Position numbers and translations under genes: made by a program
DNA from: Bryobacterales bacterium
Lineage (GTDB): Bacteria > Acidobacteriota > Terriglobia > Bryobacterales > UBA6623
Length of the DNA: 64,000 nt
Assembly: GCA_965248105.1 (NCBI GenBank)
Contig: CBDFIK010000006.1
Location: forward strand, 1,859,761 to 1,923,760
Direction: 5' to 3'
Notes under the pieces: generated by a model
The model's input: the letters and a program-made list of their open reading frames with translations, nothing else
The model's database searches: none
What the model was told of the DNA's origin: nothing
Shown: one piece after another, positions 1-64,000 of the stretch
Position numbering within the stretch: position 1 is the first letter of the stretch
How the letters are laid out: every line of letters starts with the position of its first letter

Positions 1-983
1 AAGTACCATTTCCAATAGGCATCCCAGCCCGCCGCTCCCTGAACTCTCGCTATGTCCGCTTCGCTGGAGCGCAGTACGGTTGCCAGCCGCTCTCCACGGC
101 GCAGGGCTTCGGAGGCGCGGCGCAATCGGGCAAAGCGACGAATTCCGAGCCACAGCCCTCGCATCCAAGCCCACCCGCGACCCCGCGAGAAGGCCAATCC
201 CGCCCAAAGCAACTGCGCCGCCAGAATAGGCCGCGCGTAGCGCATCAGCAGTCGTGCGGGATAAAACTTGGCCAGCAATAGCAATTGGTGGCAGGTCATC
301 CACTCGACCATCGCGCTGCTCCAAGCCCCCGAAGTCGCACTACCCCGATGATAGGCAACGGCCTGGGGGACATAGAGTCCTGAAAGATCCTCAATGGCGG
401 CCCGCAACCCCAAATCGACGTCCTCCAGATAGGCAAAGAACGCTTCCTCAAAAGGGCCGAGCCGTTCAAAGAACGTCCGCCGAAAAAGGCTGGCGGTCGC
501 CGAGGGGAAATACGTCAGGCGGCGGACGTTGAACTCAGGGCCGTCCTCTTTCCCGTGTCCCAACCGCCATGCGGTCCCACCGCGGCAAACGGCGTCCCCC
601 GCCCCGTCAATTTGGGCACGCCGATCGAAATCGAGAGTCTTGCCGGTAGCGAACCAAACGTTCTCGGAGCGCATAGCTTGCAAAAGTTGGGAGAGCCAGT
701 CCGGTGTTAGCTCGACGTCATTGTTCAACACCGCCACCCATTCTCCTCGGCAGGCAGCAATGCCTCGGTTCAGCGCCCGGCTGACACCTTCGTTGCGGCC
801 CAACCGCAACACCTGAAAGCCCTCTTGTTCAGCGACCGAGGCGGACTCGTCGGTCGAGCCGTTATCCACGACGAGGACTTCTACTTCCACGCCTTGAGGA
901 AGCCGCTGTTGGCGAATCGATTGCAGCAGCGGCATCAACAGCGCTTGCCGATTCCAGTGGGGAATGAGAATTGAGACCGTCAT
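1..983 (-). CDS. Glycosyltransferase family 2 (GT-A fold), 3' end runs off the window
   Basis: Manual translation from ATG at 983: MTVSILIPHWNRQ...VLVVDNGSTD...VAVLNNDVEL...FFAYLEDVDLGLRA. Absent from the ORF track because no stop codon occurs before position 1. Confidence 0.85.
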   Translation of the reverse strand, partial: MTVSILIPHWNRQALLMPLLQSIRQQRLPQGVEVEVLVVDNGSTDESASVAEQEGFQVLRLGRNEGVSRALNRGIAACRGEWVAVLNNDVELTPDWLSQLLQAMRSENVWFATGKTLDFDRRAQIDGAGDAVCRGGTAWRLGHGKEDGPEFNVRRLTYFPSATASLFRRTFFERLGPFEEAFFAYLEDVDLGLRAAIEDLSGLYVPQAVAYHRGSATSGAWSSAMVEWMTCHQLLLLAKFYPARLLMRYARPILAAQLLWAGLAFSRGRGWAWMRGLWLGIRRFARLRRASEALRRGERLATVLRSSEADIARVQGAAGWDAYWKWY

Positions 984-1289
984 CCAAACGCTCCGGGGAG
1001 CGTACCAGACGCGGTAAATAGGCGGGCTATTCTTAAATAGCACAACCCCGCGCTCGGAAGCAACCCAGCTGGACGACTTAGAGCAGCGGTTTGTTTTAGG
1101 ACAATTTCCCGAAAACGGTCAGCGGGCGCCCCTTCGGACGAACGTGTTTCCCGGGTAGCGGCCGGCGGCCAGCCCTATGCCAACCCCAGCGGTTTGTGCG
1201 ACCGCTCCAGCCAGTGATATACTTTTGGCGGCCTAGAGTGGCCGGTTTTTGCCTAGGCGGGCGGGTTGTGACGCCCGGGAGCTCTCATC

Positions 1290-2393
1290 ATGCGGGACCT
1301 GTGGATTACTCGGATCATATTCGTCAGCATCTTCGTCCTGATGTCGTTCCATTTGAAACCGTTCGGCCTACAGACCTTCCCGTCCGTTTTGGTCGGAGCC
1401 GTAGGCGGGACAGCGATCATCTTCTTCGAAAGTCGCCTGCGAAAGGTAAGCCTGAAGCGCCTGCTCGGCGCCGCGGTTGGATCGCTTCTCGGCATCCTGG
1501 GAGCTTCCCTGATGAGTCTGGTGCTGGAATCAAGCTTGCCGTCGGAAGCCGCTTCGTTCATCAATCTTGGCGTCCTGCTGTTCTTGGGATACGTGGGGAT
1601 AGTGGTCGGCAGCGCGAAGGGAGAAACACTCAACCTGGCGGCCTTAGGGGGTGTATTTGGGGAGGATAAAGCGCCCGAAAGGTCGCAGAAGCTCCTCGAC
1701 ACCAGCGTCATCATCGACGGTCGCATCGCCGACATAGCCGCGGCAGGGTTTATGGACGGAGTGCTGGTGGTTCCTCAGTTCGTGCTTTGGGAACTGCAGC
1801 TCGTGGCCGACTCGGCTGATAGTTTGAAAAGAAACCGCGGCCGGCGAGGATTGGACATTCTGCGGAAGATCCAAAAAATGTCGGACCTCAACGTCCAGAT
1901 TCTTGAAACCGATTATCCTCGCCTCAAGGAAGTGGATCTGAAGCTGATTCAGCTTGCTAGGGACATCGACGCCAAGATCGTCACGAACGACTTCAACCTC
2001 AACAAGCTCGCACAGCTGCAAGGCGTGCAGGTGCTGAACATCAACGAACTGGCGAACACACTCAAGCCTGTCGTTTTGCCGGGCGAGAGCATGCGTGTAT
2101 TCATCTTGAAAGAGGGCAAGGAGCTCAACCAGGGGGTGGCCTATCTCGACGACGGAACGATGGTGGTGGTGGACAATGCTCGCCGGTCCATCAATCAAAC
2201 GATCGAAGTTTCCGTTACCAGCGTTCTACAGACGACGGCGGGCAAGATGATCTTCGGTCGCTACGACGAGAAAACACAGCCCTCGAGCACATCGCACCGG
2301 GAACAAGAGCGCGCGTCAGCCGCGCCACGGGCCGGAGGCGGGCACTCCGCTTCCCACCGCCCCCACCGGGTTGAACATACCGCCGGACGCTAA
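1290..2393 (+). CDS. PIN/TRAM domain membrane protein (YacL-like)
   Basis: N-terminal TM helices, PIN motif LLDTSVIIDGRI, VTNDFNLNK, C-terminal TRAM GVAYLDDGTMVVV; directly upstream of ispD-ispF, a known conserved arrangement. Confidence 0.9.
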   Translation: MRDLWITRIIFVSIFVLMSFHLKPFGLQTFPSVLVGAVGGTAIIFFESRLRKVSLKRLLGAAVGSLLGILGASLMSLVLESSLPSEAASFINLGVLLFLGYVGIVVGSAKGETLNLAALGGVFGEDKAPERSQKLLDTSVIIDGRIADIAAAGFMDGVLVVPQFVLWELQLVADSADSLKRNRGRRGLDILRKIQKMSDLNVQILETDYPRLKEVDLKLIQLARDIDAKIVTNDFNLNKLAQLQGVQVLNINELANTLKPVVLPGESMRVFILKEGKELNQGVAYLDDGTMVVVDNARRSINQTIEVSVTSVLQTTAGKMIFGRYDEKTQPSSTSHREQERASAAPRAGGGHSASHRPHRVEHTAGR

Positions 2394-2398
2394 ACAGC

Positions 2399-3136
2399 AT
2401 GAAAGCCGTGGCGATCATTCCCGCCGCCGGGTTGGGAACTCGGATGGGAAAGCCTTCGGCCGAGAGCTCGGGAACCAGCCGCAAACAGTTCATGCTGCTG
2501 GAAGGAGCGCCGATCCTGATTCACACCGTCCGAAAATTTATCGCTGCCAGGGCGGTTTCGGAAATCTACGTAGCTGTGCGTCCTGAGGACATGGACCCCC
2601 TCCACCAGCAATTGCAAGAAGAAGGCTACGCAAAGCCGGTGCGCTTGGTCGAAGGCGGGCGCAGCCGGCAAGTCTCCGTGCGAAACTGCTTAGCCCAGGT
2701 TCCCTCCGGCACGGAGCTGGTTTGCGTCCATGATGCCGTCCGGCCCTTCGTAACCGTGTCGCAAATCGATGAAATCTGCGAAGAAGCGTCCAAGTCTGAA
2801 GCCGTGATTCTCGCCATCCCTCCGGTCGATACCATCAAGCAAATAGACCGCACCGTGATTCGTTCCACCCTCATGAGAGAACGCATCGTACTGGCACAGA
2901 CGCCACAAGTGTTCAAGTTTTCCTTACTCAAGAACGCTTTTGAACAGGCTGAGCGGGACGGATTCGTAGCCACCGACGAGGCCGGCCTGGTGGAGCATGT
3001 TGGCGAAGACGTTCACGTCATGCTGGGCAGCGATCGGAACATTAAGATCACCAAACCCGGAGACATGGCTCTGGCCCGCCTGTTCTATCAGGAGGAAACC
3101 GGGCCGGGCGCATCGAGCGGCGACGACCTTCGCTAA
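2399..3136 (+). CDS. ispD: 2-C-methyl-D-erythritol 4-phosphate cytidylyltransferase
   Basis: IIPAAGLGTRMG...KQF, VCVHDAVRPF, AQTPQVF, NIKITKPGD motifs. Confidence 0.95.
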   Translation: MKAVAIIPAAGLGTRMGKPSAESSGTSRKQFMLLEGAPILIHTVRKFIAARAVSEIYVAVRPEDMDPLHQQLQEEGYAKPVRLVEGGRSRQVSVRNCLAQVPSGTELVCVHDAVRPFVTVSQIDEICEEASKSEAVILAIPPVDTIKQIDRTVIRSTLMRERIVLAQTPQVFKFSLLKNAFEQAERDGFVATDEAGLVEHVGEDVHVMLGSDRNIKITKPGDMALARLFYQEETGPGASSGDDLR

Positions 3137-3141
3137 AATCA

Positions 3142-3645
3142 ATGAGCCTCGAGTTCCGTGTTGGGATCGGCTACGACCTTCATCCGATGGTGGAAGGGCG
3201 AAGGCTGATTTTGGGCGGCGTGGAAATCCCCTTCGAGCGGGGCCTGGCGGGTCACTCTGATGCCGACATCGTTCTGCACGCCGTCACCGACGCCCTCCTA
3301 GGGGCGGCGGGGCTGGGTGACATCGGCGAGCATTTCCCACCTTCCGAGCCGCGCTGGCGGGATGCCTCGAGCTTGGTTTTCCTACGTCATGCCTGTGAGC
3401 TGACTGCGAGGCAGGGTTACCGAATCGTTAACGTCGACGCTGTGATCGTCCTCGAGCAGCCTAAGATCTTGCCCTACCGCGATCGGATGCGCCAAACGGT
3501 GGCGAACGCTCTGGGGGTCGAGGTCGCGCGTATTGGGATCAAGGCCAAGACGGCCGAGGGCATAGGGCCGGTAGGGGAAGGCAAGGCCGCGGAAGCCCAC
3601 GCGACCGCTCTGATTTCCCGCCCACGACCCGCTGGGAGCGAGTGA
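3142..3645 (+). CDS. ispF: 2-C-methyl-D-erythritol 2,4-cyclodiphosphate synthase
   Basis: RVGIGYDLH, GHSDADIVLHAVTDALLGAAGLGDIGEHFP, KAKTAEG motifs. Confidence 0.95.
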   Translation: MSLEFRVGIGYDLHPMVEGRRLILGGVEIPFERGLAGHSDADIVLHAVTDALLGAAGLGDIGEHFPPSEPRWRDASSLVFLRHACELTARQGYRIVNVDAVIVLEQPKILPYRDRMRQTVANALGVEVARIGIKAKTAEGIGPVGEGKAAEAHATALISRPRPAGSE

Positions 3646-3750
3646 ATGTTTGGCGCGGCTAGAGCGACGTTCGAGGATTTGTACCGAGTGCCGGCCTGCC
3701 CTCGCGAGCGGGATTTCGGGCATTCCTCGACCACGCCCCCGCGAATCCAC

Positions 3751-3780
3751 TTGACTCCCTTTTGCGTTTTGATTCATGAT
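3751..3780 (+). promoter_or_regulatory. Possible sigma70-type promoter for coxSLMG
   Basis: TTGACT (3751-3756), 18-bp spacer, CATGAT (3775-3780), followed by AGGAG and the ATG at 3807. Confidence 0.35.
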
Positions 3781-3806
3781 TTATGGGCGCTCAGGAGAAA
3801 AGTCGC

Positions 3807-4283
3807 ATGCAGAAAACTATTCGAGTAACCGTCAACGGGCAGGAGCACGAGCGGTCGGTGGAACCGCGCCTGCTGCTGGTCCACTTTTTGCGAGAAGAAC
3901 TAGGCCTGACGGGCACCCACATCGGATGTGAATCCTCGGTCTGCGGAGCCTGCACGGTCGCCGTGGAGGGCCGAACCGTCAAGTCGTGCACGATGTTAGC
4001 CGTGCAGGCCGACGGGAAGGACGTTCGAACCATAGAGGGCGTGGCGCAAAACGGCAACCTACACCCGGTCCAGGAGGGCTTTTGGAACGAACATGGGCTG
4101 CAGTGCGGTTTCTGCACGCCAGGGATGATTATGTCCGTCAAGCAGTTGCTGGCGGACAACCCGGACCCGAGCAAGAAAGAGATCCGGCACGCCCTGGAGG
4201 GCAATCTGTGCCGTTGCACCGGCTATCAACACATTGTCAATGCGGTGGAGGCCGCGGCCCAGGCGGTCGCGGGAGGACAGTAG
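3807..4283 (+). CDS. coxS: 2x[2Fe-2S] small subunit of a CO dehydrogenase/xanthine dehydrogenase-family molybdoenzyme
   Basis: [10 protein letters not shown]...C and QCGFCTPG...GNLCRC motifs; start placed at ATG 3807 after an AGGAG RBS. Confidence 0.9.
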
Positions 4284-4287
4284 CGCG

Positions 4288-6636
4288 ATGGCAACCACAA
4301 CGACCAAACCCCAAGCAAAAACGCACGTCGGCCAGAGGATTCGACGGCAAGAAGATCCGCGTTTGATTACCGGAACCGCAACCTACGTTGACGACATTCA
4401 GCGGCCCGGCATGCTTTACGCGGCCGTGCTGCGCAGTCCTCACGCTGCCGCCAACATCAAGAGCATTTCGACCGCGGGGGCCATGGAGATGCCCGGCGTA
4501 AAGGCCGTGTATACGGGAAAGGACGTCAGCTCCGTGGGGCCGGTCCCCTGTGCCGGATCGATGCCCACTCTTCGCGTCCCGCACCATACGATCCTGGCGA
4601 CCGATCGAGTCTATTACGTCGGTCATCCGGTCGCGGCCGTGGTGGCATCCGACCGTTATGTCGCCCAAGACGCCCTAGAGCGCATTGAAGTCGACTATGA
4701 GCCCTTAGACGACGTCGTCGCTGATCCGGAGAAAGCCCTCGAGAAGGATTCCCGGAAGGTGCACCCCGAGTACGACGACAACGTGGCCTTTACCTTTCAC
4801 CTGGACGGCGGCGATGTCGAGAAAGCCTTCGCCGAAGCCGACACGGTAGTAAAGCTGCGCGTGGCGGTGCCGCGCTTGGCTCCCTCGCCCATCGAAACCC
4901 GCGGCGTCGTCGCCGAGTACGACGAAGGCGCCAAGGAACTCACGATCTACTCTTCGACGCAGATCCCCCACCTGCTGCGAACGCAGCTGGCGCTGCAGTT
5001 GAATCTTCCCGAGCATCACCTGCGAGTGATCGCGCCCGAGGTGGGAGGGGGCTTTGGCAGCAAGTGCAATGTTTGGGCGGAAGAGGCGCTGGCCGGTTAC
5101 ATTGCGATCCAGCTAAAGCAGCCCATCAAGTGGATCGAAAACCGCCGCGAGAGCATTCTTGTCGTCGCCCACGGGCGGGGACACCTCGACGACGTGGAAC
5201 TCGCTGCCAAGAAAGACGGCACGTTGACGGGATTGAAGCTGCGAATCCTCCAGGACATCGGCGGCCATCACCAGTTGCTGACGCCGATCATCCCGACCTT
5301 GTCGGTGCTGATGTTGCCGGGGCTGTACAAGTTCAAGAGCTTCACGGCGGACCTGATCGGCGTCTTCACCAACCTGGCGCCGACGGATCTCTATCGCGGC
5401 GCGGGGCGCCCCGAGGCCACCTACGTGATCGAGCGCATCGTCGATCGCATGGCGGATGAACTGGGGATGGATCCGGCTGAGATTCGGCTGAAGAACTTCC
5501 CTGGCGCGGATGAGTTTCCCTTTGAGACCGCTACCGGTCTCAGCTATGACAGTGGCGACTACGCGAAGACCTTCAACCTGGCACTTGACAAAATTGGCTA
5601 CCGAGAGCTCCTCAAGCGGCAGGAAGAGATGCGTAAGCAGGGCCGCCTGTTCGGCGTGGGGATATCGACCTATGGGGAGCTCTGTGCCTTTGGTCCCTCT
5701 CCAGCGACACCCGCCGGCGGCTGGGAGAGTGCCACTGTCGCTGTCGAGGCTACCGGCAAGGTTGCCGTCATGACGGGCACGTCGCCCCACGGGCAGGGGG
5801 CGGAGACCACTTTCTCCCAGCTGGCGGCGGATGCGCTCGGTATCCCCATGGACGACATCCTGGTGGTCCACGGTGACACGGCCAAAGTTCAACATGGCAT
5901 TGGAACATTTGGAAGCCGTAACACTGCGATCGGCGGCACAGCCGTACACCTGGCTCTGCAGGACGTTGTCAACAAGGCGAAAAAATACGCCGGCCATATG
6001 ATAGAAGTGGACGCCGCCGACGTTGCCTTTGAGGGTGGTGTTTTCTCATCGGCAAAGACCGACAAGACCGTCTCCTTCCAAGACGTAGCGCTCGAAGCCC
6101 ACCTGTGCAAGAACCTGCCGCCCGACACCGAACCGGGCCTCTCGGCGACCCGCTTTTTCGAACCCGCCAACTTCGCCTTCCCCTTCGGCGCGCACATCGC
6201 TGTCGTGGAGGTGGATCGCGAGACCGGGGAGATTCAGATTCTGCGCTACCTTGCCGTCGATGATTGCGGCAAAGTCATCAACCCATTGATGGTCGATGGC
6301 CAGATTCATGGCGGCGTGGCACAGGGCCTGGGACCGGCGCTGATGGAAGGAGTGATCTACGACGAAGACGGTCAGCTGATGAACGGCACGTTCATGGATT
6401 ACCCCATCCCCAAGGCGCAGCACATGCCCTGGATCGAGAGTGAGCGCACCGAAACACCGGCGCCCGGCAATCCCCTGGGGGTCAAGGGGGTCGGGGAAGC
6501 AGGGACCATCGGGTCGCTGCCCGCCTTTGTCAACGGCGTCGTCGACGCCTTGTCGCCTTTGGGCGTCGAGCACATTGACATCCCGATGACGCCGCAGAAA
6601 GTTTGGAACCTGATTCAAGAAAGGAGCCAGTCGTGA
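4288..6636 (+). CDS. coxL: Molybdopterin-binding large subunit, form II CoxL-like
   Basis: RQEDPRLITG, GGGFGSK, HGQGAET, FGSR, GVKGVGEAG motifs. The active-site loop reads LYRGAGR (form II type), not AYxCSFR. Start placed at ATG 4288. Confidence 0.9.
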   Translation: MATTTTKPQAKTHVGQRIRRQEDPRLITGTATYVDDIQRPGMLYAAVLRSPHAAANIKSISTAGAMEMPGVKAVYTGKDVSSVGPVPCAGSMPTLRVPHHTILATDRVYYVGHPVAAVVASDRYVAQDALERIEVDYEPLDDVVADPEKALEKDSRKVHPEYDDNVAFTFHLDGGDVEKAFAEADTVVKLRVAVPRLAPSPIETRGVVAEYDEGAKELTIYSSTQIPHLLRTQLALQLNLPEHHLRVIAPEVGGGFGSKCNVWAEEALAGYIAIQLKQPIKWIENRRESILVVAHGRGHLDDVELAAKKDGTLTGLKLRILQDIGGHHQLLTPIIPTLSVLMLPGLYKFKSFTADLIGVFTNLAPTDLYRGAGRPEATYVIERIVDRMADELGMDPAEIRLKNFPGADEFPFETATGLSYDSGDYAKTFNLALDKIGYRELLKRQEEMRKQGRLFGVGISTYGELCAFGPSPATPAGGWESATVAVEATGKVAVMTGTSPHGQGAETTFSQLAADALGIPMDDILVVHGDTAKVQHGIGTFGSRNTAIGGTAVHLALQDVVNKAKKYAGHMIEVDAADVAFEGGVFSSAKTDKTVSFQDVALEAHLCKNLPPDTEPGLSATRFFEPANFAFPFGAHIAVVEVDRETGEIQILRYLAVDDCGKVINPLMVDGQIHGGVAQGLGPALMEGVIYDEDGQLMNGTFMDYPIPKAQHMPWIESERTETPAPGNPLGVKGVGEAGTIGSLPAFVNGVVDALSPLGVEHIDIPMTPQKVWNLIQERSQS

Positions 6637-7493
6637 TTCCCGCCAGCTTCGATTACTCCGCACCTGAAACGCTTTCGGAAGCCCTCAAGCTGCTCAGCGA
6701 AAACCCAGACAGCAAAGTGCTGGCAGGCGGTCAGAGTCTGATACCGTTGTTGAAGTTTCGCCTGGCTGCGCCGGCACACCTCGTTGACCTGGGAGGAGTT
6801 CCGGACCTTCACTTCATTGCCGAGTCGGATGGCATGATCCGCATCGGTGCGATGACAACGCATCACCAAATCGAGGAATCCGATCTGCTCGGCGAGAAGT
6901 GTCCTCTGCTGGCCAAAACCGCGGCGAGTATCGGCGACGTCCAGGTTCGCAATCGAGGCACGATCGGGGGGAGCGTAGCCCACGCCGATCCGGCGGCGGA
7001 CTACCCGGCCGCCCTGCAGGCTTTGGAGGCTAAGGTCAGGATGGCCGGCCCCGGGGGCGAGCGCGAGCTGGGGATCGATGAGTTTATCGTCGATGCTCTG
7101 ACAACCGCTCTGGAAGCAAACGAAGTTGTGACGGAAATCCAAGTCCCCGTGGAAGGGAAGGGTGTCGGCGTTTCCTACCGCACCATCATTCATCCGGCTT
7201 CGGGTTTTCCCATCGCCGGCGCGGCAGCCAGGATTGGCATCAATGACGGGAAGATATCGTTCGCTCGGGTGGGGATGACGGGAGTGGCCTCGAAGCCCTA
7301 TCGCGCCACAGCGGTAGAGGCCGTTTTGGAAGGCAAGGCCGCCGATGCTGAAACCCTAGCCGCAGCCTCCGCTCTTGCAGCGGAGGGAGTCGAGGCTCTG
7401 TCAGATCTGCACGCGTCTTCCGAGTATCGGTCACATCTCGCCTCGGTCCAACTTCGGCGCGCACTAGAGGAAGCAGCCGAGAGCGCGCGGTGA
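6633..7493 (+). CDS. coxM: FAD-binding medium subunit
   Basis: IPASFDYSAP, LAGGQSLIPLLKFR, QVRNRGTIGGS, ADPAAD motifs; GTG at 6633 overlaps the coxL stop. Confidence 0.9.
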   Translation: MIPASFDYSAPETLSEALKLLSENPDSKVLAGGQSLIPLLKFRLAAPAHLVDLGGVPDLHFIAESDGMIRIGAMTTHHQIEESDLLGEKCPLLAKTAASIGDVQVRNRGTIGGSVAHADPAADYPAALQALEAKVRMAGPGGERELGIDEFIVDALTTALEANEVVTEIQVPVEGKGVGVSYRTIIHPASGFPIAGAAARIGINDGKISFARVGMTGVASKPYRATAVEAVLEGKAADAETLAAASALAAEGVEALSDLHASSEYRSHLASVQLRRALEEAAESAR

Positions 7494-7942
7494 AGATCAA
7501 GGGCCAATACAGCCTAGGCGCACCGCAGCAGCAAGTCTACAAGGCGCTGCTGGACCCCGACATTCTGGCGCGTACCCTGCCCGGATGCCAGTCGCTGGAA
7601 GCTGTCGGCGACAACCAGTACCGCATGAAGATGAAGCTGGCCGTAGCCAGCATTCAAGGCCTCTTTGAAGGGAAAGTTTCTCTCGAGGACCAGCAACCGC
7701 CTGAAAGCTTCCGCTTGCGCGTGGGAGGTCAGGGGAAGATCGGGTTCGTCAATGGAAACGGTCAGTTCACACTGCGGTCGAGCGACCCTTCGACGACCGT
7801 CATCGAGTACGAAGGCGACGTCAAGGTCGGCGGTCTGATCGCGGGAGTCGGCCAAAGGTTGATGGACATGACCACCAAGATGATGATTAAGCGCTTTTTT
7901 ACGTCTCTGTCGCGCGTGCTCGCGGAGAACGAGCAAAACTGA
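7490..7942 (+). CDS. coxG: CoxG / SRPBCC family protein
   Basis: LLDPDILARTLPGC...YEGDVKVGGLIAGVGQRL signature; translationally coupled to coxM. Confidence 0.88.
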   Translation: MKIKGQYSLGAPQQQVYKALLDPDILARTLPGCQSLEAVGDNQYRMKMKLAVASIQGLFEGKVSLEDQQPPESFRLRVGGQGKIGFVNGNGQFTLRSSDPSTTVIEYEGDVKVGGLIAGVGQRLMDMTTKMMIKRFFTSLSRVLAENEQN

Positions 7943-8078
7943 CCCTTTGCTGGGCGGACTGTTTGGACGCGTGGTTTTTGGGGGCCTATGATTTAGTCCT
8001 GAGTACCCGCGTACTGTGACGGTACCCGCGTACTAGGGAAATTCGCTACTTGACTCCGGGCCGCGAAAGTTTACACTA

Positions 8079-9603
8079 TAGCATTTTCCAATCCAAGAAT
8101 GAGCCTGAAGAAGGAGGATCGGACGGGCGGTGCTGCTGGGGTTCTCCTTTCAGTGGCGGTTAGGCAGTCAGTGGCAGTTAGGCAGCGGGGGATGGGGGTG
8201 CGGGGCAAGGGGGCTGGCGTTTGAAGTCCCCTTGCCCTGCTTCCATCACTGCAGAAATCTGTCAGCGACGAAGTCGACAACGGGCTAGCAGGGCGAGCTT
8301 GGCTTTCTGCATCCGCTGGGCCGCTGCCGTGTCGCTGTGGCGGCTGGCTTGCTGCTGGAGCGTCTCGGTTCGCACGCCGTCCTTGAGGTGCTTTTGCCAG
8401 TCGGGCAGCGAGAGTAGCTTTTCGTAGGGCGTGCGGTAGTCGGTGGCGCGATAGCGACGGCGGCGTTGGCCCCGGGCGGTGATCTCGATGGTGGCGAAGC
8501 CGCACGGGCGGTGGTAGTTCAGATAGGGATTGAAATAGGCTGTGTAGAAGCGCTGCAACGCGGAGGCATGCTCGGCGGCGATCGCTCCGTAGCCTATGTG
8601 CTTGCGCACCACGGCCCCGTTTTTGCCTTCCACCAGAGCGTTGTCGGTGGTGCGATAGGGGCGCGACTTGGTGAACTCGATCAGTAGCTTGTTGAGCAGC
8701 CGGGCCAGGCGGTGATTGAGAAACTCCGAGCCGTTGTCGCAGTGGAAGCCGCGCAGGCGAAAGGGGAACTGGTGCAACATCGCTTCCAGCACCGGGATCA
8801 GGTGTCGCTCCGAGATCGTCTCGACGCAGCCGACGACCTGCCACTGCGTGACCGTATCGACGGCGTTGATGTGATACAGCCCCGGGCGAGTGTCCCAGTG
8901 ACCCTGGTGCACCGTATCGACGCGCAGATAGCCGGGTTGTCCCTGTGGCTCGGGCTTGCGCCGCTCGGCGATCCCGACCTGTCGTCTCTGAGTGCGATCG
9001 AACACCACCCGCTGTGAGCGATAAGCCCGGGAGCGCCGCAGGTTGTAAATGTGGGAAATCGAGATGTGGGCCAGGCGGACGTACTCCGAGTTGGCGAAGA
9101 ACTGATACTCGCGCTCGAGGATGCGCCGTACCGCCGGCCCGGACAGACCCTCGTGGGCAGCGTCGACGGTTGCTAACAAGGCAATGTCCTGGGGTGTGTA
9201 GCGGCGCGGAAAGCGGCGCCGACGGGGTTGTCGGGCCTCGATCCGTCGGTGCCGAAGCCACTGCCCCATCAGCCGCGTCAACTGGGCCCGACTCAACCCG
9301 CTCAGCCGCGCCAGAAACCGCCGCACGATGCCCTTCTGCCTCCTGCCAAGCCGTCGGTAGTGCTGCGCCGCCAAGATACGCTCGACAAAGCGATAAATCT
9401 GCTCGCGTCCCTGGACTCTGAAGCCAATGCTTCGACTGCCGGCCAGGAACTCCTGCATCTCGGCCAGGGTAAGCCGCTCTAGGTTCTGCATGGTGATCGT
9501 CATTCACCAGCAGCTTGTACCCTTTCGTCCCGCTCACGTTCAGGCTCATCTTGTGTTGGAAACAAACCTCCCCTTCAGGCTCATCCTGTATTGGATAACT
9601 CTA
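8079..9603 (-). mobile_element. Insertion sequence with an rve-type DDE transposase (family unresolved; IS481/ISNCY-like)
   Basis: Left end TAGCATTTTCCAATCCAAGAATGAGCCTGAAG is an imperfect inverted match to right end CTTCAGGCTCATCCTGTATTGGATAACTCTA. A second subterminal copy lies at 9538-9563. CTA flanks both predicted ends (possible 3-bp target duplication). Confidence 0.75.
8262..9503 (-). CDS. DDE transposase / integrase core domain protein
   Basis: YLRVDTVHQG (D), FHCDNGSEF (D), DNALVEGKNG (E) catalytic triad; basic HTH-like N-terminus. Confidence 0.9.
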   Translation of the reverse strand: MTITMQNLERLTLAEMQEFLAGSRSIGFRVQGREQIYRFVERILAAQHYRRLGRRQKGIVRRFLARLSGLSRAQLTRLMGQWLRHRRIEARQPRRRRFPRRYTPQDIALLATVDAAHEGLSGPAVRRILEREYQFFANSEYVRLAHISISHIYNLRRSRAYRSQRVVFDRTQRRQVGIAERRKPEPQGQPGYLRVDTVHQGHWDTRPGLYHINAVDTVTQWQVVGCVETISERHLIPVLEAMLHQFPFRLRGFHCDNGSEFLNHRLARLLNKLLIEFTKSRPYRTTDNALVEGKNGAVVRKHIGYGAIAAEHASALQRFYTAYFNPYLNYHRPCGFATIEITARGQRRRRYRATDYRTPYEKLLSLPDWQKHLKDGVRTETLQQQASRHSDTAAAQRMQKAKLALLARCRLRR

Positions 9604-9626
9604 CTATTAGTGGTTACTAGTCGCCT

Positions 9627-9776
9627 ATGTTCATATTGGGAGGCTTTATCCTTGCCGCTTGGGTCTTCTGCTTTTTTTACTACGGAGATCTGCTTCCGAG
9701 GAACTGGAGCGTCGGGATGGTGATGGGCGGCCTATTCAGCATGGGTTGGGGTCTGCTGAAAGGCAAGCACTACTAA
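9627..9776 (+). CDS. Putative 49-aa small membrane protein
   Basis: Manual translation MFILGGFILAAWVFCFFYYGDLLPRNWSVGMVMGGLFSMGWGLLKGKHY*; two hydrophobic segments and a basic C-terminus; below the ORF-track cutoff; no clear RBS. Confidence 0.35.
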   Translation: MFILGGFILAAWVFCFFYYGDLLPRNWSVGMVMGGLFSMGWGLLKGKHY

Positions 9777-10114
9777 GACGGACGTTGAGCCGCCACCGAG
9801 TTCCGTTGAGGCGGCCATGAGACTTCATCCGCTGTTCCCCCCAAGATTGAAGGTGTGTGCATAGGAGGCGGTCAACCGGCTTCCTCGTTGGGGAAACGGT
9901 GTAGGCTGCAACTTCCGAGCCAGTCTCCGGGTTCGGCAAAAACGGCATGCAGGACCAGCGCAAAATACTGAAGCAGCTCAAAATGGGAACGACGGAGATC
10001 CTCATTCTCGCCGCCCTAACGCACGGAGACCGCTACGGATACGGGATCTCTCGCGAAGTGTTTGAGCGCAGCAACGGGTTTTTTGAGTTTAAGCAGGGTT
10101 TTCTGTATCCGACG

Positions 10115-10178
10115 TTACGGCGCATGGAGGAGTCTGGATTGGTTCAGAGCTACTGGAAGGACTCCGTCGCCGGGGGCC
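10115..10178 (+). repeat. 64-bp direct repeat, left copy, flanking IS21 copy 1
   Basis: TTACGGCGCATGG...GTCGCCGGGGGCC, identical to 12780-12843 by manual comparison. Confidence 0.95.
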
Positions 10179-10394
10179 TGTCAAGGGCGGAGCAAAATTA
10201 GACCAGTTCGGCGGAGGGAGAATAGACCAGTTTTGGGGTAGAGCGGCGGAGCAAAAATAGACCAGTGGGGGGGGAGTCGGGGTTTTGCTTCGAGTTTTTG
10301 TGGGACGGCTGGAACGCAGCCTGAGGTCGCCCGTTAGGGCGGCTGAAGGCGGAGTGGAAGGCGGCTCACAAAAACTGTGGCGAGCCGGCGGGGA

Positions 10395-11156
10395 TCAATC
10401 CGAAGACGGAGAGCGTTGCTTCTTGCTCTGCTTGAGGCGGAAGCTATCGCCGTTCATCTCCAGGATGTGGACGTGGTGAGTGAGCCGATCCAGCAGGGCG
10501 CCGGTCATGCGCTCGGACCCGAGGACTTCGGTCCACTCGTTGAACGGCAGGTTCGAGGTCACCATCGTGGAGCCCTGCTCGTAGCGCTGTGAGAAGGTTT
10601 CGAACAGCAACTCCGCTCCGGTCTTCGACAGCGGCACGTAGCCCAGTTCATCGACGATCAGCAGGTCTTGCTTGGCGAGCTGCTTTTGGGCCCTCAGCAA
10701 GCGCCGCTCATCACGGGCTTCCAGCAGCTCGTTGAGCAGCGCTGCGGCGGTAGTGAAGCGAACCCGATAGCCACCCTGGCAGGCCGCCAGTCCCAGCGCC
10801 AGAGCGAGATGCGTTTTCCCCGTGCCGGAGTTTCCTAGAGCCAACACGTTCTCGCGACGGTCGATGAACTCTCCGTGTGCCAGCTCGAGCACCAGCTTCT
10901 TGTTCAACTTGGGTAACGCCAGGAAGTCGAACGTATCAAGGGTTTTCGTGACCGGGAACTTGGCGGCCTTGATGCGCCGCTCGGTCGCTCGGCGTTCACG
11001 GTCGAGCAGTTCGAGCTCGGACAGTTGCAGCAGAAAGCGTCTCGCATCCAAGCCCTCCGTGGCGCACTGCCGTGCCACCTTGTCGTACTCGCGTAAGAAG
11101 GTCGGCAGCCGCAGTGCTTTCAGATGAGCTTCCAGCAGCAGTTTGGATCTCGCCAT
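10395..11156 (-). CDS. istB: IS21 helper AAA+ ATPase
   Basis: Walker A GNSGTGKT, Walker B LLIVDELGY, TSNLPF, ALLDRLTHH; ATG overlaps the istA stop (TGATG). Confidence 0.95.
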   Translation of the reverse strand: MARSKLLLEAHLKALRLPTFLREYDKVARQCATEGLDARRFLLQLSELELLDRERRATERRIKAAKFPVTKTLDTFDFLALPKLNKKLVLELAHGEFIDRRENVLALGNSGTGKTHLALALGLAACQGGYRVRFTTAAALLNELLEARDERRLLRAQKQLAKQDLLIVDELGYVPLSKTGAELLFETFSQRYEQGSTMVTSNLPFNEWTEVLGSERMTGALLDRLTHHVHILEMNGDSFRLKQSKKQRSPSSD

Positions 11157-12655
11157 CAGTCCACTCCCTGTGCCAGCAGCACCAAATAATCTGTTGTCGA
11201 TGTCTGTTCGACTTGTGCTGTGGGTAAGTGCGGATACTGCGTCAAGTCCAAGCGGGGCGGCCGTTGCTCGATCCGACACAGGACGAGGTGCTTGACGGCG
11301 TCGAAGCCGATCGTTCCCAACTCAACGGCCTGCCGCGCGGCGGCGGTGACGTCGGTGAGCGGGAAGTCTTCGAGTAAACGCAGCACCTGCACGTACTCGC
11401 GCTTGCCTGGTTTACCCAGCCGCACTTCGAGCAAGCGTCTCAAACGCACGAGATCTTGCGGTAACTGCCAACCGACGAGCGGCGCGGCTTGATCCAGCGC
11501 GTTCGTCTTGCGCTCCAGCAAGGCCAGGTAATGCAGCGGATCGAAGATCAACTCCTCGCGTTCGTAGCTGCGCCGATGCCGGGCGATCTCTTCGCTGCCG
11601 CAGCCGATGACCACCTCATCGACGTAAGCTCTCAGCAGTACTTCGCGGTGGCCGTAGCGCGTCGGAACCGAGTAGTCGTTGGTCCGATAGCGCACCAGCG
11701 ACAACGACGTCACCCGCGTCGTGCGCTTGTCGCAAGCGTCATACCCGACAGCAGGCAACGTCAGAAACGCCTGGCGGTCGCGCTCGAAACGCTCACCGAT
11801 CGTTTCCGAGTGTCGCCGCAAGCGCCGTCCACGGTTCTTGCGGCACTTCGCTTCGAGGTGTTCGTTGAAGGCTTCCCAACTTGAGAACCTGGGGATCGGC
11901 ACCATAAAGTTGCGCCGCGCATAGCCCACCAACCCTTCCACTTTGCCTTTGTCGTTGCCCTTGCCCGGCCGCCCGAAACGGTCGGCGAACAGATAATGTG
12001 ACTGCAGCTCGGAGAAGACACGGGTCCTCTGGCGTGTGCCGTCTCCCAGGATCCTCGCCACCGCTAGCTTCGTGTTGTCGTAGACGATGCTGCGCGGCAC
12101 GCCGCCAAAATAGCGAAACGCCGCATTGTGCCCCTCGCAGAATGCCTCCGTCGTCTCGGCCGGAAACGCTTTCACGAATGCGTCATCGCTATGCGGCAGA
12201 TCGACGACCAAGAAGTGCGCCTTGCGCTGCACTCCGTTGATGACGACGACCGCTTCGCCGAAGTCCGCCTGGGCGTCACCCGGCGGATGCGTCAGCGGCA
12301 CGAACATCTCTTGTCCGCCCAGCTTCTTCTCGCGTACGTAGTCCTTGACGGTCGTGTAGCCGCCTGTGAACCCGTACTCGTCGCGGAGGCGGTCAAAGAT
12401 GCGCTGTGCGGTGTGGCGTTGTTTCCTCGGACGCTCCCGATCGTCGGTCAGGATCTGATCGATGATCCCTGTGAAGGCCTCCAGTTTGGGACGCCTCGCC
12501 GGTTTGCTCCGCCGATAGCCCGGCGGAATCCGGTAGCGCAACATCTTGCGCACGGTCTCGCGAGCAATCCCAAAGCGCCGTGCTGCTTCGCGTTCGCTTA
12601 GCCCTTCGACGCAGACACTTCGTCGTACTTGAACGTATAGCTCCACCCGATACAT
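11156..12655 (-). CDS. istA: IS21 transposase
   Basis: N-terminal HTH, AQADFGEA, IVYDN, KGKVEGLVGY DDE motifs; start placed at ATG 12655 after GGAGG. Confidence 0.95.
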   Translation of the reverse strand: MYRVELYVQVRRSVCVEGLSEREAARRFGIARETVRKMLRYRIPPGYRRSKPARRPKLEAFTGIIDQILTDDRERPRKQRHTAQRIFDRLRDEYGFTGGYTTVKDYVREKKLGGQEMFVPLTHPPGDAQADFGEAVVVINGVQRKAHFLVVDLPHSDDAFVKAFPAETTEAFCEGHNAAFRYFGGVPRSIVYDNTKLAVARILGDGTRQRTRVFSELQSHYLFADRFGRPGKGNDKGKVEGLVGYARRNFMVPIPRFSSWEAFNEHLEAKCRKNRGRRLRRHSETIGERFERDRQAFLTLPAVGYDACDKRTTRVTSLSLVRYRTNDYSVPTRYGHREVLLRAYVDEVVIGCGSEEIARHRRSYEREELIFDPLHYLALLERKTNALDQAAPLVGWQLPQDLVRLRRLLEVRLGKPGKREYVQVLRLLEDFPLTDVTAAARQAVELGTIGFDAVKHLVLCRIEQRPPRLDLTQYPHLPTAQVEQTSTTDYLVLLAQGVD

Positions 12656-12779
12656 CCCTCCGGTGTTCCACAAAACACCTCGGGGATGCTTGCGGACCAC
12701 ATCAGCGGCTTGGTCCTCCGCCTCCTCTGGGAGCCTTCACACCGCCGCTATGTGGTCTAGTTTGTCAGCGCCGTTCTCA

Positions 12780-12843
12780 TTACGGCGCATGGAGGAGTCT
12801 GGATTGGTTCAGAGCTACTGGAAGGACTCCGTCGCCGGGGGCC
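12780..12843 (+). repeat. 64-bp direct repeat, right copy, flanking IS21 copy 1
   Basis: Identical to 10115-10178. Confidence 0.95.
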
Positions 12844-13143
12844 CGAACCGCAAGTACTACCGCCTCACCCGCCAGGGACGCTTCCGATTGAAGCGCAGAG
12901 AAGCTGCTTGGACGGAGTTCAGCAGTCAATTCAACCACATGCTGGCAGCCGCCAAGCGGTAGCCCACCCCTGAAACCAGCCTAGCGGTTCTGCTCCGACT
13001 TCGATTCATGGGCATGGAGGCCAATCGCTCTCCGGTCACCGGGCCACTGAATTGCTCAGACCAGTCTGACTGAGGCCCTTCTCAACCACCGGTTGATCGA
13101 GATCGAGCCGGGAAAAGGCGCTGGCCTACCCGCCACCGGCACC

Positions 13144-14835
13144 TTACAAGGCGGGTAAAGGGCGTTGTTCGGGGCCGTAGCGTAGTGCCAGCGAGGGAGA
13201 GAGTTCTGCCGGTGGTAATCGTACAATCCGCGGCTTCACGGTTAGTATCAGGTCCGTTCGGTCGTACCGCCGTGTCTCATCGCCAAAAAGCCGACCGATC
13301 AGGGGAATCTCGGACAACCACGCTAGCCCCGAGCGGGTGCGGCTCTGCTGGAACATGGCCATGCCTGTCACGACCGCCACTTCAGCTTCGCGGAGCCGAA
13401 TATAGGACTTGAATTGGCTATTCGAGATGATCGGGACGTCATTCACACTGCTTCCGGCCAGGGCTTTGACCTCGAGTTCGATCTCCAACGAGATCTCGCG
13501 GGCGCTGTGCACATGGGGGGTGATGTTAAAGATCAACCCCAAATCTTCGAAGGTGAAGGACGGAATAGGCTGGCGAAAAGTACCGTCCGCTATAGAATCG
13601 TCGATTTCGGGCGTGGACAGAATCGGCGAAAAGCTGGCATTGATAATCGGAAATCTCTCGCCAATGCTGAGAGTTGCGGGGAGCCCGTCGGTGGAACGCA
13701 ACTGAAAACGCGAAAGCACGCGGCCCTTGCCGGCGGTCAAGCGTGCTGCGAGATTGGCTGCTGCTATGCCGACGCCAAAGACGGTGCCGCCACCACCCAG
13801 ACCCAGCAGCGGGACTGACCCCAGCGTTGGCGGCATGTTTTGGAAGACGGTACTGAAGTTGCTAACCGGGAAGGCCGTGGGAAGACTCACACCGAAATCG
13901 ACCTGCCGGGACTCGCTAACTGTTAAGAGTTCAACGTCAACCACGACCTCCGCCCGGGGCTTCGCCAAATGCTGATAAAGCGCCTGTGCCATCCGGGTGC
14001 GAAAGACGGTGTCGCGGAGCACCACCTGTTGACGGACCGTGTCCAGCTGCAAGCGTTTGATGTCGAGAACCTGTTGGACTGCCTGGGCGAGTTGCGTCGC
14101 TTCCTCGCGACCCAGAGCGTCCGGGATGGGGATGGTGACAACCGCCATCGGTTCAAGCTCGGACCGCTTCGCTTTCGTATCGTCGGCGACCAGCAGTAAC
14201 TTGCTATGAACGGGAACGACTATGGCCTTCGCGATATCGTTGAGGGCCAGGATGGCCTCTTGAAAGTCACAGTCGTCGAGCTTAAAGCGAACTTCACTAT
14301 CCCCATCAAAATCTTGGTCGAATAGAACGTCGATTCCGAATTCGTGAAGCACCGTCTCATAGAGTGTCCGCAGGCTGCCCTTCAGCTTGAAACTTGTGCG
14401 CTTTGCTCGGTGCTCAATCTCGATGGGCGGCCTTAGCTGTCGCAGCGGGGGCTTGGTGGCTTCGGTCAACTCAGCCGAGGGCGTTCCGCCCTCAGCGCGT
14501 GCCCGAGCGAGCAGATAACTGTTGTGGGGCTCGAGCGCCAGCGCCGCGTCGAGTTGCCCGAAAGCAGCTAACGTCTGGGTCGCCCGCGGCTGGATAGCGG
14601 CCGCTGCCCGAGAGTACCTCCGCTCAGTCGGGTTGCTCGCTCGAGCGCGTTGGAAAAAAACGTAGGCCTCAACATCCCTTCCCGCTCGGGCCGCTTTGCG
14701 GCCCTTGTTGAACAGACGTTCGGCATCGTCACCCCAGGCGGCTCCCGCAAGGGCAACGAGCACCAAAAGTAATCTAACCAGGCGCAACTCCCCCACACAG
14801 TGCTGACGAAAGTAGAGGGAGAAACGTGCAGCCAA
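13144..14835 (-). CDS. Secretin-like outer-membrane protein (type II/III secretion or pilus family) with TPR-like N-terminus
   Basis: Signal-peptide-like N-terminus, helical repeats, EVVVDVELLTV, IGERFPII, FEDLGLIFNITPHVH, LSEIPLIGRLFG C-terminal secretin motifs. Confidence 0.75.
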   Translation of the reverse strand: MAARFSLYFRQHCVGELRLVRLLLVLVALAGAAWGDDAERLFNKGRKAARAGRDVEAYVFFQRARASNPTERRYSRAAAAIQPRATQTLAAFGQLDAALALEPHNSYLLARARAEGGTPSAELTEATKPPLRQLRPPIEIEHRAKRTSFKLKGSLRTLYETVLHEFGIDVLFDQDFDGDSEVRFKLDDCDFQEAILALNDIAKAIVVPVHSKLLLVADDTKAKRSELEPMAVVTIPIPDALGREEATQLAQAVQQVLDIKRLQLDTVRQQVVLRDTVFRTRMAQALYQHLAKPRAEVVVDVELLTVSESRQVDFGVSLPTAFPVSNFSTVFQNMPPTLGSVPLLGLGGGGTVFGVGIAAANLAARLTAGKGRVLSRFQLRSTDGLPATLSIGERFPIINASFSPILSTPEIDDSIADGTFRQPIPSFTFEDLGLIFNITPHVHSAREISLEIELEVKALAGSSVNDVPIISNSQFKSYIRLREAEVAVVTGMAMFQQSRTRSGLAWLSEIPLIGRLFGDETRRYDRTDLILTVKPRIVRLPPAELSPSLALRYGPEQRPLPAL

Positions 14836-14936
14836 ACCGAGGTTCGAAGACCCGCGGACGAGGCTCCGCGAAATTCGGCCATGGGCCCCACCCGATGAAT
14901 GCTACAGCTTTAGGGTTGCCCTGTTCTCGTTGTTTA

Positions 14937-16601
14937 TTAGTAGAGAGGTATGGCGACGCGCATGTTCGAGCCGTGCCCCGGGTTCGATTCGAGAGTCAGG
15001 TCTCCCCCAAGCGCTCGTACGCGCTGTTTGATGCTGCGTGGACCTATGCGAAGAAGATCGAGCTCCTCCAGGCTATAGCTCCCGCCAAAGAAGAAACCCC
15101 GGCCGTTGTCATTGACTCCAATCTGCAGGTCTGCGCCCCGCTTCTCAAATGAGAGCACTACGTGGGTCGCTTCAGCATGCTTGTAAACGTTGTGGAGCGC
15201 CTCCCTAAGAACCTGCAAGATCTCAGCACTCAGTTTGCCGGGCAAATTGAAGTCGCCGTGCTCGCCGCCCGCCACCGTCACCGAGACACCGCTTTCGCGT
15301 TGAAAGCCCTCCACCAACCGACGCGTCGAGGCCACCAGAAAAGCGTCGGTATGTTCCAACGGCCTGGCCCGGTGCACAAACGCGCGCATCTCGGCCACGA
15401 GGTTGCGGGAAAACTGTTGCAGGGATTCCAAATCGAGGGCTCCGACCTTAACATCGCGCTGGAGCAGTTTACGAATGATCTCAAGCCGCATTTCGAAACT
15501 AATGATACTTTGCAACGGACCGTCGTGAAGGTCCTGGGAGATTCTGCCCCGCTCTCGCTCGTAGGCTTCGTGTTCGGTATTTTTGACCACCAGCAAGTGA
15601 CGAACCACCTCTCGAAAGTAGGGCGCCACATCGCGCAGGCGCTTCCAGTCCGAGCGCCGAACCGGAGAAACACTGTTAATCAGCAGCAGTCGGCCGATTG
15701 CTTGCTCGCCGTCCAGCAAGCCACAGCCGAGGGCGTTGTAGATCTCGAATTTTTGGATCAAGTAGGGGTGAACATCAAAGTCGCGGGTGGCGGGCTTTCC
15801 GTCGCGACCAACCAGGGAAACGCTGTTCACATACAAGTCCAATCGCTTCGCCCGTAGGCTTGCCCATTCGCGGCCGGCTTCGAAATGCTCGGGTGGATCT
15901 TCCGTGGGCGACCGGGTCGGCGGGTATTGACAGATGGCGTCATATTCGAGCGTCTTATCCCAAAACGCGAGGATGGCTCGCGAACAGTGGCGCCACTCCG
16001 CCAATTGCTCCAGAGCGGCTTCCACCGCGCGCACCATCTCGGCCTCGCTCTCGCCCGCCGCCTCCCGCAAAATGCTTGCAATACGCCGTTCCTTACGATG
16101 AATCTGATCCGAGAAGTAGTAGACCATGGCGGCGCCAACGACCAACAAAAACGCGAACGACCCGTAGTCGAAGCGAAAAGTCGTCGTCGGTCCGCCCGTG
16201 ATCCAGGCGGTGTAGAAGAACAGGCTTAAGGTAGTGACCGCCAGAACCTCGCGCGCTCCGTGCAGCAGCACGCTCTCGGTCAGCAGGAAATAGAAGAAGA
16301 GAAGTGGGAACGCGAAGCCACCCGCGCCGGAGAGTGCGACCAGGGCAACAGCGAGAATCAGATCAACAAACTGAATAGCAAGGGCAAGATTTCGAACTTG
16401 AGCACGAGATCGGTAGGCTAGGATCAGGGCCCCATACAAGACGAACAGACCGGCGGCTCCAATTTTGAATGCGCCTGCGCCCAGGTCAATGGGAGCCTCC
16501 ACCAAAAGGTAGGCCAGCCCGAGCAGCAGACGGAGAACGGCAAGGTGAGAGAACCGGCGGCTTCGGAGAGCGATTTCTTCGCTAAAGGTAACGGTCGGCA
16601 T
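14937..16601 (-). CDS. Membrane sensor histidine kinase (HisKA_3, NarX/UhpB-like)
   Basis: About 5 N-terminal TM helices, ERGRISQDLHDGPLQ H-box, EALHNVYKHA N-box, VNDNGRGF, GHGS G-boxes; no adjacent response regulator. Confidence 0.88.
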   Translation of the reverse strand: MPTVTFSEEIALRSRRFSHLAVLRLLLGLAYLLVEAPIDLGAGAFKIGAAGLFVLYGALILAYRSRAQVRNLALAIQFVDLILAVALVALSGAGGFAFPLLFFYFLLTESVLLHGAREVLAVTTLSLFFYTAWITGGPTTTFRFDYGSFAFLLVVGAAMVYYFSDQIHRKERRIASILREAAGESEAEMVRAVEAALEQLAEWRHCSRAILAFWDKTLEYDAICQYPPTRSPTEDPPEHFEAGREWASLRAKRLDLYVNSVSLVGRDGKPATRDFDVHPYLIQKFEIYNALGCGLLDGEQAIGRLLLINSVSPVRRSDWKRLRDVAPYFREVVRHLLVVKNTEHEAYERERGRISQDLHDGPLQSIISFEMRLEIIRKLLQRDVKVGALDLESLQQFSRNLVAEMRAFVHRARPLEHTDAFLVASTRRLVEGFQRESGVSVTVAGGEHGDFNLPGKLSAEILQVLREALHNVYKHAEATHVVLSFEKRGADLQIGVNDNGRGFFFGGSYSLEELDLLRIGPRSIKQRVRALGGDLTLESNPGHGSNMRVAIPLY

Positions 16602-16842
16602 GAATCAGCGGCGCTCGACCCGCTCGAGGCCCTCCGGCTGTGTGAACCGGCCAGCCTTCAATGCAACAGCCCACGGGGCCGGCACAACGTGCTCGACTCG
16701 CAGCAGCGATCTGTTGGCGTGAATCTGAAGGGTATTTTACACCACAGAGCGCAAAGCTAGACCTTGGCGAAAGCCCTTAGTTAGGCCGCTATGTGCGTCG
16801 GAACGAGAACTTTGTTCTCGTTCGGTGGGTGTTGGGGCGGAT

Positions 16843-16900
16843 GCGGATTCATCCCTGCTGAGCGGCGTCATCTCTGGACCGCTCGCTCGCAGTGGCCGCT
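16843..16900 (-). repeat. REP-like family A copy
   Basis: 16843-16888 is the reverse complement of 33964-34009 at 45/46 nt. Confidence 0.75.
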
Positions 16901-16986
16901 TTCATCAGGAGGCTTGTCATTGCAAGCGACCGTGGAAGTCCGGAAGCGGTGACACGAGCGTGTCTTAGTCAGGCCAGGCCCCAGGG

Positions 16987-18228
16987 TTACGAAGGACCAG
17001 GAGGACCAGGAGGACCAGGAGGACCACAATCCCCAACTGCCTTGCGGGCATTCAGCCAAGCCTTTTTATACGATCCCACGGCTTCGTCGAAAAACATCCG
17101 AGCTAAGATGCCGACGGAGACACCGTCTGCCGTCAGCTGCTCGGCCATGGTGAAGTGAAACTTAGCCTGGAGAATATCGTTTGGGTCTCCCGTGGCGCCT
17201 TCGGCGTCCTGAATGGCGATCGCGGCGACGATATTGGCGGCCTGTAGAATCTTCCCAACGACGGTATCCTCCAGGTCCGCCAGGATGATGCTATCAAAGA
17301 TCCCGCCCTCATCGATGGCCGCGAAGATCGCCCCGACAGAGCCTTTCAAGGCCTGAAAGAACTTCTTCCCCACCTTGCAATCTTCGCCAAGAAGGCGGCA
17401 AGGATCGTCTGCCGGGAAGGCGTCCAGGCTGGAGTCGAGGCGAGCAATGGCCTCATCAAGACTTGCGATTGCTGCCTCCGAGTCCGCGACGCCGGAAAGG
17501 GCGGCCCCAATTGCCGCCTGGGTAGTGCCTAGGTCCGTGATGGCATCCTCGATCAGCCCTTTCGGCGTCGGCCCTGCCGAGGGATTTATGGTCACGTTTA
17601 TTGCTCCACGGGGATACGCGGCGGTAAAGCCCCCCCAGACGCAGTTGTCACTGACGAACCTGTCGCCCACGCCCAGGAAGAGGTGCGTGGCGCCGGAAGG
17701 GATTGTCACGCTGAAGCCGGTGGGCGTAAAGATCTGGAAATCTTCCGGGATGTCAGTCAGCTGTCCTGCACCAACGGGGTAAAACGTCACCGGCGTTTGC
17801 GCGTCGATCCCTGCGTCGATCGCGCCGGGAACCCGTTCTGCGAAGTCGGCGTCCTCCAGATCATTGGATTCACTGAAGACGCCCAGCAGCCCGGTTCCTT
17901 CTCCAAACGTGAACGTCTCGGTCGTACGGACCGGCAGGGCACCCAACAGGTCCGGACAACGGTAACTATAGCCGTATGGGGGATCGTCCGGGATTATCTC
18001 GAAGCTTATTTCCATCGTGGACCCGGGGACAAGTCCATTAGCCCCCAGATCAACGATCGCCGGAGGAGCCGGCACGTCCGGCTCTTCTCCGGGGCCCGAG
18101 GCTGAGTCGTTGGTGTGCAGATAGGTGCCTCTAGCATCCACGAGTACGGGAATGCTACCGGCCCCACTTGCCATGGAAACCGTTAATAGCCACAGGGTTG
18201 TAGTCGCAATTAGCGTTCGCGTCGACAT
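16987..18228 (-). CDS. Secreted hypothetical protein with C-terminal collagen-like (GPP)3 tail
   Basis: AGGAG RBS before ATG 18228; signal peptide MSTRTLIATTTLWLLTVSMASG; acidic beta-rich N-domain, helical C-domain; ends CGPPGPPGPPGPS*. Confidence 0.7.
   Translation of the reverse strand: MSTRTLIATTTLWLLTVSMASGAGSIPVLVDARGTYLHTNDSASGPGEEPDVPAPPAIVDLGANGLVPGSTMEISFEIIPDDPPYGYSYRCPDLLGALPVRTTETFTFGEGTGLLGVFSESNDLEDADFAERVPGAIDAGIDAQTPVTFYPVGAGQLTDIPEDFQIFTPTGFSVTIPSGATHLFLGVGDRFVSDNCVWGGFTAAYPRGAINVTINPSAGPTPKGLIEDAITDLGTTQAAIGAALSGVADSEAAIASLDEAIARLDSSLDAFPADDPCRLLGEDCKVGKKFFQALKGSVGAIFAAIDEGGIFDSIILADLEDTVVGKILQAANIVAAIAIQDAEGATGDPNDILQAKFHFTMAEQLTADGVSVGILARMFFDEAVGSYKKAWLNARKAVGDCGPPGPPGPPGPS
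16994..17025 (+). repeat. 9-bp tandem repeat (GGACCAGGA)3 encoding Gly-Pro-Pro on the minus strand
   Basis: Direct reading. Confidence 0.9.
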
Positions 18229-18290
18229 TTCTCTGCTCCTTGCGGGCGGGGGCCCTGCCATGAATTTATCACCCTCGGTACCAGAAAGTC

Positions 18291-18331
18291 ACTGGTAAAT
18301 TAGTTTCAAATGTGACTGGTAAATTAGTTTC
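18291..18331. repeat. 17-bp direct repeat ACTGGTAAATTAGTTTC x2 (24-bp period), possible operator
   Basis: Copies at 18291-18307 and 18315-18331 in an AT-rich region upstream of the 18228 gene. Confidence 0.7.
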
Positions 18332-18876
18332 GATATCGTGTCATTCTGTCTAGTTGCTATCTCTTAGACAGGTTACTGTTGGGGTTAATAGAAGTAATAT
18401 AAGCGAGCCCGTCTTCCTAATACTGCTTAGGTTTTCCGCACTACAGTTCGCCTGTAGGGTCAGGGTTCTGAAAAAAAGGCCTGAACGCTCGTTTGGCGTA
18501 TGCGGTTCGCCGTAGGTTGCTGATTCTTCACTCGCGAAAGGTGCGATTTATGCCCTTTCTCGGGGCCCAAAACGTTTTTTTATCAGCCTGCTAGGAGCAA
18601 GGATCGTCGGTTGCTGGTGCGTCCAGCTTGTCAAAGTAACCGTTAATACAAACTCAGATTAGAAACGTCTCGAAGGGCTTCTGTGGATTGGGTCGTGCGG
18701 TTTACTTATGCTGCCGGCGGGGACCGTCTTCGCAGGGTGCAGAAAAATGATTTTCACACCCCAGCTTCGTCGGTTAAACGCTTGTTAGTTGCTGATTCTT
18801 CCGTCAACGTCGCGCCGAAATTGGCTGTTCCGTGGCGTTCCGGCGCTCTTTTCAGCGGGCTGTTTAGGGGAGCGGA

Positions 18877-18906
18877 AACAAGAAACCCGCCCGGTTAGGG
18901 GCGGGT
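18877..18906 (-). terminator. Probable intrinsic terminator after the radical SAM gene
   Basis: Stem ACCCGCCC/GGGCGGGT with 6-nt loop, followed on the minus strand by TTCTTGTT. Confidence 0.6.
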
Positions 18907-18947
18907 CTGAGGGGGAATTGGTGGCTTAAGGTGGCCTAAAGTGAAAC

Positions 18948-21107
18948 TCAATCTCCGCTGCAACCGACCAACGGCTGTTCTTGCGGGTTGGCTGCGGTTT
19001 CTTTTCCATTCGTCGCGCCGAGCTGGACTAATTTCGGAGCGGGCTTTTCTTTGAGCACCTGCTCGCGGTACATCTTGAGCAAGCGGGCCTCCTCTTCGGG
19101 TGAGAGGATCGCGTTCTTGCCGTTGCCATTGCCGTTCCCCTTGCTGACGCCCTGGGAACCGTTGTGGCCGTCGCTCTGTTCCTGTTCCTTTAAGCTGGCG
19201 GCCAGTTTGGTCTTCTCGAGAATCTTCTCGTCGCGGGCATTCTGCGGACCCGCGGACTGCTGAGCCTCGCGGGCTGCGTCCTCGGCATTGACCTGAAGGT
19301 AGCCGGCCGGGGCATCGACCTCGACCGCGCGGCCACCGGCGTAAATCTTGTGCCGGCCGTGCTGGTCGTACCATTTACTCAAAGTAGCAGTCATGTGCAT
19401 TTTCTCAATGATGTTACGCCAGCCGACGCCGGTGTTATAGGCGCAGAAGGAAATCTCGCCCTCCTGAGTGCCGTAGGGAATGATGCACATTTCCGTCCGC
19501 CGGAAGTCGTAGTTGAACAGGTCCTGAAACCACATGCCGGCGACAAACAGGAAGTTCCAGGGATCGTTACGGCGCGCCACACCCTTACCATAGTTCTTGC
19601 CACTCAGCCCAAACGATTTGTCGAACTTCCTGAGCAGCGCCAACAAATCGAAGCTCCTGGGAGCTTTGTAGGGGTCGTAGTTCTTCAGTAGGGCCAAACC
19701 CATCTGCAGGTTGCTGAGCCAAGGCGAGCGTCCCGAGTCTGTCACCTTGCGAATGTCCTGCACGAACTGTGGCACGTTGATGAACTCCGCCACGGGCGCC
19801 ATTTCCTTGGTGTTCTTGTTGATCATCAAGGCGGTCCCTACACCGCAGTTGGGATGACAACCGCAGTTCACCTGTCCCCATTGCGCCTCAGGCCCGTGGG
19901 CAGCATCCGCCGCATCGACGAAGGAAGACATCACTGAAATTGGGAACCAGTCGCGATTGGGCTCGGTGATGCCTAACTGCGATTTGACGTCACGAGCCAG
20001 GTGCGAAAGAGTGTAGCGTTGCCGCAGCCGCCGTTCGTCGGTAATTTCCTCGTCACGCCCCGTAAACGACACCGGCTGGAAAGAGATGAAGGCGATCTTG
20101 CCGGGGTTATTGCGGGCGAAGTCAATGATCGGCCCAACCTCTTCGTTGTTCACGTTGTTGACCAACGTGGTGACCAAGACGACCTCGGTGCCGGCACTGT
20201 GCAGGCTCTCAATGGCCTTCAGCTTGACATCGAAGAGGTTGCCGACCTTGCGGTGCGAGTTAGGGGCATTCCCAATGCCGTCGAACTGCAAATAGGCGTA
20301 ACGCAAGCCGGCGTCGGCCGCTACCTCGGCAAACTTCTTGTTCTTGGCGAATTCAATGCCGTTGGTGGCCGCCTGTACACTGTTGAATCCGATCGAGCGG
20401 GCATAGCGAACCGCCTGGATAAAAAACGGCGACATCGTCGGCTCGCCGCCGGAGAATTGAACCGACAACTGACGGCGAGGTTTGATCTTCAGCGCATTGT
20501 CAAGGACCGTTTTGATCTCGTCCCATTCCAGTTCATGGACGAAGCCGACCTGGTTGGCGTCCATAAAACATGGGTCGCACATCATGTTGCAGCGGTTCGT
20601 CAAATCGACAGTGAGCACAGCGCCGCGACCGAACTTAACGGTACTACTGCCGTGATTGTGAAGATCCCGGTCGTTGTGAGCACGGATATCGCGGCCCGGG
20701 AAATTCGACTCGATGTGCTCGAGGAATTTCGAGTCGATGGCCATCAAATCTTCGATACGGCCGTGCGTGGGGCAGTCCTTGACCATCCAGATCTGCCCGT
20801 CTCGCTCCAGGATGGTGGCCTTGACTTCGCCGACCTTCTTCTCCTTGAGGACCGTGTACGGCACCTCACCGCTGAGGATCTTTTCACGCGCTTCCCTGAC
20901 ACACTTGGGGCACAGGGAGTCGGTTTGCCGGGGCCAGCCCAAGGGCGGCTTACTCTTCTCCCACGACTTGAGCATTGGCTTGTCCGACCAATTCGGCTTG
21001 AATGACGGGTCGGCTTCTATCTTCTGATTAAAGTACTGCAAGCCGCGCCACATACCCGCCGCGACCCTCGTCATGCCCTTCTCTACGTACTTGATTGGCC
21101 TCTGCAT
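18948..21107 (-). CDS. Radical SAM protein of the Tes / GDGT-macrocyclase (MJ0619-like) family
   Basis: TDSLCPKC...KDCPTHG N-terminal metal site, DLTNRCNMMCDPCF CxxxCxxC, QFSGGEPT, AATNG, YLQFDG, ISFQPVSFTGR, CGCHPNCG and CIIPY...SFCAYN auxiliary motifs. Confidence 0.85.
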   Translation of the reverse strand: MQRPIKYVEKGMTRVAAGMWRGLQYFNQKIEADPSFKPNWSDKPMLKSWEKSKPPLGWPRQTDSLCPKCVREAREKILSGEVPYTVLKEKKVGEVKATILERDGQIWMVKDCPTHGRIEDLMAIDSKFLEHIESNFPGRDIRAHNDRDLHNHGSSTVKFGRGAVLTVDLTNRCNMMCDPCFMDANQVGFVHELEWDEIKTVLDNALKIKPRRQLSVQFSGGEPTMSPFFIQAVRYARSIGFNSVQAATNGIEFAKNKKFAEVAADAGLRYAYLQFDGIGNAPNSHRKVGNLFDVKLKAIESLHSAGTEVVLVTTLVNNVNNEEVGPIIDFARNNPGKIAFISFQPVSFTGRDEEITDERRLRQRYTLSHLARDVKSQLGITEPNRDWFPISVMSSFVDAADAAHGPEAQWGQVNCGCHPNCGVGTALMINKNTKEMAPVAEFINVPQFVQDIRKVTDSGRSPWLSNLQMGLALLKNYDPYKAPRSFDLLALLRKFDKSFGLSGKNYGKGVARRNDPWNFLFVAGMWFQDLFNYDFRRTEMCIIPYGTQEGEISFCAYNTGVGWRNIIEKMHMTATLSKWYDQHGRHKIYAGGRAVEVDAPAGYLQVNAEDAAREAQQSAGPQNARDEKILEKTKLAASLKEQEQSDGHNGSQGVSKGNGNGNGKNAILSPEEEARLLKMYREQVLKEKPAPKLVQLGATNGKETAANPQEQPLVGCSGD

Positions 21108-21584
21108 TCGAAACTATCTCCTCGATCGAGTCGTTTCTGGAAGACCGGCAATTGCGCCCCACATGCTTGTGAACACACTCCTCGCTCGGCGACAGGGTGC
21201 ACTCGGCCTTCCCGATAGCTTACGCAACATCGCTTAGGACTGCCTACCAGAAATCGCTGAACGGGTCTAATCGTAACCTGGATGGTAGTTTTCTCGGTTA
21301 AACGGACGTTGCAGTTCTTGCAAGTATAGGAAAACATTACCTGATAGAGTGCTTTCCTTACGGCAATCATCGAGCCGATTCGAGGAAGCTGAAAACCGCG
21401 CGATGATCTCCGAACCCAATATGCCGCCCGTTGGGAAGCTGTTCTCAGAACTATAGTCCTTCCGTGCAAACCATGTGTGATCTGTCTTACCTTCGCTCGC
21501 CCCGGGTGAGATGTCGTAACGGAACCCTCGGCCTTTCGGCGGTAAATTCGTTGTGTTCAGGAGAGGAGAGGGTGTACCATGTAG

Positions 21585-21791
21585 CAGCCGAAGGTCCAAA
21601 TCGGAAATTCCGGCTGGTTGCAAAAGGCAGCGGAACAGGACTCGGCGCACGCTCAGTACAATTTAGCGCTGAAGTATGCACGAGGGCAAGGGGTGCCGAA
21701 GGATTACGTCCTTGCCTACGTTTGGTCAAAAAATGTAGTATCCAAAGGCACAACTGAAATTGCTGATAACGCGTCAGCAGAGGCGGTTTAA
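21585..21791 (+). pseudogene. Sel1-like repeat gene remnant
   Basis: Manual translation includes WLQKAAEQDSAHAQYNLALKYARGQGVPKDYVLAYVW; the in-frame ATG at 21579 is followed immediately by TAG. Confidence 0.55.
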
Positions 21792-21909
21792 TCCGACTGG
21801 AACGGCGCTGCGTGAGTTGCCAGAGTATCGGACTTGCTCCAAGCTCCACCCGACAGGCCCCTCTGCTGGGGCAAATCCATTCCATAGATTTGGATAAAAG
21901 GAGGTAGCA

Positions 21910-22767
21910 ATGCCAAAGTACTCTAGGACGTCTGGAGAATTTGGGGATTTTGGAATTCCGCAAGGGCTGGGTAAAAAGATCGCAGTTATCGGGGTCGTGA
22001 TTGCCTGCCTCATTGTAGTAATGGGAAGCACCGGGATAGTCGGCGCAGGACAACGAGGCGTCTTGCTGCAATTTGGAGCCCCGACCGGGGCGGTCAAACC
22101 TGAAGGTCTCTATTTCAAGATTCCTTTCGCTGAGGAGGTAATTCTGATGTCAACCCAGCTTCAGAAATACACCGCTTCTACCGGCTCTTCCAGCAAGGAC
22201 TTGCAACTGGTTACCACACAAGTCACCTTGAACTACCAGTTGAATGCCGGCAGCGTGCCGGAAATTTATCGCACAATGCGGCAGGATTATGAAAACCGGG
22301 TCATTGAGCCGTACATGCAGGAAGCGGTCAAATCTACCACGGCCGATTTCAACGCCGAGCAGTTGATCACACAGAGGCCAACGGTTAAAGACGAACTTCA
22401 AAACTTGATGACGGAAAGGTTAGCTCCCCTTGGTATCGGAGTTATAGAACTCTCCATCACGGACTTTCAGTTCTCGGTAACCTTCCAGCAGTCCATCGAG
22501 GCAAAGGTGAAAGCGGTCCAACAGGCTCTGGAGGCAGAGAACGCCTTGAAACGGGTGGAATTTGAAGCGCAACAGGCAATCACCAGAGCCGAAGCTGAAG
22601 CCAAGGGACTGGAACTCCAAAAAGCACAGATAACGGAGCAGTTACTGGCCTTGCGGCGAATCGAGGTTCAGGGACGCGCTATAGAGAAATGGAATGGGGT
22701 GATGCCCACAGTGGTCACCAGCGGGGGACCAGTGCCAATGTTGGACGTGTTTAGCACACGCAAGTAA
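21910..22767 (+). CDS. SPFH/band-7 (prohibitin-like) membrane protein
   Basis: GGAGG RBS; single TM helix, GQRGVLLQFG, EGLYFKIPF, SKDLQ, coiled-coil AQQA...AEAEA. Confidence 0.9.
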   Translation: MPKYSRTSGEFGDFGIPQGLGKKIAVIGVVIACLIVVMGSTGIVGAGQRGVLLQFGAPTGAVKPEGLYFKIPFAEEVILMSTQLQKYTASTGSSSKDLQLVTTQVTLNYQLNAGSVPEIYRTMRQDYENRVIEPYMQEAVKSTTADFNAEQLITQRPTVKDELQNLMTERLAPLGIGVIELSITDFQFSVTFQQSIEAKVKAVQQALEAENALKRVEFEAQQAITRAEAEAKGLELQKAQITEQLLALRRIEVQGRAIEKWNGVMPTVVTSGGPVPMLDVFSTRK

Positions 22768-23011
22768 AGCAACGGTTGCTCATCCGGCCCGACACGCACG
22801 TGCAGTCGCGGAAATGTAATCGTGTGCGGAGACAATCCTTTGCTGTTCGGCGAAACGAGCTAAAGCAGCGAATGATCCACTGCCCAGCTTCCGGCTCGGC
22901 CGGAGCGGTCAGGGCGCGGCGGAAGATCCGGTCGAGTCAGTCGGAATCCCACGACGGGCGCTTTATGGAAACACACCGGTTGCGTGGAGCAGCGGCGGGG
23001 AGGGGAACGGA

Positions 23012-24004
23012 ATGAGTCGACCCGTAACATTGGTGACCGGGCAGTGGGCGGACTTGCCTCTCACAGTGCTGGCCGAGAAAGCGGCGAGTTGGGGGTACGA
23101 CGGGCTCGAGCTGGCCTGTTGGGGAGACCATTTGAACGTCCGCCGGGGTGCCAGGGACCGTCGCTATTGCGAGAAACAGAAGGGAATTCTGGAAGAGCAC
23201 AACTTGCAAGTGTTCGCCATCGGTGCACACCTGATAGGCCAGTTGGTCTGCGATCCCAACAACGATGTCCGTTCGGATGCGCTGGTTCCGGCCGATTGCA
23301 GGGGCAAAGCCGGCAAGAAGCGCGCCTGGGCGGTAGAAACGATGAAAGCGGCGGCGAGGGCCGCCAAGAAACTGGGCATCGATGTAGTAACGGGCTTTAC
23401 GGGCTCCTCCATTTGGCATCTCGTCTACGATTTCCCTCCCACACCGCCCGAGATGATCGACAGGGGTTACGAATACTTCGCCAAGATGTGGAACCCGATC
23501 CTCGACGTCTTCGATCAGTGCGGCGTGCGCTTCGCGCTGGAACCTCACCCGACCGAAATCGCGTACGACATTGAGACGGCTCACCGGGCTCTCGAAGCAG
23601 TCAACCACCGGGAGACGTTCGGCTTCAACTTCGATCCCAGCCACTTACAGTGGCAGATGGTCGACCCGGTCGAGTTCCTGACGGAGTTCAAGGACCGCAT
23701 CTACCACGTCCACATGAAAGACGCCGTGGTGCGGCTCAACGGCCGCACCAGCATCCTGAATTCGCACCTGCCCTGGGGACATCGAAAACGCGGCTGGGAC
23801 TTCCGCTCGCTGGGGCACGGGGACGTCAATTTCGAGGAAATCATCCGCGAGCTCAACGACATCGGCTACGAGGGTCCGCTGTCGGTCGAATGGGAAGACA
23901 CCGGGATGGACCGCGAACACGGTGCTCAAGAAGCGTGCGAGTTTGTAAGGAACGTCGACTTCCAGGCTTCCCGGGTCGAGTTCGACGCGGCCTTTGGGGA
24001 GTAG
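23012..24004 (+). CDS. Sugar phosphate isomerase/epimerase (xylose-isomerase-like TIM barrel)
   Basis: YDGLELACWGDH, FALEPHP, FNFDPSH, YHVHMKD, LSVEWED metal ligands. Confidence 0.88.
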   Translation: MSRPVTLVTGQWADLPLTVLAEKAASWGYDGLELACWGDHLNVRRGARDRRYCEKQKGILEEHNLQVFAIGAHLIGQLVCDPNNDVRSDALVPADCRGKAGKKRAWAVETMKAAARAAKKLGIDVVTGFTGSSIWHLVYDFPPTPPEMIDRGYEYFAKMWNPILDVFDQCGVRFALEPHPTEIAYDIETAHRALEAVNHRETFGFNFDPSHLQWQMVDPVEFLTEFKDRIYHVHMKDAVVRLNGRTSILNSHLPWGHRKRGWDFRSLGHGDVNFEEIIRELNDIGYEGPLSVEWEDTGMDREHGAQEACEFVRNVDFQASRVEFDAAFGE

Positions 24005-24112
24005 GCAAAGCTCGACATCAGTAAGAGAGCGGAGACCGACGAAGGAAGTTGGTTCGTGGAGGTCTCCGTCAGTCAGCCCGGGCGCACTGAACCGATCACG
24101 GCCGCACCCTGT

Positions 24113-24574
24113 TCAGCGATACACGCGGACAATCCACTCCGCCGCCAAGCAGGGCTTCGTTGACCCGTCGACCTCCACGTTGACCTTCCACGTGATTTGA
24201 AGACCGCCGTCGAAATCGCTGACTGACTGCAATCCAAAATGGGCCCGGATCCTCGATCCGACCGGAACAGGCGCGGGAAAACGCACACGGTTGAGACCGT
24301 AGTTGATCTTCATTTCGGAACCCGTCGGCATCTCCACCGCCTGGTGCCAAAAGCTCGACAGGAGGGAAAGCGTCAGGAACCCATGTGCAACCGTCCTGTT
24401 GTAAGGCGAATCCGCTTTGGCGCGCTGGGAATCAATGTGAATCCACTGGTGGTCGTCCGTGGCGTCGGCGAAGGCGTTGATGCGCTCCTGCGTCACTTCG
24501 ACCCATTTGCTCACGCCGGCCTCCTGGCCGACCATTTGCCTCAGTTGGTCGAAACTTTCAATAACACGCGCCAT
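24113..24574 (-). CDS. MaoC-family (hot-dog) dehydratase
   Basis: INAFADATDDHQWIHID, TVAHGFLTLSL, NYGLNRVRFPAPV. Confidence 0.9.
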   Translation of the reverse strand: MARVIESFDQLRQMVGQEAGVSKWVEVTQERINAFADATDDHQWIHIDSQRAKADSPYNRTVAHGFLTLSLLSSFWHQAVEMPTGSEMKINYGLNRVRFPAPVPVGSRIRAHFGLQSVSDFDGGLQITWKVNVEVDGSTKPCLAAEWIVRVYR

Positions 24575-24725
24575 GGCAGCCCCCTCTTCCCAAAGTCAGC
24601 CATTAAGCAGAGCTAACCTGACTTAGTGCTTGGTTGCAAAAGTTCGCGTTATTTGAAAAGCCCTTTCCCGAAGGACCATACGATCGTCCGTCTGGCCCGG
24701 AAGTGGTTTGTTTGCAGAGTCTTCC

Positions 24726-24750
24726 GAGCCGCGACCGTGAGGGAGCGGTC
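24726..24750 (+). repeat. REP-like family A copy (GAGCCGCGACCGTGAGGGAGCGGTC)
   Basis: Similar to 33951-33975 (GAGCCGCGAGTGTGAGCGAGCGGTC). Confidence 0.65.
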
Positions 24751-25093
24751 CAGGGATTGTCCGCCTATAACCTATCCTGAATTTATGCAACCAAGCATTA
24801 GCCCGCTTCAAAGAAAGTTGACGATGCGATGAAGGACTCCGAAGAGGTTACCAGCTTCTGACCATCCTTCGCCCTGATTGGCCATACAAGCCGCGCCCTA
24901 ATCACGACCGAAACGTGGTGACCCCTCCCGAGCCGACCGCAAGTTTCCCGAAAGGGTAGCTGAGCGCCGTTCGCTGCGATACCCTTGAGAAACGGGCGGT
25001 CGCGTTGGCGGCTGGACGTAGTGGTAACCCCGATCGGGCGCATCGAGCGGCGAGCAACCGCGAAGACCCGGCGGTGAAGCTTTCCTGAAGAAG

Positions 25094-26026
25094 TTGGCGG
25101 ATTCCAATCCAATCATTCGCGTCCGTAGCCTCACGAAGAGTTACGGCTCCCTCGAAGCGGTCAGAGGCATCGACTTCGAAGTCCGCGCGGGCGAGGTATT
25201 TGGACTTCTAGGTCCGAATGGCGCCGGCAAGACGACGACGGTCGAGATCCTGGAGGGGCTGCGGCCACGTACTTCCGGGGAGGTTGCCGTTCTGGGATTC
25301 GATCCCGCCACACAGAGTGCCCAACTCAAGGACCAAATTGGTGTTTGCCTACAATCCACCAACTTGCCTGACAAGATCCAAGTAGTTGAAGCGATGGAGC
25401 TGTTCGCGAGCTTCCACAGCCGGAGCCTGGATATCGCGGAGCTGCTGGGAAGGCTGCAACTTTGGGAACGGCGCCGTCAGTACTACTCAACTCTTTCCGG
25501 CGGACAGAAACAGCGACTCGTGTTAGCCATGGCCCTGCTTAACGACCCCCAGGTTCTTTTTCTCGACGAGCCGACTGCGGGCCTCGATCCGCAAGCGCGC
25601 CGCGAAATCCACGGTCTCATTTCAAAACTGCGAAGAGAAAAGCGGACGATCTTACTCACTACCCATTACATCGAGGAAGCCGAGAAGCTGTGTGATCAAG
25701 TTGCCATCATCGACGACGGTAAGATCATCTCGACCGGCACCCCTCAGGAAATCCAGAACCGCACGCTGGGCCACAGCGTCATTGAGATCCGTTGCGAGAC
25801 ACCTTTGCCCGACGGGGACCTCCCTCACTGGCCCGACTCAGACGCCGCCTCGTTCAATGAAGATCGAACTCATCTTTCGGTGGCCACCGACCATCCGGCT
25901 CGGACTTTGGTCGAAATCGTGCGCTGGATTGACCAACACGGTGTTGATTTGGCGGATGTTCGCTTGAAGAGACCCTCACTGGAAGACGTCTTCATCGAGT
26001 TGACGGGAAGGAGCCTGCGGGAGTGA
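25094..26026 (+). CDS. ABC exporter ATP-binding protein
   Basis: GPNGAGKTT, LSGGQKQR, LFLDEPTAGLD, LLTTHY. Confidence 0.93.
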   Translation: MADSNPIIRVRSLTKSYGSLEAVRGIDFEVRAGEVFGLLGPNGAGKTTTVEILEGLRPRTSGEVAVLGFDPATQSAQLKDQIGVCLQSTNLPDKIQVVEAMELFASFHSRSLDIAELLGRLQLWERRRQYYSTLSGGQKQRLVLAMALLNDPQVLFLDEPTAGLDPQARREIHGLISKLRREKRTILLTTHYIEEAEKLCDQVAIIDDGKIISTGTPQEIQNRTLGHSVIEIRCETPLPDGDLPHWPDSDAASFNEDRTHLSVATDHPARTLVEIVRWIDQHGVDLADVRLKRPSLEDVFIELTGRSLRE

Positions 26027-28224
26027 AACCCTATTTGGCTCTCATCAAGATCGACCTCAAGCTCGCCTACCGTCAACCGGTTGTGATCTTTTTCACCTAC
26101 CTCTTTCCACTGCTGTTTTTCTTTGGGTTCGCGGAGCTACTACGCGTCAAGCAGGGCGGCACGATCTCTTACGTCGTCAGTATGGTTCTGGTGCTGGGGA
26201 TCCTTGGCAACGGTCTTTTCGGCGCCGGCATGCGAACGGTTCAGGAGCGAGACAACAACATCCTGCGGCGCTTTCGGGTGGCGCCCATCACTCCGACTCC
26301 CCTGTTGGTGGCGTCGACGTTTACCGGTTGGCTTATTTACATGCCGGCTGTGTTGTTGATCTTGTTGCTGGCCCACTTTATTTACGAGATGCCGGCTCCC
26401 GACAGCACGATGTCGCTGCTGGTTCTCGTCTCGTTGGGCGTGATGTCATTCCGAGCTATCGGGTTGATTGTGGCGTCGGTCGTCAACTCGATGCAAGAGA
26501 GCAATATCTTCATCAATCTGCTCTACCTTCCGATGCTCTTGCTGAGCGGAGCGACTTTCCCGATCACACTCCTGCCCGAAGTCGTGCAGTATATCGCGCA
26601 GTTTGTACCTGCGTCGTATCTGGTGAGCGGTTTCCAAGGGATTTTCTTGCGCGGCGAGTCTCTTCGGGACATTTGGGCTTCCGCGGCCGCCTTAGCGATT
26701 ACGCTCGTGGTCGGTTTGTTTCTCTCGCGACAGCTGTTCCGCTGGGATAAGGAAGAGAAGATTCGTCAGGCCGCGAAGCTGTGGGTGTTGGCCGTGCTGG
26801 CCCCATTTTTCTTACTGGGGAGCTACCACATCTACAGCCGCGAACACATAAAGAAAGCCGAGGCGTTGTGGCGCAGCCTGCAGCGCTCTGAAAAGCTGCT
26901 CATCCGCGACGCGCGCATTTTTACGGGCGATGGCCGAGTCATTGAATCCGGATCCGTGCTCATCGAAAACGGCAAGATCGGCCGGGTGTACGAGGACGAG
27001 ACTCCCGACCTAGAGCACCTCAACGCTATGGTCATTGAAGCGTCCGGGAAAACGTTGCTGCCCGGGCTGATCGACATGCACGTTCACCTCGCAGCGCCGG
27101 GGGGTTCCTACTCCGAGCCGCCGCGGACAGCGTCGCCTGAAAAAGCAATGGGGCGCGCCCTGGCTTCCTACCTTTATTGTGGGATCACCGCTGTCAAAAG
27201 CGTCGGCGATCCGCTCGGCATGTCCCTCAGCTTGCGTGAGGAAGTCAGTCGCGCCGAGCGTCTAGGGGCGCAGTTGTTCGCCTGCGGACCTCTCTTCACG
27301 ACTCCCGGCGGTCACGGAACCGAGTACCTCAAAGAGCTCCCGGACCCCTGGCGCGACATCGCCGAGAAAGAACTGTTGCGGCTGCCCGGGGATCCGGAGG
27401 AGGCGCGCCGGCAGGTGCGTGAGCTAAAGCGGGCAGGGGCAAACGGAATCAAAGCGGTCCTCGAGACCGGGCAAGCCGGGATGCTGTTCGAGCGAATGGA
27501 CATCACGGTGTTGCGAGCGATCGCTGAGCAGGCCCGGACCGAAGAGCTGCCACTGGTTGTCCACACGGGCAGCGCGGCAGATATCTCGGACGCTCTCGAC
27601 GCCGGAGCTGAAGGCATAGAGCACGGAACCTACCGGGAAACGATTCCCGACGAGTTGCTTGCCCGCATGGCCGAGCACCGTACGGCGTACTCTCCGACGC
27701 TGAGCGTGATTGAGGCTCTTTCCGAGCTTGCTGCGGGAAGCGGCCGGCTCTTGGGCCGCACGCTGGTGCAACAAGTCGGTCCCCGCGGCCTGCTCGACGG
27801 CACGCGAGAAGGTTTGTTGCGAGGAGGGCTGCCGGAGCGGGTTGCGCGCGTCGAGAATTGGGCTCGGGCGCTCGATCTGGCGAAGGAAAACCTGCGACGG
27901 GCCTACGAGGCCGGCGTTCCGCTGGTCGCGGGCTCCGATGCCGGAAATCCTCTTGTGATCCACGGGCCGACCGTCCACCGCGAACTCCAGCTTTGGGTCG
28001 AAGCCGGCATCCCGCCTCACGTCGCCCTGCAAGCGGCGACCCATAACGCCGCCATCTTGCTGCGGGCCGAGAACCGGATCGGTTCCATTCGACCCGGCAA
28101 CGATGCCGACTTGCTACTGGTTAACGGCAATCCCCTCGACGACATCAGCGCTACTGAGCGGATCTCTCTCGTGGTCTTCAAAGGCGAGCGCATCAAACGG
28201 TCAGCTTTGTTTCAACAAAAATAG
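26023..28224 (+). CDS. ABC-2 permease fused to a metal-dependent amidohydrolase
   Basis: About 270-aa multi-TM ABC-2 domain (RERDNNILRRF, LLSGATFP), then LPGLIDMHVH, GIK, VVH, IEHG, AGSDAG, GSIRPGNDADLLLV in one continuous frame. Confidence 0.88.
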   Translation: MKPYLALIKIDLKLAYRQPVVIFFTYLFPLLFFFGFAELLRVKQGGTISYVVSMVLVLGILGNGLFGAGMRTVQERDNNILRRFRVAPITPTPLLVASTFTGWLIYMPAVLLILLLAHFIYEMPAPDSTMSLLVLVSLGVMSFRAIGLIVASVVNSMQESNIFINLLYLPMLLLSGATFPITLLPEVVQYIAQFVPASYLVSGFQGIFLRGESLRDIWASAAALAITLVVGLFLSRQLFRWDKEEKIRQAAKLWVLAVLAPFFLLGSYHIYSREHIKKAEALWRSLQRSEKLLIRDARIFTGDGRVIESGSVLIENGKIGRVYEDETPDLEHLNAMVIEASGKTLLPGLIDMHVHLAAPGGSYSEPPRTASPEKAMGRALASYLYCGITAVKSVGDPLGMSLSLREEVSRAERLGAQLFACGPLFTTPGGHGTEYLKELPDPWRDIAEKELLRLPGDPEEARRQVRELKRAGANGIKAVLETGQAGMLFERMDITVLRAIAEQARTEELPLVVHTGSAADISDALDAGAEGIEHGTYRETIPDELLARMAEHRTAYSPTLSVIEALSELAAGSGRLLGRTLVQQVGPRGLLDGTREGLLRGGLPERVARVENWARALDLAKENLRRAYEAGVPLVAGSDAGNPLVIHGPTVHRELQLWVEAGIPPHVALQAATHNAAILLRAENRIGSIRPGNDADLLLVNGNPLDDISATERISLVVFKGERIKRSALFQQK

Positions 28225-28282
28225 TGGACTGTCCTGGAGACGAGTTCGCTGTCGGTTCGGAAATGTCTGGCTCGAAAGCGAC

Positions 28283-28327
28283 GTGGCGCACGCTTTCAGC
28301 GTGCTGTGCCGGCGTTCTTGCCGGCAT
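28283..28327 (+). repeat. Double-hairpin REP-like family B copy
   Basis: GTGGCGCACGC-TTTCA-GCGTGC followed by TGCCGGC-GTTCTT-GCCGGCA; related to 55674-55720 and 55858-55903. Confidence 0.7.
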
Positions 28328-28479
28328 CCCACCGCCCAGCAAGCGGGCCTGCGCACCAACGAGACATGTCGCCACGAATGATCAGAAAGTCTTGTCTGGG
28401 ACAGTCTACTCTAGGCGGAAGTCTGTACCACCGTCCAGGGCCAACACCGGTTTGAAAACGCGCGGTAAGAATACCTAGA

Positions 28480-29142
28480 GTGGAAGACTTTCAAACCGTC
28501 GTTTTCGATTTCGACTACACCCTCGCTGACTCTTCGCGCGCTGTCGTCGAGTGTGCGAACGCGGCTCTCACGGGCATGGGGTTGCCGCCCTCCTCTGACC
28601 GTGCGATCCGAAGAACGATCGGGTTGTCGCTTCCTGACACTCTTGTCCGTCTCGCCGGAGAGCAGCATCGCAACAGAACGGACGAGTTCCGCCGCCTATG
28701 GCGCGCAAAATCCGTGCACGTGATGGTCGACTGGACAACGCTGCTCCCTGGAGTGGATGTAGCGATCGAAGCCTTAAAGAATCACGGACTGAGTCTCGGT
28801 ATTGTCTCGACAAAGTTTCATTCCCCGATTCAAGCAGTGCTGGGGAGGGAGAATCTACTCGGCAAGTTCGACGCAATCATCGGTGGCGATGACGTAAAGC
28901 AGTTCAAACCGGACCCGGAGGGGTTGCTGCTTGCGATCAGTCAGCTTGGCGCTGAGGCCGGCCACACGCTCTACGTCGGCGACAACCTGACCGACGCCGA
29001 AACAGCACGCCGGGCAGGGGTTCCGTTCTTGGCCGTTCTCTCGGGTGTGACAAGTCGGGACGAATTCGGCGGCTACTCGGTGCTGGCGTTTCTCGAAAAC
29101 GTCGCTCAGTTACCGAGCTTCCTGGCTGGCGAGGTTGCCTGA
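28480..29142 (+). CDS. HAD-superfamily phosphatase (phosphoglycolate phosphatase-like)
   Basis: FDFDYTL motif I, IVSTK, FKPDPEG, YVGDNLTD. Confidence 0.88.
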   Translation: MEDFQTVVFDFDYTLADSSRAVVECANAALTGMGLPPSSDRAIRRTIGLSLPDTLVRLAGEQHRNRTDEFRRLWRAKSVHVMVDWTTLLPGVDVAIEALKNHGLSLGIVSTKFHSPIQAVLGRENLLGKFDAIIGGDDVKQFKPDPEGLLLAISQLGAEAGHTLYVGDNLTDAETARRAGVPFLAVLSGVTSRDEFGGYSVLAFLENVAQLPSFLAGEVA

Positions 29143-29156
29143 AACCTAGCCGCGCC

Positions 29157-29180
29157 GGGCACTACATTTCGTGCCCCTAC
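29157..29180 (+). repeat. Degenerate GTAG-type REP (family C)
   Basis: GGGCACTACATTTCGTGCCCCTAC resembles GGGCACGGCATGCCGTGCCCCTAC at 54408-54431. Confidence 0.5.
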
Positions 29181-29191
29181 GACATTAACTG

Positions 29192-30574
29192 TCAGTCTCC
29201 GCCCTTGGGCCGGATGTTCTGATTCACCCGGAACAGGTTCGTCGGGTCGTACTTGTTCTTGATAGCGACAAGCCGCTCGTAGTTGTCACCGTAGGTTGCC
29301 TGGACGCGTTCCTGTCCCTCGTCCATCATGAAGTTCACGTACGCCCCGCCGGCCGAGTAGGGATGCAGCGCATCCCAATAGTCTTTGGTCCACGAGATGA
29401 TGCGGTCGTTGTTGGCTGGGTCGGGGTCGACGCCGACGATCACCTCCGCCCAATTCGCATCACGATAGGCCCAAGCAGTCTCGTCGTTGCCGACCCTGTG
29501 GGCAGCTCCGTTGATCGGATACATGTGCATCGATGACTGCATGGTCGGCATCTCGGAACCGTACTTGACGTGGAGCGCAATCGCCTCATCGCTCAATTCG
29601 TTGACGAAGTCTGCCCGCCAGTACCACTGGTGGCCCGGCGGGTACAGTCCATCGAACATGCTCTGGAGCATAGGATATGGCATCGGCCCTACTAAATCGA
29701 GGGCAGGCGGCCCGAAACTCCGAATCGGCTTGAACACTTCTTCTGCTTGGTCGAGGGGGCCGGTGAAGCACCAAACGACTCCGCACATCTTTCTGTTGTG
29801 GAGATGTTCAGGGAACGGCGGGCCGGGCGGCACCGTCAAGAACGCAAAGAAGCCGTTGACATCTTCCGGCGCGCTGGGAGAAAACTCCCTGTACCACTGC
29901 ATCACTTCGGTTGCCTGCTCGAGATCCCAAAGCATGGGGCCGGCATAGACGGTGCTAATCGGGTGCGAGCGAAATAGGAAAGAGGTGACCACGCCGAAGT
30001 TGCCCCCGCCGCCGCGAATAGCCCAGTAGAGGTCTTCGTTTTCGTCGGCGCTGGCGGTCACGAAGCTCCCATCGGCGAGCACGAGATCAGCAGCCAGAAG
30101 GTTGTCGATGGTAAGACCGCACTTCCGCGTTAGATGGCCGATCCCGCCTCCCAGGGTGAGCCCGCCGACACCGGTCGTCGAAATAATACCGGTCGGTGTG
30201 GCCAACCCGAAAGCGTGTGTGGCATGGTCGACGTCGCCCCAGGTGCAACCGCCGCCGACCCGGACGGTCCTCGCCTCAGGGTTAACTCTGGTGTATTTGA
30301 TCCCCGAGAGATCGATGACCAGCCCGTCATCGCAGATCCCCAGGCCTGCGCCGTTGTGGCCGCCGCCCCGAACGGCGGTCAGCATATTGTTCTCCCGCCC
30401 GAAATTGACGGCGGCAATCACATCCGCCGCGTCCGCGCAACGCGCAATCAAGGCGGGTCGTCGATCGATCATCGCGTTGTAGACCTTCCGCGCGTCGTCA
30501 TAGCCCTCGTCGCCGGGCTGGATAATCTCGCCACGCAGGCGGTTCTTGAGCTCTTCTACGGTCATTTCAGCCAT
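29192..30574 (-). CDS. FAD-binding oxidoreductase (VAO/berberine-bridge-enzyme family)
   Basis: VRGGGHN covalent-FAD motif, GVGGLTLGGGIG, WAIRGGGGNFGVVT, C-terminal YVNF...YDPTNLF BBE domain; start placed at ATG 30574 after GGAGG. Confidence 0.92.
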   Translation of the reverse strand: MAEMTVEELKNRLRGEIIQPGDEGYDDARKVYNAMIDRRPALIARCADAADVIAAVNFGRENNMLTAVRGGGHNGAGLGICDDGLVIDLSGIKYTRVNPEARTVRVGGGCTWGDVDHATHAFGLATPTGIISTTGVGGLTLGGGIGHLTRKCGLTIDNLLAADLVLADGSFVTASADENEDLYWAIRGGGGNFGVVTSFLFRSHPISTVYAGPMLWDLEQATEVMQWYREFSPSAPEDVNGFFAFLTVPPGPPFPEHLHNRKMCGVVWCFTGPLDQAEEVFKPIRSFGPPALDLVGPMPYPMLQSMFDGLYPPGHQWYWRADFVNELSDEAIALHVKYGSEMPTMQSSMHMYPINGAAHRVGNDETAWAYRDANWAEVIVGVDPDPANNDRIISWTKDYWDALHPYSAGGAYVNFMMDEGQERVQATYGDNYERLVAIKNKYDPTNLFRVNQNIRPKGGD

Positions 30575-30850
30575 GCCTTCCTCCCAACATTGCTTGTTTA
30601 TCATACTTACACGACAAGGACAAAGCCGGCTAGTCGATAGCAACGACTGGAGTCTCTGGGGGCCATTCCAGCGGGACGCAGAATGTCACCCGGGAGACCT
30701 GTCATTTATTTTGATGACATACATCAAAGGCTCAGCCGGGAGTCCAAGTGAGAGTCGCCTCCGGAGAGACTACAATAGGGCGATTGGTCATGCGGAGTTC
30801 GAATTACGTGTCAGCCGGGGAAGAGGACTTTCATGCCGGGAGGTGACTTG

Positions 30851-31753
30851 ATGAGTTGGCGATTTGAACTTGTGGACGGTCCCTACGGCGGAGTTACCGA
30901 GGGCCCGGCGTGGGACGGCAACGGATTACTCTTCACCCACATCCCGAGCAGCCGCGTTATGAGGTTCGATCCTCGGTCGGGATCGTCACAGGTCTACCGC
31001 GAGGGAACGAACTGCGCCAACGGCCTGATGTTCGACCCTGAAGGGCGTCTCTACGCTTGCGAAGGAGATGCCAGGCGCGTCGTTCGTTATGAAGCCGCAG
31101 GCAAGGCGACTGTGCTGGCTGATAGGTTCGAGGATAAGCGTTTCAACATTCCCAACGACTTGGCGGTTGACCCGCAAGGCCGTGTCTGGTTCACCGACCC
31201 GTTTTATGAAGGGGCTGCCGGCCCCTGGAGCGAAGATTTCAGCCATAAGGAACTCGACCACGACTCAGTGTACCGCCTAGATCCGCGAAGCGATGGGAAG
31301 TGGCCGATCGAGCGCGTCACCTTCGACACAACACGGCCGAATGGAATCCTGTTTTCACTCGACTACAAGACTCTGTACGTCGCTCAATCGGGGCGGCGGC
31401 CCGACGAAAAGCGCCAGCTTAGGGCCTACCCCGTGAAGGAAGACGCGACCTTAGGCGAGACATCGGTGCTGCATGATTTTGGCGAGAACCGGGGCGTCGA
31501 CGGAATGTGCCTCGACACGAGCGGCAACATCGTCGCGACCGCGGGCTGGGAACACGGGGCCCCCGGACCGATGATCTACGTCTTCTCGCCGCGGGGCGAA
31601 GTGTTAGAGACGCACCCCGTTGATGCCCAACGGCCCACGAACTGTACATTTGCCGGGGAGGACCTAAGTACCCTTTACGTCACCAGTACGGAGGGGCATC
31701 TGTTTCGCGCGCGCACGGATCGCCAAGGACGGCTGTGGTATCCGCCGTTGTAG
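30851..31753 (+). CDS. SMP-30/gluconolactonase/LRE family protein
   Basis: EGPAWDG, ANGL, IPNDL, FTDP, PNGI, GVDGM, PTNCTF beta-propeller motifs. Confidence 0.9.
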   Translation: MSWRFELVDGPYGGVTEGPAWDGNGLLFTHIPSSRVMRFDPRSGSSQVYREGTNCANGLMFDPEGRLYACEGDARRVVRYEAAGKATVLADRFEDKRFNIPNDLAVDPQGRVWFTDPFYEGAAGPWSEDFSHKELDHDSVYRLDPRSDGKWPIERVTFDTTRPNGILFSLDYKTLYVAQSGRRPDEKRQLRAYPVKEDATLGETSVLHDFGENRGVDGMCLDTSGNIVATAGWEHGAPGPMIYVFSPRGEVLETHPVDAQRPTNCTFAGEDLSTLYVTSTEGHLFRARTDRQGRLWYPPL

Positions 31754-31828
31754 CGCCGGGTCTCGAGGTGCCGGGCAGCTCGTGGGTCCGCTCCACAATA
31801 TGGAATCCTCCGAGGAAAGGAAATTTAC

Positions 31829-32464
31829 ATGAACTCAGACAAGAAGCCAGGCATTACACCAACCCCAAACGGTCCCTATTTGGTGAAAGATCTCAAGAAT
31901 TTCGCCAATCAAAAGGGGCCGATAGAAACCAAGGAGACGATGGCCCTCTGTCGATGCGGAGGGTCGGCTAACGAGCCGTTTTGCGATGGGACACACGCAA
32001 AAATTGGATTCTCATCCGCCAAACTTGAAGGACGCGTCGAAGATAAGAGGGAGAACTACCAGGGTAAGAAAATCACGATTCACGACAACCGGGGCATTTG
32101 CGCTCACGCTGGCCGTTGCACCGATGGCCTCCCTTCGGTTTTCCGTTTGAAAGAAGAGCCGTGGATTGATCCGGACGCTACGAGTGCTGATGAGATCATC
32201 GCGACGATTCAAAAGTGCCCGTCAGGAGCTCTGAGTTACTCGGTCGATGATGTCGAACACCGCGACCGGGACGGTGAGCCGACCATCTTTGTCGCGCCAA
32301 ACGGTCCCTATGTTGTGTCCGGCGGACCGGACCTCTTGGATACCACACGCCTTGGAGGTACATCCAAAGAACATTTCACCATGTGCCGTTGCGGCGGCTC
32401 CAAGAACAAACCCTTTTGTGATGGCACGCATTGGCACATAAAATTCGAAGATGACAAGAACTAA
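31829..32464 (+). CDS. CDGSH iron-sulfur protein with central divergent 4Fe-4S domain
   Basis: Two CRCGGS.N.PFCDGTH motifs flanking ICAHAGRC...CPSGAL. Confidence 0.9.
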   Translation: MNSDKKPGITPTPNGPYLVKDLKNFANQKGPIETKETMALCRCGGSANEPFCDGTHAKIGFSSAKLEGRVEDKRENYQGKKITIHDNRGICAHAGRCTDGLPSVFRLKEEPWIDPDATSADEIIATIQKCPSGALSYSVDDVEHRDRDGEPTIFVAPNGPYVVSGGPDLLDTTRLGGTSKEHFTMCRCGGSKNKPFCDGTHWHIKFEDDKN

Positions 32465-32603
32465 AAGATCTCTCTAGTACAAACAATTCATAAATACTCA
32501 AATTGATTAGAGGCTGCTGAAAAACTCATTCGTTGCGGCACCAACCTCCCGGCTGATGAGCGGGATACGATTTCACGTCGGCAAGAAATGGGGGCTAAGT
32601 AAC

Positions 32604-32667
32604 CCATTTCATAAGTACACTCACGTTTCGGGCGAGTGCAGGCGGGCACACCATGCTGTGCCCCTAC
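32604..32667 (+). repeat. REP family C composite copy
   Basis: 32604-32663 matches 33817-33876 at 58/60 nt; palindrome followed by CTAC. Confidence 0.85.
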
Positions 32668-32697
32668 CGCACGGGCCGGAGCCAGTGTTGCTCGAGG

Positions 32698-33252
32698 CTA
32701 TTGCGGCAACCGCTGGAGATAGTGGCCCGTGGTCGAGGTCAGGTCCGCTTCAGCTCTTGGCACCCCGTAGTTATGGACCGCCACCGTCCCCAGACCAGCC
32801 GTCATGGCGCTATTGGCAATCGTGAACGTCCTGTAATAGTCAGCGTCGCGGTTCTTCCTTGCCATCCACCACTGGACAGCAAAAAAGCCTCCCCCTACGG
32901 CTGATTTGATCAGCGCGGCCTTGCGGGCGCTGAACCTGCCCTGGCTATCACTCAGAAGCGGGTTCAACTCCCGCTTTCCGGCCGAGGAGTGAGCATCTAG
33001 GAAATTCACAGCCGCGAAGGCGATCCAGGAGGCGATCCACGCCTTCTTCCATCGTTTTTGCTTCCGTGGGTTGGCGGTCGCGCGCGGAGATATATACCTC
33101 GGGTTTGAAGAGGTGTAGAGCGGCTCACTTTCCAGCCCGAAGGTCTCCGCCAGAGGTTCTTCGGCCTGTAACGACGTAATGTTCGAAAAAACGGCAAAGA
33201 GGACTACGAAGCTGCCTGCAACAGACCAAATATGACGATGCAATATTCCCAT
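32698..33252 (-). CDS. Hypothetical exported/membrane protein
   Basis: Signal-peptide-like N-terminus and internal hydrophobic segments; no family motif recognised. Confidence 0.55.
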   Translation of the reverse strand: MGILHRHIWSVAGSFVVLFAVFSNITSLQAEEPLAETFGLESEPLYTSSNPRYISPRATANPRKQKRWKKAWIASWIAFAAVNFLDAHSSAGKRELNPLLSDSQGRFSARKAALIKSAVGGGFFAVQWWMARKNRDADYYRTFTIANSAMTAGLGTVAVHNYGVPRAEADLTSTTGHYLQRLPQ

Positions 33253-33816
33253 TCCTGCTCCTTGTTTCCGCGGCCCCTAGGCCTATCTGTCTCAGCTTGA
33301 AGCAAGAGGTAAGGAAAACACATGACACGGAAGGTACATTTTCTTAGCCGGCTCGGAAACCAAGGTATTAGTACGACGATCTGGCGGGGTGTTAGTGTGC
33401 GGCTGTGCCCGCTCAATCGCCGTGTGCGCGGGGCCCGGACGAGGCCCTACCACGTCATGGGGAGGGGGCGGCCAGGGTTCGGCCTGGAAGGTCGCGATAC
33501 TCGGAACGGCGCGGGCGTATGTTGTAGCAGCACAATAGTGTTTACTCGTTTCGCTGGAACTCAACACGTCAGAACGCGCTCTGAAGGGGGCGGTCCAAGA
33601 CTCTCAGAGATGACCATCCGCGCCTGGCTGTCTCGACCGAAGAGCCTGAGGATGATGAGGCGGCAGTCGTCTCGCTCGTGGGAGGCTTTGGCTTCGACTA
33701 TCAGGCGTCGTGCGGGACTTGCGCGGTGGACACTGACTACCGTGTGAAGCCTGTCGTGCTTTTCTTCGAGTAGCGAATACCCCCGCCATTTCGTCGGAGC
33801 GACCAGACGTGGTACT

Positions 33817-33905
33817 CCATTTCATAAATACACTCACGTTTCGGGCGAGTGCAGGCGGGCACAGCATGCTGTGCCCGAAGTTCCCGATCGTCCGCCTGGC
33901 TTCTA
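33817..33905 (+). repeat. REP family C composite copy
   Basis: Contains the perfect palindrome GGGCACAGCATGCTGTGCCC; left part matches 32604-32663, right part is the reverse complement of 54379-54427. Confidence 0.85.
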
Positions 33906-33950
33906 ACTAACCCAGGGCTCCGCCCTTGATATTCCAGAGCGTCGAGCACT

Positions 33951-34009
33951 GAGCCGCGAGTGTGAGCGAGCGGTCCAGAGATGACGCCGCTCAGCACGGA
34001 TGAATCCGC
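33951..34009 (+). repeat. REP-like family A composite copy
   Basis: Matches 24726-24750 and, inverted, 16843-16888. Confidence 0.75.
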
Positions 34010-34315
34010 GTGTACCTCAACGCCGCCGGGCCTGGATTCGCTCTGTCGCTCCCCTGCCTTGATTTCTTCATGACGTCGCCCAGCAATCGGCTGGGAGCCG
34101 GAGATCCCGATCGGCATCCGAGAATCCGCGGGGCCCGCGGAGTTTTGCAACCTAAACATCGCCGCGACCTGGCGGTCTGCCGCCTGCGCCGAATTCCGCT
34201 CGGTAGGTGTCGCCGGGAACGAAAGCTGCGCGGTAAACCTTTGTCGCCGGGGACTAAAGCTGCTCGGCAAAAGGACGATCAGTTTAGCAGGCTGGAGCGG
34301 TGCCCGAATAAGCGC

Positions 34316-37093
34316 ATGGACGAGACGCAGGAAATCATTAAAGAATTCTTGATCGAAAGCAATGAGAATCTGACTCAGCTCGATCAAGAATTCGTCGAGC
34401 TTGAGCAACGACCCAACGACCAGACCCTTCTGTCAAGCATTTTCCGCACGATCCACACCATCAAGGGAACTTGCGGTTTTCTGGGATTCGGGATCCTCGA
34501 GGCGATCACCCATCGTGCCGAAAACATGCTCAGCCAGTTGCGCGAGGGCCAGCGCCGGCTGACCCCGGGACTGACGACGCTGCTGCTGGAAACGGTGGAT
34601 ATTGTCAAGAATATCTTGGCGGAGATCGAGACGAGCGGCGCCGAGGGCTCGGAGACCTACGACGAGCTATGTAACAGACTGCAAGCTGCCTGCGACGGAC
34701 AGGACCCCGAGGAACCTGCGGTCAGGGAAGCGTCCCTCGGGAATCGGAGCGAAGATCAGGTCGATCCCAGCGAGCCGACGAGGGATGCCGCCGGGCAAAC
34801 TCCAGCGGCTGAACCCTTCCAGGGCGAGCCGCAGCCGGAGCCAACCTCTCAAGACGCGGGAGAATCGGCCGAGCCGGTAACCACAGCGGCGGAATCCACT
34901 GCGGGCGAAGCCCCGACTGAAGCGAGCCAACTCGACGAAGCGGCCCCCCCCAAGGAATCTGTGGCCGGCGCCCGTAAGGCCCCGGCTGAGACCCGCAGTT
35001 CGGTCGCCGACTCGACGATCCGTGTTCCCGTCGGTGTTCTGGACAAATTGATGAACTTGGTGGGCGAGCTGGTGCTGGCCCGCAATCAAGTTCTGCAGCA
35101 CACCACCACGCAAGAAGACGCCGGCCTCACGGCCACCTCACAGCGGCTGAACTTGATCACGACCGAGCTGCAGGCGAACGTCATGAAAACCCGCATGCAG
35201 CCCATCGGGGTCGTCTGGAACAAGTTTCCCCGCGTCGTGCGCGACCTGGGGCACGCCGCGGGCAAGCAGATTGACCTCGAAATGGAAGGTGCCGAGACCG
35301 AACTTGACAAGACAATCATCGAGGCCATCAAAGACCCGCTGACCCACATCGTTCGCAACTCCTGTGATCACGGCATCGAGACGCCGGAACAGCGCGCCGC
35401 CAAGGGCAAGCAGGCACGCGGCAGGCTGACCATGCGCGCCTATCACGAGGGCGGACAGGTGAACATCGAAATTGCCGACGACGGTGCCGGCATCAATCCC
35501 CAAAAACTGAAACAAAAGGCCGTTCAAAAGGGGCTTGTCCCGGTCGATCAGGCCGAGCGCATGAGCGAGCGCGAGATGCACAATCTCATCTTCCTCCCTG
35601 GCCTGTCGACGGCGCAGAAAGTGACCAACGTCTCCGGACGCGGCGTCGGCATGGACGTGGTCAAGACCAACGTTGAAAAGATCGGCGGCTCGATCGATCT
35701 ACAGAGCGCAGCGGACAAAGGGACGACGATCAAAATCAAGATTCCGCTAACTCTGGCGATCATTCCAGCCTTGGTCGTGAGCTGTGCCGAGGAGCGCTTT
35801 GCGATTCCTCAAGTCAATCTGGTCGAGCTGGTCAGGCTGGAGGGGGGCGCAAACAGCCAGCAGATCGAGTGGATTCACGGTGCTCCGGTCTATCGGCTGC
35901 GGGGCAAGCTCTTACCCCTCGTGTACCTCAGCAAGGTTCTGGAGTTGGACGGGGCGGGGCTTGACGAAAAGGATCCCGAAAGGACCGAAGAACCCGTCAA
36001 CATCATCGTGTTGCAAGCGGATGACAAAACTTTCGGACTCGTCGTCGATGGCGTTAACGACACGGCGGAGATTGTCGTCAAGCCGCTCAGCAAACTACTC
36101 AAGGGCCTGAACTGCTACGCGGGGGCAACCATTATGGGCGACGGCAGGGTCGCCCTGATTCTCGACGTGATGGGTCTTGGCCAACTGGCGCACGTCGTCA
36201 GTCAGACGCGTGAGCAGACCCACGTGGCGCGCGAACACCAGGCCGACCTTGTCGCCGAACGACAAACCGTCCTGCTGTTCCGTAGCGGGTCGGCCGAGCG
36301 GCTGGCGGTGCCTCTGGCATTGGTCGATCGGTTGGAGGAGTTTCCGCACTCGCAGATCGAACAGTCTGGGGGCCGACGAGTTACCCAGTACCGGAATCAG
36401 ATCCTACCGCTGATCCCTTTGGCGGAACTGCTCAGCCTGGGGGACTCGGCGGCGGAAACGCAGGACCCCGTTCAGGCGGTCGTCTTCAGCGAAGGCGCGC
36501 GGCGGATGGGAGTCGTCGTCGATGAGATCGTCGACATTGTCGAGGAAAACATCTCCATTCGCAGTCGGACCAGCCGGCAAGGCATTCTTGGGTCGGCGGT
36601 GGTAAGCGGCAACGTGACGGATTTTATCGACCTTCACTATCTGATCGAGGCCGCTGACAAGAACTGGTTTGGCGGCAGCCAAGACGAACGGGCCGAGGGA
36701 GCGAGGGTATTGGTGGCCGAAGGGTCCTCGTTCTCACGCGGGCTGATGCGGAATTCCCTCGAGATGGCCGGCTTTCGAGTGATCGAGGCGGGCACCACCG
36801 CCGAAGTCCTCGACAAGCTCAAACAGCAAAGCGTCGATGTGATGGTTTCGAGCCTCGACTTGCCGGGCGACGGCCCCTCCGATCTTCTGGCCAGCATTCG
36901 TGTGGCGCCGGATTTGTGCGGCTTGCCGATCCTCGGCCTAGCCAATACCGCCGAAGAAACCCACCCACCGCCGGGCGCGGAGTATCAATTCGACGATTGC
37001 CAGTTGAAGTTTGATCGGGACTCGATGCTGCGCTCGGTGGAAAAGCTCGCCGCGGTCGTGACCAACCGGCAGCCCGTCGAACAAAGAGGCTAG
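34316..37093 (+). CDS. cheA: Chemotaxis histidine kinase (Hpt, dimerisation, HATPase, 2x CheW, C-terminal receiver-like domain)
   Basis: IFRTIHTIKG, LMNLVGELVLARNQ, HIVRNSCDHGIE, DDGAGI, SGRGVGMDVV, GTTIKIKIPLTLAI; start placed at ATG 34316. Confidence 0.95.
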   Translation: MDETQEIIKEFLIESNENLTQLDQEFVELEQRPNDQTLLSSIFRTIHTIKGTCGFLGFGILEAITHRAENMLSQLREGQRRLTPGLTTLLLETVDIVKNILAEIETSGAEGSETYDELCNRLQAACDGQDPEEPAVREASLGNRSEDQVDPSEPTRDAAGQTPAAEPFQGEPQPEPTSQDAGESAEPVTTAAESTAGEAPTEASQLDEAAPPKESVAGARKAPAETRSSVADSTIRVPVGVLDKLMNLVGELVLARNQVLQHTTTQEDAGLTATSQRLNLITTELQANVMKTRMQPIGVVWNKFPRVVRDLGHAAGKQIDLEMEGAETELDKTIIEAIKDPLTHIVRNSCDHGIETPEQRAAKGKQARGRLTMRAYHEGGQVNIEIADDGAGINPQKLKQKAVQKGLVPVDQAERMSEREMHNLIFLPGLSTAQKVTNVSGRGVGMDVVKTNVEKIGGSIDLQSAADKGTTIKIKIPLTLAIIPALVVSCAEERFAIPQVNLVELVRLEGGANSQQIEWIHGAPVYRLRGKLLPLVYLSKVLELDGAGLDEKDPERTEEPVNIIVLQADDKTFGLVVDGVNDTAEIVVKPLSKLLKGLNCYAGATIMGDGRVALILDVMGLGQLAHVVSQTREQTHVAREHQADLVAERQTVLLFRSGSAERLAVPLALVDRLEEFPHSQIEQSGGRRVTQYRNQILPLIPLAELLSLGDSAAETQDPVQAVVFSEGARRMGVVVDEIVDIVEENISIRSRTSRQGILGSAVVSGNVTDFIDLHYLIEAADKNWFGGSQDERAEGARVLVAEGSSFSRGLMRNSLEMAGFRVIEAGTTAEVLDKLKQQSVDVMVSSLDLPGDGPSDLLASIRVAPDLCGLPILGLANTAEETHPPPGAEYQFDDCQLKFDRDSMLRSVEKLAAVVTNRQPVEQRG

Positions 37094-37099
37094 AGAACG

Positions 37100-37573
37100 A
37101 TGAGCGATGCTCCGGGGTCAAGAAGCGAATTAGGCGATGGAAAGACGCGGCAGTACGCTACGTTTTTCGTCAGCGATCTGTTCTTCGGCGTAGAAGTGCT
37201 CAACGTCCAAGAAGTGCTGCGTTATCAGGAGATGACTCGAGTTCCCCGCGCCGACAATGTCATCGAGGGGCTGATCAATCTGCGGGGCCAGATCGTGACG
37301 GCATTCGACATGCGCAGCCGTTTACAACTCGGCGAGCGGCAGACAGGTGAGACACCGATGAACGTCGTCGTGCGCACCGAGGACGGCGCGGTGAGTTTAC
37401 TGGTGGACGAGATCGGCGACGTCATCGAGGTCAGTGAAGAGAACTTCGAGCGTCCTCCGGAGACGATTACCGAGCTAGCCCGAGAGACCCTCGAGGGGGT
37501 CTACAAGCTGGACGATCGCCTGTTGCTGGTGCTTTCGACGGATCGAGTGCTGCAGCTGAATTCGAGGAACTGA
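37100..37573 (+). CDS. cheW: Chemotaxis coupling protein
   Basis: FFGVEVLNVQEV, GLINLRGQIV, SLLVDEIGDV. Confidence 0.93.
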   Translation: MSDAPGSRSELGDGKTRQYATFFVSDLFFGVEVLNVQEVLRYQEMTRVPRADNVIEGLINLRGQIVTAFDMRSRLQLGERQTGETPMNVVVRTEDGAVSLLVDEIGDVIEVSEENFERPPETITELARETLEGVYKLDDRLLLVLSTDRVLQLNSRN

Positions 37574-37957
37574 GCGCCGCCTGCGGGGTTGTTGGACGGT
37601 CGTCTAGGCCGCTATCAGCAAGCTCGGCGATGCTGCCGGGTGGCGCAAGACCTCAGGAGAAGACACGATCGCCCCCGAGTGGGCGCCGGCAAGATCGGCC
37701 GCTGGTAAGACAGGCGGGGCCAGAGTAGGCCGGACGCACAACTTAACAGAAAGCCGGCCAGTCCAGGGTCCCCGGCGCGCCAGAATCGAGAACACGGCAG
37801 AATCGTACCGGCAATTTCAAACCGAGATCAGCAGATGGCAAAGAGACGCAGTTCGACGGTCGGTCTAGCTACTCCCACGGCAGGGAAAGCTTCTCGCCCC
37901 AGAAACGGCGGCGCAACAAAACTTTTGAAGAGTTCAAAACCAAGGAGGGAAACAACC

Positions 37958-40696
37958 ATGCAACGTACAACTTTGAGCAACCCCTCGTCACAAGTCGCTG
38001 AGAAGAAGGCCCCCCTACGAAGGCGCCGGCCTACCCCCCAAGACAACGGAAGACATGAGGAGGATACCGCCCGCATCCACGAAGCAATCAATGCGGCCTT
38101 CGCGTATATCGAGTTTGACAGCGACGGCCACGTCCTGAGCGCCAACGACCTTTTCCTGGACTGCATGGGATACGAACTCGAAGAGATCGCCGGCAAGCAT
38201 CATCGGCAATTCGTTGAAGCGGGCTATGCGAGCAGCAACGACTATGCCAAGTTCTGGGACGACTTGCGCCGCGGGGTGCCACAGAGGGGAGAGTTCCACC
38301 GATTGGCAAAGGGGGAGAGGGACGTTTGGTTGATTGCTTCCTACACACCGGTCAAGGATCGAGACGGCGTGGTCGAGAAGGTCATAAAACTCGCGCATGA
38401 CGTCACCGAGCAGAAGCTCAAAAACGCCGATGTTCAAGGCCAGATCGAGGCGGTTGGCAAGGCTCAGGCGGTCATCGAGTTCAACCTCGACGGGACTATC
38501 ATTACCGCCAATGACAACTTCCTCAACGTGATGGGCTACACGCTGGAGGAGGTTCAGGGCCAGCACCACCGCATGTTCGCCGAGGAGTCGCTTCGCAACA
38601 GTGTCGAATACCGCCAGTTTTGGGAGGCCTTGAACCGGGGCGAGTATCAGTCGGCGGAGTACAAGCGGATCGGCAAGGGCGGCAAGGAGGTCTGGATCCA
38701 GGCGTCGTACAATCCCATCTTCGACCTCAACCGCAAGCCCTTCAAGGTCGTCAAATACGCCACCGACGTCACCGAGCAGAAGCTCAAAAACGCCGATGTT
38801 CAAGGCCAGATCGAGGCGGTTGGCAAGGCTCAGGCGGTCATCGAGTTCAACCTCGACGGCACCATCATCACCGCCAATGACAACTTCCTCAATGCGCTGG
38901 GCTACACGCTCGAGGAGGTTCAAGGACAGCACCACCGCATGTTCGTCGAGGAGTCGTTTCGTACCAGCGTCGAGTATCGCCAGTTTTGGGAGGCGCTCAA
39001 GCGCGGCGAGTACCAGACCGGGGAGTACAAGCGCATCGGCAAGGGCGGCAAGGAAGTCTGGATCCAGGCCTCGTACAACCCCATCCTCGACCTCAACGGC
39101 AACCCGGTCAAGGTGGTCAAGTACGCCACCGACGTCACCGAGCAGAAGCTGAGAAACGCCGATTTCGAGGGCCAGATCGAGGCGGTCGGCAAGGCCCAGG
39201 CGGTCATCGAGTTCAACCTCGACGGCACCATCATCACCGCCAATGACAACTTCCTCAATGCGCTGGGCTACACGCTCGAGGAGGTTCAAGGACAGCACCA
39301 CCGCATGTTCGTCGAGGAGTCGTTTCGTACCAGCGTCGAGTATCGCCAGTTTTGGGAGGCGCTCAAGCGCGGCGAGTACCAGACCGGGGAGTACAAGCGC
39401 ATCGGCAAGGGCGGCAAGGAAGTCTGGATTCAGGCGTCGTACAATCCCATTCTCGACCTCAACGGCAACCCGGTCAAAGTGGTCAAGTATGCCACCGACG
39501 TCACCGAGCAGAAGCTGAGAAACGCCGATTTCGAGGGCCAGATCGAGGCGGTCGGCAAGGCCCAGGCGGTCATCGAGTTCAACCTCGACGGCACCATCAT
39601 CGCGGCCAACGACAATTTCCTGAACGCGCTGGGCTACACGCTCGGGGAGGTTCAAGGCCAGCACCACCGCATGTTCGTCGAGGAGTCATTTCGTGCCAGC
39701 GTCGAGTATCGCCAGTTTTGGGAGGCGCTCAACCGCGGCGAGTACCAGGCCGGGGAGTACAAGCGGATCGGCAAGGGCGGCAAGGAGGTTTGGATCCAAG
39801 CGTCCTACAACCCCATCCTCGATCTGAATGGCAACCCCTTCAAGGTCGTCAAATACGCCACCGACGTGACCGAGCAGAAGCGAAGAAACAACGAGTTCGA
39901 ACGCCAGATTCAGGAGTTTACCCAGCAACTCGGATCCTCCTCGGAAGAGTTGACGACCGTCAGCGAGCAGATGGCGAGCAACGCCGAGGAGACCTCGACG
40001 CAGGCCGGTGTGGTCTCGGCCGCCAGCGAGCAGGTCACCAAGAATGTACAGGTCGTGGCCACCGGCACCGAAGAAATGTCGGCATCCATTCGCGAGATCG
40101 CCAAGAGTTCGAACGAAGCGGCACGAGTGGCTAAACAGGCAGTTGGGGTTGCCGACTCGGCCAACTCGACGATCAGCGAGCTCGGTGACGCCAGCGTCGA
40201 GATCGGCAAAGTCATTAAGGTCATCACCTCGATTGCCCAGCAGACGAACTTGCTCGCGCTTAACGCCACCATCGAGGCTGCTCGCGCCGGCGAGGCGGGC
40301 AAGGGATTTGCCGTTGTCGCCAACGAGGTGAAGGAACTCGCCAAGCAAACCGCGCAGGCCACTGAGGACATCAGCCAGAAAATCGAAGCCATTCAGACCG
40401 GTAGTAAAGGCGCCGTGGAAGCCATTGGAGAGGTGAGCACGATCATTAACCAAATTAACGATATCTCCAACACGATTGCCTCTTCGGTCGAAGAGCAGAC
40501 GGCGACCACGAACGAAATCGGCCGCAACGTAGGAGAGGCCTCGCGCAGCTCCTCCGAGATCGCCCAGAACATATCCGGAGTCGCCGCGGCCGCCGACAGC
40601 ACCACCCAAGGAGCCGGCGACAGCTTGAAAGCCGCTAAAGCACTTTCGGAGATGGCAGTAGAACTCCAAAAACTCGTCAGCGAGTTCACGCTCTGA
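37958..40696 (+). CDS. Soluble methyl-accepting chemotaxis protein with five PAS domains
   Basis: AAGGAGG RBS before ATG 37958; no TM segment; one divergent plus four near-identical 122-aa PAS/PAC units; signalling hairpin [37 protein letters not shown]. Confidence 0.93.
38400..39864 (+). repeat. Four tandem 366-bp PAS-coding repeats
   Basis: GACGTCACCGAGCAGAAG recurs at 366-bp intervals; alternative-frame ORFs also recur at 38620, 38986 and 39352. Confidence 0.92.
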
Positions 40697-40771
40697 CGGT
40701 CGATCGGTCGGTCAGTCGTTCGCGCCGCAGGGAGGATGGACACGCCGGACGTGTTCTGGAGGGCGACCGCG

Positions 40772-40867
40772 GAAAAATCGGGTACAGCCAGCCAATTCGC
40801 TTCAGGCTAAGTGCTTTGTTTCTTGGGTCATGACGGGGAGCGAATTGGTGGCAGTCCCCGATTTTTC
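40772..40867. repeat. Nested imperfect inverted-repeat element (family D), copy 1
   Basis: Arms GAAAAATCGGGTACAGCCAGCCAATTCGCT and AGCGAATTGGTGGCAGTCCCCGATTTTTC pair at 27/30 positions around a 37-nt loop. Confidence 0.8.
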
Positions 40868-41491
40868 GCTCCTGCACGACTTTTGCCACGGGCTGCTAGC
40901 GTGCCTTCTTGTGGTCGATGCCACCACCGGAACGTTCGGTTGACACAGACTTGGCGCGCCAAGCGTGGCGTCTCATTTTGTCAAGCGGAGAAACAAGTCG
41001 GCGTCTTGAGGCGATGCAACCTCCCCCACCCGGGCCGGATGTGGGAAGCCCGCAACTGGCGCGAGAGCGGTTGGACCAGACCACTGGCTGAGATACGGAT
41101 ATGGAAAAGGCCATGATCATAGACGATTCGCGGGCCATGCGGCGAATCCTCGGTGAAACGGTGCGCGAATTGGGCTTCGAGGTCAGCGAGGCGTCTAACG
41201 GTCGCGAGGCTCTCGCGAAGCTCGACAACATGGGACCGCCGGTGCGCTTGATGCTGGTCGACTGGAACATGCCGGAGATGAACGGATTGGAATTTGTGAC
41301 CAGACTTCGCCAGGACGAGCGGTTCCAAGCATCTCTCATCGTCATGGTGACCACCGAGACGGCGATCTGAGAACGGCGCTGACAAACTAGACCACATAGC
41401 GGCGGTGTGAAGGCTCCCAGAGGAGGCGGAGGACCAAGCCGCTGATGTGGTCCGCAAGCATCCCCGAGGTGTTTTGTGGAACACCGGAGGG

Positions 41492-42991
41492 ATGTATCGG
41501 GTGGAGCTATACGTTCAAGTACGACGAAGTGTCTGCGTCGAAGGGCTAAGCGAACGCGAAGCAGCACGGCGCTTTGGGATTGCTCGCGAGACCGTGCGCA
41601 AGATGTTGCGCTACCGGATTCCGCCGGGCTATCGGCGGAGCAAACCGGCGAGGCGTCCCAAACTGGAGGCCTTCACAGGGATCATCGATCAGATCCTGAC
41701 CGACGATCGGGAGCGTCCGAGGAAACAACGCCACACCGCACAGCGCATCTTTGACCGCCTCCGCGACGAGTACGGGTTCACAGGCGGCTACACGACCGTC
41801 AAGGACTACGTACGCGAGAAGAAGCTGGGCGGACAAGAGATGTTCGTGCCGCTGACGCATCCGCCGGGTGACGCCCAGGCGGACTTCGGCGAAGCGGTCG
41901 TCGTCATCAACGGAGTGCAGCGCAAGGCGCACTTCTTGGTCGTCGATCTGCCGCATAGCGATGACGCATTCGTGAAAGCGTTTCCGGCCGAGACGACGGA
42001 GGCATTCTGCGAGGGGCACAATGCGGCGTTTCGCTATTTTGGCGGCGTGCCGCGCAGCATCGTCTACGACAACACGAAGCTAGCGGTGGCGAGGATCCTG
42101 GGAGACGGCACACGCCAGAGGACCCGTGTCTTCTCCGAGCTGCAGTCACATTATCTGTTCGCCGACCGTTTCGGGCGGCCGGGCAAGGGCAACGACAAAG
42201 GCAAAGTGGAAGGGTTGGTGGGCTATGCGCGGCGCAACTTTATGGTGCCGATCCCCAGGTTCTCAAGTTGGGAAGCCTTCAACGAACACCTCGAAGCGAA
42301 GTGCCGCAAGAACCGTGGACGGCGCTTGCGGCGACACTCGGAAACGATCGGTGAGCGTTTCGAGCGCGACCGCCAGGCGTTTCTGACGTTGCCTGCTGTC
42401 GGGTATGACGCTTGCGACAAGCGCACGACGCGGGTGACGTCGTTGTCGCTGGTGCGCTATCGGACCAACGACTACTCGGTTCCGACGCGCTACGGCCACC
42501 GCGAAGTACTGCTGAGAGCTTACGTCGATGAGGTGGTCATCGGCTGCGGCAGCGAAGAGATCGCCCGGCATCGGCGCAGCTACGAACGCGAGGAGTTGAT
42601 CTTCGATCCGCTGCATTACCTGGCCTTGCTGGAGCGCAAGACGAACGCGCTGGATCAAGCCGCGCCGCTCGTCGGTTGGCAGTTACCGCAAGATCTCGTG
42701 CGTTTGAGACGCTTGCTCGAAGTGCGGCTGGGTAAACCAGGCAAGCGCGAGTACGTGCAGGTGCTGCGTTTACTCGAAGACTTCCCGCTCACCGACGTCA
42801 CCGCCGCCGCGCGGCAGGCCGTTGAGTTGGGAACGATCGGCTTCGACGCCGTCAAGCACCTCGTCCTGTGTCGGATCGAGCAACGGCCGCCCCGCTTGGA
42901 CTTGACGCAGTATCCGCACTTACCCACAGCACAAGTCGAACAGACATCGACAACAGATTATTTGGTGCTGCTGGCACAGGGAGTGGACTGA
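41492..42991 (+). CDS. istA: IS21 transposase
   Basis: Protein identical to copy 1. Confidence 0.95.
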   Translation: MYRVELYVQVRRSVCVEGLSEREAARRFGIARETVRKMLRYRIPPGYRRSKPARRPKLEAFTGIIDQILTDDRERPRKQRHTAQRIFDRLRDEYGFTGGYTTVKDYVREKKLGGQEMFVPLTHPPGDAQADFGEAVVVINGVQRKAHFLVVDLPHSDDAFVKAFPAETTEAFCEGHNAAFRYFGGVPRSIVYDNTKLAVARILGDGTRQRTRVFSELQSHYLFADRFGRPGKGNDKGKVEGLVGYARRNFMVPIPRFSSWEAFNEHLEAKCRKNRGRRLRRHSETIGERFERDRQAFLTLPAVGYDACDKRTTRVTSLSLVRYRTNDYSVPTRYGHREVLLRAYVDEVVIGCGSEEIARHRRSYEREELIFDPLHYLALLERKTNALDQAAPLVGWQLPQDLVRLRRLLEVRLGKPGKREYVQVLRLLEDFPLTDVTAAARQAVELGTIGFDAVKHLVLCRIEQRPPRLDLTQYPHLPTAQVEQTSTTDYLVLLAQGVD

Positions 42992-43752
42992 TGGCGAGAT
43001 CCAAACTGCTGCTGGAAGCTCATCTGAAAGCACTGCGGCTGCCGACCTTCTTGCGCGAGTACGACAAGGTGGCACGGCAGTGCGCCACGGAGGGCTTGGA
43101 TGCGAGACGCTTTCTGCTGCAACTGTCCGAGCTCGAACTGCTCGACCGTGAACGCCGAGCGACCGAGCGGCGCATCAAGGCCGCCAAGTTCCCGGTCACG
43201 AAAACCCTTGATACGTTCGACTTCCTGGCGTTACCCAAGTTGAACAAGAAGCTGGTGCTCGAGCTGGCACACGGAGAGTTCATCGACCGTCGCGAGAACG
43301 TGTTGGCTCTAGGAAACTCCGGCACGGGGAAAACGCATCTCGCTCTGGCGCTGGGACTGGCGGCCTGCCAGGGTGGCTATCGGGTTCGCTTCACTACCGC
43401 CGCAGCGCTGCTCAACGAGCTGCTGGAAGCCCGTGATGAGCGGCGCTTGCTGAGGGCCCAAAAGCAGCTCGCCAAGCAAGACCTGCTGATCGTCGATGAA
43501 CTGGGCTACGTGCCGCTGTCGAAGACCGGAGCGGAGTTGCTGTTCGAAACCTTCTCACAGCGCTACGAGCAGGGCTCCACGATGGTGACCTCGAACCTGC
43601 CGTTCAACGAGTGGACCGAAGTCCTCGGGTCCGAGCGCATGACCGGCGCCCTGCTGGATCGGCTCACTCACCACGTCCACATCCTGGAGATGAACGGCGA
43701 TAGCTTCCGCCTCAAGCAGAGCAAGAAGCAACGCTCTCCGTCTTCGGATTGA
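42991..43752 (+). CDS. istB: IS21 helper ATPase
   Basis: Protein identical to copy 1. Confidence 0.95.
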   Translation: MARSKLLLEAHLKALRLPTFLREYDKVARQCATEGLDARRFLLQLSELELLDRERRATERRIKAAKFPVTKTLDTFDFLALPKLNKKLVLELAHGEFIDRRENVLALGNSGTGKTHLALALGLAACQGGYRVRFTTAAALLNELLEARDERRLLRAQKQLAKQDLLIVDELGYVPLSKTGAELLFETFSQRYEQGSTMVTSNLPFNEWTEVLGSERMTGALLDRLTHHVHILEMNGDSFRLKQSKKQRSPSSD

Positions 43753-44104
43753 TCCCCGCCGGCTCGCCACAGTTTTTGTGAGCCGCCTTCCACTCCGCCT
43801 TCAGCCGCCCTAACGGGCGACCTCAGGCTGCGTTCCAGCCGTCCCACAAAAACTCGAAGCAAAACCCCGACTCCCCCCCCACTGGTCTATTTTTGCTCCG
43901 CCGCTCTACCCCAAAACTGGTCTATTCTCCCTCCGCCGAACTGGTCTAATTTTGCTCCGCCCTTGACAGCGATCGATCAAATGGTGAATGCACTGGAAGC
44001 CGGCGCCAATGAATACGTGATGAAGCCCTTCACCAAGGAGATTATTCAAGACAAGTTGCGGCTCTTGGGATTGTTGAACTAGTCTCGAACCCCAATCGGG
44101 GCTT

Positions 44105-45235
44105 ATGGGGTCCGAGGAAGTCTCAACCAGGGAGTCAACCAGGGGCATGCGGATAGGGACGCAAAAGCGTATTCCGCTTGGCAGCAAGATCCGAGTCTTG
44201 GTCGTCGACGATTCGGTTGTGATTCGGCGTCTGGTGACACAATCGCTCACCGAAGACCCGGCGTTCGAGGTTGTCGGCACTGCGGCCAATGGGGCGATTG
44301 CTTTGTCCAAGATCCCGCAAGTGAACCCTGACGCCGTCACCCTCGACATTGAGATGCCCGAGGTGGACGGATTGGAAGCATTGCGGCGGATTCGGAAGTT
44401 GTATCCCACCCTGTGCGTAATCATGTTTTCCACGCTGACGGAGCGGGCGGCCACCCATACCCTCGACGCACTAGCTCTGGGGGCGAACGATTATGTGACG
44501 AAAGCCGCGAATGTGGGGTCGTTGAACAAATCCATGGCCTCATTGCGCTCACAGTTGATTCCCAAAATCAAACAATTCTTCGAGTTGGAGGCGCAGTCGG
44601 CGCCGCTTGTCTCCGCCAAGCCGCAAGCGGAAAGGGCCGGTATTCCACCACGAAGCCTGCCCTGGAGAAAAAGAAGCCTAGTCGCCATTGGGGTCTCGAC
44701 GGGCGGGCCGAATGCGCTGGCGGAAATCTTTCCCTCGCTGCCCAGCCGCTTTCCCTGCCCCATTCTGATCGTCCAGCACATGCCCCCGCTATTTACTCGG
44801 ATGCTGGCGGAACGTCTGAGCGCTCAAAGCAAGGTCCCGGTCGAGGAAGCCGCGGAGGGCACGGCCGTCGAGCCCGGAAAGGCGCTCATCGCACCCGGGG
44901 GCTACCATATGCGCCTGAAGAGGAGCGGCACCCAGGTAGTGGCAACGCTGGATCAGTCGCCGCCGGTCAACTCGTGCCGTCCGGCCGTTGACGTGCTTTT
45001 CAGCTCGGTGGCGGAAATCTATGGGTCTGGGGCCTTGGGAGTGATCCTAACCGGCATGGGACAAGACGGCCTGGAAGGCGCGAAGCAGTTGAAAGCTCAG
45101 GGTGCATGTATCTTAGCCCAGGATAAGGCGACGAGTGTCGTCTGGGGCATGCCCGGTTTCGTCGTGGAAGCCGGCTTGGCTGACGCGGTGACGGGTCTCG
45201 ACCGGATCGCCCCCGAGATCCTGCTGCACGTTTGA
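44105..45235 (+). CDS. cheB: Chemotaxis methylesterase/deamidase with receiver domain
   Basis: VLVVDDS, TLDIEMP, catalytic GVSTGGP, VQHMP, LTGMGQDG; exact start uncertain. Confidence 0.95.
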   Translation: MGSEEVSTRESTRGMRIGTQKRIPLGSKIRVLVVDDSVVIRRLVTQSLTEDPAFEVVGTAANGAIALSKIPQVNPDAVTLDIEMPEVDGLEALRRIRKLYPTLCVIMFSTLTERAATHTLDALALGANDYVTKAANVGSLNKSMASLRSQLIPKIKQFFELEAQSAPLVSAKPQAERAGIPPRSLPWRKRSLVAIGVSTGGPNALAEIFPSLPSRFPCPILIVQHMPPLFTRMLAERLSAQSKVPVEEAAEGTAVEPGKALIAPGGYHMRLKRSGTQVVATLDQSPPVNSCRPAVDVLFSSVAEIYGSGALGVILTGMGQDGLEGAKQLKAQGACILAQDKATSVVWGMPGFVVEAGLADAVTGLDRIAPEILLHV

Positions 45236-45245
45236 GACAACGACT

Positions 45246-46097
45246 ATGGCTCCCATCAGTGCCCAACAGGACGAACTGAAAAGCCTCAAGCCGGAAAATT
45301 TCGACTTCTTGTGCCGCACGGTCCACCAAGACTCGGGCATCGTGCTGGACGAGTCAAAAGGATACCTCCTGGAAGCTCGCCTGCTGCCGGTCGTCAAGAG
45401 CGAAGGCGCCACGTCGCTCGACGACCTGTGCAGGCTAATCCGCGCGACGGGCGGAGAGCGATTGCGCCACAAGGTGGTCGAGGCGATGACCACCAATGAA
45501 ACCCTCTTCTTCCGTGACGTGACGCCCTTCGAAAGTCTGCAAAAGGAGTTAATTCCCAAGCTGGTTGGACGCACCGCCGGACGGCGCCCGGTGCGCTTCT
45601 GGTCGGCAGCCTGTTCCTCGGGGCAGGAAGCCTATAGTTTGGCCATGATGTGGCTCGAAATGGGACTAGGGCCATCTCAAATCGAACTTCTAGGCACTGA
45701 CCTCTCCGACGAGATACTCGACAAGGCCCGAAAAGGCCGCTTCATGCAGCTAGAGGTCAACCGCGGGCTCCCGGCCAAATATCTGGTGAAGCACTTCACG
45801 CGTCACGGCATGGAGTGGGAAATCAGTCCCGAGGTCCGGCGGATGGTTCGTTGGGCAAAACTGAACCTTACATTGAGTTGGCCGGCTCTCGGGCAGTTCG
45901 ATGTCGTCCTTTGCCGCAATGTACTGATTTATTTCGATACGGAAACGAAGCGAGACATTCTGAGCAGGATTCGAAAGCATGTCCGTCCGGAAGGATATCT
46001 GATCCTCGGCTCGAGCGAGACAACGCTCAACCTCGATGACCAATTCATCCGCCGGCAGGTCGGGCGCGGAATCATGTACGAGAATCCCGGATCTTAA
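45246..46097 (+). CDS. cheR: Chemotaxis methyltransferase
   Basis: MTTNETLFFRD, WSAACSSGQEAYS, GTDLS, VLCRNVLIYFD. Confidence 0.95.
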   Translation: MAPISAQQDELKSLKPENFDFLCRTVHQDSGIVLDESKGYLLEARLLPVVKSEGATSLDDLCRLIRATGGERLRHKVVEAMTTNETLFFRDVTPFESLQKELIPKLVGRTAGRRPVRFWSAACSSGQEAYSLAMMWLEMGLGPSQIELLGTDLSDEILDKARKGRFMQLEVNRGLPAKYLVKHFTRHGMEWEISPEVRRMVRWAKLNLTLSWPALGQFDVVLCRNVLIYFDTETKRDILSRIRKHVRPEGYLILGSSETTLNLDDQFIRRQVGRGIMYENPGS

Positions 46098-46187
46098 CTC
46101 TCACGGCGCGAGCCGCGCCCATCGCGGCTTCGCGCGGGAGCGGACGACAGCTATCGGAAGGGAACGGATGCTGAACCGGAGGCCGTC

Positions 46188-46658
46188 ATGAGCCAGACGA
46201 CAACAGAGCTTCATGATTACAAGGACACCGCGACCACCGTCGTGCAGGAAATATTCTCTACGATGCTTGGCACCCAGGTGACGCCCTTCGAAAGTTCCGA
46301 GGTTCGAGAACTCTCCCACCCCGTCGTAGGCGCCGTCTACTTCGCCGGCAATCGGAAGGGCGCCGTCCTACTCGAATGTGAACGCCCCCTATCGTTTGCC
46401 CTGACAGCGCAACTGATGTCGATCGAGCAGCCGGATTCATTGGACGACGATGTCCGCGACACGATGGGCGAAATCGTCAACATGATCGCAGGGAACCTGA
46501 AGTCTTCGCTCCCCTCGGGAACACACTTATCCATGCCCTCGGTCGTAGAAGGCAGTCAATTCACACTGAGGGTTTGCGGAGGCAACGAATCGATGCGCAT
46601 GGATTTTGACTCCAGCCGGGGCCCATTTTCTTTGACGTTGGTCGAAATGGCTGACTAA
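46188..46658 (+). CDS. cheX: CheX-family phosphatase
   Basis: DTMGEIVNMIAGN (E-xx-N motif), LSMPSVVEG. Confidence 0.85.
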   Translation: MSQTTTELHDYKDTATTVVQEIFSTMLGTQVTPFESSEVRELSHPVVGAVYFAGNRKGAVLLECERPLSFALTAQLMSIEQPDSLDDDVRDTMGEIVNMIAGNLKSSLPSGTHLSMPSVVEGSQFTLRVCGGNESMRMDFDSSRGPFSLTLVEMAD

Positions 46659-46726
46659 CCCGCTCTTCTCGCCAGGTTCTCAGCTGAGAGCGCTCAACGG
46701 ACGGTCTCCGCAGGGCAGCGAGCGCC

Positions 46727-48325
46727 CTATCTCACCGCTTCGATCATTTGCTGTTGCTGGGAGGTAAACCGGCAGCCTACGGGTGACCCCGCGGTGCGTT
46801 GGGCGGCAAGCGTATCTCCTCGGCTGCGATAAGCGAGGATCAAGTTGTTGCGGGCATCGAAGTTACAAGGATCGATTCCGAGTGCGGTCCGAAAAGTCTC
46901 GGCGGCCTCCTCGCCGCGACCAAGCGCGTACAGGGCAGCTCCATAGTTCGTCAGCGCCTGCGGGTCGCCTGGCGATGCGGTCAGCGCTACCGAAAACTCG
47001 CGGGAAGCATCCGAGGGGCGGCCCATCTGCAGGTAGACAACACCCATCTCGGTCGCTACATCGGGGTCGTGGGGAGCCAGAGATCGGGCTTCATCCAACA
47101 GCCGAAGCTGCTCATTGCGCGCCGGCGGCTGCTTCGCTCCAAGAGCTCTCGCGAGCTGAATCTTGGGGCGAACCTTGGCTGGGGATTTAGCCACCGTATC
47201 CCGCCAAAGGCTCTCTTCGCTGTGCCACACCCAACTTCTTTGCAAGCTAAGCCCGCTGAGCAGAAGAGCTAACACCGCGACCGTGTATCGCGGAGCGCGC
47301 GCCAAAATGATCCCGATCGCGAGACTCAGGCTGAGTAAAGGCAGATACAGCCGGCGTTCCGCTACCAAGTCCGCCAGCGGAATGATGCTCGACGTCGGAA
47401 CCAGCAGCACCAGACCCCCCAGCAGCCAGAACGCTCCCGGCCACTTGCGTAAAGACCAGCAGCTCGCAATAACGACCGCCGCCAGTGTGACCCACGCCCC
47501 CAGCGTCACGGCGTCCCACTCGGTGGAGAGCCGAAAGTCGCGATCGAAATTAAGCCCCGCGGGCCAAACCAGCAGCCGCAGGTACTCCCAAACAGCCCGG
47601 CCTTGAGTCAGGAAGTAGGTTCCGGGTGTGATCTCACCCAACCCAACTGCGATGCCCGCTCCCTTCGTAACGAGAGCGGCGTAGAAGAGTCGGGCTGTGG
47701 CCAGCATTCCGATCCCCAGGGCAGCGGCGAGCGGTCGCATCATTCGCGACCACTCGATATCGCTTCTACCGCCCAGTGGGCCGGCTCGCCGACGCATCCA
47801 TTCATAGCCTGCCAAGAAAACCGGGAAGGCAATCGCCTCTTCTTTAGCCAGCAAGCCAGCCGTGAAGTAGGCTACGGCACGCCACTGGTTGCCGCCGTTC
47901 CACGCGCGCCAAGACAACAGGCAAAACAAAGCCGCCAGCAGCGTGGCTCGGCCAAAGACGTACGCAATCGCTTCTGTCTGGACTGGATGGACCGCGAACA
48001 CCACGGTTGCAACGATCGCCGCCCGCCTCCCAACCAGCCGGTGGAAGACCGACCAAGCCAACCAAACCACCATGAGATGGCAGGCGAGGTTCACCGCGTG
48101 ATACCCCCACGCTTCGGTTCCACCAAGCTGGTAGTTCAGCCAGAACGTCAGGTAGGTGAGAGGCCGTGTGCGTTCCAGCCGAAAGACTTCCCACCAACCC
48201 GAAGGGGAAGTCACTATGGGATCAGAAAACAGTGAATAATCATCGAAGTGAAAAGACGAACTAAGCGTGGAGCCAAAGGCGAGCAACACAAGCAACAGCA
48301 GCAGCCACGGCATTCGAGAGGTCAC
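46727..48325 (-). CDS. TMTC-like (DUF1736/GT-C) multi-pass membrane protein with C-terminal TPRs
   Basis: FHFDD luminal motif, RPLTYLTF, YHAVNLACH, FAVHPVQTEAIAYVFGR, LLAKEEA, VAERRLYLP, WHSEESLW, then TPR repeats. Confidence 0.82.
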   Translation of the reverse strand: MTSRMPWLLLLLVLLAFGSTLSSSFHFDDYSLFSDPIVTSPSGWWEVFRLERTRPLTYLTFWLNYQLGGTEAWGYHAVNLACHLMVVWLAWSVFHRLVGRRAAIVATVVFAVHPVQTEAIAYVFGRATLLAALFCLLSWRAWNGGNQWRAVAYFTAGLLAKEEAIAFPVFLAGYEWMRRRAGPLGGRSDIEWSRMMRPLAAALGIGMLATARLFYAALVTKGAGIAVGLGEITPGTYFLTQGRAVWEYLRLLVWPAGLNFDRDFRLSTEWDAVTLGAWVTLAAVVIASCWSLRKWPGAFWLLGGLVLLVPTSSIIPLADLVAERRLYLPLLSLSLAIGIILARAPRYTVAVLALLLSGLSLQRSWVWHSEESLWRDTVAKSPAKVRPKIQLARALGAKQPPARNEQLRLLDEARSLAPHDPDVATEMGVVYLQMGRPSDASREFSVALTASPGDPQALTNYGAALYALGRGEEAAETFRTALGIDPCNFDARNNLILAYRSRGDTLAAQRTAGSPVGCRFTSQQQQMIEAVR

Positions 48326-48416
48326 GGTGACCTGGAGCCGGTCCCCGGTGGTTCAGGTTGGCTCCGTTCCTCGCTTCAATGGTTGATTTCGCTCAACAAG
48401 CAGGCGCGGTCGGATC

Positions 48417-49373
48417 TCAGGCTGAATCTCTTGAACAGCGCTCCAAAAACCGGTCGTAATCACGAATATAGTCATCGGCATCGTAGGGCTCCGAGGCGAA
48501 CACCAACAACACCGCGTCAAGAGAGTATCTATAGTGGATGCTCCACACCATGGGGGGCAGGTAGAGCCCCACGTTGGGTTGCTGTAAGTCGAATTGCTGT
48601 CGATTCACACCGTCGTCGGCAACCACCGAGCAGCGGCCCTTAATGCAGATGAGGAACTGTTGACATTCAATATGGGCATGTTCGCCCCGCGTTTCTTCGC
48701 TTGGCACATCGAAGACGAGAAAATATCGCTTCACGGGAAAGGGCACATGATGCTCAAACTCGCCCGCACTGAGATTGCCGCGTAGATCTTTCACCAGCGG
48801 CAAACGATGCAACATAACACGCTTGACACTGGTGCTTTCGACGCCGGGCTCCTCGAGCTCGCCGGGATCAAGCACTGAGGTGTCCGGACGCAGCGAGCCG
48901 GCATTCACATAACCGGAGATTCTTGCCGGATTGCCGACCACGATCGCATTCGGTGGTACTGAACGTGTTACAACCGCGCCGGAACCAATCATCGCATTGC
49001 GGCCAATCGTCAAGCCGGGCAGGATGGTCGCATTGGCTCCGATGGACGCCCCTTGGCACACCGTCGTCTTGGGATAACTGTCCAGATACTGCCGGCTGCG
49101 AGGAAACGGGTCATTGGTAAAAGTTGCATTCGGGCCGATGAAAACATCATCTTCAATTGTGATCCCATCCCAAATCTGGACCCCCGATTTCACTGTGACG
49201 CGATTTCCAATGACCACGTCGTTTTCCACGAACACGTGATCGCAGATGTTGGACTCCTCTCCAATGTGAGCACCGGGTAGGACGTGGGCAAATGCCCAGA
49301 TCCGCGTGCCCTTGCCCACATGGTCGGTTTCACAGCAACCCAGCTGATGAACGAAGTAAGTTTTCTCACTCAC
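48417..49373 (-). CDS. WxcM-like bifunctional N-acyltransferase (hexapeptide) / sugar 3,4-ketoisomerase (FdtA/QdtA cupin)
   Basis: [28 protein letters not shown]; then [31 protein letters not shown]. Confidence 0.9.
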
Positions 49374-50331
49374 CCGACTGTCTCTCCACTGAGCCGGCGC
49401 TCCGGCCGGGGAAAACGTCTGTGCGCATCACAACGGCTAACGGTCTGCCCTGGGTGTTACCGTAAGTGCGCCATATATAAGCCCCGACAATTCCCAGTCC
49501 CATCATATTCAAGCTGCCGAAAAACAGAATCGTAATCACAGTTGCAGCGTAGCCGGGCGCCTGCAGCCCACCAGTGATACGCAGGACGCCAACCAGTAGA
49601 GCGAAACACACGGAAAATAACAACCCAGCGCCACCCACGGCAATCAGAATCTTTATCGGCAAATCGGAGAACGCAAACACACTGTCCATGACGTAATCAA
49701 GCTTCTTACGCAAGGTCCAAGCGGTTTTGCCATGTCGGCGCCGCCGTCGGCGATAGTGGACCACCTTGCGCCGAAATCCTAACCAGAAAAGCAAACCGAT
49801 GAGCGAGTTGTGGCTCTCCTCCAGTTTCAAGAGGGCCCGGCGAAACAGCTGGTTGCAACCGAACACATCCACGCCGCCCTCGGGAACCTCAGCTATAACC
49901 ATCCGACGGTAGAACCACCAAAACGCTCGCGACGCCAATCGACTCAACGGAGGATCCTCACGGCTCTCCCGCGCGCCAATCGCCACGTCGCATTCGTCGG
50001 ATCTGAGACTGCGAAAGAACTCCAAAACCAACTCCGGCGGCTCCTGGAGATCCGCAGCCATCACCGCGAAGTGCTCACCTTGGGCGGCCTGCAGCCCGCT
50101 ACGAATACCGGCCAGGGATCCGTAATTGCGTGAATGCAATAGCAACTGTGAGGCGAACCCCATCTTCGGCAAACCGTTCTTTAGCAGCTCATGACAGCGA
50201 TCCGGGCTGCCGTCCACCACAAAGACCACTTCCAAACGGGCATCGAGCGACGCTTGGATCTGTTCAAGCGCGTTCAGCAAATCCGGTATCGATTCCTCAT
50301 TCTTATAGACGGGGATAACCAGTGAAACCAT
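49366..50331 (-). CDS. GT2 polyprenol-phosphate glycosyltransferase (GtrB/ArnC/DPM-like)
   Basis: [33 protein letters not shown], two C-terminal TM helices, [11 protein letters not shown]. Confidence 0.88.
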
Positions 50332-51431
50332 CAGCGTTCCCAGCGATTCATGATGTCACAACCGCGCCTCACGTGATCGAGGTCCAGTTCCGGATAGCAA
50401 GGCAAGGTAAGAATTTCACGCACCGCCTGCTCACTGGCCGGCAGATGAACGTGGCGATAGTCTGTTTTCAGAAACGGCTGTTGGTAATCGAGCAGTGGAT
50501 AATGAACGTCTGTCGAGACACCGTGCTGCTTCAGGTAATTGCGTAAGGCGTCCCGCCTGGCACTTCGCACCACGTAGAGGTGTGCCACGTAGTCGTCGCC
50601 ATCGACCGGAGGCGTCAAGATATCCGGGTGCTTGAGTGTCGCACTGTAACATTTGGCTACCGCTCTGCGTTGGGCGTTCCAACGGTCGAGGAAACCCAGC
50701 TTTACCCGCAACAACGCCGCCTGAAGCTCGTCGAGACGACCGTTTCTGCCGCCTCGATGCAAAACGACATATTTGTCCTGCCAGCCATACTGACGCAGGT
50801 TTTTTACGCGCCGGGCGAGGGCGGCATCGGAAGTCGCCACCGCACCAGCCTCACCCAGAGCACCCAAATTCTTTGTGGGATAAAAACTGAAGGCAGCCCC
50901 GTCACCCCAGGAACCGGCGCGCCGACCGTTCAGTGAAGCGCCGTGAGACTGGGCGCAGTCCTCAACCAGGGCCAAGCCGTTTTGTTCTGAGAGGGCGCGC
51001 AGGCCTACCATATCCGCCATGCGTCCAAACAAATGGGTAGCAATCACAACCCTGGTGCGCGCCGTGATCTGCCGACCGACCGACTCCGGGGACAGCGTCA
51101 GCGTTGCTGGATCCACGTCGGCGTAAACTGGGACCGCCCCGACTGCAAGTATTGCCGTAGTCGCGTACATCCCGGCATTAGGGGCGGTGACGACTTCGTC
51201 CCGGGGACCCACTTCGAGCGCACGGAGCAAGAGATCCAGGGCATCAGTGCCACTGGCGACACCGACACAGTGGCTCGCGCCACAATAGGCGGCAAATTCC
51301 TCTTCAAAGGCATGCACCTCCGGGCCCAGCACAAACCAGCCGCTACTCACGACGCGTTCAACGGTCGCCATAAGCGCCTCGGCCAAAGGAGCCGTGTGCG
51401 CCCTGAGATCATTGATCTTCTCGAGTGGCAT
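50331..51431 (-). CDS. DegT/DnrJ/EryC1/StrS PLP aminotransferase (FdtB/QdtB-like)
   Basis: LGPEVHAFEEEFA, SGTDAL, EDCAQSHGA, FSFYPTKNLGALG, NGRLDELQAA. Confidence 0.92.
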   Translation of the reverse strand: MPLEKINDLRAHTAPLAEALMATVERVVSSGWFVLGPEVHAFEEEFAAYCGASHCVGVASGTDALDLLLRALEVGPRDEVVTAPNAGMYATTAILAVGAVPVYADVDPATLTLSPESVGRQITARTRVVIATHLFGRMADMVGLRALSEQNGLALVEDCAQSHGASLNGRRAGSWGDGAAFSFYPTKNLGALGEAGAVATSDAALARRVKNLRQYGWQDKYVVLHRGGRNGRLDELQAALLRVKLGFLDRWNAQRRAVAKCYSATLKHPDILTPPVDGDDYVAHLYVVRSARRDALRNYLKQHGVSTDVHYPLLDYQQPFLKTDYRHVHLPASEQAVREILTLPCYPELDLDHVRRGCDIMNRWER

Positions 51432-51483
51432 AACGGTACAGCAGCCCTAGGCCGCGATACGAGCCGCCTCGCGCCTCACGCGA

Positions 51484-51744
51484 CTACTTCTGGAGTCTAG
51501 ACAACGCGTTCTTCGCCAAACGGCTATCGGGGTCGATAGCGAGAACATCCTGGTAGGCACGCATTGCCTCTTGTTGTCTCCCATACTGTTCATAGATCCG
51601 GCCCAACAAGACTCGAGCCGGAATGTCGCCAGGTTCCACCTGGATTGCCTTCCGGCAGTGCGCCAGCGGCAGTTTCTCGTCTCCCCGCTTCCGGTAGATA
51701 TCCGCCAGCAGCCGAACAGGCCGGGTTATTTGGAAAGCCGGCCT
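51484..51744 (-). pseudogene. TPR-repeat gene fragment lacking an in-frame start
   Basis: Manual translation includes RLLADIYRKRGDEKLPLAHCRKAIQVEPGDIPARVLLGRIYEQYGRQQEAMRAYQDVLAIDPDSRLAKNALSRLQK*; bounded upstream by in-frame TGA at 51745-51747. Confidence 0.6.
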
Positions 51745-52037
51745 TCAAGCCGATTCCGGCAAAGCCTGATGTCTGCGCTGAATCCCCTGCCGCTGATTCT
51801 CCCACATTGCGGACGGCTGCCTGGATTGTTAAATCTGGCCTCCGAACCAAGTTCCGTAGCGCATGGCTGGGCGGTCGTTTGGTCCAGACCTGCGGCCTTT
51901 GAGTACGTCCGACTCTAGCCGGCCGCCTGATTTGGGATGGCTTGTCCGGAAAACAAACACAAACTGGCCACAGGTCTCGAGAACAGCACCGAGGCATGCG
52001 CTAACACCAGACGGCCATCTCCGGATAGGATTGAGAG

Positions 52038-52601
52038 GTGGTGATCGAGCAACGCCTCATGCGCTTGTCCTTGAGACCAAACTCATGGCTAAAGTGGAAG
52101 CGTATTCTAGTCGCTTCGCTCGTGATCGCTGTCTGCTGCTCCTGGTTCCAAGCTGACCTCGAGCCGCTCACCAGCGAAGAGTGGGCAACCGTCGTTGAGG
52201 CGCACAAGGGCCGTTTGCTGGTGGTCAACGTTTGGGCAAGCTGGTGTCGAAGCTGCGTCGAGCTTTTCCCTTCCGTTGTTGATCTATCGAACCAGTACAA
52301 TCCCGACCGGATACAGTTCCTCTCCCTCTCGATTGACGACTCGAACGACTCCGCCGCCCTCGAGCAGGCGCAGCGGTTTCTCGACAATCAGGACGCCGAC
52401 TTCCTTCATTACCTGCTGACCCACGAAATCACAGAGGCACTTGAAAGCCTCGGTCTGGAAAGCATTCCGGCCATAATGGTTTACGATGCCGAGGGGCGGC
52501 TTCGCCACCGGTTCCAAGGAGATGACGATGAGATCGAGGTGAGCCCGGCCGATCTGCGAGATGCCATCGAGTCACTCTTGGCACCCGTCAATGAGCTCTA
52601 G
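52038..52601 (+). CDS. TlpA-like thioredoxin-fold disulfide reductase
   Basis: LLVVNVWASWCRSC, SIP, YDAEGR; N-terminal anchor. Confidence 0.85.
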   Translation: MVIEQRLMRLSLRPNSWLKWKRILVASLVIAVCCSWFQADLEPLTSEEWATVVEAHKGRLLVVNVWASWCRSCVELFPSVVDLSNQYNPDRIQFLSLSIDDSNDSAALEQAQRFLDNQDADFLHYLLTHEITEALESLGLESIPAIMVYDAEGRLRHRFQGDDDEIEVSPADLRDAIESLLAPVNEL

Positions 52602-52830
52602 CAAGTGACTCAGACGGAAAAGGTGCACTCGCGGTTCGACTGCTCGGGGCCGCGACCGTCCAAAGTGCCTTGGTTCGAGTTCCAGAACGCCCTCTCTGCG
52701 CTGGCTATAATGGTTCTGGACCGGGCGGCCCAGAGCTATTAACTTGGCTGCAACCACGCGGGTTTCGCTTTTCCGACGGTTGTCCATTTCGATTCGTCGC
52801 GCTGCAGCCACAAGGAGAATCGCCGACTCC

Positions 52831-53633
52831 ATGGCTCCTGAGAAAACCTTACTGCGACGGGTTGGCAAGGCCATTCATGAGTTCCGCATGATTCGCCACG
52901 GCGACCGTATCGCCGTGGGCGTTTCGGGGGGGCAAGGACTCGCTGACGCTTCTCGACGCTTTGTTGTCGCTCCAGAAAAAGTCTCCGGTGAAATACACCT
53001 TGCACGCCTTTACCGTGGAACAGGGTAAATTCACCCGCCCCATCGAGCCGCTTGCCGACTACTTGAAAACGCGGAACATTCCCTGGACCTATTACCGCGA
53101 TGAGCCTTCGTTGCAGCTGCTCGCCGACGATCCGGACCACGGCTGCGACCTGTGCAGCCGCTATCGACGCCGAGCGGTGTATGAGATTGCCTCGACTCTG
53201 GGTGCGAACGTGGTAGCTTTAGGGCACACGGCCGACGACTTCTGTGAGTCACTGCTCAGGAACACCCTTTATGCGGGTCGGTTGAGTGCGCTGCCGGCGG
53301 TCACCTATTCTCGTTCCGGCGATTTTCGGATCATTCGGCCGCTGGTCTACGTCTCCGAGGAGGTGACTTCGTCGTACGCCGACCAACGTGCTATGCCCAT
53401 CACGCCTTGTGCGTGTTCCCAGCGCACCGGCACCGTCCGACGATCGCTGCGGGAGTTTTTGGCCGAAACTAAGAAAGGACACCCCCCACGTGCTGGAAAA
53501 TATCCTTTCGGCCATGAGTCGCATTGATACGCCCCGGCTGCTCGACCGGCGATTTCTCGATTTCGACCAAGGGGGGCCCTTGCCCGGCGCCCAAACCCCT
53601 CCGCTGCTTCCGGTTTTGACGAAAGGCGGTTGA
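52831..53633 (+). pseudogene. ttcA: tRNA 2-thiocytidine synthase with two +1 frameshifts (or sequence errors)
   Basis: VSGG then KDSLTLL across a G7 run (52926-52932); GCDLCSRYRR, LGHTADD, IIRPL, PCAC; C-terminus PHVLENILSAM in another frame after about 53465-53485. Confidence 0.88.
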
Positions 53634-53717
53634 TGGTTTCCCTACACCGCCGAGGTTCCGATGGAGGGGCGCCGGGCGGAAACTGACCGCACCCGGACCA
53701 AACGTGGAAGGCCCAAT

Positions 53718-54332
53718 ATGAAATTTCTCCCCAAAGACCAACAGTTCTTCGATCTCTTTGAGAAGCAGTCTCAGCTGATCGTGGAGGCTGCTGAAATGCT
53801 GGATCAAGGCGTAACAGCGAAGGAAACCGACTGGAACACGCTGCGCATTCGGGTTCATCAGATCGAAAACAAAGGCGACGACATCACGCATGAAACTCTG
53901 ACGCGGCTCCACCGGACCTTCATTACGCCGATGGAGCCCCAGGACATCCACGATATTTGTCTCCGCCTCGACGATGTCCTCGACATGGTCGACGAGGTAG
54001 CCGGGCGGTTCCACATCTTCAAGGTCACGAGCCTTCCTAGCTGCGTTCAGACGATGACACAAAACCTCGTCGCCAACAGCCATGCGACGGCCGCGGCGGT
54101 GCGGGCCGTGGCCGCAGGGAAAGATGTCTCCTCGCTGCTCATCAAGATCCACGACCTGGAGGACGAAGCCGATCAAGTGAACCACCAAGCTTTGACGGAC
54201 CTATTCGACACCGAGAAAGACCCCATCCGCTTGATCAAGCTCAAGGAGATTATTGAGCTGCTGGAAGAAGCCGCTGATTCATTCGAAGGGGTGGCGCATG
54301 TCCTCGAGGCAGCCGTCGTCAAGAATGCTTGA
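53718..54332 (+). CDS. DUF47 / PhoU-like phosphate transport regulator
   Basis: IENKGDDITH, LHRTFITPMEPQDI, LDDVLD, EDEAD, LEEAADSFE; upstream of a PiT transporter. Confidence 0.9.
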   Translation: MKFLPKDQQFFDLFEKQSQLIVEAAEMLDQGVTAKETDWNTLRIRVHQIENKGDDITHETLTRLHRTFITPMEPQDIHDICLRLDDVLDMVDEVAGRFHIFKVTSLPSCVQTMTQNLVANSHATAAAVRAVAAGKDVSSLLIKIHDLEDEADQVNHQALTDLFDTEKDPIRLIKLKEIIELLEEAADSFEGVAHVLEAAVVKNA

Positions 54333-54378
54333 GGCGGTTAGCTTGGCAGCCTGTTTCGTAAATTCGGTTGCGTATGTG

Positions 54379-54491
54379 TAGAAGCCAGGTGGACGATCGG
54401 GAACTTCGGGCACGGCATGCCGTGCCCCTACCTTTCCAGACACCCATCAGATCTGTAGGGGCACAGCATGCTGTGCCCGCCTGCGCTCGCC
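54379..54491 (-). repeat. REP family C doublet (REPIN-like)
   Basis: GGGCACGGCATGCCGTGCCC+CTAC (54408-54431) and GTAG+GGGCACAGCATGCTGTGCCC (54455-54478), with flanks matching 33817-33905 inverted. Confidence 0.85.
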
Positions 54492-54620
54492 TGCTGGAGT
54501 ACTTAGGCCCCTTGGTGCGAATCTGCCGTCGTTTTGGTCACCAACGCCTGAACGGAGCGAGACTCAGCCGATGAGGTGCGGTCTTTCGAAAGCTAGCGAG
54601 ACGACGCTACCAGGAGACGA

Positions 54621-55649
54621 ATGGAGAACTTAGGATTCATTGTCGTTATTGTGTTCGTGGCGCTCGTTTTCGACTTTTTTAACGGCTTTAACGACGCCGC
54701 GAATGCGATCGCGACCGTGGTCGCTACTCGCGTCCTTAGCCCGGGTCACGCAGTGTTCTGGGCTGCGTTTTTCAACTTCATCGCCGCCTTCGGCTTTGGG
54801 ACGGCTGTGGCGAAAACGATCGGCCAGGGCATGGTCGCGCAGGAAGCCGTCACACAGTACGTCGTGATCGGCGGCTTGTTCGGCGCCATTTTCTGGACCT
54901 GGCTTGCCTCCCACCTCGGTTTGCCCATCAGCGCCTCTCACGCCCTCGTCGGCGGCTATGGAGGGGCGGCGATGGCATACGTTGGCTTGACGCGGGGGTG
55001 GTCTCAGGTGATGACCGCGATTGTCACCGATGGCTGGGTGAAGACGGGCACGTTCATCTTTGTCGCCCCGCTAATGGGTTTGGTTGCTGGATCGCTGCTG
55101 ATGATCGCAGTGGCATGGATTTTCCGTCGTGGTCACCCTTCCACCTTGGATTACTATTTCCGCCGTCTGCAATTGTTCTCTTCCGCCGTGTTTAGCTTCG
55201 CCCACGGCACCAACGACGCCCAAAAGACCATGGGCATCATCGCCAGTGCTCTGTTCGCGCTCGGTCATCTGGAAACGTTTTACATTCCGTTCTGGGTCAT
55301 TCTCTCGGCGCATGCGGCGATCGCACTCGGTACGTTCATGGGAGGCTGGCGGGTCATCAGAACGATGGGGCATCGTATTACCAAGCTGAAGCCGGTCGGA
55401 GGTTTCTGTGCCGAAACGGGCGGTGCTTTTACCGTCTTGCTGGCTGCCAGGTTGGGCATCCCCGCCAGCACGACGCACACGATCGCGGGAGCTATCGCGG
55501 GCGTGGGAACGGCGCAACGCGTGCGCGCCGTGCGCTGGGGCAAGGCGAGGGAAATCCTTTGGGCTTGGGCACTTACGCTTCCTACGACGATCGCCGCCGG
55601 CGGCTTGGGCTACATGATCATTCACGCCTTGATTCCTGGGGCGGCCTAG
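54621..55649 (+). CDS. pit: PiT-family inorganic phosphate transporter
   Basis: NGFNDAANAIAT and AHGTNDAQK PiT signatures, GIPASTTHT. Confidence 0.93.
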   Translation: MENLGFIVVIVFVALVFDFFNGFNDAANAIATVVATRVLSPGHAVFWAAFFNFIAAFGFGTAVAKTIGQGMVAQEAVTQYVVIGGLFGAIFWTWLASHLGLPISASHALVGGYGGAAMAYVGLTRGWSQVMTAIVTDGWVKTGTFIFVAPLMGLVAGSLLMIAVAWIFRRGHPSTLDYYFRRLQLFSSAVFSFAHGTNDAQKTMGIIASALFALGHLETFYIPFWVILSAHAAIALGTFMGGWRVIRTMGHRITKLKPVGGFCAETGGAFTVLLAARLGIPASTTHTIAGAIAGVGTAQRVRAVRWGKAREILWAWALTLPTTIAAGGLGYMIIHALIPGAA

Positions 55650-55673
55650 GATTGATCCGGTGCATCCATCAGA

Positions 55674-55720
55674 CATGTCGCCACGAATGGCGACACGGCA
55701 CGCCGCGAGGCGTGCGCCAC
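55674..55720 (-). repeat. REP-like family B copy
   Basis: Reverse complement GTGGCGCACGC-CTCGCG-GCGTGC followed by TGTCGCCA-TTCG-TGGCGACA. Confidence 0.7.
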
Positions 55721-55857
55721 GTCCGTGCCCAGGGCAGGCCGGCGGAATCCGAGCGTAGAGCGAGGAAAGTCCGGTCAAGGCCCCACCGGCTCGACAAACG
55801 GGGCAGTTTCTCCGCTGCGGGGCCGCGCGGGGGTGCAAAGCCGTAGACCTCGGGTTT

Positions 55858-55903
55858 GTGGCGCAAGCTCTTCAGCTTGCCGCGTCGAGACTCTTCTCGA
55901 CGC
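55858..55903 (+). repeat. REP-like family B copy
   Basis: GTGGCGCAAGC-TCTTCA-GCTTGC followed by GCGTCGAGA-CTCT-TCTCGACGC. Confidence 0.7.
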
Positions 55904-55990
55904 TTGCATTTCAGTCTTTGGTGAGGGCACTCGCTTGCCGGTTAGCTTGGAGATTGAGCGGCCGATTGCGGCCCACTGGCCCAAACGTCC

Positions 55991-56084
55991 GAAAAAATCG
56001 GGGACTGCCACACGCGGCTTAGCACTAACTTCTTTAGCGTCAACGAAGGCTGAGGCCGCGGCTGGCTGTCCCCTAGATTTTTTC
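55991..56084. repeat. Nested imperfect inverted-repeat element (family D), copy 2
   Basis: Same outer arms as 40772-40867 in opposite orientation; CCCAAACGTCCGA repeated at 55980-55992 and 56100-56112. Confidence 0.8.
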
Positions 56085-56309
56085 ACAACTTCCACCGGCC
56101 CCAAACGTCCGATAAGACTAGCAGAAGGGCTGGCGACGGGAGGGTAAACCCTTGACGGCCGTAGGGTTTCTCCGAGTTCGCAACTCGGTGGAAGCACCTA
56201 GGCACCGAGCTTGCCCAGTGGACGAGAATTGACTTATGATCTTCTGAAACCCGTCGCCTGAAACCTGTGGTGACGGGTTTCGTCCAACTGATTAGTAAAG
56301 CGTTCGCGG

Positions 56310-56948
56310 ATGGAGCCTCGCATGGAGATCATCGGCAATCGAAAATACCTCGAAATCCCGGGCGGGAGCACTCATGAGTTGCCGCCGCTGCTGCTCAAGG
56401 AAAGTGCGAATCCCGCCTCGGTCGAGGAGGTGGTTCACCTCGCTGAGGGAATTGTGAGCTCCGAATCCCTTATTCCCGACGAGGTTCATGAGTCGTCTTC
56501 ATCGGAGCCGTCAGTGGACCAGAGACGGTTCACTCTGGCGCTTACGCTGGCTGAACAATATTCACAGTTTTTGCGCCACTGGGAGTGGGGCGAGTCCATT
56601 TGGGAATGGATCCAGCAGTGCGAGATTACCTTCGAGGCCAAACCGATCTTACGACCGCTGATCCGTCCGGACGTTTGGCCCCACGCCAACCATGCCAGCT
56701 TCGTGACTTTGTTGTCGGATAAGGCGATACCGAGCGGGCAGGTCAACTTGGAGAGTGCTGTCGGCGCCCGACTCACGTTTCGCCAGCCTCCTCCCATTGA
56801 CTGTTTGTCCGATAAATTCCTCTACCTGTTGAATGCCTCATTGGCCCAAAAGGCGTACCACACCTGGGCCGATGCGGCCGAGGAGATCTCTCTGCCGCCC
56901 GAGCGCTTTCATTTTCTCGTGATGGGCAGTGAGATCCGAGAAGTATAA
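56310..56948 (+). CDS. Hypothetical protein
   Basis: 212-aa ORF with normal globular composition and no competing frame; no motif recognised. Confidence 0.65.
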   Translation: MEPRMEIIGNRKYLEIPGGSTHELPPLLLKESANPASVEEVVHLAEGIVSSESLIPDEVHESSSSEPSVDQRRFTLALTLAEQYSQFLRHWEWGESIWEWIQQCEITFEAKPILRPLIRPDVWPHANHASFVTLLSDKAIPSGQVNLESAVGARLTFRQPPPIDCLSDKFLYLLNASLAQKAYHTWADAAEEISLPPERFHFLVMGSEIREV

Positions 56949-57120
56949 GCTCCGTCGGGCCAATGGCCCGCTCCGCGGCTCGTCTCGTTTCGCGGCCGAC
57001 TGACATCCGGGTTCTTTTAGCGGGCCAAGTGAAAACCGACTGCGGGGCGACTACTTCACCGGCTCAACTCGGCTTGGCGATTGTCGAAATTCCCCCTCGG
57101 AGAACTTTACCGCTAAAAAT

Positions 57121-57411
57121 GTGTGCTCCAATGCCGATATCGATATTCGGGGGACTGTGCGCTCACCGAGTCATCTAGTGATAAAAAAAGCCGGTCCCGG
57201 GTCGCAGGACTTGGAGGTCGACTACCGGTCAAAGCTTCTGGCCTCAGTCGAGAAGCTGCCTCCGCTTCCGGTAGTCCTAAACCAACTCCTCCAGATGCTG
57301 AACAGTTCGAACGCGTCTTCCGGCCAAATCGCCGTCATCATCGAAAAAGACAGCGTCTTGAGCGGAGCCGTGTTGCGCAATGTCAACTCAGCCTACTATG
57401 GACTGCCGAGC
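57121..57411 (+). pseudogene. HDOD-domain protein, 5' fragment truncated by an IS
   Basis: KLPPLPVVLNQLL...IAVIIEKDSVLSGAVLRNVNSAYYGL, ending at the IS end; no 3' half found after the IS; start uncertain. Confidence 0.82.
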
Positions 57412-58514
57412 AGCCTTGTTGCACGGATAGGGATGGAAACGGAATTCTCCCTTTCCCAAGCCGTAGCGTCAGGAGATGCGTTCGAACACAGGCCGTCCGA
57501 GCGCGGTCATTGTGTTCAGGACTTTGCGACCGAGTTGGACCTCCGTGATCTGCCTGGAGAAGCTGCGGGATTTGAGTTTGGGGCCGATGACGCTCTTCCA
57601 ACGGCCCATCTGCGTTTCTATTCGGCTGCGCTGGTTGTACCCTGTTGCCGTCTGCCAGGCTATGCACCCGTTGCTGCGGATTTGGGCAATATGGCGATCC
57701 CGAACGGTCGCATCACGCGCCGATTGCAGGCGGATCACTGCGTCCTTTGGCGGCGGTATGACCACATCCAGGGTCTCCCCATACCGCTGCCTCAGCAGAT
57801 TTCGCGTGGACGCTCCATCGTAGGCGCCGTCAGCCAGAAAGCCCGTGACCGGGGCATCCAGCTGATCCAGGAGGCCGGGTAAGGCTGTGCTGTCTCCAAC
57901 GTTATCGTGAGTCAGAGCGGCGCAAACAATCGCCCCGCTGGCGAGGTCCAGTCCGAGGTGGAGCTTGCGCCAGCGGCGGCGTATTCCCTTGGTGTTATGC
58001 TTCTGCGCTAGCCATTCGCCCTCGCCGAAGATCTTCAGGCCAGTACTGTCGACCACCAGATGGATAGGCACAGATCCTGCTTGCCTCATCACCTGAGCGA
58101 TGCTCACCCCGTTTGCGCGACGCGACAGCGTGGAGTAATCCGGTACCCGTATATCCAACCCCATGAGCGTGCCGATGGAACCCATAAGCCCCTGTGTCTG
58201 ACGCAGTCCAAGATGGTATGCCGTGCGCAGCATCAGGCATGTCTCGATCGCCAAATCCGAGTATCTGCGCTGACCACCCCGTGACGTGCGGCGCGGCGCG
58301 CTCCACACACTTTGAGCCTCCTCACTGACCCAAATCGTCAGGTCACCCCGTTGGCGCAAGCTCTCGTTATATTCCGCCCAGTTGATCACCCGGTACTGCA
58401 CCTTATCAAACTTGTGCCGTCGCGCTGCGTTGAACTTATGTGGCATTTGGACTACCCCCAGCGTTGAAAAACCAATGATAAGACATTCTTCGGGATGATC
58501 CATGCAACAAGGTC
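57412..58514 (-). mobile_element. IS5-family, IS903-group-like insertion sequence
   Basis: Terminal inverted repeats AGCCTTGTTGCACGGAT and ATCCATGCAACAAGGTC; no target duplication visible. Confidence 0.88.
57469..58446 (-). CDS. IS5-family transposase (IS903-like)
   Basis: WAEYNESLRQRGDLTIW, PDYSTLSRR, VDSTGLK, WRKLHL, ADGAYD, RSRIETQM. Confidence 0.93.
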   Translation of the reverse strand: MPHKFNAARRHKFDKVQYRVINWAEYNESLRQRGDLTIWVSEEAQSVWSAPRRTSRGGQRRYSDLAIETCLMLRTAYHLGLRQTQGLMGSIGTLMGLDIRVPDYSTLSRRANGVSIAQVMRQAGSVPIHLVVDSTGLKIFGEGEWLAQKHNTKGIRRRWRKLHLGLDLASGAIVCAALTHDNVGDSTALPGLLDQLDAPVTGFLADGAYDGASTRNLLRQRYGETLDVVIPPPKDAVIRLQSARDATVRDRHIAQIRSNGCIAWQTATGYNQRSRIETQMGRWKSVIGPKLKSRSFSRQITEVQLGRKVLNTMTALGRPVFERIS

Positions 58515-59241
58515 CAACGGAGGAGGGAAGACCTGCCGCATATCGAGCAAGCCGATCTACCGGGCGCTAGGCGTCGAGAACATCCGCCACCGGCGAAAGG
58601 CCAGTAAGCCGGTTGTCATGCGGCGGCTTCTCTCGCTCGATTTCGTGCTCGAACATCCGGGTATGAACTGGCTCCCCGCCGAACCGGAGAAGGTCGAGTT
58701 TTTTGAAAAGCTCGGCTTGCCGCGCCGGTTGATTCCGCGCCGGATTTACTACGGGGCGGTCGGCAACCAGAAGCGCTACTTTGCGCTCAAGCTGCCCCTT
58801 GCCGTGGACCCTGAAACCGTCACCTTCGCCTACGTCGATCCGGGCCACTCGACCGCCACCGAACTCTACTCGTGGGGAGCCGCGCATGGGCCGCTTTGGC
58901 ATGCGCTCCGCAAGAAGGGCCGACGGGTCCGGGTGATCGGTATTGGGGTTGAAAATGTCAACGTGGACCGGGCGGCGCGGTTGCTCGAAGCATGGGCGGC
59001 GGCGGACCCAGGGAAGTCAAGCGAGGGGTTGACGGTGAAGCAGGAAATAAAGGCAATCAGCGAGGCGTTGAAGGCCGATGACGAAGAAGGTCTCGATCAG
59101 TATGGCGGATTTAATGCAGCCTTGCAGCGGTTGGCGGCGCTGCAACGGCTCCCGGAAGCCAAGGTCACGGAAGGAGTCTCGATTGACGACTATTCGACAT
59201 GGCGGGCTGTGCGGTTTGCGGACCCGGATGAGATCGGCTGA
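58515..59241 (+). pseudogene. 5'-truncated conserved hypothetical protein of a conjugative element
   Basis: Open frame starts at the IS end (its only upstream ATG lies inside the IS); IYRALGVENIRHRR...RLLSLDFVL...EKVEFF...RYFALKLP; function inferred only from context. Confidence 0.55.
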
Positions 59242-59268
59242 GAGAGAGGGGAAATCGGTGGTTTTTCG

Positions 59269-59345
59269 TGCCACAAAAGACCGCATGGTTTTTGCCACAG
59301 GGTTACAGGGAGGGGTGTGGCAAGATTCCGCCTCAAGATGTGGCA
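59269..59345. repeat. Symmetric heptamer array TGCCACA x2 / TGTGGCA x2
   Basis: Sites at 59269, 59293 (forward) and 59316, 59339 (reverse), spaced 24/23/23 bp; a further TGTGGCA at 59488. Confidence 0.75.
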
Positions 59346-59599
59346 AAGCCACCTTCCGCCATCTCTCTCATTCTGCTGTGGTTATCCCCTGTGAATCGTC
59401 TCGCCCGTGCCGAACGGGAGAAAAAGAGGGGGACGAGAGCGACCCCCCACAAAAGCGGGGGGGCATGTGGCCCCGACAGGTGGCATTTGTGGCATGCCCC
59501 TATCCGGCCCCATGCGGGTCGCTCTCGTCCTCATTTATCCCTGCGGGAAGGCTCGGAAACAGCCCCCCGGAGGGGCGCTGAAAGAAGGGAGACGAACCG

Positions 59600-61957
59600 A
59601 TGAAATGGCACGAGCTGGTCCCTTTTTTGAGGGAGCTTTGGCACCGGCCCGCTGGCCCCATGAACTGGAAAAACCCGATCCGGGTTTTGGCCGTGGCGGG
59701 CTGGTCGGTGTTTCAGGCCGGGGCGCTTTTAGCCGCCGCCTCCGTTCGCGTCCTTCGATTCTTGGCCGCGCTTCCGGCTCCGCTGCTCGTGATTTTCGCC
59801 GCTCTATCCTATGCCGTCTGGCACTTTGTCCGGCGGCCCTTCCCGGCGCTTGGCGAAAACCCCTTGCTCGATCTCGTGGACTATCACACCCCCACTTTCT
59901 ACGGGTGGGTGCTGCTGTGGTACTACGCCGCGCCCTTCGTCACCGTCACGCTCGCGGGTCTTTTTCTCATGTCCATCTGGAAGGTCTGGTTTGAATCTCG
60001 TCGCGGGCGGGATTTCGCCGCCTTCGGTCGGCTTCCCACGTGGCCGCTTTCAGCGGACCAAAACGCTCCGGGAATCGTGATCGGGGAAGTCCATCACCCG
60101 GTCGAAGCGCGGGAGATTTTCAATCCCTCGTGGCTCACCATCCCGGAGCGCGGACTGTATACCGGCGTGGCAATCTTCGGAGCCGTGGGATCGGGGAAAA
60201 CCAGCGCTTGCATGAACCCGTTTGCCCGCCAGCTTCTCGGCTGGCAAGCGGCCAATCCCCGGATGCGGGCGGCGGCGCTGGTGCTCGAAGTCAAGGGAGA
60301 TTTTTGTCACGACATCCGGCAAATCCTGGTCGAAGCGGGCCGGGGAAAGGACTACATCGAGCTTGGCATGGAAGGCCGCTGGCAATGGAATCCGCTCTCG
60401 GCTTGGTGGCTCGATTCCTACTCGCTGGCCTACACCGTTTCAAGCCTTCTCAATCAACTATTCGGGAAGGGAAAAGAACCCTTTTGGCAGCAAGCCTATA
60501 CCAATCTGGTCCGCTGGATCATCGAGCTTTACCGGGTCTTCCCGGAACGGTGGGTGACCTTGCAGCAGGTCTACCGTTGCGCCATCGACCCGGAGCTTTT
60601 CGCGGCCAAGATCGAGGAAGCCGAGAAGCTGAGCGACGACCTGAACAAAGGCATGGTTTTCGTGTCGAGGGACGTGATCGCCGCCGAACCAATGAATCTC
60701 GGCGAGTGGGTGTGGGAAGCCGCTGACGATCCGAAAGAAAAGCAAGCCTCCTACACCCGTCCGATGAAAGCGAAGCTGGACGAGCTCAAGATCGCTCATC
60801 GCATCGTTTGGGAACCTGGACCCGGAGACGAGGTAAGAGCGCGGGTGGAAGCCGTCAAGCGCTGGTTTGTCCACGACTGGCAAACACTCGACAACAAAGT
60901 GAAGTCCTCGATTGTGGAGGGGGTCTCGGTGTTCCTTGCCATGTTCGACATGCCGGATGTGGCGAAGGTCTTTTGCCCCGCCGCGCCGCAAGACTCCGAC
61001 GATCCGCAAGCAATCGAAGTGCAAGCCCAAATCCAGCGGATCGCGGCGGAGGACGAGGCGCGGAGGGTGGCGAAGGTGGCGGCAGACGAAGCGGAGAAGT
61101 TTGGTGTCCCAAAGCACTTTTTGAAGAGTTGGTCCGACAAGAAGCCGGACGGCGAGGCCGGACGAGACCAACCACTCACGTCTATACCTTCGGCCCAAGA
61201 AGAAACGCTCAAGGGCGCCGAGCAGCTACCGCCGCTCCATGAATTGATCGAGCACGGCAAGGTGCTGGCCTTGAACATGCCCGCCGGGGTCAACCCGGCG
61301 CTGGCCCGCGCCGTGGGCGTCATGCTCAAGAACGCTTGGCTCCAGGCGCTTCTCATGCGTCCGGCCAAGATGAAACAGAAGCCGGGCCGTTACTTCCGGC
61401 CCGCCGTCTTTATCTGCGACGAATACCAAGCCTTCGCTTCGGTGGGCGAGGACGATCCATCGGGCGACGAAAAGTCTTTCGCGCTGACCCGGCAATGCCG
61501 CTGCATCCCGATTGTCGCCACGCAGTCTATTTCCTCGTTGCGATCGGTATTGGGATCCTCCGAAGCGTGGCGCTCGCTCTTGCAGACGCTCCGCACCCGA
61601 ATCTTCCTATCGCTCAGCGACGACGCATCCGCCAAGATCGCATCGGAGTTGTGCGGGCAGGTTGCCAAGATCAAGGCCATGTACACGATCAGCGAGACTT
61701 CCAAACGCTCGGAAATCTCCCCGCTCTCAGGCCGGGCCGGGGGCGGAGCCGGGAGCATGGGCGCGACCAAATCATTCCGGGAGCAGCGCGAGGCCGTGTT
61801 TCACCCGCGAGACTTCGCCTTGCTCTCGAACTGTCAAGCGATCTGTCTCCCCTATGACGGGGCGCAGTCGCTTGAGCCGCGCCGGGTCTACCTGAAACCG
61901 CACTATCTACCCGCCGAACACTCCTATTGGAGAGCGAAGGAGGCGGGCCAAATATGA
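59600..61957 (+). CDS. Type IV coupling protein (VirD4/TraD/TraG-like ATPase)
   Basis: N-terminal TM helices, Walker A GAVGSGKT, LEVKGD, WNPL, Walker B FICDEYQ, IVATQSIS, ASELCG. Confidence 0.85.
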   Translation: MKWHELVPFLRELWHRPAGPMNWKNPIRVLAVAGWSVFQAGALLAAASVRVLRFLAALPAPLLVIFAALSYAVWHFVRRPFPALGENPLLDLVDYHTPTFYGWVLLWYYAAPFVTVTLAGLFLMSIWKVWFESRRGRDFAAFGRLPTWPLSADQNAPGIVIGEVHHPVEAREIFNPSWLTIPERGLYTGVAIFGAVGSGKTSACMNPFARQLLGWQAANPRMRAAALVLEVKGDFCHDIRQILVEAGRGKDYIELGMEGRWQWNPLSAWWLDSYSLAYTVSSLLNQLFGKGKEPFWQQAYTNLVRWIIELYRVFPERWVTLQQVYRCAIDPELFAAKIEEAEKLSDDLNKGMVFVSRDVIAAEPMNLGEWVWEAADDPKEKQASYTRPMKAKLDELKIAHRIVWEPGPGDEVRARVEAVKRWFVHDWQTLDNKVKSSIVEGVSVFLAMFDMPDVAKVFCPAAPQDSDDPQAIEVQAQIQRIAAEDEARRVAKVAADEAEKFGVPKHFLKSWSDKKPDGEAGRDQPLTSIPSAQEETLKGAEQLPPLHELIEHGKVLALNMPAGVNPALARAVGVMLKNAWLQALLMRPAKMKQKPGRYFRPAVFICDEYQAFASVGEDDPSGDEKSFALTRQCRCIPIVATQSISSLRSVLGSSEAWRSLLQTLRTRIFLSLSDDASAKIASELCGQVAKIKAMYTISETSKRSEISPLSGRAGGGAGSMGATKSFREQREAVFHPRDFALLSNCQAICLPYDGAQSLEPRRVYLKPHYLPAEHSYWRAKEAGQI

Positions 61958-62913
61958 GCGGCGCAAGCGGGCTGGAACACCTCAAACCGTTTCTGCCGGG
62001 CTTGGAGAGCGCCCTGGAAGATCCCGAAGTCAGCGAGATCATGATTAACGGTCCCGGCAATGTGTGGGTGGAGCGGGCCGGGCGCTTGGCGGCGTATCAA
62101 GCGCCGAACCTGAACGACGCCGCGCTGCTGCGGGCGGCCATCCACATCGCCCGTCCTTTGGGTCTGGACCCGGCAAGCGCTCCCATTGTCGATGCCCGGC
62201 TCGATGACGGATCACGGGTTGCCATCTGTGTTCCGCCCGCCAGTCCGCAAGTCGCCATCACCGTGCGGCGTTTCGGCAAGCGTTCTTTTTCGGCGGATGA
62301 TCTCGTCAAGCAAGGCGCACTCCCTGGAAACGTGCGGTCGGAGGCGGAGCGAGTATTGCGCTCCCGGCGCAACATCCTGGTTTCCGGCGGCACCGGATCG
62401 GGCAAGACCACCCTTCTCAATGCGCTCATTGAACTGCTCCCCGATGACGAGCGCATTGTCGCCATCGAGGACACGCTGGAGCTTCGCATCGAGCGCTCGA
62501 ATTGTGTCCGCTTTGAGGCCAGGGGCCTTCAGGAAGGCGCGGTCACGATCCGCGATTTAGTCCGCCACGCGCTGCGCCACCGACCGGATCATATCGTGGT
62601 AGGGGAGGTTCGCGGCGGCGAGGCGTCGGACCTGCTGCAAGCGCTCAACACCGGCCACGGCGGATCGCTGACGACCGTACACGCCAACAACGCCGAGAGC
62701 GCCTTATCCCGAATCGCCAGTTGCGCCATGCAAGGCGGCGGGGAGCTTCCCTGGGAAGTCACCTGTAGGGGCGTGGTGGACGGGATCGCTATGGTCATTC
62801 ACATGACGCGCCACGAAGGGCGGCGCTTTGTCGAAGAAGCGGTTTTCGTCAAAGGCTACGAAGCCAGAGACAACCAGTGGGACATTCAGAAAATCACGGA
62901 GCGGGAGATTTGA
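61954..62913 (+). CDS. VirB11/TrbB/CpaF-family secretion ATPase
   Basis: SEIMINGP, VSGGTGSGKTT, IEDTLEL, LRHRPDHIVVGEVRGGE, NTGHGGSLTTVHAN. Confidence 0.92.
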   Translation: MSGASGLEHLKPFLPGLESALEDPEVSEIMINGPGNVWVERAGRLAAYQAPNLNDAALLRAAIHIARPLGLDPASAPIVDARLDDGSRVAICVPPASPQVAITVRRFGKRSFSADDLVKQGALPGNVRSEAERVLRSRRNILVSGGTGSGKTTLLNALIELLPDDERIVAIEDTLELRIERSNCVRFEARGLQEGAVTIRDLVRHALRHRPDHIVVGEVRGGEASDLLQALNTGHGGSLTTVHANNAESALSRIASCAMQGGGELPWEVTCRGVVDGIAMVIHMTRHEGRRFVEEAVFVKGYEARDNQWDIQKITEREI

Positions 62914-62915
62914 CG

Positions 62916-63404
62916 ATGCGAATGCACCCCAAGGGCAAGTTGATCGGCTTGGCTATGCTGATCGCCGGACTTGCGTCGCTCATCACCAGCGCTCAACGCG
63001 ATCCGATCATGGCCCGCGTCGAACGGGTGATTGACGGCGACACCATCCGGGTTCGCCATCAGGGGAAGACTTTTACCGTCCGGCTCATCGGCGTGGACAC
63101 CCCGGAGACGGACCACCCCACCCAAGCGGTCGAGCATTTTGGACGCGAGGCCAGCGCCTTCACCAAGGCCGCGCTCGAAGGCAAGCTCGTGGCGCTGGCA
63201 AGAGATCGCACCGGCGACACTGTAGACCGCTACGGGCGCTTGCTCCGTTACGTCCTCCTGGACGGAGACAACTTCAACGCCCGGCTCATCCGCGAGGGCT
63301 ACGCCCACGCTTACCGGCTGTTTCCCTTCTCGAAGCGACAGGAGTTTATTCAACTGGAAGAACAAGCAAGACGGCGAGGAATCGGCTTATGGAACCGGCG
63401 CTAG
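62916..63404 (+). CDS. Thermonuclease (SNase-like) with signal peptide
   Basis: RVIDGDTI, VRLIGVDTPE, DRYGRLLRYV, LIREGYA, GIGLW. Confidence 0.92.
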   Translation: MRMHPKGKLIGLAMLIAGLASLITSAQRDPIMARVERVIDGDTIRVRHQGKTFTVRLIGVDTPETDHPTQAVEHFGREASAFTKAALEGKLVALARDRTGDTVDRYGRLLRYVLLDGDNFNARLIREGYAHAYRLFPFSKRQEFIQLEEQARRRGIGLWNRR

Positions 63405-63816
63405 GATCGCGGGGTTGCCGACTCGTCCAACGACGGCGGGCTACACGTCCGGGCAGGCCACTTGTCGCGCCAAATCGCCGCGTTCCTTTGATCGTCAATC
63501 GCCAGCCGCGCCGCAACGATGACCTGCCTTCGGGCTGTGCGCCAAATCCTACTTCGCGCCCAACGGAAATCGGGTCCGGTTTACGCCATGTTCTCGCGCT
63601 TCCCGTGCCGGGTCCGGTTTGGGCCGACGCAAGCCCCGCGCCAGATCGCTTCCGCTCGCCTTTGGCGTCTGTCACTCGGCCTTGCTTTTTGTCGTCACGG
63701 CCCGTCACCGGCGCGGGCAGCGCTTTCCTACCGCGTCCGGGTTTGGCCGTTTTCCGCCATTCGCGGGTGAGCGGAAAACGCTCACAAACCCTTAACTCTT
63801 TAGGAGGAAAAACATT

Positions 63817-64000
63817 ATGGCTAACCAGAAACCCGTTGATGAAATCCGGATCGGTCGCGTCAAGGCTACGATTTGGCGCAATGGAACCGACGAGCAGCCG
63901 AGGCACAACGTCACCTTTGCTCGCCTCTACAAAGACGGCGATCAATGGAAGACGACGCACAGCTTCGGGCGCAACGATTTGTTGGTGCTTCGGAAAGTGG
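63817..64000 (+). CDS. Small protein, possibly ssDNA-binding (PC4/Whirly-like); runs off the window
   Basis: AGGAGG RBS; MANQKPVDEIRIGRVKATIWRNGTDEQPRHNVTFARLYKDGDQWKTTHSFGRNDLLVLRKV. The CDS is well supported; the function is inference. Confidence 0.6.
   Translation, partial: MANQKPVDEIRIGRVKATIWRNGTDEQPRHNVTFARLYKDGDQWKTTHSFGRNDLLVLRKV

What the first reader, a model, noticed from the sequence alone, without database searches (positions are those of the whole stretch)
18948..21107. Bacterial Tes-like radical SAM enzyme: candidate for membrane-spanning (branched GDGT) lipid synthesis
Seen: N-terminal CPxC...CPxHG site, CxxxCxxC, CGCHPNCG and CIIPY...FCAYN motifs. Established: this architecture marks the archaeal tetraether synthase Tes/GDGT-MAS (MJ0619) family, which couples lipid tails; homologues are reported in a brGDGT-producing acidobacterium, and the bacterial pathway is not fully resolved. 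As I recall the archaeal sequences, they have a GCPxDCGLC segment before the SAM motif, whereas this protein has a His-rich stretch (AHNDRDLHNHG) plus N- and C-terminal extensions. That suggests a distinct subfamily with a remodelled metal site. The function is inference.
Basis: partly seen in the sequence, partly recalled or inferred. Interest (0 to 1): 0.72.

Follow-up and report, generated by a model that had tools for sequence, protein, structure and literature searches.

The report
Long acidobacterial paralogue of tetraether synthase
This soil-bacterium gene encodes a relative of the archaeal enzyme that welds two lipid tails into a membrane-spanning lipid. It belongs to a large sister branch, mostly acidobacterial, that has lost one iron-sulfur cluster, and it is a known but still untested candidate for making the bacterial lipids used as palaeoclimate proxies.

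Summary

- 31% identity to MJ0619.
- AlphaFold model with pLDDT 86.5; Foldseek TM 0.87-0.88 to 7TOL/7TOM.

It is not a Tes equivalog. It scores 318 bits against an NCBIfam cut-off of 450. It falls in a separate clade (100% NJ bootstrap), called Group II here.

Group II keeps the rubredoxin-type site, the radical-SAM cluster and the catalytic C-terminal cluster residues (C421, C541, C555, Met525, Tyr545). It has no cysteines where Tes binds its N-terminal [4Fe-4S] cluster; a conserved HxHG loop sits there instead. It also adds an amphipathic N-terminal helix, a 22-residue zinc-ribbon insert and a C-terminal tail.

The clade is abundant and highly conserved in Acidobacteriota subdivisions 1, 3, 4 and 6. 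It has no conserved gene neighbours.

By length and BLAST statistics it matches Acid_2410, the second Tes homologue already tabulated for the brGDGT producer Solibacter usitatus. So the candidate is already in the literature. The split from canonical Tes and the lost cluster were not found described in the papers searched.

A role in coupling iso-C15 tails into iso-diabolic or brGDGT skeletons remains inference.

The parts
18948..21107 (-). Complete CDS of 719 aa plus stop: a long (Group II, Acid_2410-type) paralogue of tetraether synthase
   Evidence: ORF. Pfam PF23545 plus PF04055. NCBIfam Tes model 318 bits, below the 450 cut-off. PDB 7tol_A E=2.6e-63. AlphaFold model pLDDT 86.5. Foldseek TM 0.87-0.88 to 7TOM/7TOL. 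dN/dS 0.07-0.16.
20928..21107 (-). N-terminal extension, residues 1-60, absent from MJ0619. Includes helix 4-29, the most amphipathic stretch of the protein. A membrane-surface or packing role is inferred.
   Evidence: Conserved from residue 1 in Group II. Modelled as a helix with pLDDT above 90. muH is 0.60 against a protein mean of 0.24 and sd of 0.12; there is no transmembrane segment.
20739..20927 (-). Rubredoxin-type zinc-ribbon domain, residues 61-123. Ligands are C66, C69, C112 and H115, with a 22-residue helical insert between the two half-sites.
   Evidence: PF23545. The four ligand positions are invariant in 54 of 54 Group II and essentially all Group I sequences. MJ0619 has C9x2C12x20C33x2H36. 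The long spacing occurs in 239 of 240 clade members checked.
20628..20687 (-). His-rich loop, residues 141-160 (AHNDRDLHNHGSST), in the position of the [4Fe-4S]N cluster-binding loop of Tes. It contains no cysteine.
   Evidence: In the alignments, MJ0619 C77, C80 and H83 align with H152, S155 and K158, and C73 aligns with no cysteine. There are 0 Cys in the 50 aa before the SAM motif in 192 clade sequences, which carry a conserved (L/V)HxHG(S/T)S.
19974..20618 (-). Radical-SAM core, residues 164-378, with C173-x3-C177-x2-C180 (nt 20568-20591) and the GGEP SAM-binding motif (G220-P223)
   Evidence: PF04055 E=1.4e-16. The cysteines and GGEP are invariant.
19353..19973 (-). C-terminal auxiliary-cluster and lipid-pocket domain, residues 379-585. 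C421, C541, C555 and Met525 are equivalents of the [4Fe-4S]C site; Tyr545 matches Tyr459. C415 and C417 are characteristic of Group II.
   Evidence: One search aligns Met525 with Met439, Tyr545 with Tyr459, and C421/C541/C555 with C338/C456/C470 of MJ0619. Roles of Met439, Tyr459 and [Fe4S4]C come from PMC9433317. Which cysteines are the ligands is inferred.
18948..19352 (-). C-terminal extension, residues 586-719 plus stop: a low-complexity linker, a conserved helix (M/L)YRExVL(K/G)E, and a conserved extreme C-terminus x-G-D
   Evidence: Absent from MJ0619 and Group I. The tail motifs are conserved in both the Bryobacterales-like and the subdivision-1 sets. Residues 655-665 and 690-719 have pLDDT below 50.
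18883..18908 (-). Terminator-like hairpin (10-bp stem, 7 GC pairs, T-rich tail) 40 nt downstream of the stop codon, suggesting a monocistronic gene
   Evidence: The next gene downstream is absent from the closest relative, L001.
21108..21909 (-). 802-bp upstream intergenic region, up to a divergently transcribed SPFH/Band-7 gene. It presumably holds the promoter and 5' UTR, but no element was identified.
   Evidence: No Rfam match at E<=1. No sigma-70 consensus. The proximal 430 bp are 78% identical to L001.

Best explanation
The gene encodes a radical-SAM enzyme of the Tes/GDGT-MAS fold. It belongs to a separate bacterial sister clade centred on Acidobacteriota, called Group II here; by length and BLAST statistics this is the Acid_2410-type long paralogue of Solibacter usitatus.

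Shown here:
- It retains the SAM-cleaving [4Fe-4S] cluster motif and the rubredoxin-type site.
- It retains equivalents of the residues around the catalytic C-terminal [4Fe-4S] cluster: three conserved Cys, the labile Met and the active-site Tyr.
- It lacks every cysteine of the surface N-terminal [4Fe-4S] cluster. A conserved HxHG loop sits there instead.
- It carries an amphipathic N-terminal helix, a zinc-ribbon insert and a C-terminal tail.

Inferred by analogy with GDGT-MAS: 5'-deoxyadenosyl radical abstracts H from the terminal methyl carbon of a glycerolipid tail. The carbon radical is parked as a C-S bond on the C-terminal cluster. A second SAM-derived radical on a second tail attacks that carbon, giving a C(sp3)-C(sp3) bond.

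In Acidobacteria the likely substrates are iso-C15 acyl or alkyl chains of phospholipids. The product would be the C30 iso-diabolic skeleton of membrane-spanning tetraesters and, after ester-to-ether conversion, brGDGTs. Electrons would reach the enzyme without the N-terminal cluster relay.
For: Homology and fold:
- PDB 7tol_A E=2.6e-63 and 31% identity over 509 aa.
- Model pLDDT 86.5 and pTM 0.85. Foldseek TM (target-normalised) is 0.87-0.88 over about 540 columns; the highest value among the other listed hits is 0.68, over about 240 columns.

Catalytic residues conserved: RS Cys in 54/54, C421 50/54, C541 50/54, C555 52/54, Met525 51/54, Tyr545 50/54. The mechanism of the characterised relative is in PMC9433317.

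Purifying selection: dN/dS is 0.07-0.16. Subdivision-1 orthologues are 84-94% identical across more than 120 clusters.

Phyletic pattern:
- At least 593 genomes (one per species in that collection) carry it. The 80 loci listed are mostly Bryobacterales (SD3), Terriglobia including cultured Acidipila rosea (SD1), Pyrinomonadaceae, Blastocatellia and Chloracidobacterium (SD4), and Vicinamibacterales (SD6), with some Gemmatimonadota.
- Those are the subdivisions reported to make iso-diabolic acid. That lipid makes up 12-30% of fatty acids in the Edaphobacter strains compared.

Literature:
- Edaphobacter aggregans, a brGDGT-Ia producer, is reported to have a single Tes homologue at 32% identity and 4e-61. 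Those are Group II statistics; compare, where Group II gives 27-34% and e-51 to e-92 (P0126 intermediate at e-92), and Group I gives 35-49% and e-103 to e-178.
- S. usitatus has Acid_2410, 714 aa, 30.1% identity, 4e-62.
- No mss homologues were found in the acidobacterial genomes screened by Sahonero-Canavesi et al., so another coupling enzyme is needed.
Against: - No papers found in these searches report an activity test of an acidobacterial Tes homologue. I could not read Chen et al. 2025, which a 2026 paper cites for Tes involvement in tetraester synthesis.
- The protein fails the curated Tes equivalog threshold and lies outside the clade holding the characterised enzymes.
- It lacks one of the four metallocofactors of GDGT-MAS.
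- S. usitatus and Koribacter also carry a canonical (Group I) homologue. That one could be the real coupling enzyme in those organisms.
- S. usitatus has an Acid_2410-type gene yet no detectable iso-diabolic acid.
- The clade also appears in MAGs labelled Gemmatimonadota, Eisenbacteria and Betaproteobacteria. I am not aware of reports of such lipids from these groups.
- No conserved lipid-pathway gene neighbours exist.
Confidence: 0.6

Rival explanations
1. The fold and radical chemistry are the same, but the job is different. Group II enzymes would modify lipid or other hydrophobic tails in another way, and the canonical Group I Tes homologue would be the true tail-to-tail synthase. Possible alternative jobs are only the second ring-closing coupling (GTGT to GDGT), a different carbon position, a cross-link, or a non-membrane lipid.
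For: - Group II is a distinct clade with 100% bootstrap and scores below the equivalog cut-off.
- The active-site surroundings are altered: W526 replaces His, M540 replaces Arg, and C415 and C417 are added.
- Two paralogues coexist in S. usitatus.
- S. usitatus lacks iso-diabolic acid despite having the long paralogue.
- The clade is present in phyla I am not aware of being reported to make these lipids.
Against: - E. aggregans makes iso-diabolic acid and brGDGT-Ia, yet is reported to have one Tes homologue, with Group II-like statistics.
- Group II is widespread and 84-94% conserved in subdivision 1. There iso-diabolic acid is a major lipid, and no mss was found in the genomes screened.
- All residues tied to the coupling chemistry in GDGT-MAS are kept.
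Confidence: 0.27
2. It is a true Tes orthologue (equivalog) that makes archaeal-type isoprenoid GDGTs in a bacterium.
For: The best family hit is NF045702 and the best structure hit is GDGT-MAS. Some JGI records name clade members 'tetraether lipid synthase'.
Against: - It scores 318 bits against a 450 cut-off.
- It lacks the [4Fe-4S]N ligands and sits in a sister clade.
- Zeng et al. wrote in 2022 that no bacterium was known to produce isoprenoid GDGTs.
Confidence: 0.03
3. It is a 7,8-dihydro-6-hydroxymethylpterin dimethyltransferase (HMPTM) for methanopterin-type cofactor synthesis, as the Pfam domain name and many JGI annotations imply.
For: The Pfam domain is called Zn_ribbon_HMPTM. JGI names many members HMPTM.
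Against: The annotation comes from the older assignment of MJ0619. Lloyd et al. could not reproduce that assignment, and they showed MJ0619 is a lipid synthase. No cobalamin or methyltransferase domain is present.
Confidence: 0.02
4. It is a degenerate, non-catalytic relic of Tes kept for a structural or regulatory role.
For: One cofactor site has been lost. Some divergent relatives have lost further sites: P0129 of Terriglobus roseus, P0139 and P0168 lack C-terminal cluster cysteines, and P0134 lacks the SAM motif.
Against: This protein and its core clade keep the SAM cluster motif, GGEP, and the C-terminal cluster Cys, Met and Tyr. They are under strong purifying selection.
Confidence: 0.03

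Closest known systems
GDGT-MAS / tetraether synthase Tes of Methanocaldococcus jannaschii (MJ0619; PDB 7TOL, 7TOM) and other archaeal Tes (MA_1486, Maeo_0574)
   Same: - Whole-protein fold, with TM 0.87-0.88.
- Rubredoxin-type CX2C...CX2H site and radical-SAM CX3CX2C motif.
- C-terminal cluster domain with equivalents of Met439 and Tyr459 and three conserved Cys.
- Presumably the same C(sp3)-C(sp3) coupling chemistry through a cluster-bound C-S intermediate (inference from PMC9433317).
   Different: - 31% identity.
- No C73/C77/C80 triad, so no N-terminal [4Fe-4S] cluster as in Tes.
- A 22-residue insert in the zinc ribbon, a 60-residue N-terminal extension and a 134-residue C-terminal extension.
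- W526 in place of His and M540 in place of Arg, plus the added C415 and C417.
- Below the NCBIfam equivalog cut-off.
- The bacterial host has fatty-acid lipids, not isoprenoid ones.
Canonical (Group I) bacterial Tes homologues, such as Acid_5929 of S. usitatus (545 aa, 40% identity, 1e-139 to MA_1486) and the Koribacter versatilis homologue
   Same: Same superfamily, also found in Acidobacteria, and the same proposed role in brGDGT or tetraester synthesis. In the one Group I locus examined (P0175), the gene also stands alone with no obvious lipid operon.
   Different: - Group I representatives keep the CPxxCGxCxxH cluster motif and the short ribbon, are about 500-550 aa long, and pass the Tes cut-off at 474-593 bits.
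- Group I shows 35-49% identity to MJ0619; Group II shows 27-34%.
- The two groups separate with 100% bootstrap.
Acid_2410 (Q025C7, 714 aa), the second Tes homologue of Solibacter usitatus Ellin6076, and the single Tes homologue of Edaphobacter aggregans
   Same: - Length: 714 aa against 719 aa.
- BLAST statistics to archaeal Tes: 30.1% and 4e-62, and 32% and 4e-61, against 31% and 2e-60 for this protein versus MJ0619.
- The window is from a Bryobacterales genome. S. usitatus belongs to subdivision 3; equating Bryobacterales with subdivision 3 is my own knowledge.
- These proteins are very probably orthologues (inference; I could not retrieve their sequences).
   Different: Nothing known. Neither protein has been characterised, and the papers found treat them simply as Tes homologues without noting the missing cluster.
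Membrane-spanning lipid synthase Mss of Thermotoga maritima and Thermoanaerobacter ethanolicus
   Same: A radical-SAM enzyme shown to couple fatty-acid tails into diabolic acids when expressed in E. coli. Its modelled catalytic architecture resembles that of Tes. This is the function proposed here, but in anaerobes.
   Different: Protein BLAST with an archaeal Tes query found no homologue in the two Mss-containing organisms, and no mss homologues were found in the acidobacterial genomes screened. This protein is clearly Tes-related. No Mss sequence was available to compare directly.

Membership tests
Tes / GDGT-MAS (NCBIfam NF045702 equivalog; PDB 7TOL) | Radical-SAM CX3CX2C cluster motif and GGEP SAM-binding motif | tested here: met
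   C173, C177, C180 and G220-P223 are invariant. PF04055 E=1.4e-16.
Tes / GDGT-MAS (NCBIfam NF045702 equivalog; PDB 7TOL) | N-terminal rubredoxin-type mononuclear site, CX2C...CX2H | tested here: met
   C66, C69, C112 and H115 are invariant. The spacing is 42 residues instead of 20. PF23545 E=3e-14.
Tes / GDGT-MAS (NCBIfam NF045702 equivalog; PDB 7TOL) | N-terminal auxiliary [4Fe-4S] cluster ligated by C73, C77, C80 and a conserved His | tested here: not met
   No Cys lies between residues 113 and 172. In the alignments, C77, C80 and H83 correspond to H152, S155 and K158. 192 clade sequences have 0 Cys in this region.
Tes / GDGT-MAS (NCBIfam NF045702 equivalog; PDB 7TOL) | C-terminal auxiliary [4Fe-4S] cluster with a labile Met ligand (Met439), and a conserved active-site Tyr459 | tested here: met
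   Met525 and Tyr545 align with Met439 and Tyr459. C421, C541 and C555 are conserved in both groups. Which cysteines ligate the cluster is inferred, not read from the structure.
Tes / GDGT-MAS (NCBIfam NF045702 equivalog; PDB 7TOL) | Overall four-domain fold | tested here: met
   Foldseek gives TM (target-normalised) of 0.87-0.88 and 28-29% identity over 541-547 columns, from a model with pLDDT 86.5.
Tes / GDGT-MAS (NCBIfam NF045702 equivalog; PDB 7TOL) | Score at or above the curated equivalog cut-off (450 bits) | tested here: not met
   318.4 bits. Other Group II representatives score 219-414 and Group I representatives 474-593.
Tes / GDGT-MAS (NCBIfam NF045702 equivalog; PDB 7TOL) | Phylogenetic placement within the clade that contains characterised enzymes | tested here: not met
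   In an NJ tree on 485 columns with 200 bootstraps, the split between Group II and Group I plus MJ0619 has 100% support. The tree is unrooted and the method is simple.
Tes / GDGT-MAS (NCBIfam NF045702 equivalog; PDB 7TOL) | Two hydrophobic lipid-binding pockets leading to 5'-dA and the C-terminal cluster | tested here: inconclusive
   The C-terminal domain, with its amphipathic helices, is modelled confidently and superposes on 7TOL.
Tes / GDGT-MAS (NCBIfam NF045702 equivalog; PDB 7TOL) | Tail-to-tail C(sp3)-C(sp3) coupling activity on glycerolipids | not testable with these tools
   This needs expression or in vitro assays. No paper found in these searches reports such a test for an acidobacterial homologue.
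   All these features are present in the query. Among 240 clade members: long ribbon 239, HxHG 235, CxCHxxCG 240, GMWFQD 231. Most C-termini end in GD.
Radical SAM (seleno)protein TrsS (NF045646) | Score at or above the cut-off of 490 bits | tested here: not met
   197.8 bits, covering only residues 94-378.
Mss membrane-spanning lipid synthase (Thermotoga type) | Sequence homology to Tmari_0825 or WP_129545148.1 | not tested
The literature reports no mss homologues in the acidobacterial genomes screened.

The most novel reading that the evidence does not exclude
Group II, not the canonical Tes homologue that has drawn attention, is the general acidobacterial synthase for the iso-diabolic and brGDGT carbon skeleton. 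On this reading it is a Tes lineage adapted to largely aerobic hosts. It has discarded the surface-exposed, His-ligated N-terminal [4Fe-4S] cluster and gained an amphipathic N-terminal helix and a docking tail. The earlier conclusion that Acidobacteria must use an unrelated, convergent pathway (Tes homologues in only 3 of 14 iso-diabolic-acid producers under stringent cut-offs) would then be an artefact of those thresholds missing this roughly 30%-identical clade.
Probability: 0.4. Interest if true: 0.75.

Novelty: new member of a known kind. Interest (0 to 1): 0.45.

Why it matters
brGDGTs are among the most widely used terrestrial palaeotemperature and pH proxies. Yet in the papers found here, the enzyme that joins the two iso-C15 tails in Acidobacteria has not been demonstrated.

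This work shows that "bacterial Tes homologues" are really two families with different cofactor content. The long, cluster-less family is the one found across acidobacterial subdivisions 1, 3, 4 and 6. That sharpens which gene to test.

It also bears on genome and metagenome screens for brGDGT producers. These should use separate models for the two groups. The usual cut-offs (identity above 30%, E below 1e-50) fall right on this clade's values, so such screens can count or miss it erratically.

For enzymology, the clade is a natural experiment on whether the N-terminal cluster of GDGT-MAS is needed for catalysis.

Tried and rejected
- **Gene neighbourhood.** I compared the window's neighbours with 80 related loci and clustered all neighbouring ORFs de novo. 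No partner is conserved across lineages. A surE-pcm-dedA run downstream, in about 20 loci, looks like lineage synteny of housekeeping genes (annotated by eye from the sequences). The apparent radical-SAM neighbour cluster was a single-linkage artefact; the L069 gene is a lone rSAM-methyltransferase fusion. The contexts of P0024 and of Group I representative P0175 are also unrelated to lipids.
- **Rest of the window.** I scanned it for ether-lipid or GDGT-modifying genes (PlsA/Ger, Elb, Grs, Gms) with Pfam and found none. There is no second Tes-like gene in the window.
- **Regulatory RNA.** Rfam at E<=1 on 16.5-24.5 kb found nothing. No sigma-70 consensus lies upstream.
- **Organism names.** I tried to obtain names for homologues, to correlate with lipid phenotypes in cultured strains. 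Three cluster look-ups gave almost none, apart from Terriglobus roseus for a divergent paralogue.
- **Missing sources.** Table S21 of Sahonero-Canavesi et al. is not held. Chen et al. 2025 (GCA 401:190) is not in the library.
- **Rejected readings.** The HMPTM and TrsS annotations were considered and rejected.
- **Not possible.** I could not measure lipid pockets or the geometry of the His-rich loop, because model coordinates are not exposed.
Full report
**The gene.** Window 18948-21107 on the minus strand is an ATG-initiated ORF of 719 codons. Pfam finds an N-terminal zinc ribbon of the MJ0619 type (PF23545, residues 59-123) and a radical-SAM domain (PF04055, residues 169-331).
- C66-PK-C69 and C112-PT-H115-G
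- C173-x3-C177-x2-C180
- C415-G-C417-HPN-C421-G
- C541-IIPY545 and F-C555-AYN
- the His-rich A-H144-NDRDL-H150-N-H152-G

The gene is real and under constraint. Homologues at 98% down to about 60% identity number in the thousands. dN/dS against four orthologues is 0.07-0.16. The N-terminal extension is conserved from residue 1, so the annotated start is right. A strong terminator-like hairpin lies 40 nt after the stop codon.

**Source organism.** The closest genomes are Bryobacterales MAGs, at 93% amino-acid identity to L001. The window therefore probably comes from a subdivision-3 acidobacterium (inference).

**Relationship to Tes.** The best solved-structure relative by sequence is GDGT-MAS (MJ0619, 7TOL): E=2.6e-63 and 31% identity over about 500 residues. 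An AlphaFold model built on a 68-sequence alignment is confident (pLDDT 86.5, pTM 0.85). Foldseek against the PDB puts 7TOM and 7TOL far ahead of everything else: target-normalised TM is 0.87-0.88 over about 540 columns, while no other listed hit exceeds 0.68 and those cover only about 200-370 columns. At fold level this is a Tes-type enzyme.

**What is kept and what is lost.** Lloyd et al. (PMC9433317) describe four metal sites in GDGT-MAS:
- a rubredoxin-type iron, C9x2C12x20C33x2H36
- a surface N-terminal [4Fe-4S] cluster on C73, C77, C80 and a His
- the radical-SAM cluster
- a C-terminal [4Fe-4S] cluster with a labile Met439, next to the strictly conserved Tyr459; this cluster holds the substrate as a C-S adduct during coupling

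I mapped these sites through the HMMER and MAFFT alignments and counted residues in 54 clade members and 14 canonical sequences.
- The rubredoxin ligands (C66, C69, C112, H115) and the SAM-cluster cysteines are invariant.
- C421, C541 and C555 are conserved in both groups, and so are Met525 (equivalent to Met439) and Tyr545 (equivalent to Tyr459).
- The N-terminal cluster triad is gone. C77, C80 and H83 correspond to H152, S155 and K158, and C73 aligns with no cysteine.
- In a census, 192 of 192 clade sequences covering the region had no cysteine in the 50 residues before the SAM motif. They carry a conserved (L/V)HxHG(S/T)S...GRG.VLT.DLTNRC instead.

Characteristic of this clade are C415 and C417 (C417 also occurs in half of Group I), W526 (His in canonical Tes), M540 (Arg in canonical Tes), and three additions: a 22-residue helical insert in the zinc ribbon, a 60-residue N-terminal extension and a 134-residue C-terminal extension. 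Helix 4-29 in the N-terminal extension is the most amphipathic segment of the protein. The C-terminal extension has a conserved helix and a conserved x-G-D end. There is no transmembrane segment.

**Two families, not one.** Sequences with the CPxxCGxCxxH motif are called Group I here. This group includes MJ0619 and bacterial representatives such as P0175, which sits on a clearly bacterial contig. Group I differs from the query's clade, Group II, on three measures:
- NCBI's curated Tes equivalog cut-off is 450 bits. The five Group I representatives tested score 474-593. The query scores 318 and other Group II representatives 219-414.
- Identity to MJ0619 is bimodal. Group I gives 35-49% with E of 1e-103 to 1e-178. 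Group II gives 27-34% with E of 1e-51 to 1e-92, with P0126 intermediate at e-92.
- A neighbour-joining tree on 485 well-aligned columns separates the two groups in 200 of 200 bootstraps. The tree is unrooted and the method is simple, so I claim only the split and not its direction.

**Distribution and context.** The best 80 are mostly Bryobacterales, Terriglobia (including cultured Acidipila rosea DSM 103428), Pyrinomonadaceae, Blastocatellia, Chloracidobacterium and Vicinamibacterales. Several MAGs labelled Gemmatimonadota, and single ones labelled Eisenbacteria, Betaproteobacteria and Clostridia, also appear. A second search seeded with the Acidipila protein returned more than 120 clusters at 84-94% identity. 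The few that carry names are from Edaphobacter, Terracidiphilus, Angelobacter, Korobacteraceae and other Acidobacteriaceae, and some clusters hold thousands of soil-metagenome members. This looks like a core, highly conserved acidobacterial gene.

It has no conserved neighbours:
- The window's flanking genes are shared only with the nearest relative. These are a divergent SPFH gene upstream and, downstream, an unknown secreted protein that even L001 lacks.
- De novo clustering of neighbours across 80 loci gives only lineage-level synteny.
- Other contexts are unrelated to lipids.
- No ether-lipid or GDGT-modifying genes lie in the 64-kb window.

**What the literature already says.**
- Zeng et al. 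2022 reported 456 bacterial Tes homologues and proposed a role in brGDGT synthesis. They noted Koribacter (42% identity, 1e-149), S. usitatus (40%, 1e-139) and a single homologue in Edaphobacter aggregans (32%, 4e-61).
- Chen et al. picked S. usitatus because of its 40% homologue.
- Halamka et al. list two S. usitatus homologues: Acid_5929 (545 aa, 40.2%, 1.4e-139) and Acid_2410 (714 aa, 30.1%, 4.2e-62). They propose that one or both act as the condensing enzyme.
- By length and statistics, Acid_5929 is Group I, while Acid_2410 and the E. aggregans protein are Group II. This is inference, because I could not retrieve those sequences. The window protein is very probably the orthologue of Acid_2410.
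- Sahonero-Canavesi et al. found the unrelated Mss in anaerobes. In the Acidobacteria they screened they found no mss, and Tes homologues in only 3 of 14 iso-diabolic-acid producers under stringent criteria. They suggested an alternative, convergent pathway.
- A 2025 metagenome study states that the role of bacterial Tes homologues has not been experimentally confirmed, and an August 2026 review describes them only as detected bioinformatically.
- A 2026 paper cites Chen et al. 2025 for two things: that Tes is involved in synthesis of diabolic tetraesters, and that tetraesters occur in Koribacter (Tes only) while brGDGTs occur in S. usitatus (Tes plus Ger). I could not read that paper.
- I found no paper that distinguishes the two groups or notes the missing cluster.

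**Most likely function.** The catalytic apparatus that GDGT-MAS uses for tail coupling is intact. The family is found across the subdivisions that make iso-diabolic acid: SD1, 3, 4 and 6. That lipid makes up 12-30% of fatty acids in the Edaphobacter strains compared. The brGDGT-Ia producer E. aggregans appears to have only this type. I therefore consider a tail-to-tail C-C coupling synthase for iso-C15 lipid tails the best explanation, at confidence 0.6. The mechanism is inferred from GDGT-MAS and not shown.

Four points argue for caution:
- The protein lies outside the characterised clade and lacks one cofactor.
- Canonical paralogues coexist in S. usitatus and Koribacter.
- S. usitatus has the long paralogue but no detectable iso-diabolic acid, although its brGDGTs contain the same skeleton.
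- The clade also occurs in phyla I am not aware of being reported to make these lipids.

The main rival is a related but different lipid-tail reaction, for example a division of labour between the two paralogues (confidence about 0.27). Loss of the surface His-ligated cluster might reflect adaptation to oxygen or to a different electron donor. That idea is speculation.

**Verdict.** The useful additions here are the clean two-family split, the demonstration that the long family lacks the N-terminal cluster while keeping the catalytic one, and the phyletic argument that this family deserves priority in experiments. Interest is moderate (0.45).

Noticed in passing
window 10178-12779 and 41368-43969: Two 2602-bp IS21-family copies (istA 514 aa plus istB 294 aa), 100% identical and in inverted orientation. 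They bracket a 28.6-kb segment that includes the Tes-like gene. The second copy sits between CheA and a PAS-MCP gene (34010-40696) and CheB and CheR (44105-46097), so it appears to split a chemotaxis cluster. This looks like recent IS activity, and the segment could invert by recombination.
   Followed up: partly
window 16987-18261 (minus strand): A 424-aa protein with a hydrophobic, signal-peptide-like N-terminus and a C-terminal GPPGPPGPPGPS. It has no Pfam match. The roughly 2.1 kb that carries it is missing from the closest relative, L001, where the Tes-like gene is followed almost directly by the histidine kinase.
   Followed up: partly
P0129 (Terriglobus roseus DSM 18391, WP_014786616.1), P0139, P0168, P0134: A divergent subclade of Group II. 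P0129, P0139 and P0168 have also lost C-terminal cluster cysteines: the C421 and C541 equivalents in all three, and C555 as well in P0129. P0134 lacks the radical-SAM CxxxCxxC motif. These are possible degenerate or repurposed paralogues, and at least one is in a cultured subdivision-1 strain.
   Followed up: partly
window 18948-19352 (residues 586-719) and homologues: The C-terminal extension is mostly low-complexity. It contains a conserved helix, (M/L)YRExVL(K/G)E, and an extreme C-terminus ending in x-G-D. Both are conserved in the Bryobacterales-like and the subdivision-1 proteins, which suggests a docking or autoregulatory tail.
   Followed up: partly
window 26023-28224 (plus strand): A single 733-aa ORF fuses an ABC-2 type permease with an amidohydrolase domain. 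It lies downstream of an ABC ATPase gene (25094-26026).
   Followed up: no
window 57469-62913: A DDE transposase, a TraG/TrwB-like coupling protein (785 aa) and a T2SSE-family ATPase lie at the right end of the window. This may be part of an integrated mobile element.
   Followed up: no
L069 5233-7776: In a Vicinamibacterales genome, the gene just upstream of the Tes-like gene encodes an 847-aa protein. By eye (no domain search was run on it) it looks like a radical-SAM/SPASM-like domain fused to a SAM-methyltransferase-like domain. The arrangement was seen only in this locus.
   Followed up: partly

Follow-up and report, generated by a model that had tools for sequence, protein, structure and literature searches.

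The four genes described here are probably the product of a recent and unstable rearrangement that placed two units of different age side by side, rather than a dedicated four-gene system. They lie in the window, the whole 64,000-nucleotide stretch of Bryobacterales DNA that was analysed. The fourth gene is one unit by itself: it encodes a TMTC-like GT-C/TPR transferase that is old and widely conserved in Bryobacterales and normally stands alone. The other unit is a cassette of three genes whose probable product is a lipid-linked acetamido-dideoxy sugar. We regard it as most likely that the TMTC-like enzyme keeps an ancestral job independent of the cassette, and its recruitment as the GT-C for the cassette sugar is a live minority possibility.

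Organization of the locus

According to the ORF calls, all four genes are co-oriented on the minus strand (46727-51431; Table 1), in the order aminotransferase, GT2, fusion gene, and GT-C. Genes 1 and 2 overlap by 1 nt and genes 2 and 3 by 8 nt, so that the coordinates bear out the sequence-only reading of four co-oriented genes with the first three overlapping. Genes 3 and 4 are separated by 91 bp, a gap with no terminator-like or promoter-like site. The 3.3-kb segment that carries the cassette lies 58 bp upstream of the GT-C gene, so that a common transcript of all four genes is probable; of the GT-C gene's own leader only these 58 bp are left and no terminator was seen, which makes co-expression likely. 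Upstream, the cluster ends at a divergent thioredoxin-like gene and, downstream, at a convergent cheX, and no O-antigen or EPS genes were found in its flanks.

Table 1 Features of the locus (positions in the window)
Feature	Position	Strand	Length	Basis
Sugar C3-aminotransferase, PLP-dependent, FdtB/QdtB/WxcK-like (cassette gene 1)	50331..51431	-	366 aa	
GT2, GtrB/ArnC/PgfS-type, WxcL-like, C-terminal TM helices; predicted polyprenyl-phosphate sugar synthase	49366..50331	-	321 aa	
Bifunctional N-acetyltransferase (left-handed beta-helix) + 3,4-ketoisomerase (FdtA cupin), FdtD/WxcM type	48417..49373	-	318 aa	
TMTC-like GT-C-fold glycosyltransferase, then TPR domain and Cys-containing tail	46727..48325	-	532 aa	
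Spacer between genes 3 and 4; holds the cassette/GT-C-leader junction (about 48384-48388)	48326..48416	-	91 bp	
c61 stump, last ~80 codons of a different membrane/TPR gene	51484..51732	-		tblastn and G120 DNA homology
Segment of c61 stump and three-gene cassette	48384..51732	-	3.3 kb	Presence/absence as a unit in congeners

Enzymes of the cassette

Gene 1 encodes a DegT/DnrJ/EryC1 aminotransferase (Pfam PF01041, 3e-101). Its best solved relatives in the PDB comparison include several C3 sugar aminotransferases, such as QdtB (3FRK, 3.7e-85); 2OGA and WbpE, which also rank high, we take to be further members of this group. Gene 2 belongs to the GT2 family (Pfam PF00535) and has three hydrophobic segments in a crude scan. 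It aligns over its full length (residues 2-301) with Synechocystis GtrB (5EKP, 2e-42) and also matches ArnC (about 1e-25) in the PDB comparison; its NCBIfam matches to PgfS (5.9e-47) and ArnC (3.5e-30) are both under the equivalog cut-offs. Gene 3 encodes a single fused protein with Hexapep (1.7e-23) and FdtA cupin (PF05523, 4.8e-52) matches in Pfam, and resembles the "WxcM-like protein" 4MZU along its full length (residues 8-311, 1.1e-119). The GtrB-like label of the sequence-only reading holds, as do the FdtA/QdtA isomerase, FdtB/QdtB aminotransferase, and N-acyltransferase functions that it proposed, but the isomerase and acyltransferase reside in one fused gene, not two.

Homology and conserved gene linkage suggest how these enzymes may act. 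RmlA and RmlB, encoded elsewhere, would supply dTDP-4-keto-6-deoxyglucose, which the cupin half of the fusion protein would isomerise to the 3-keto sugar. The aminotransferase would aminate C3, and the acetyltransferase half of the fusion protein would N-acetylate the product to dTDP-Fuc3NAc or dTDP-Qui3NAc. The GtrB/ArnC-type GT2 would transfer the sugar to undecaprenyl phosphate for use by a GT-C on the periplasmic face, and the lipid-linked sugar would end on an envelope glycoconjugate via whichever GT-C takes it. The RmlB gene is located at C5:1173014-1173964 (458.8 bits, over the curated cut-off). The cluster contains no flippase or dTDP-glucose dehydratase gene, as had been stated before, and GtrA (PF04138) has no match in the whole genome. 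A further GtrB-like GT2 is encoded in the same genome, together with a polytopic partner of its own.

Of 20 Bryobacterales loci, 18 have the GT2 gene immediately next to the FdtD-like fusion gene and 12 have a DegT gene there. The GT2-fusion linkage supports the predicted polyprenyl-phosphate relay of a 3-acetamido-3,6-dideoxyhexose. A polytopic protein (at least 8-9 predicted TM, at least 450 aa) is encoded at most three genes away in 15 of these loci, and these neighbours differ in family, comprising YfhO-like, PMT_2-like, c61, and unknown proteins. The loci follow the Gtr-type pattern, with a conserved donor module and a swappable GT-C (PMC11127046).

The TMTC-like glycosyltransferase

The product of gene 4 has about 11 TM helices across residues 1-390 and only about three C-terminal TPRs, with Pfam TPR matches at residues 407-505; a PMT_2 match is weak (3.7e-5) and under the Pfam cut-off. 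The AF2 model of residues 1-392 (pLDDT 91.9, pTM 0.92) is most similar to ArnT (5F15), and the other top Foldseek matches are AglB, Pmt4 (9I5K), STT3, EmbB, PglB, and ALG9/12. Residues D28 D29, R54, H113 P114, E118, R126, K161 E162, and R325 are invariant across 38 sequences. Read against Table 4 of PMC7801869, the motifs in common with TMTCs are the loop-1 DD with RP(L) behind it, HPxxTEA, the loop-3 KE, a conserved loop-4 D, and the loop-5 ERxxY. The GT-C fold, the invariant D28-D29, and the TMTC-like motifs and TPRs imply that the catalytic acidic residues are present. The GT-C/TPR assignment made from sequence alone is thus upheld; its DUF1736 label has to be dropped, as neither the protein nor 24 relatives match this domain at E<=1.

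Metazoan TMTC1-4 (CAZy GT105), which are protein O-mannosyltransferases, have the same arrangement of an N-terminal GT-C domain with about 11 TM helices and C-terminal TPRs. In contrast to them, gene 4 lacks a detectable DUF1736 and has only about three TPRs. It also does not conserve the mannose-contacting SHKSY motif, so its sequence does not point to a particular sugar. Full-length prokaryotic TMTC homologues are already on record (PMC7801869).

Independence of the GT-C gene

Cassette genes occur within 8 kb in only one of 80 loci homologous to gene 4 (40-87% identity), and this locus is rearranged. The usual neighbour of the GT-C gene is the divergent endonuclease III gene nth (43 of the 80 loci), and no candidate acceptor gene is linked to it. 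Among 77 genomes of the family, 31 contain the GT-C and only five the cassette. Orthologues 96% (G028, dS 0.08) and 92% (L087) identical occur without the cassette, the congener G120 has the cassette (93%) without a TMTC-like gene, and G050 and G074 have both, unlinked. Orthologues with and without an adjacent cassette are told apart by only two residues, Q147 and T280, both outside the conserved motif positions. Since the GT-C is old and stands alone, its function and lipid-linked donor are expected to be independent of the cassette. The genome of the window also encodes a TMTC-like paralogue. The sequence-only reading had proposed the four genes as one candidate system and had named a non-conserved linkage as evidence to the contrary; the synteny survey found the linkage not to be conserved.

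Origin of the four-gene arrangement

Only one subclade of a single genus, made up of a few close relatives among soil Acidobacteria, shows the adjacency. The 3.3-kb segment is contiguous with sequence of G120 at 88% identity; homology to G120 begins at 48388, and DNA homology ends at 51732. In L154, which has the GT-C without the cassette, homology stops at 48383 and exactly window 48384-51723 is missing. Two unrelated membrane/TPR genes precede the cassette in G120, and the window keeps only the C-terminal stump of one of them: the G120 c61 proteins match 51487-51726 with 77-79% identity over 78-80 residues (tblastn).

Four relatives that share the downstream context and lack the cassette have four different upstream junctions: nth with a 65-bp FdtA tail, a 174-bp repeat, DUF4864, and SnoaL/transposase with a 112-bp tail. 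The three cassette genes stand alone in G050, flanked by a 128-bp dispersed repeat present in inverted copies. In G102 the fusion gene is interrupted and the GT-C is split by an inversion. The cassette is absent from congeners G028, G088, G124, L087, L154, and L155. These comparisons point to a recent pairing that has often been lost.

The window has all four ORFs intact, and cassette dN/dS is 0.10-0.19 overall (0.17-0.19 for gene 1 and 0.10-0.15 for gene 3 against congeners). The comparison of the window with L088, which also has the new arrangement (cassette dS 0.37-0.45, dN/dS 0.13-0.19), indicates that the cassette is under purifying selection between these two genomes despite the loss of c61. 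This counts against our main reading, in that a lipid-linked sugar needs a consumer and the nearest candidate is the TMTC-like enzyme. The likely co-expression and the usual position of the cassette next to its GT-C count against it as well. Moreover, a TPR-less homologue of the GT-C domain in another Acidobacteriota family (hhalign 99.3%, E 1.3e-20) is encoded directly upstream of a cassette-type GT2, so that enzymes of this clan are plausibly able to use the cassette donor.

Comparison with known systems and alternative roles

The cassette is predicted to be a portable donor-synthesis unit equivalent to Xanthomonas wxcK-wxcL-wxcM. By description, wxcK-wxcL-wxcM-wxcN-wxcO of Xanthomonas campestris resembles the window in its aminotransferase, GtrB-like GT2, and WxcM-type fusion; according to Vorholter et al. 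in 2001, wxc region 3 reportedly encodes, besides WxcM, an aminotransferase, a small membrane protein, and a GT2 of the GtrB-like kind. Because the cassette matches this arrangement, lipid relay of this sugar is already a known idea. Region 3 is needed for the Fuc3NAc side branches added to the finished rhamnan O-antigen, which are lost in wxcK/wxcN mutants (PMC4878081). Unlike Xanthomonas, the window locus and genome lack a GtrA-like small membrane protein equivalent to WxcN, the neighbouring GT-C, a TMTC-like protein with TPRs, is not consistently linked to the cassette, and no O-antigen genes are near. Gtr-type systems (GtrA/GtrB/Gtr*, GmlABC, CsbB/GtcA/YfhO, GT136 pentofuranose) likewise combine a polyprenyl-phosphate sugar synthase with a GT-C (PMC11127046, PMC8035078), and both in them and in this cassette type a conserved donor module is paired with a variable GT-C. 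The window differs in its predicted donor, a dTDP-derived 3-acetamido-3,6-dideoxyhexose instead of Glc, Gal, GlcNAc, or Ribf, in having no identified flippase gene, and in including sugar-biosynthesis genes in the cassette itself. The combination, which the sequence-only reading did not know to be characterised, has partial precedents in wxc region 3 (PMC4878081) and in three-component GT-C systems, which are widespread (PMC11127046).

If the genes are coupled, the GT-C may add the amino sugar to O-antigen, core, lipid A, or exopolysaccharide in the periplasm, which we consider unlikely. The order aminotransferase, GT2, acyltransferase fusion, GT-C mirrors arnBCA(D)T of the lipid A aminoarabinose system (PmrHFIJKLM): a DegT-family aminotransferase and an ArnC-type GT2 are followed by an N-acylating enzyme, which is fused to a further domain that modifies sugars, and then by a GT-C. 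The GT2 is clearly homologous to ArnC, and among solved structures ArnC and ArnT rank as the nearest or almost the nearest relatives of the GT2 and GT-C. However, every NCBIfam Arn equivalog score is far under cut-off, a deformylase and ArnE/F are missing, the GT-C bears TPRs, and the predicted sugar is a dTDP-6-deoxyhexose rather than UDP-Ara4N. O-antigen branching is the only experimental precedent for the cassette type (PMC4878081), and other Bryobacterales cassettes adjoin GT-Cs of the YfhO-like or PMT_2-like families, which are known to modify glycopolymers (PMC8035078). Against a glycan or lipid acceptor are the non-conserved pairing, the flanks free of O-antigen and EPS genes, and the TPR-bearing GT-Cs so far characterised, which work on proteins.

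GT-C/TPR enzymes known to glycosylate proteins include the TMTCs of animals and, in P. aeruginosa Pa5196/PA7, TfpW, which has 11 predicted TM, an essential loop-1 DDx, and a periplasmic C-terminal TPR, and glycosylates pilin from polyprenyl-phosphate-linked D-arabinofuranose (bioRxiv 10.1101/2020.04.19.049825). By description, gene 4 is a similar bacterial GT-C with about 11 TM, a DD motif, and C-terminal TPRs. A dedicated system in which the GT-C O-glycosylates periplasmic or surface proteins with undecaprenyl-phosphate-Fuc3NAc/Qui3NAc, the acceptors being picked by the TPR domain, is possible, yet still less probable than a glycan or lipid acceptor. The co-orientation across a gap without a terminator, the GT-C fold with its invariant DD, the KE and ERxxY motifs as in TMTCs (PMC7801869), the existence of such protein-glycosylating enzymes, and the purifying selection persisting after c61 loss speak for it. 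But the linkage is limited to one subclade and has been lost repeatedly, the motifs are unchanged in the 96%-identical orthologue without the cassette, the SHKSY motif is not conserved, and neither a pilin gene nor any other acceptor gene is linked, whereas tfpW directly follows its acceptor gene pilA.

It is very improbable that the four-gene arrangement is currently functionless, with the cassette decaying in the genus after loss of its partner: c61 is only a stump and cassettes of congeners are absent, interrupted, or, in G050 and L088, contain stops or frameshifts, but the window's ORFs are intact, its cassette dN/dS is 0.10-0.19, and the relatives are long-read MAG assemblies, in which frameshift or assembly errors are possible.

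With G120 c61 proteins as tblastn queries, the c61 TM domain has no match anywhere in the genome of the window, and c61 gave neither a Pfam nor an hhalign match as a glycosyltransferase. It is the probable former partner of the cassette, lost from this genome while the cassette genes were kept.

Organization of the locus

The locus consists of a three-gene cassette and a fourth gene for a TMTC-like membrane glycosyltransferase (GT-C) with C-terminal TPRs, and the pairing of the two arose recently and is unstable, in a region rich in repeats and prone to rearrangement; it is not a conserved system. The window (C6:1859761-1923760) belongs to a 5.55-Mb Bryobacterales (Acidobacteriota) MAG. The four genes noticed in the sequence-only reading were borne out by ORF and domain searches, which also gave the enzyme families. 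Upstream of the four genes lies a divergent thioredoxin-like gene, followed by ttcA-like, phoU-like, and pho4 genes, and downstream there is a convergent cheX-cheR-cheB cluster, which is broken by IS21. The 91-bp gap between genes 3 and 4 contains no terminator-like hairpin, and no sigma-70-like promoter was seen in it; therefore, co-transcription of the four genes is predicted to be likely.

Positions of the features of the locus and of related loci (window coordinates unless a locus or contig is named)
Feature	Position	Strand	Description
Gene 1	50331-51431	minus	ORF, 366 aa
Gene 2	49366-50331	minus	ORF, 321 aa; 1-nt overlap with gene 1
Gene 3	48417-49373	minus	ORF, 318 aa; 8-nt overlap with gene 2
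Gene 4	46727-48325	minus	ORF, 532 aa; 91-bp gap after gene 3
c61 stump	51487-51726		last 80 or so codons; homology region 51484-51732
c61 stump and cassette	48384-51732		block upstream of the GT-C, 58 bp from its start
Dispersed-repeat copies, window	40772-40899; 24624-24797
Dispersed-repeat copies, relatives	L149 9441-9567 and 13007-13137; L148 9736-9909
Tandem c61 genes of G120	L120 12578-14821; 14944-17052	minus	702/747 aa
Split cassette genes	L088 4909-7764; G050 C5:442270-443221		DegT called as 240 + 122 aa; fusion gene with two TGA stops
GT-C homologue and GT2	L157 7229-10022		TPR-less homologue directly upstream of cassette-type GT2
Secreted DUF4082 protein	L137 12571-15108		845 aa, directly downstream of cassette
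Second Gtr-like locus	C6:4007160-4010699		outside window; 304-aa GT2 with C-terminal TM helices, 336-aa multi-TM protein
Paralogous TMTC-like GT-C/TPR	C6:1232249-1234063		outside window; 604 aa, 26-33% identical, YDDY motif

Enzymes of the cassette and the predicted sugar

Gene 1 encodes a DegT-family aminotransferase (PF01041, 3e-101), which has QdtB (PDB: 3FRK, 3.7e-85) among its best PDB relatives; WbpE is one of the other solved aminotransferases with a high rank. Gene 2 encodes a GT2, the alignments of which with Synechocystis GtrB (PDB: 5EKP, 2e-42) and with ArnC (about 1e-25) span its whole length, C-terminal membrane helices included. Its hydrophobic C-terminal segments are present, so that it combines the GT2 domain and C-terminal TM helices that characterize the polyprenyl-phosphate sugar synthases of Gtr-type systems. 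Among NCBIfam models, PgfS and ArnC rank first, both far under their equivalog cut-offs. Gene 3, the fusion gene, joins a hexapeptide acetyltransferase (Hexapep, 1.7e-23) to an FdtA cupin (PF05523, 4.8e-52) and matches the PDB entry 'WxcM-like protein' over its full length (4MZU, 1.1e-119), which we take to be the bifunctional ketoisomerase/N-acetyltransferase FdtD from Shewanella denitrificans. The cupin half matches FdtA (PDB: 2PA7, 1.8e-30) and QdtA (PDB: 4ZU7, 1.1e-22), and the acetyltransferase half matches the N-acetyltransferases 7S43 (1.4e-57) and QdtC (PDB: 3FS8, 1.3e-18).

The ketoisomerase cupin, PLP-dependent C3 aminotransferase, and left-handed beta-helix N-acetyltransferase of the dTDP-3-acetamido-3,6-dideoxyhexose pathway are all present. 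The enzymes would isomerise, aminate, and acetylate the sugar, and would then load it onto undecaprenyl phosphate. The cassette probably makes a polyprenyl-phosphate-linked 3-acetamido-3,6-dideoxyhexose, for which the scores of the FdtA/QdtA-type matches do not separate the galacto (Fuc3N) from the gluco (Qui3N) product. The genome encodes RmlB at another site (458.8 bits, over the curated cut-off), and the best RmlA-like match has 244.7 bits, under the cut-off of 360.65. The enzymology and lipid relay put forward from the sequence have a sound basis and also a precedent. Xanthomonas wxc region 3 contains the same trio of genes as the cassette. In wxcK and wxcN mutants, the rhamnan O-antigen is devoid of its Fuc3NAc branches (PMC4878081). 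The cassette differs from the Arn pathway, as the ArnB and ArnC models reach 192.5 bits (cut-off 631) and 105.1 bits (cut-off 529) on the proteins of the locus, and so identify no equivalog. ArnA and ArnT have no NCBIfam match among the four proteins.

Distribution of the cassette in Bryobacterales

Genes 1-3 form a conserved, portable cassette. A full-length fusion gene was found in about 47 of the 301 sampled genomes of the order. A GT2 that is 45-88% identical to gene 2 directly adjoins the fusion gene in 18 of 20 loci, and 12 of them have a DegT gene. In 15 of the 20 loci, a polytopic protein of at least 450 aa, for which at least 8-9 TM segments are predicted, is encoded no more than three genes away. 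The family of this neighbour varies: five genomes have a YfhO-like 732-aa protein, two have PMT_2-like proteins, some others have unassigned proteins with 9-13 TM segments, and the congener G120 has two c61 proteins. A Pfam search of several large polytopic cassette neighbours from other genomes gave no match. The combination of a conserved donor module with swappable GT-Cs is what marks out three-component systems of the Gtr type (PMC11127046, PMC8035078).

As in Gtr-type systems, the window locus contains both a synthase and a GT-C; it differs from them in the absence of a locus flippase. No dedicated flippase of the GtrA/SMR, MATE, or Wzx type is encoded between the thioredoxin-like gene and cheX, and the GtrA family (PF04138) has no match in the whole genome, whereas control genomes gave matches. 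Furthermore, the synthase and the TMTC-like GT-C are not passed on as one unit. If the cassette works as proposed, a dTDP-derived 3-acetamido-3,6-dideoxyhexose joins the short list of polyprenyl-monophosphate 'three-component' sugars, and its donor module moves as a 3-kb unit among GT-C partners in soil Acidobacteria.

Structure and motifs of the TMTC-like GT-C

Gene 4 has C-terminal TPRs (Pfam, residues 407-505) and a sub-threshold PMT_2 match. According to models with pLDDT values of 89-92, the GT-C domain has about 11 TM helices, and the TPRs come after it. The AlphaFold (AF2) model of residues 1-392, calculated from 38 sequences, has a pLDDT of 91.9 and a pTM of 0.92. When this model was used as a Foldseek query, the top 17 real matches were ArnT (PDB: 5F15), AglB, Pmt4, STT3, EmbB, PglB, and ALG9/12, all of which are GT-C enzymes. 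The full-length model had returned TPR proteins only, and the search was redone with the TM domain alone. A sequence search of the PDB with the profile of the TM domain gave nothing at E<=10. The topology and the conserved Cys487 and Cys518 indicate a probable periplasmic orientation of the TPRs.

The residues D28-D29 in the first extracytoplasmic loop, R54, H113-P114, E118, R126, K161-E162, and R325 are invariant in 38 sequences of the gene 4 family, so that the protein has the catalytic acidic residues of a GT-C. The family was compared by eye with the TMTC motifs M1-M7 in Table 4 of Eisenhaber et al. (PMC7801869), which are DD, SHKSYRP, RxD, KE(T/Q)xxT, DW, PxxP, and ERxxY. Invariant or nearly so are DD (D28 D29), RP (R54 P55), R126, KE (K161 E162), the loop-4 aspartate D261, P310/P316, and ERxxY (E323-R324-R325-x-Y327). 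In the same by-eye comparison, the mannose-contacting SHKSY and the tryptophan of DW are not conserved. The Pfam domain DUF1736, located in the TM7-TM8 loop and initially assumed to be part of gene 4, was matched by none of 25 family members at E<=1; PMT_2 was matched by 14 of them. Because of its architecture and motifs, we call gene 4 'TMTC-like' within the PMT_2/ArnT clan, a label that does not denote GT105 membership proper. There are many TMTC-like GT-C/TPR proteins in bacteria, of which, to our knowledge, none has been characterised. Bacterial homologues are mentioned in PMC7801869, and the nearest studied bacterial GT-C/TPR protein is TfpW (bioRxiv 10.1101/2020.04.19.049825).

Independent inheritance of the GT-C and the cassette

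The TMTC-like gene is old and independent of the cassette. More than 900 relatives of it can be detected, and in reference genomes 257 loci were confirmed, almost all of these from Bryobacterales or other Acidobacteriota. Among the 80 best GT-C loci (40-87% identity), cassette genes occur within 8 kb in one, and that locus is rearranged; reciprocally, none of 18 other cassette loci contains this GT-C. The conserved neighbour of the GT-C is a divergent endonuclease III gene (nth), found in 43 of the 80 loci, which in the window's genome is located 1.2 Mb away from the GT-C. Of the 77 genomes from the family to which the window belongs, 31 contain the GT-C and only five the cassette. The sequence-only reading had joined the four genes into a candidate lipid-relay system that could place an amino-dideoxysugar on periplasmic or surface proteins. 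This reading is supported in part: its enzymology and lipid relay stand, and the catalytic residues of the GT-C are present, whereas the four genes are not one conserved system, and a dedicated amino-sugar protein-glycosylation system is without support from conservation. It is most appropriate to regard the locus as an ordinary module of envelope glycosylation, next to which there is a recent neighbour of interest.

Within the genus, the cassette and the GT-C were gained and lost independently.

GT-C and cassette in the window and in related genomes (G) and loci (L)
Genome or locus	GT-C	Cassette	Arrangement
Window	intact	intact	adjacent
L088	90% identical	present	as in window
G102/L008	split by inversion	insertion inside fusion gene	adjacent but disrupted
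G028	96% identical, dS 0.08	absent	homology stops exactly at fusion-gene stop (48417), then 174-bp dispersed repeat
L087	92% identical	absent	65 bp of fusion gene's 3' end kept, next to nth
L155	95% identical	absent	112 bp of fusion gene's 3' end kept
L154	88% identical	absent	without exactly window 48384-51723; like an empty site
G120	no TMTC-like gene in genome	93% identical	after two intact c61 genes
G050	on another contig	alone	between inverted copies of 128-bp repeat
G074 (sister genus)	present	present	unlinked

These arrangements did not yield a single clean history of the locus: L154 resembles an empty site, and L087 and L155 are deletions, as they keep remnants of the fusion gene's 3' end, although L087 has the order-wide ancestral neighbour nth. 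The window's genome contains two families of dispersed repeats, of 128 bp (72 copies) and 174 bp (57 copies), which appear to be substrates, or else agents, of the rearrangements. Cassette genes are split by frameshifts or stops in L088 and G050, which could reflect real decay or long-read homopolymer errors.

The c61 stump and the 3.3-kb segment

The c61 gene, which encodes a different membrane/TPR protein, is present before the cassette in the congener G120 as two tandem copies, the products of which have 10-11 TM segments and C-terminal TPRs. The stump in the window is 77-79% identical to them, and the c61 membrane domain is found nowhere in the window's genome. The gap in L154, the homology to G120, and the c61 stump together identify the block of stump and cassette as a discrete 3.3-kb fragment. 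One reading took an upstream TPR fragment for the operon's first gene, broken by a frameshift; it was rejected, as the apparent upstream frame belongs to a thioredoxin-side block that L154 also has. A recombination junction accounts for the break at about 51725-51732, and the remainder of the c61 gene is missing from the genome. The c61 protein is matched by three proteins only in a set of 5.8 billion, has no Pfam match outside its TPRs, and was rejected as a TMTC relative at the sequence level (hhalign probability 0.3%). It possibly represents a new GT-C-like family.

Candidate consumers of the lipid-linked sugar

All four genes are under purifying selection: comparisons with L088, G120, and G050 gave a dN/dS of 0.10-0.19 for the cassette, and the value for the GT-C is 0.17-0.32. 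Q147 and T280 are the only residues that set the cassette-adjacent GT-Cs apart, as a group, from four cassette-less orthologues, and neither of them is at a conserved motif position, and therefore there is no sign of a changed donor specificity.

It is possible, though less likely than not, that the TMTC-like enzyme uses the lipid-linked sugar of the neighbouring cassette in the window's organism. The cassette is intact in the absence of c61 in two lineages, which are about 0.4 in dS apart, a lipid-linked sugar needs a consumer, and the cassette normally adjoins its GT-C. Additionally, in L157, which comes from a different family of Acidobacteriota, a homologue of the gene 4 membrane domain that has no TPRs (hhalign 99.3%, E 1.3e-20, 317 columns) precedes a cassette-type GT2 (49% identical) with a fusion gene alongside. 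However, the genome offers alternatives elsewhere. The second Gtr-like locus, with its own GtrB-like GT2, has a convergent 644-aa polytopic neighbour with an ArnT/PMT-like N-terminus, and the 604-aa TMTC-like paralogue is encoded directly after a KdsC-like phosphatase gene.

That the TMTC-like enzyme transfers the cassette sugar to proteins in this organism is unlikely. Similarly improbable is a history in which the mobile cassette recruited the resident GT-C after the loss of c61, so that an undecaprenyl-phosphate acetamido-dideoxyhexose would be passed to periplasmic or surface proteins in this subclade. Such recruitment would amount to a natural switch of donor within a very large family of bacterial enzymes that is otherwise uncharacterised, with close natural controls in the 96%-identical cassette-less orthologue and in the congener that combines the cassette with another partner. 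The natural genotypes of the genus (cassette with GT-C, GT-C without cassette, and cassette with a different partner) would lend themselves well to tests of donor and acceptor.

In some sampled sister-family genomes (L123, L126, L127, L130, and L132), the fusion gene and GT2 are in a block with genes for the YfhO-like 732-aa, a 197-aa, and a 1150-aa protein, which suggests a larger conserved glycosylation unit there. The secreted protein next to the cassette in L137 contains three DUF4082 domains (7.5e-140) and is possibly an acceptor or a glycan-binding protein.
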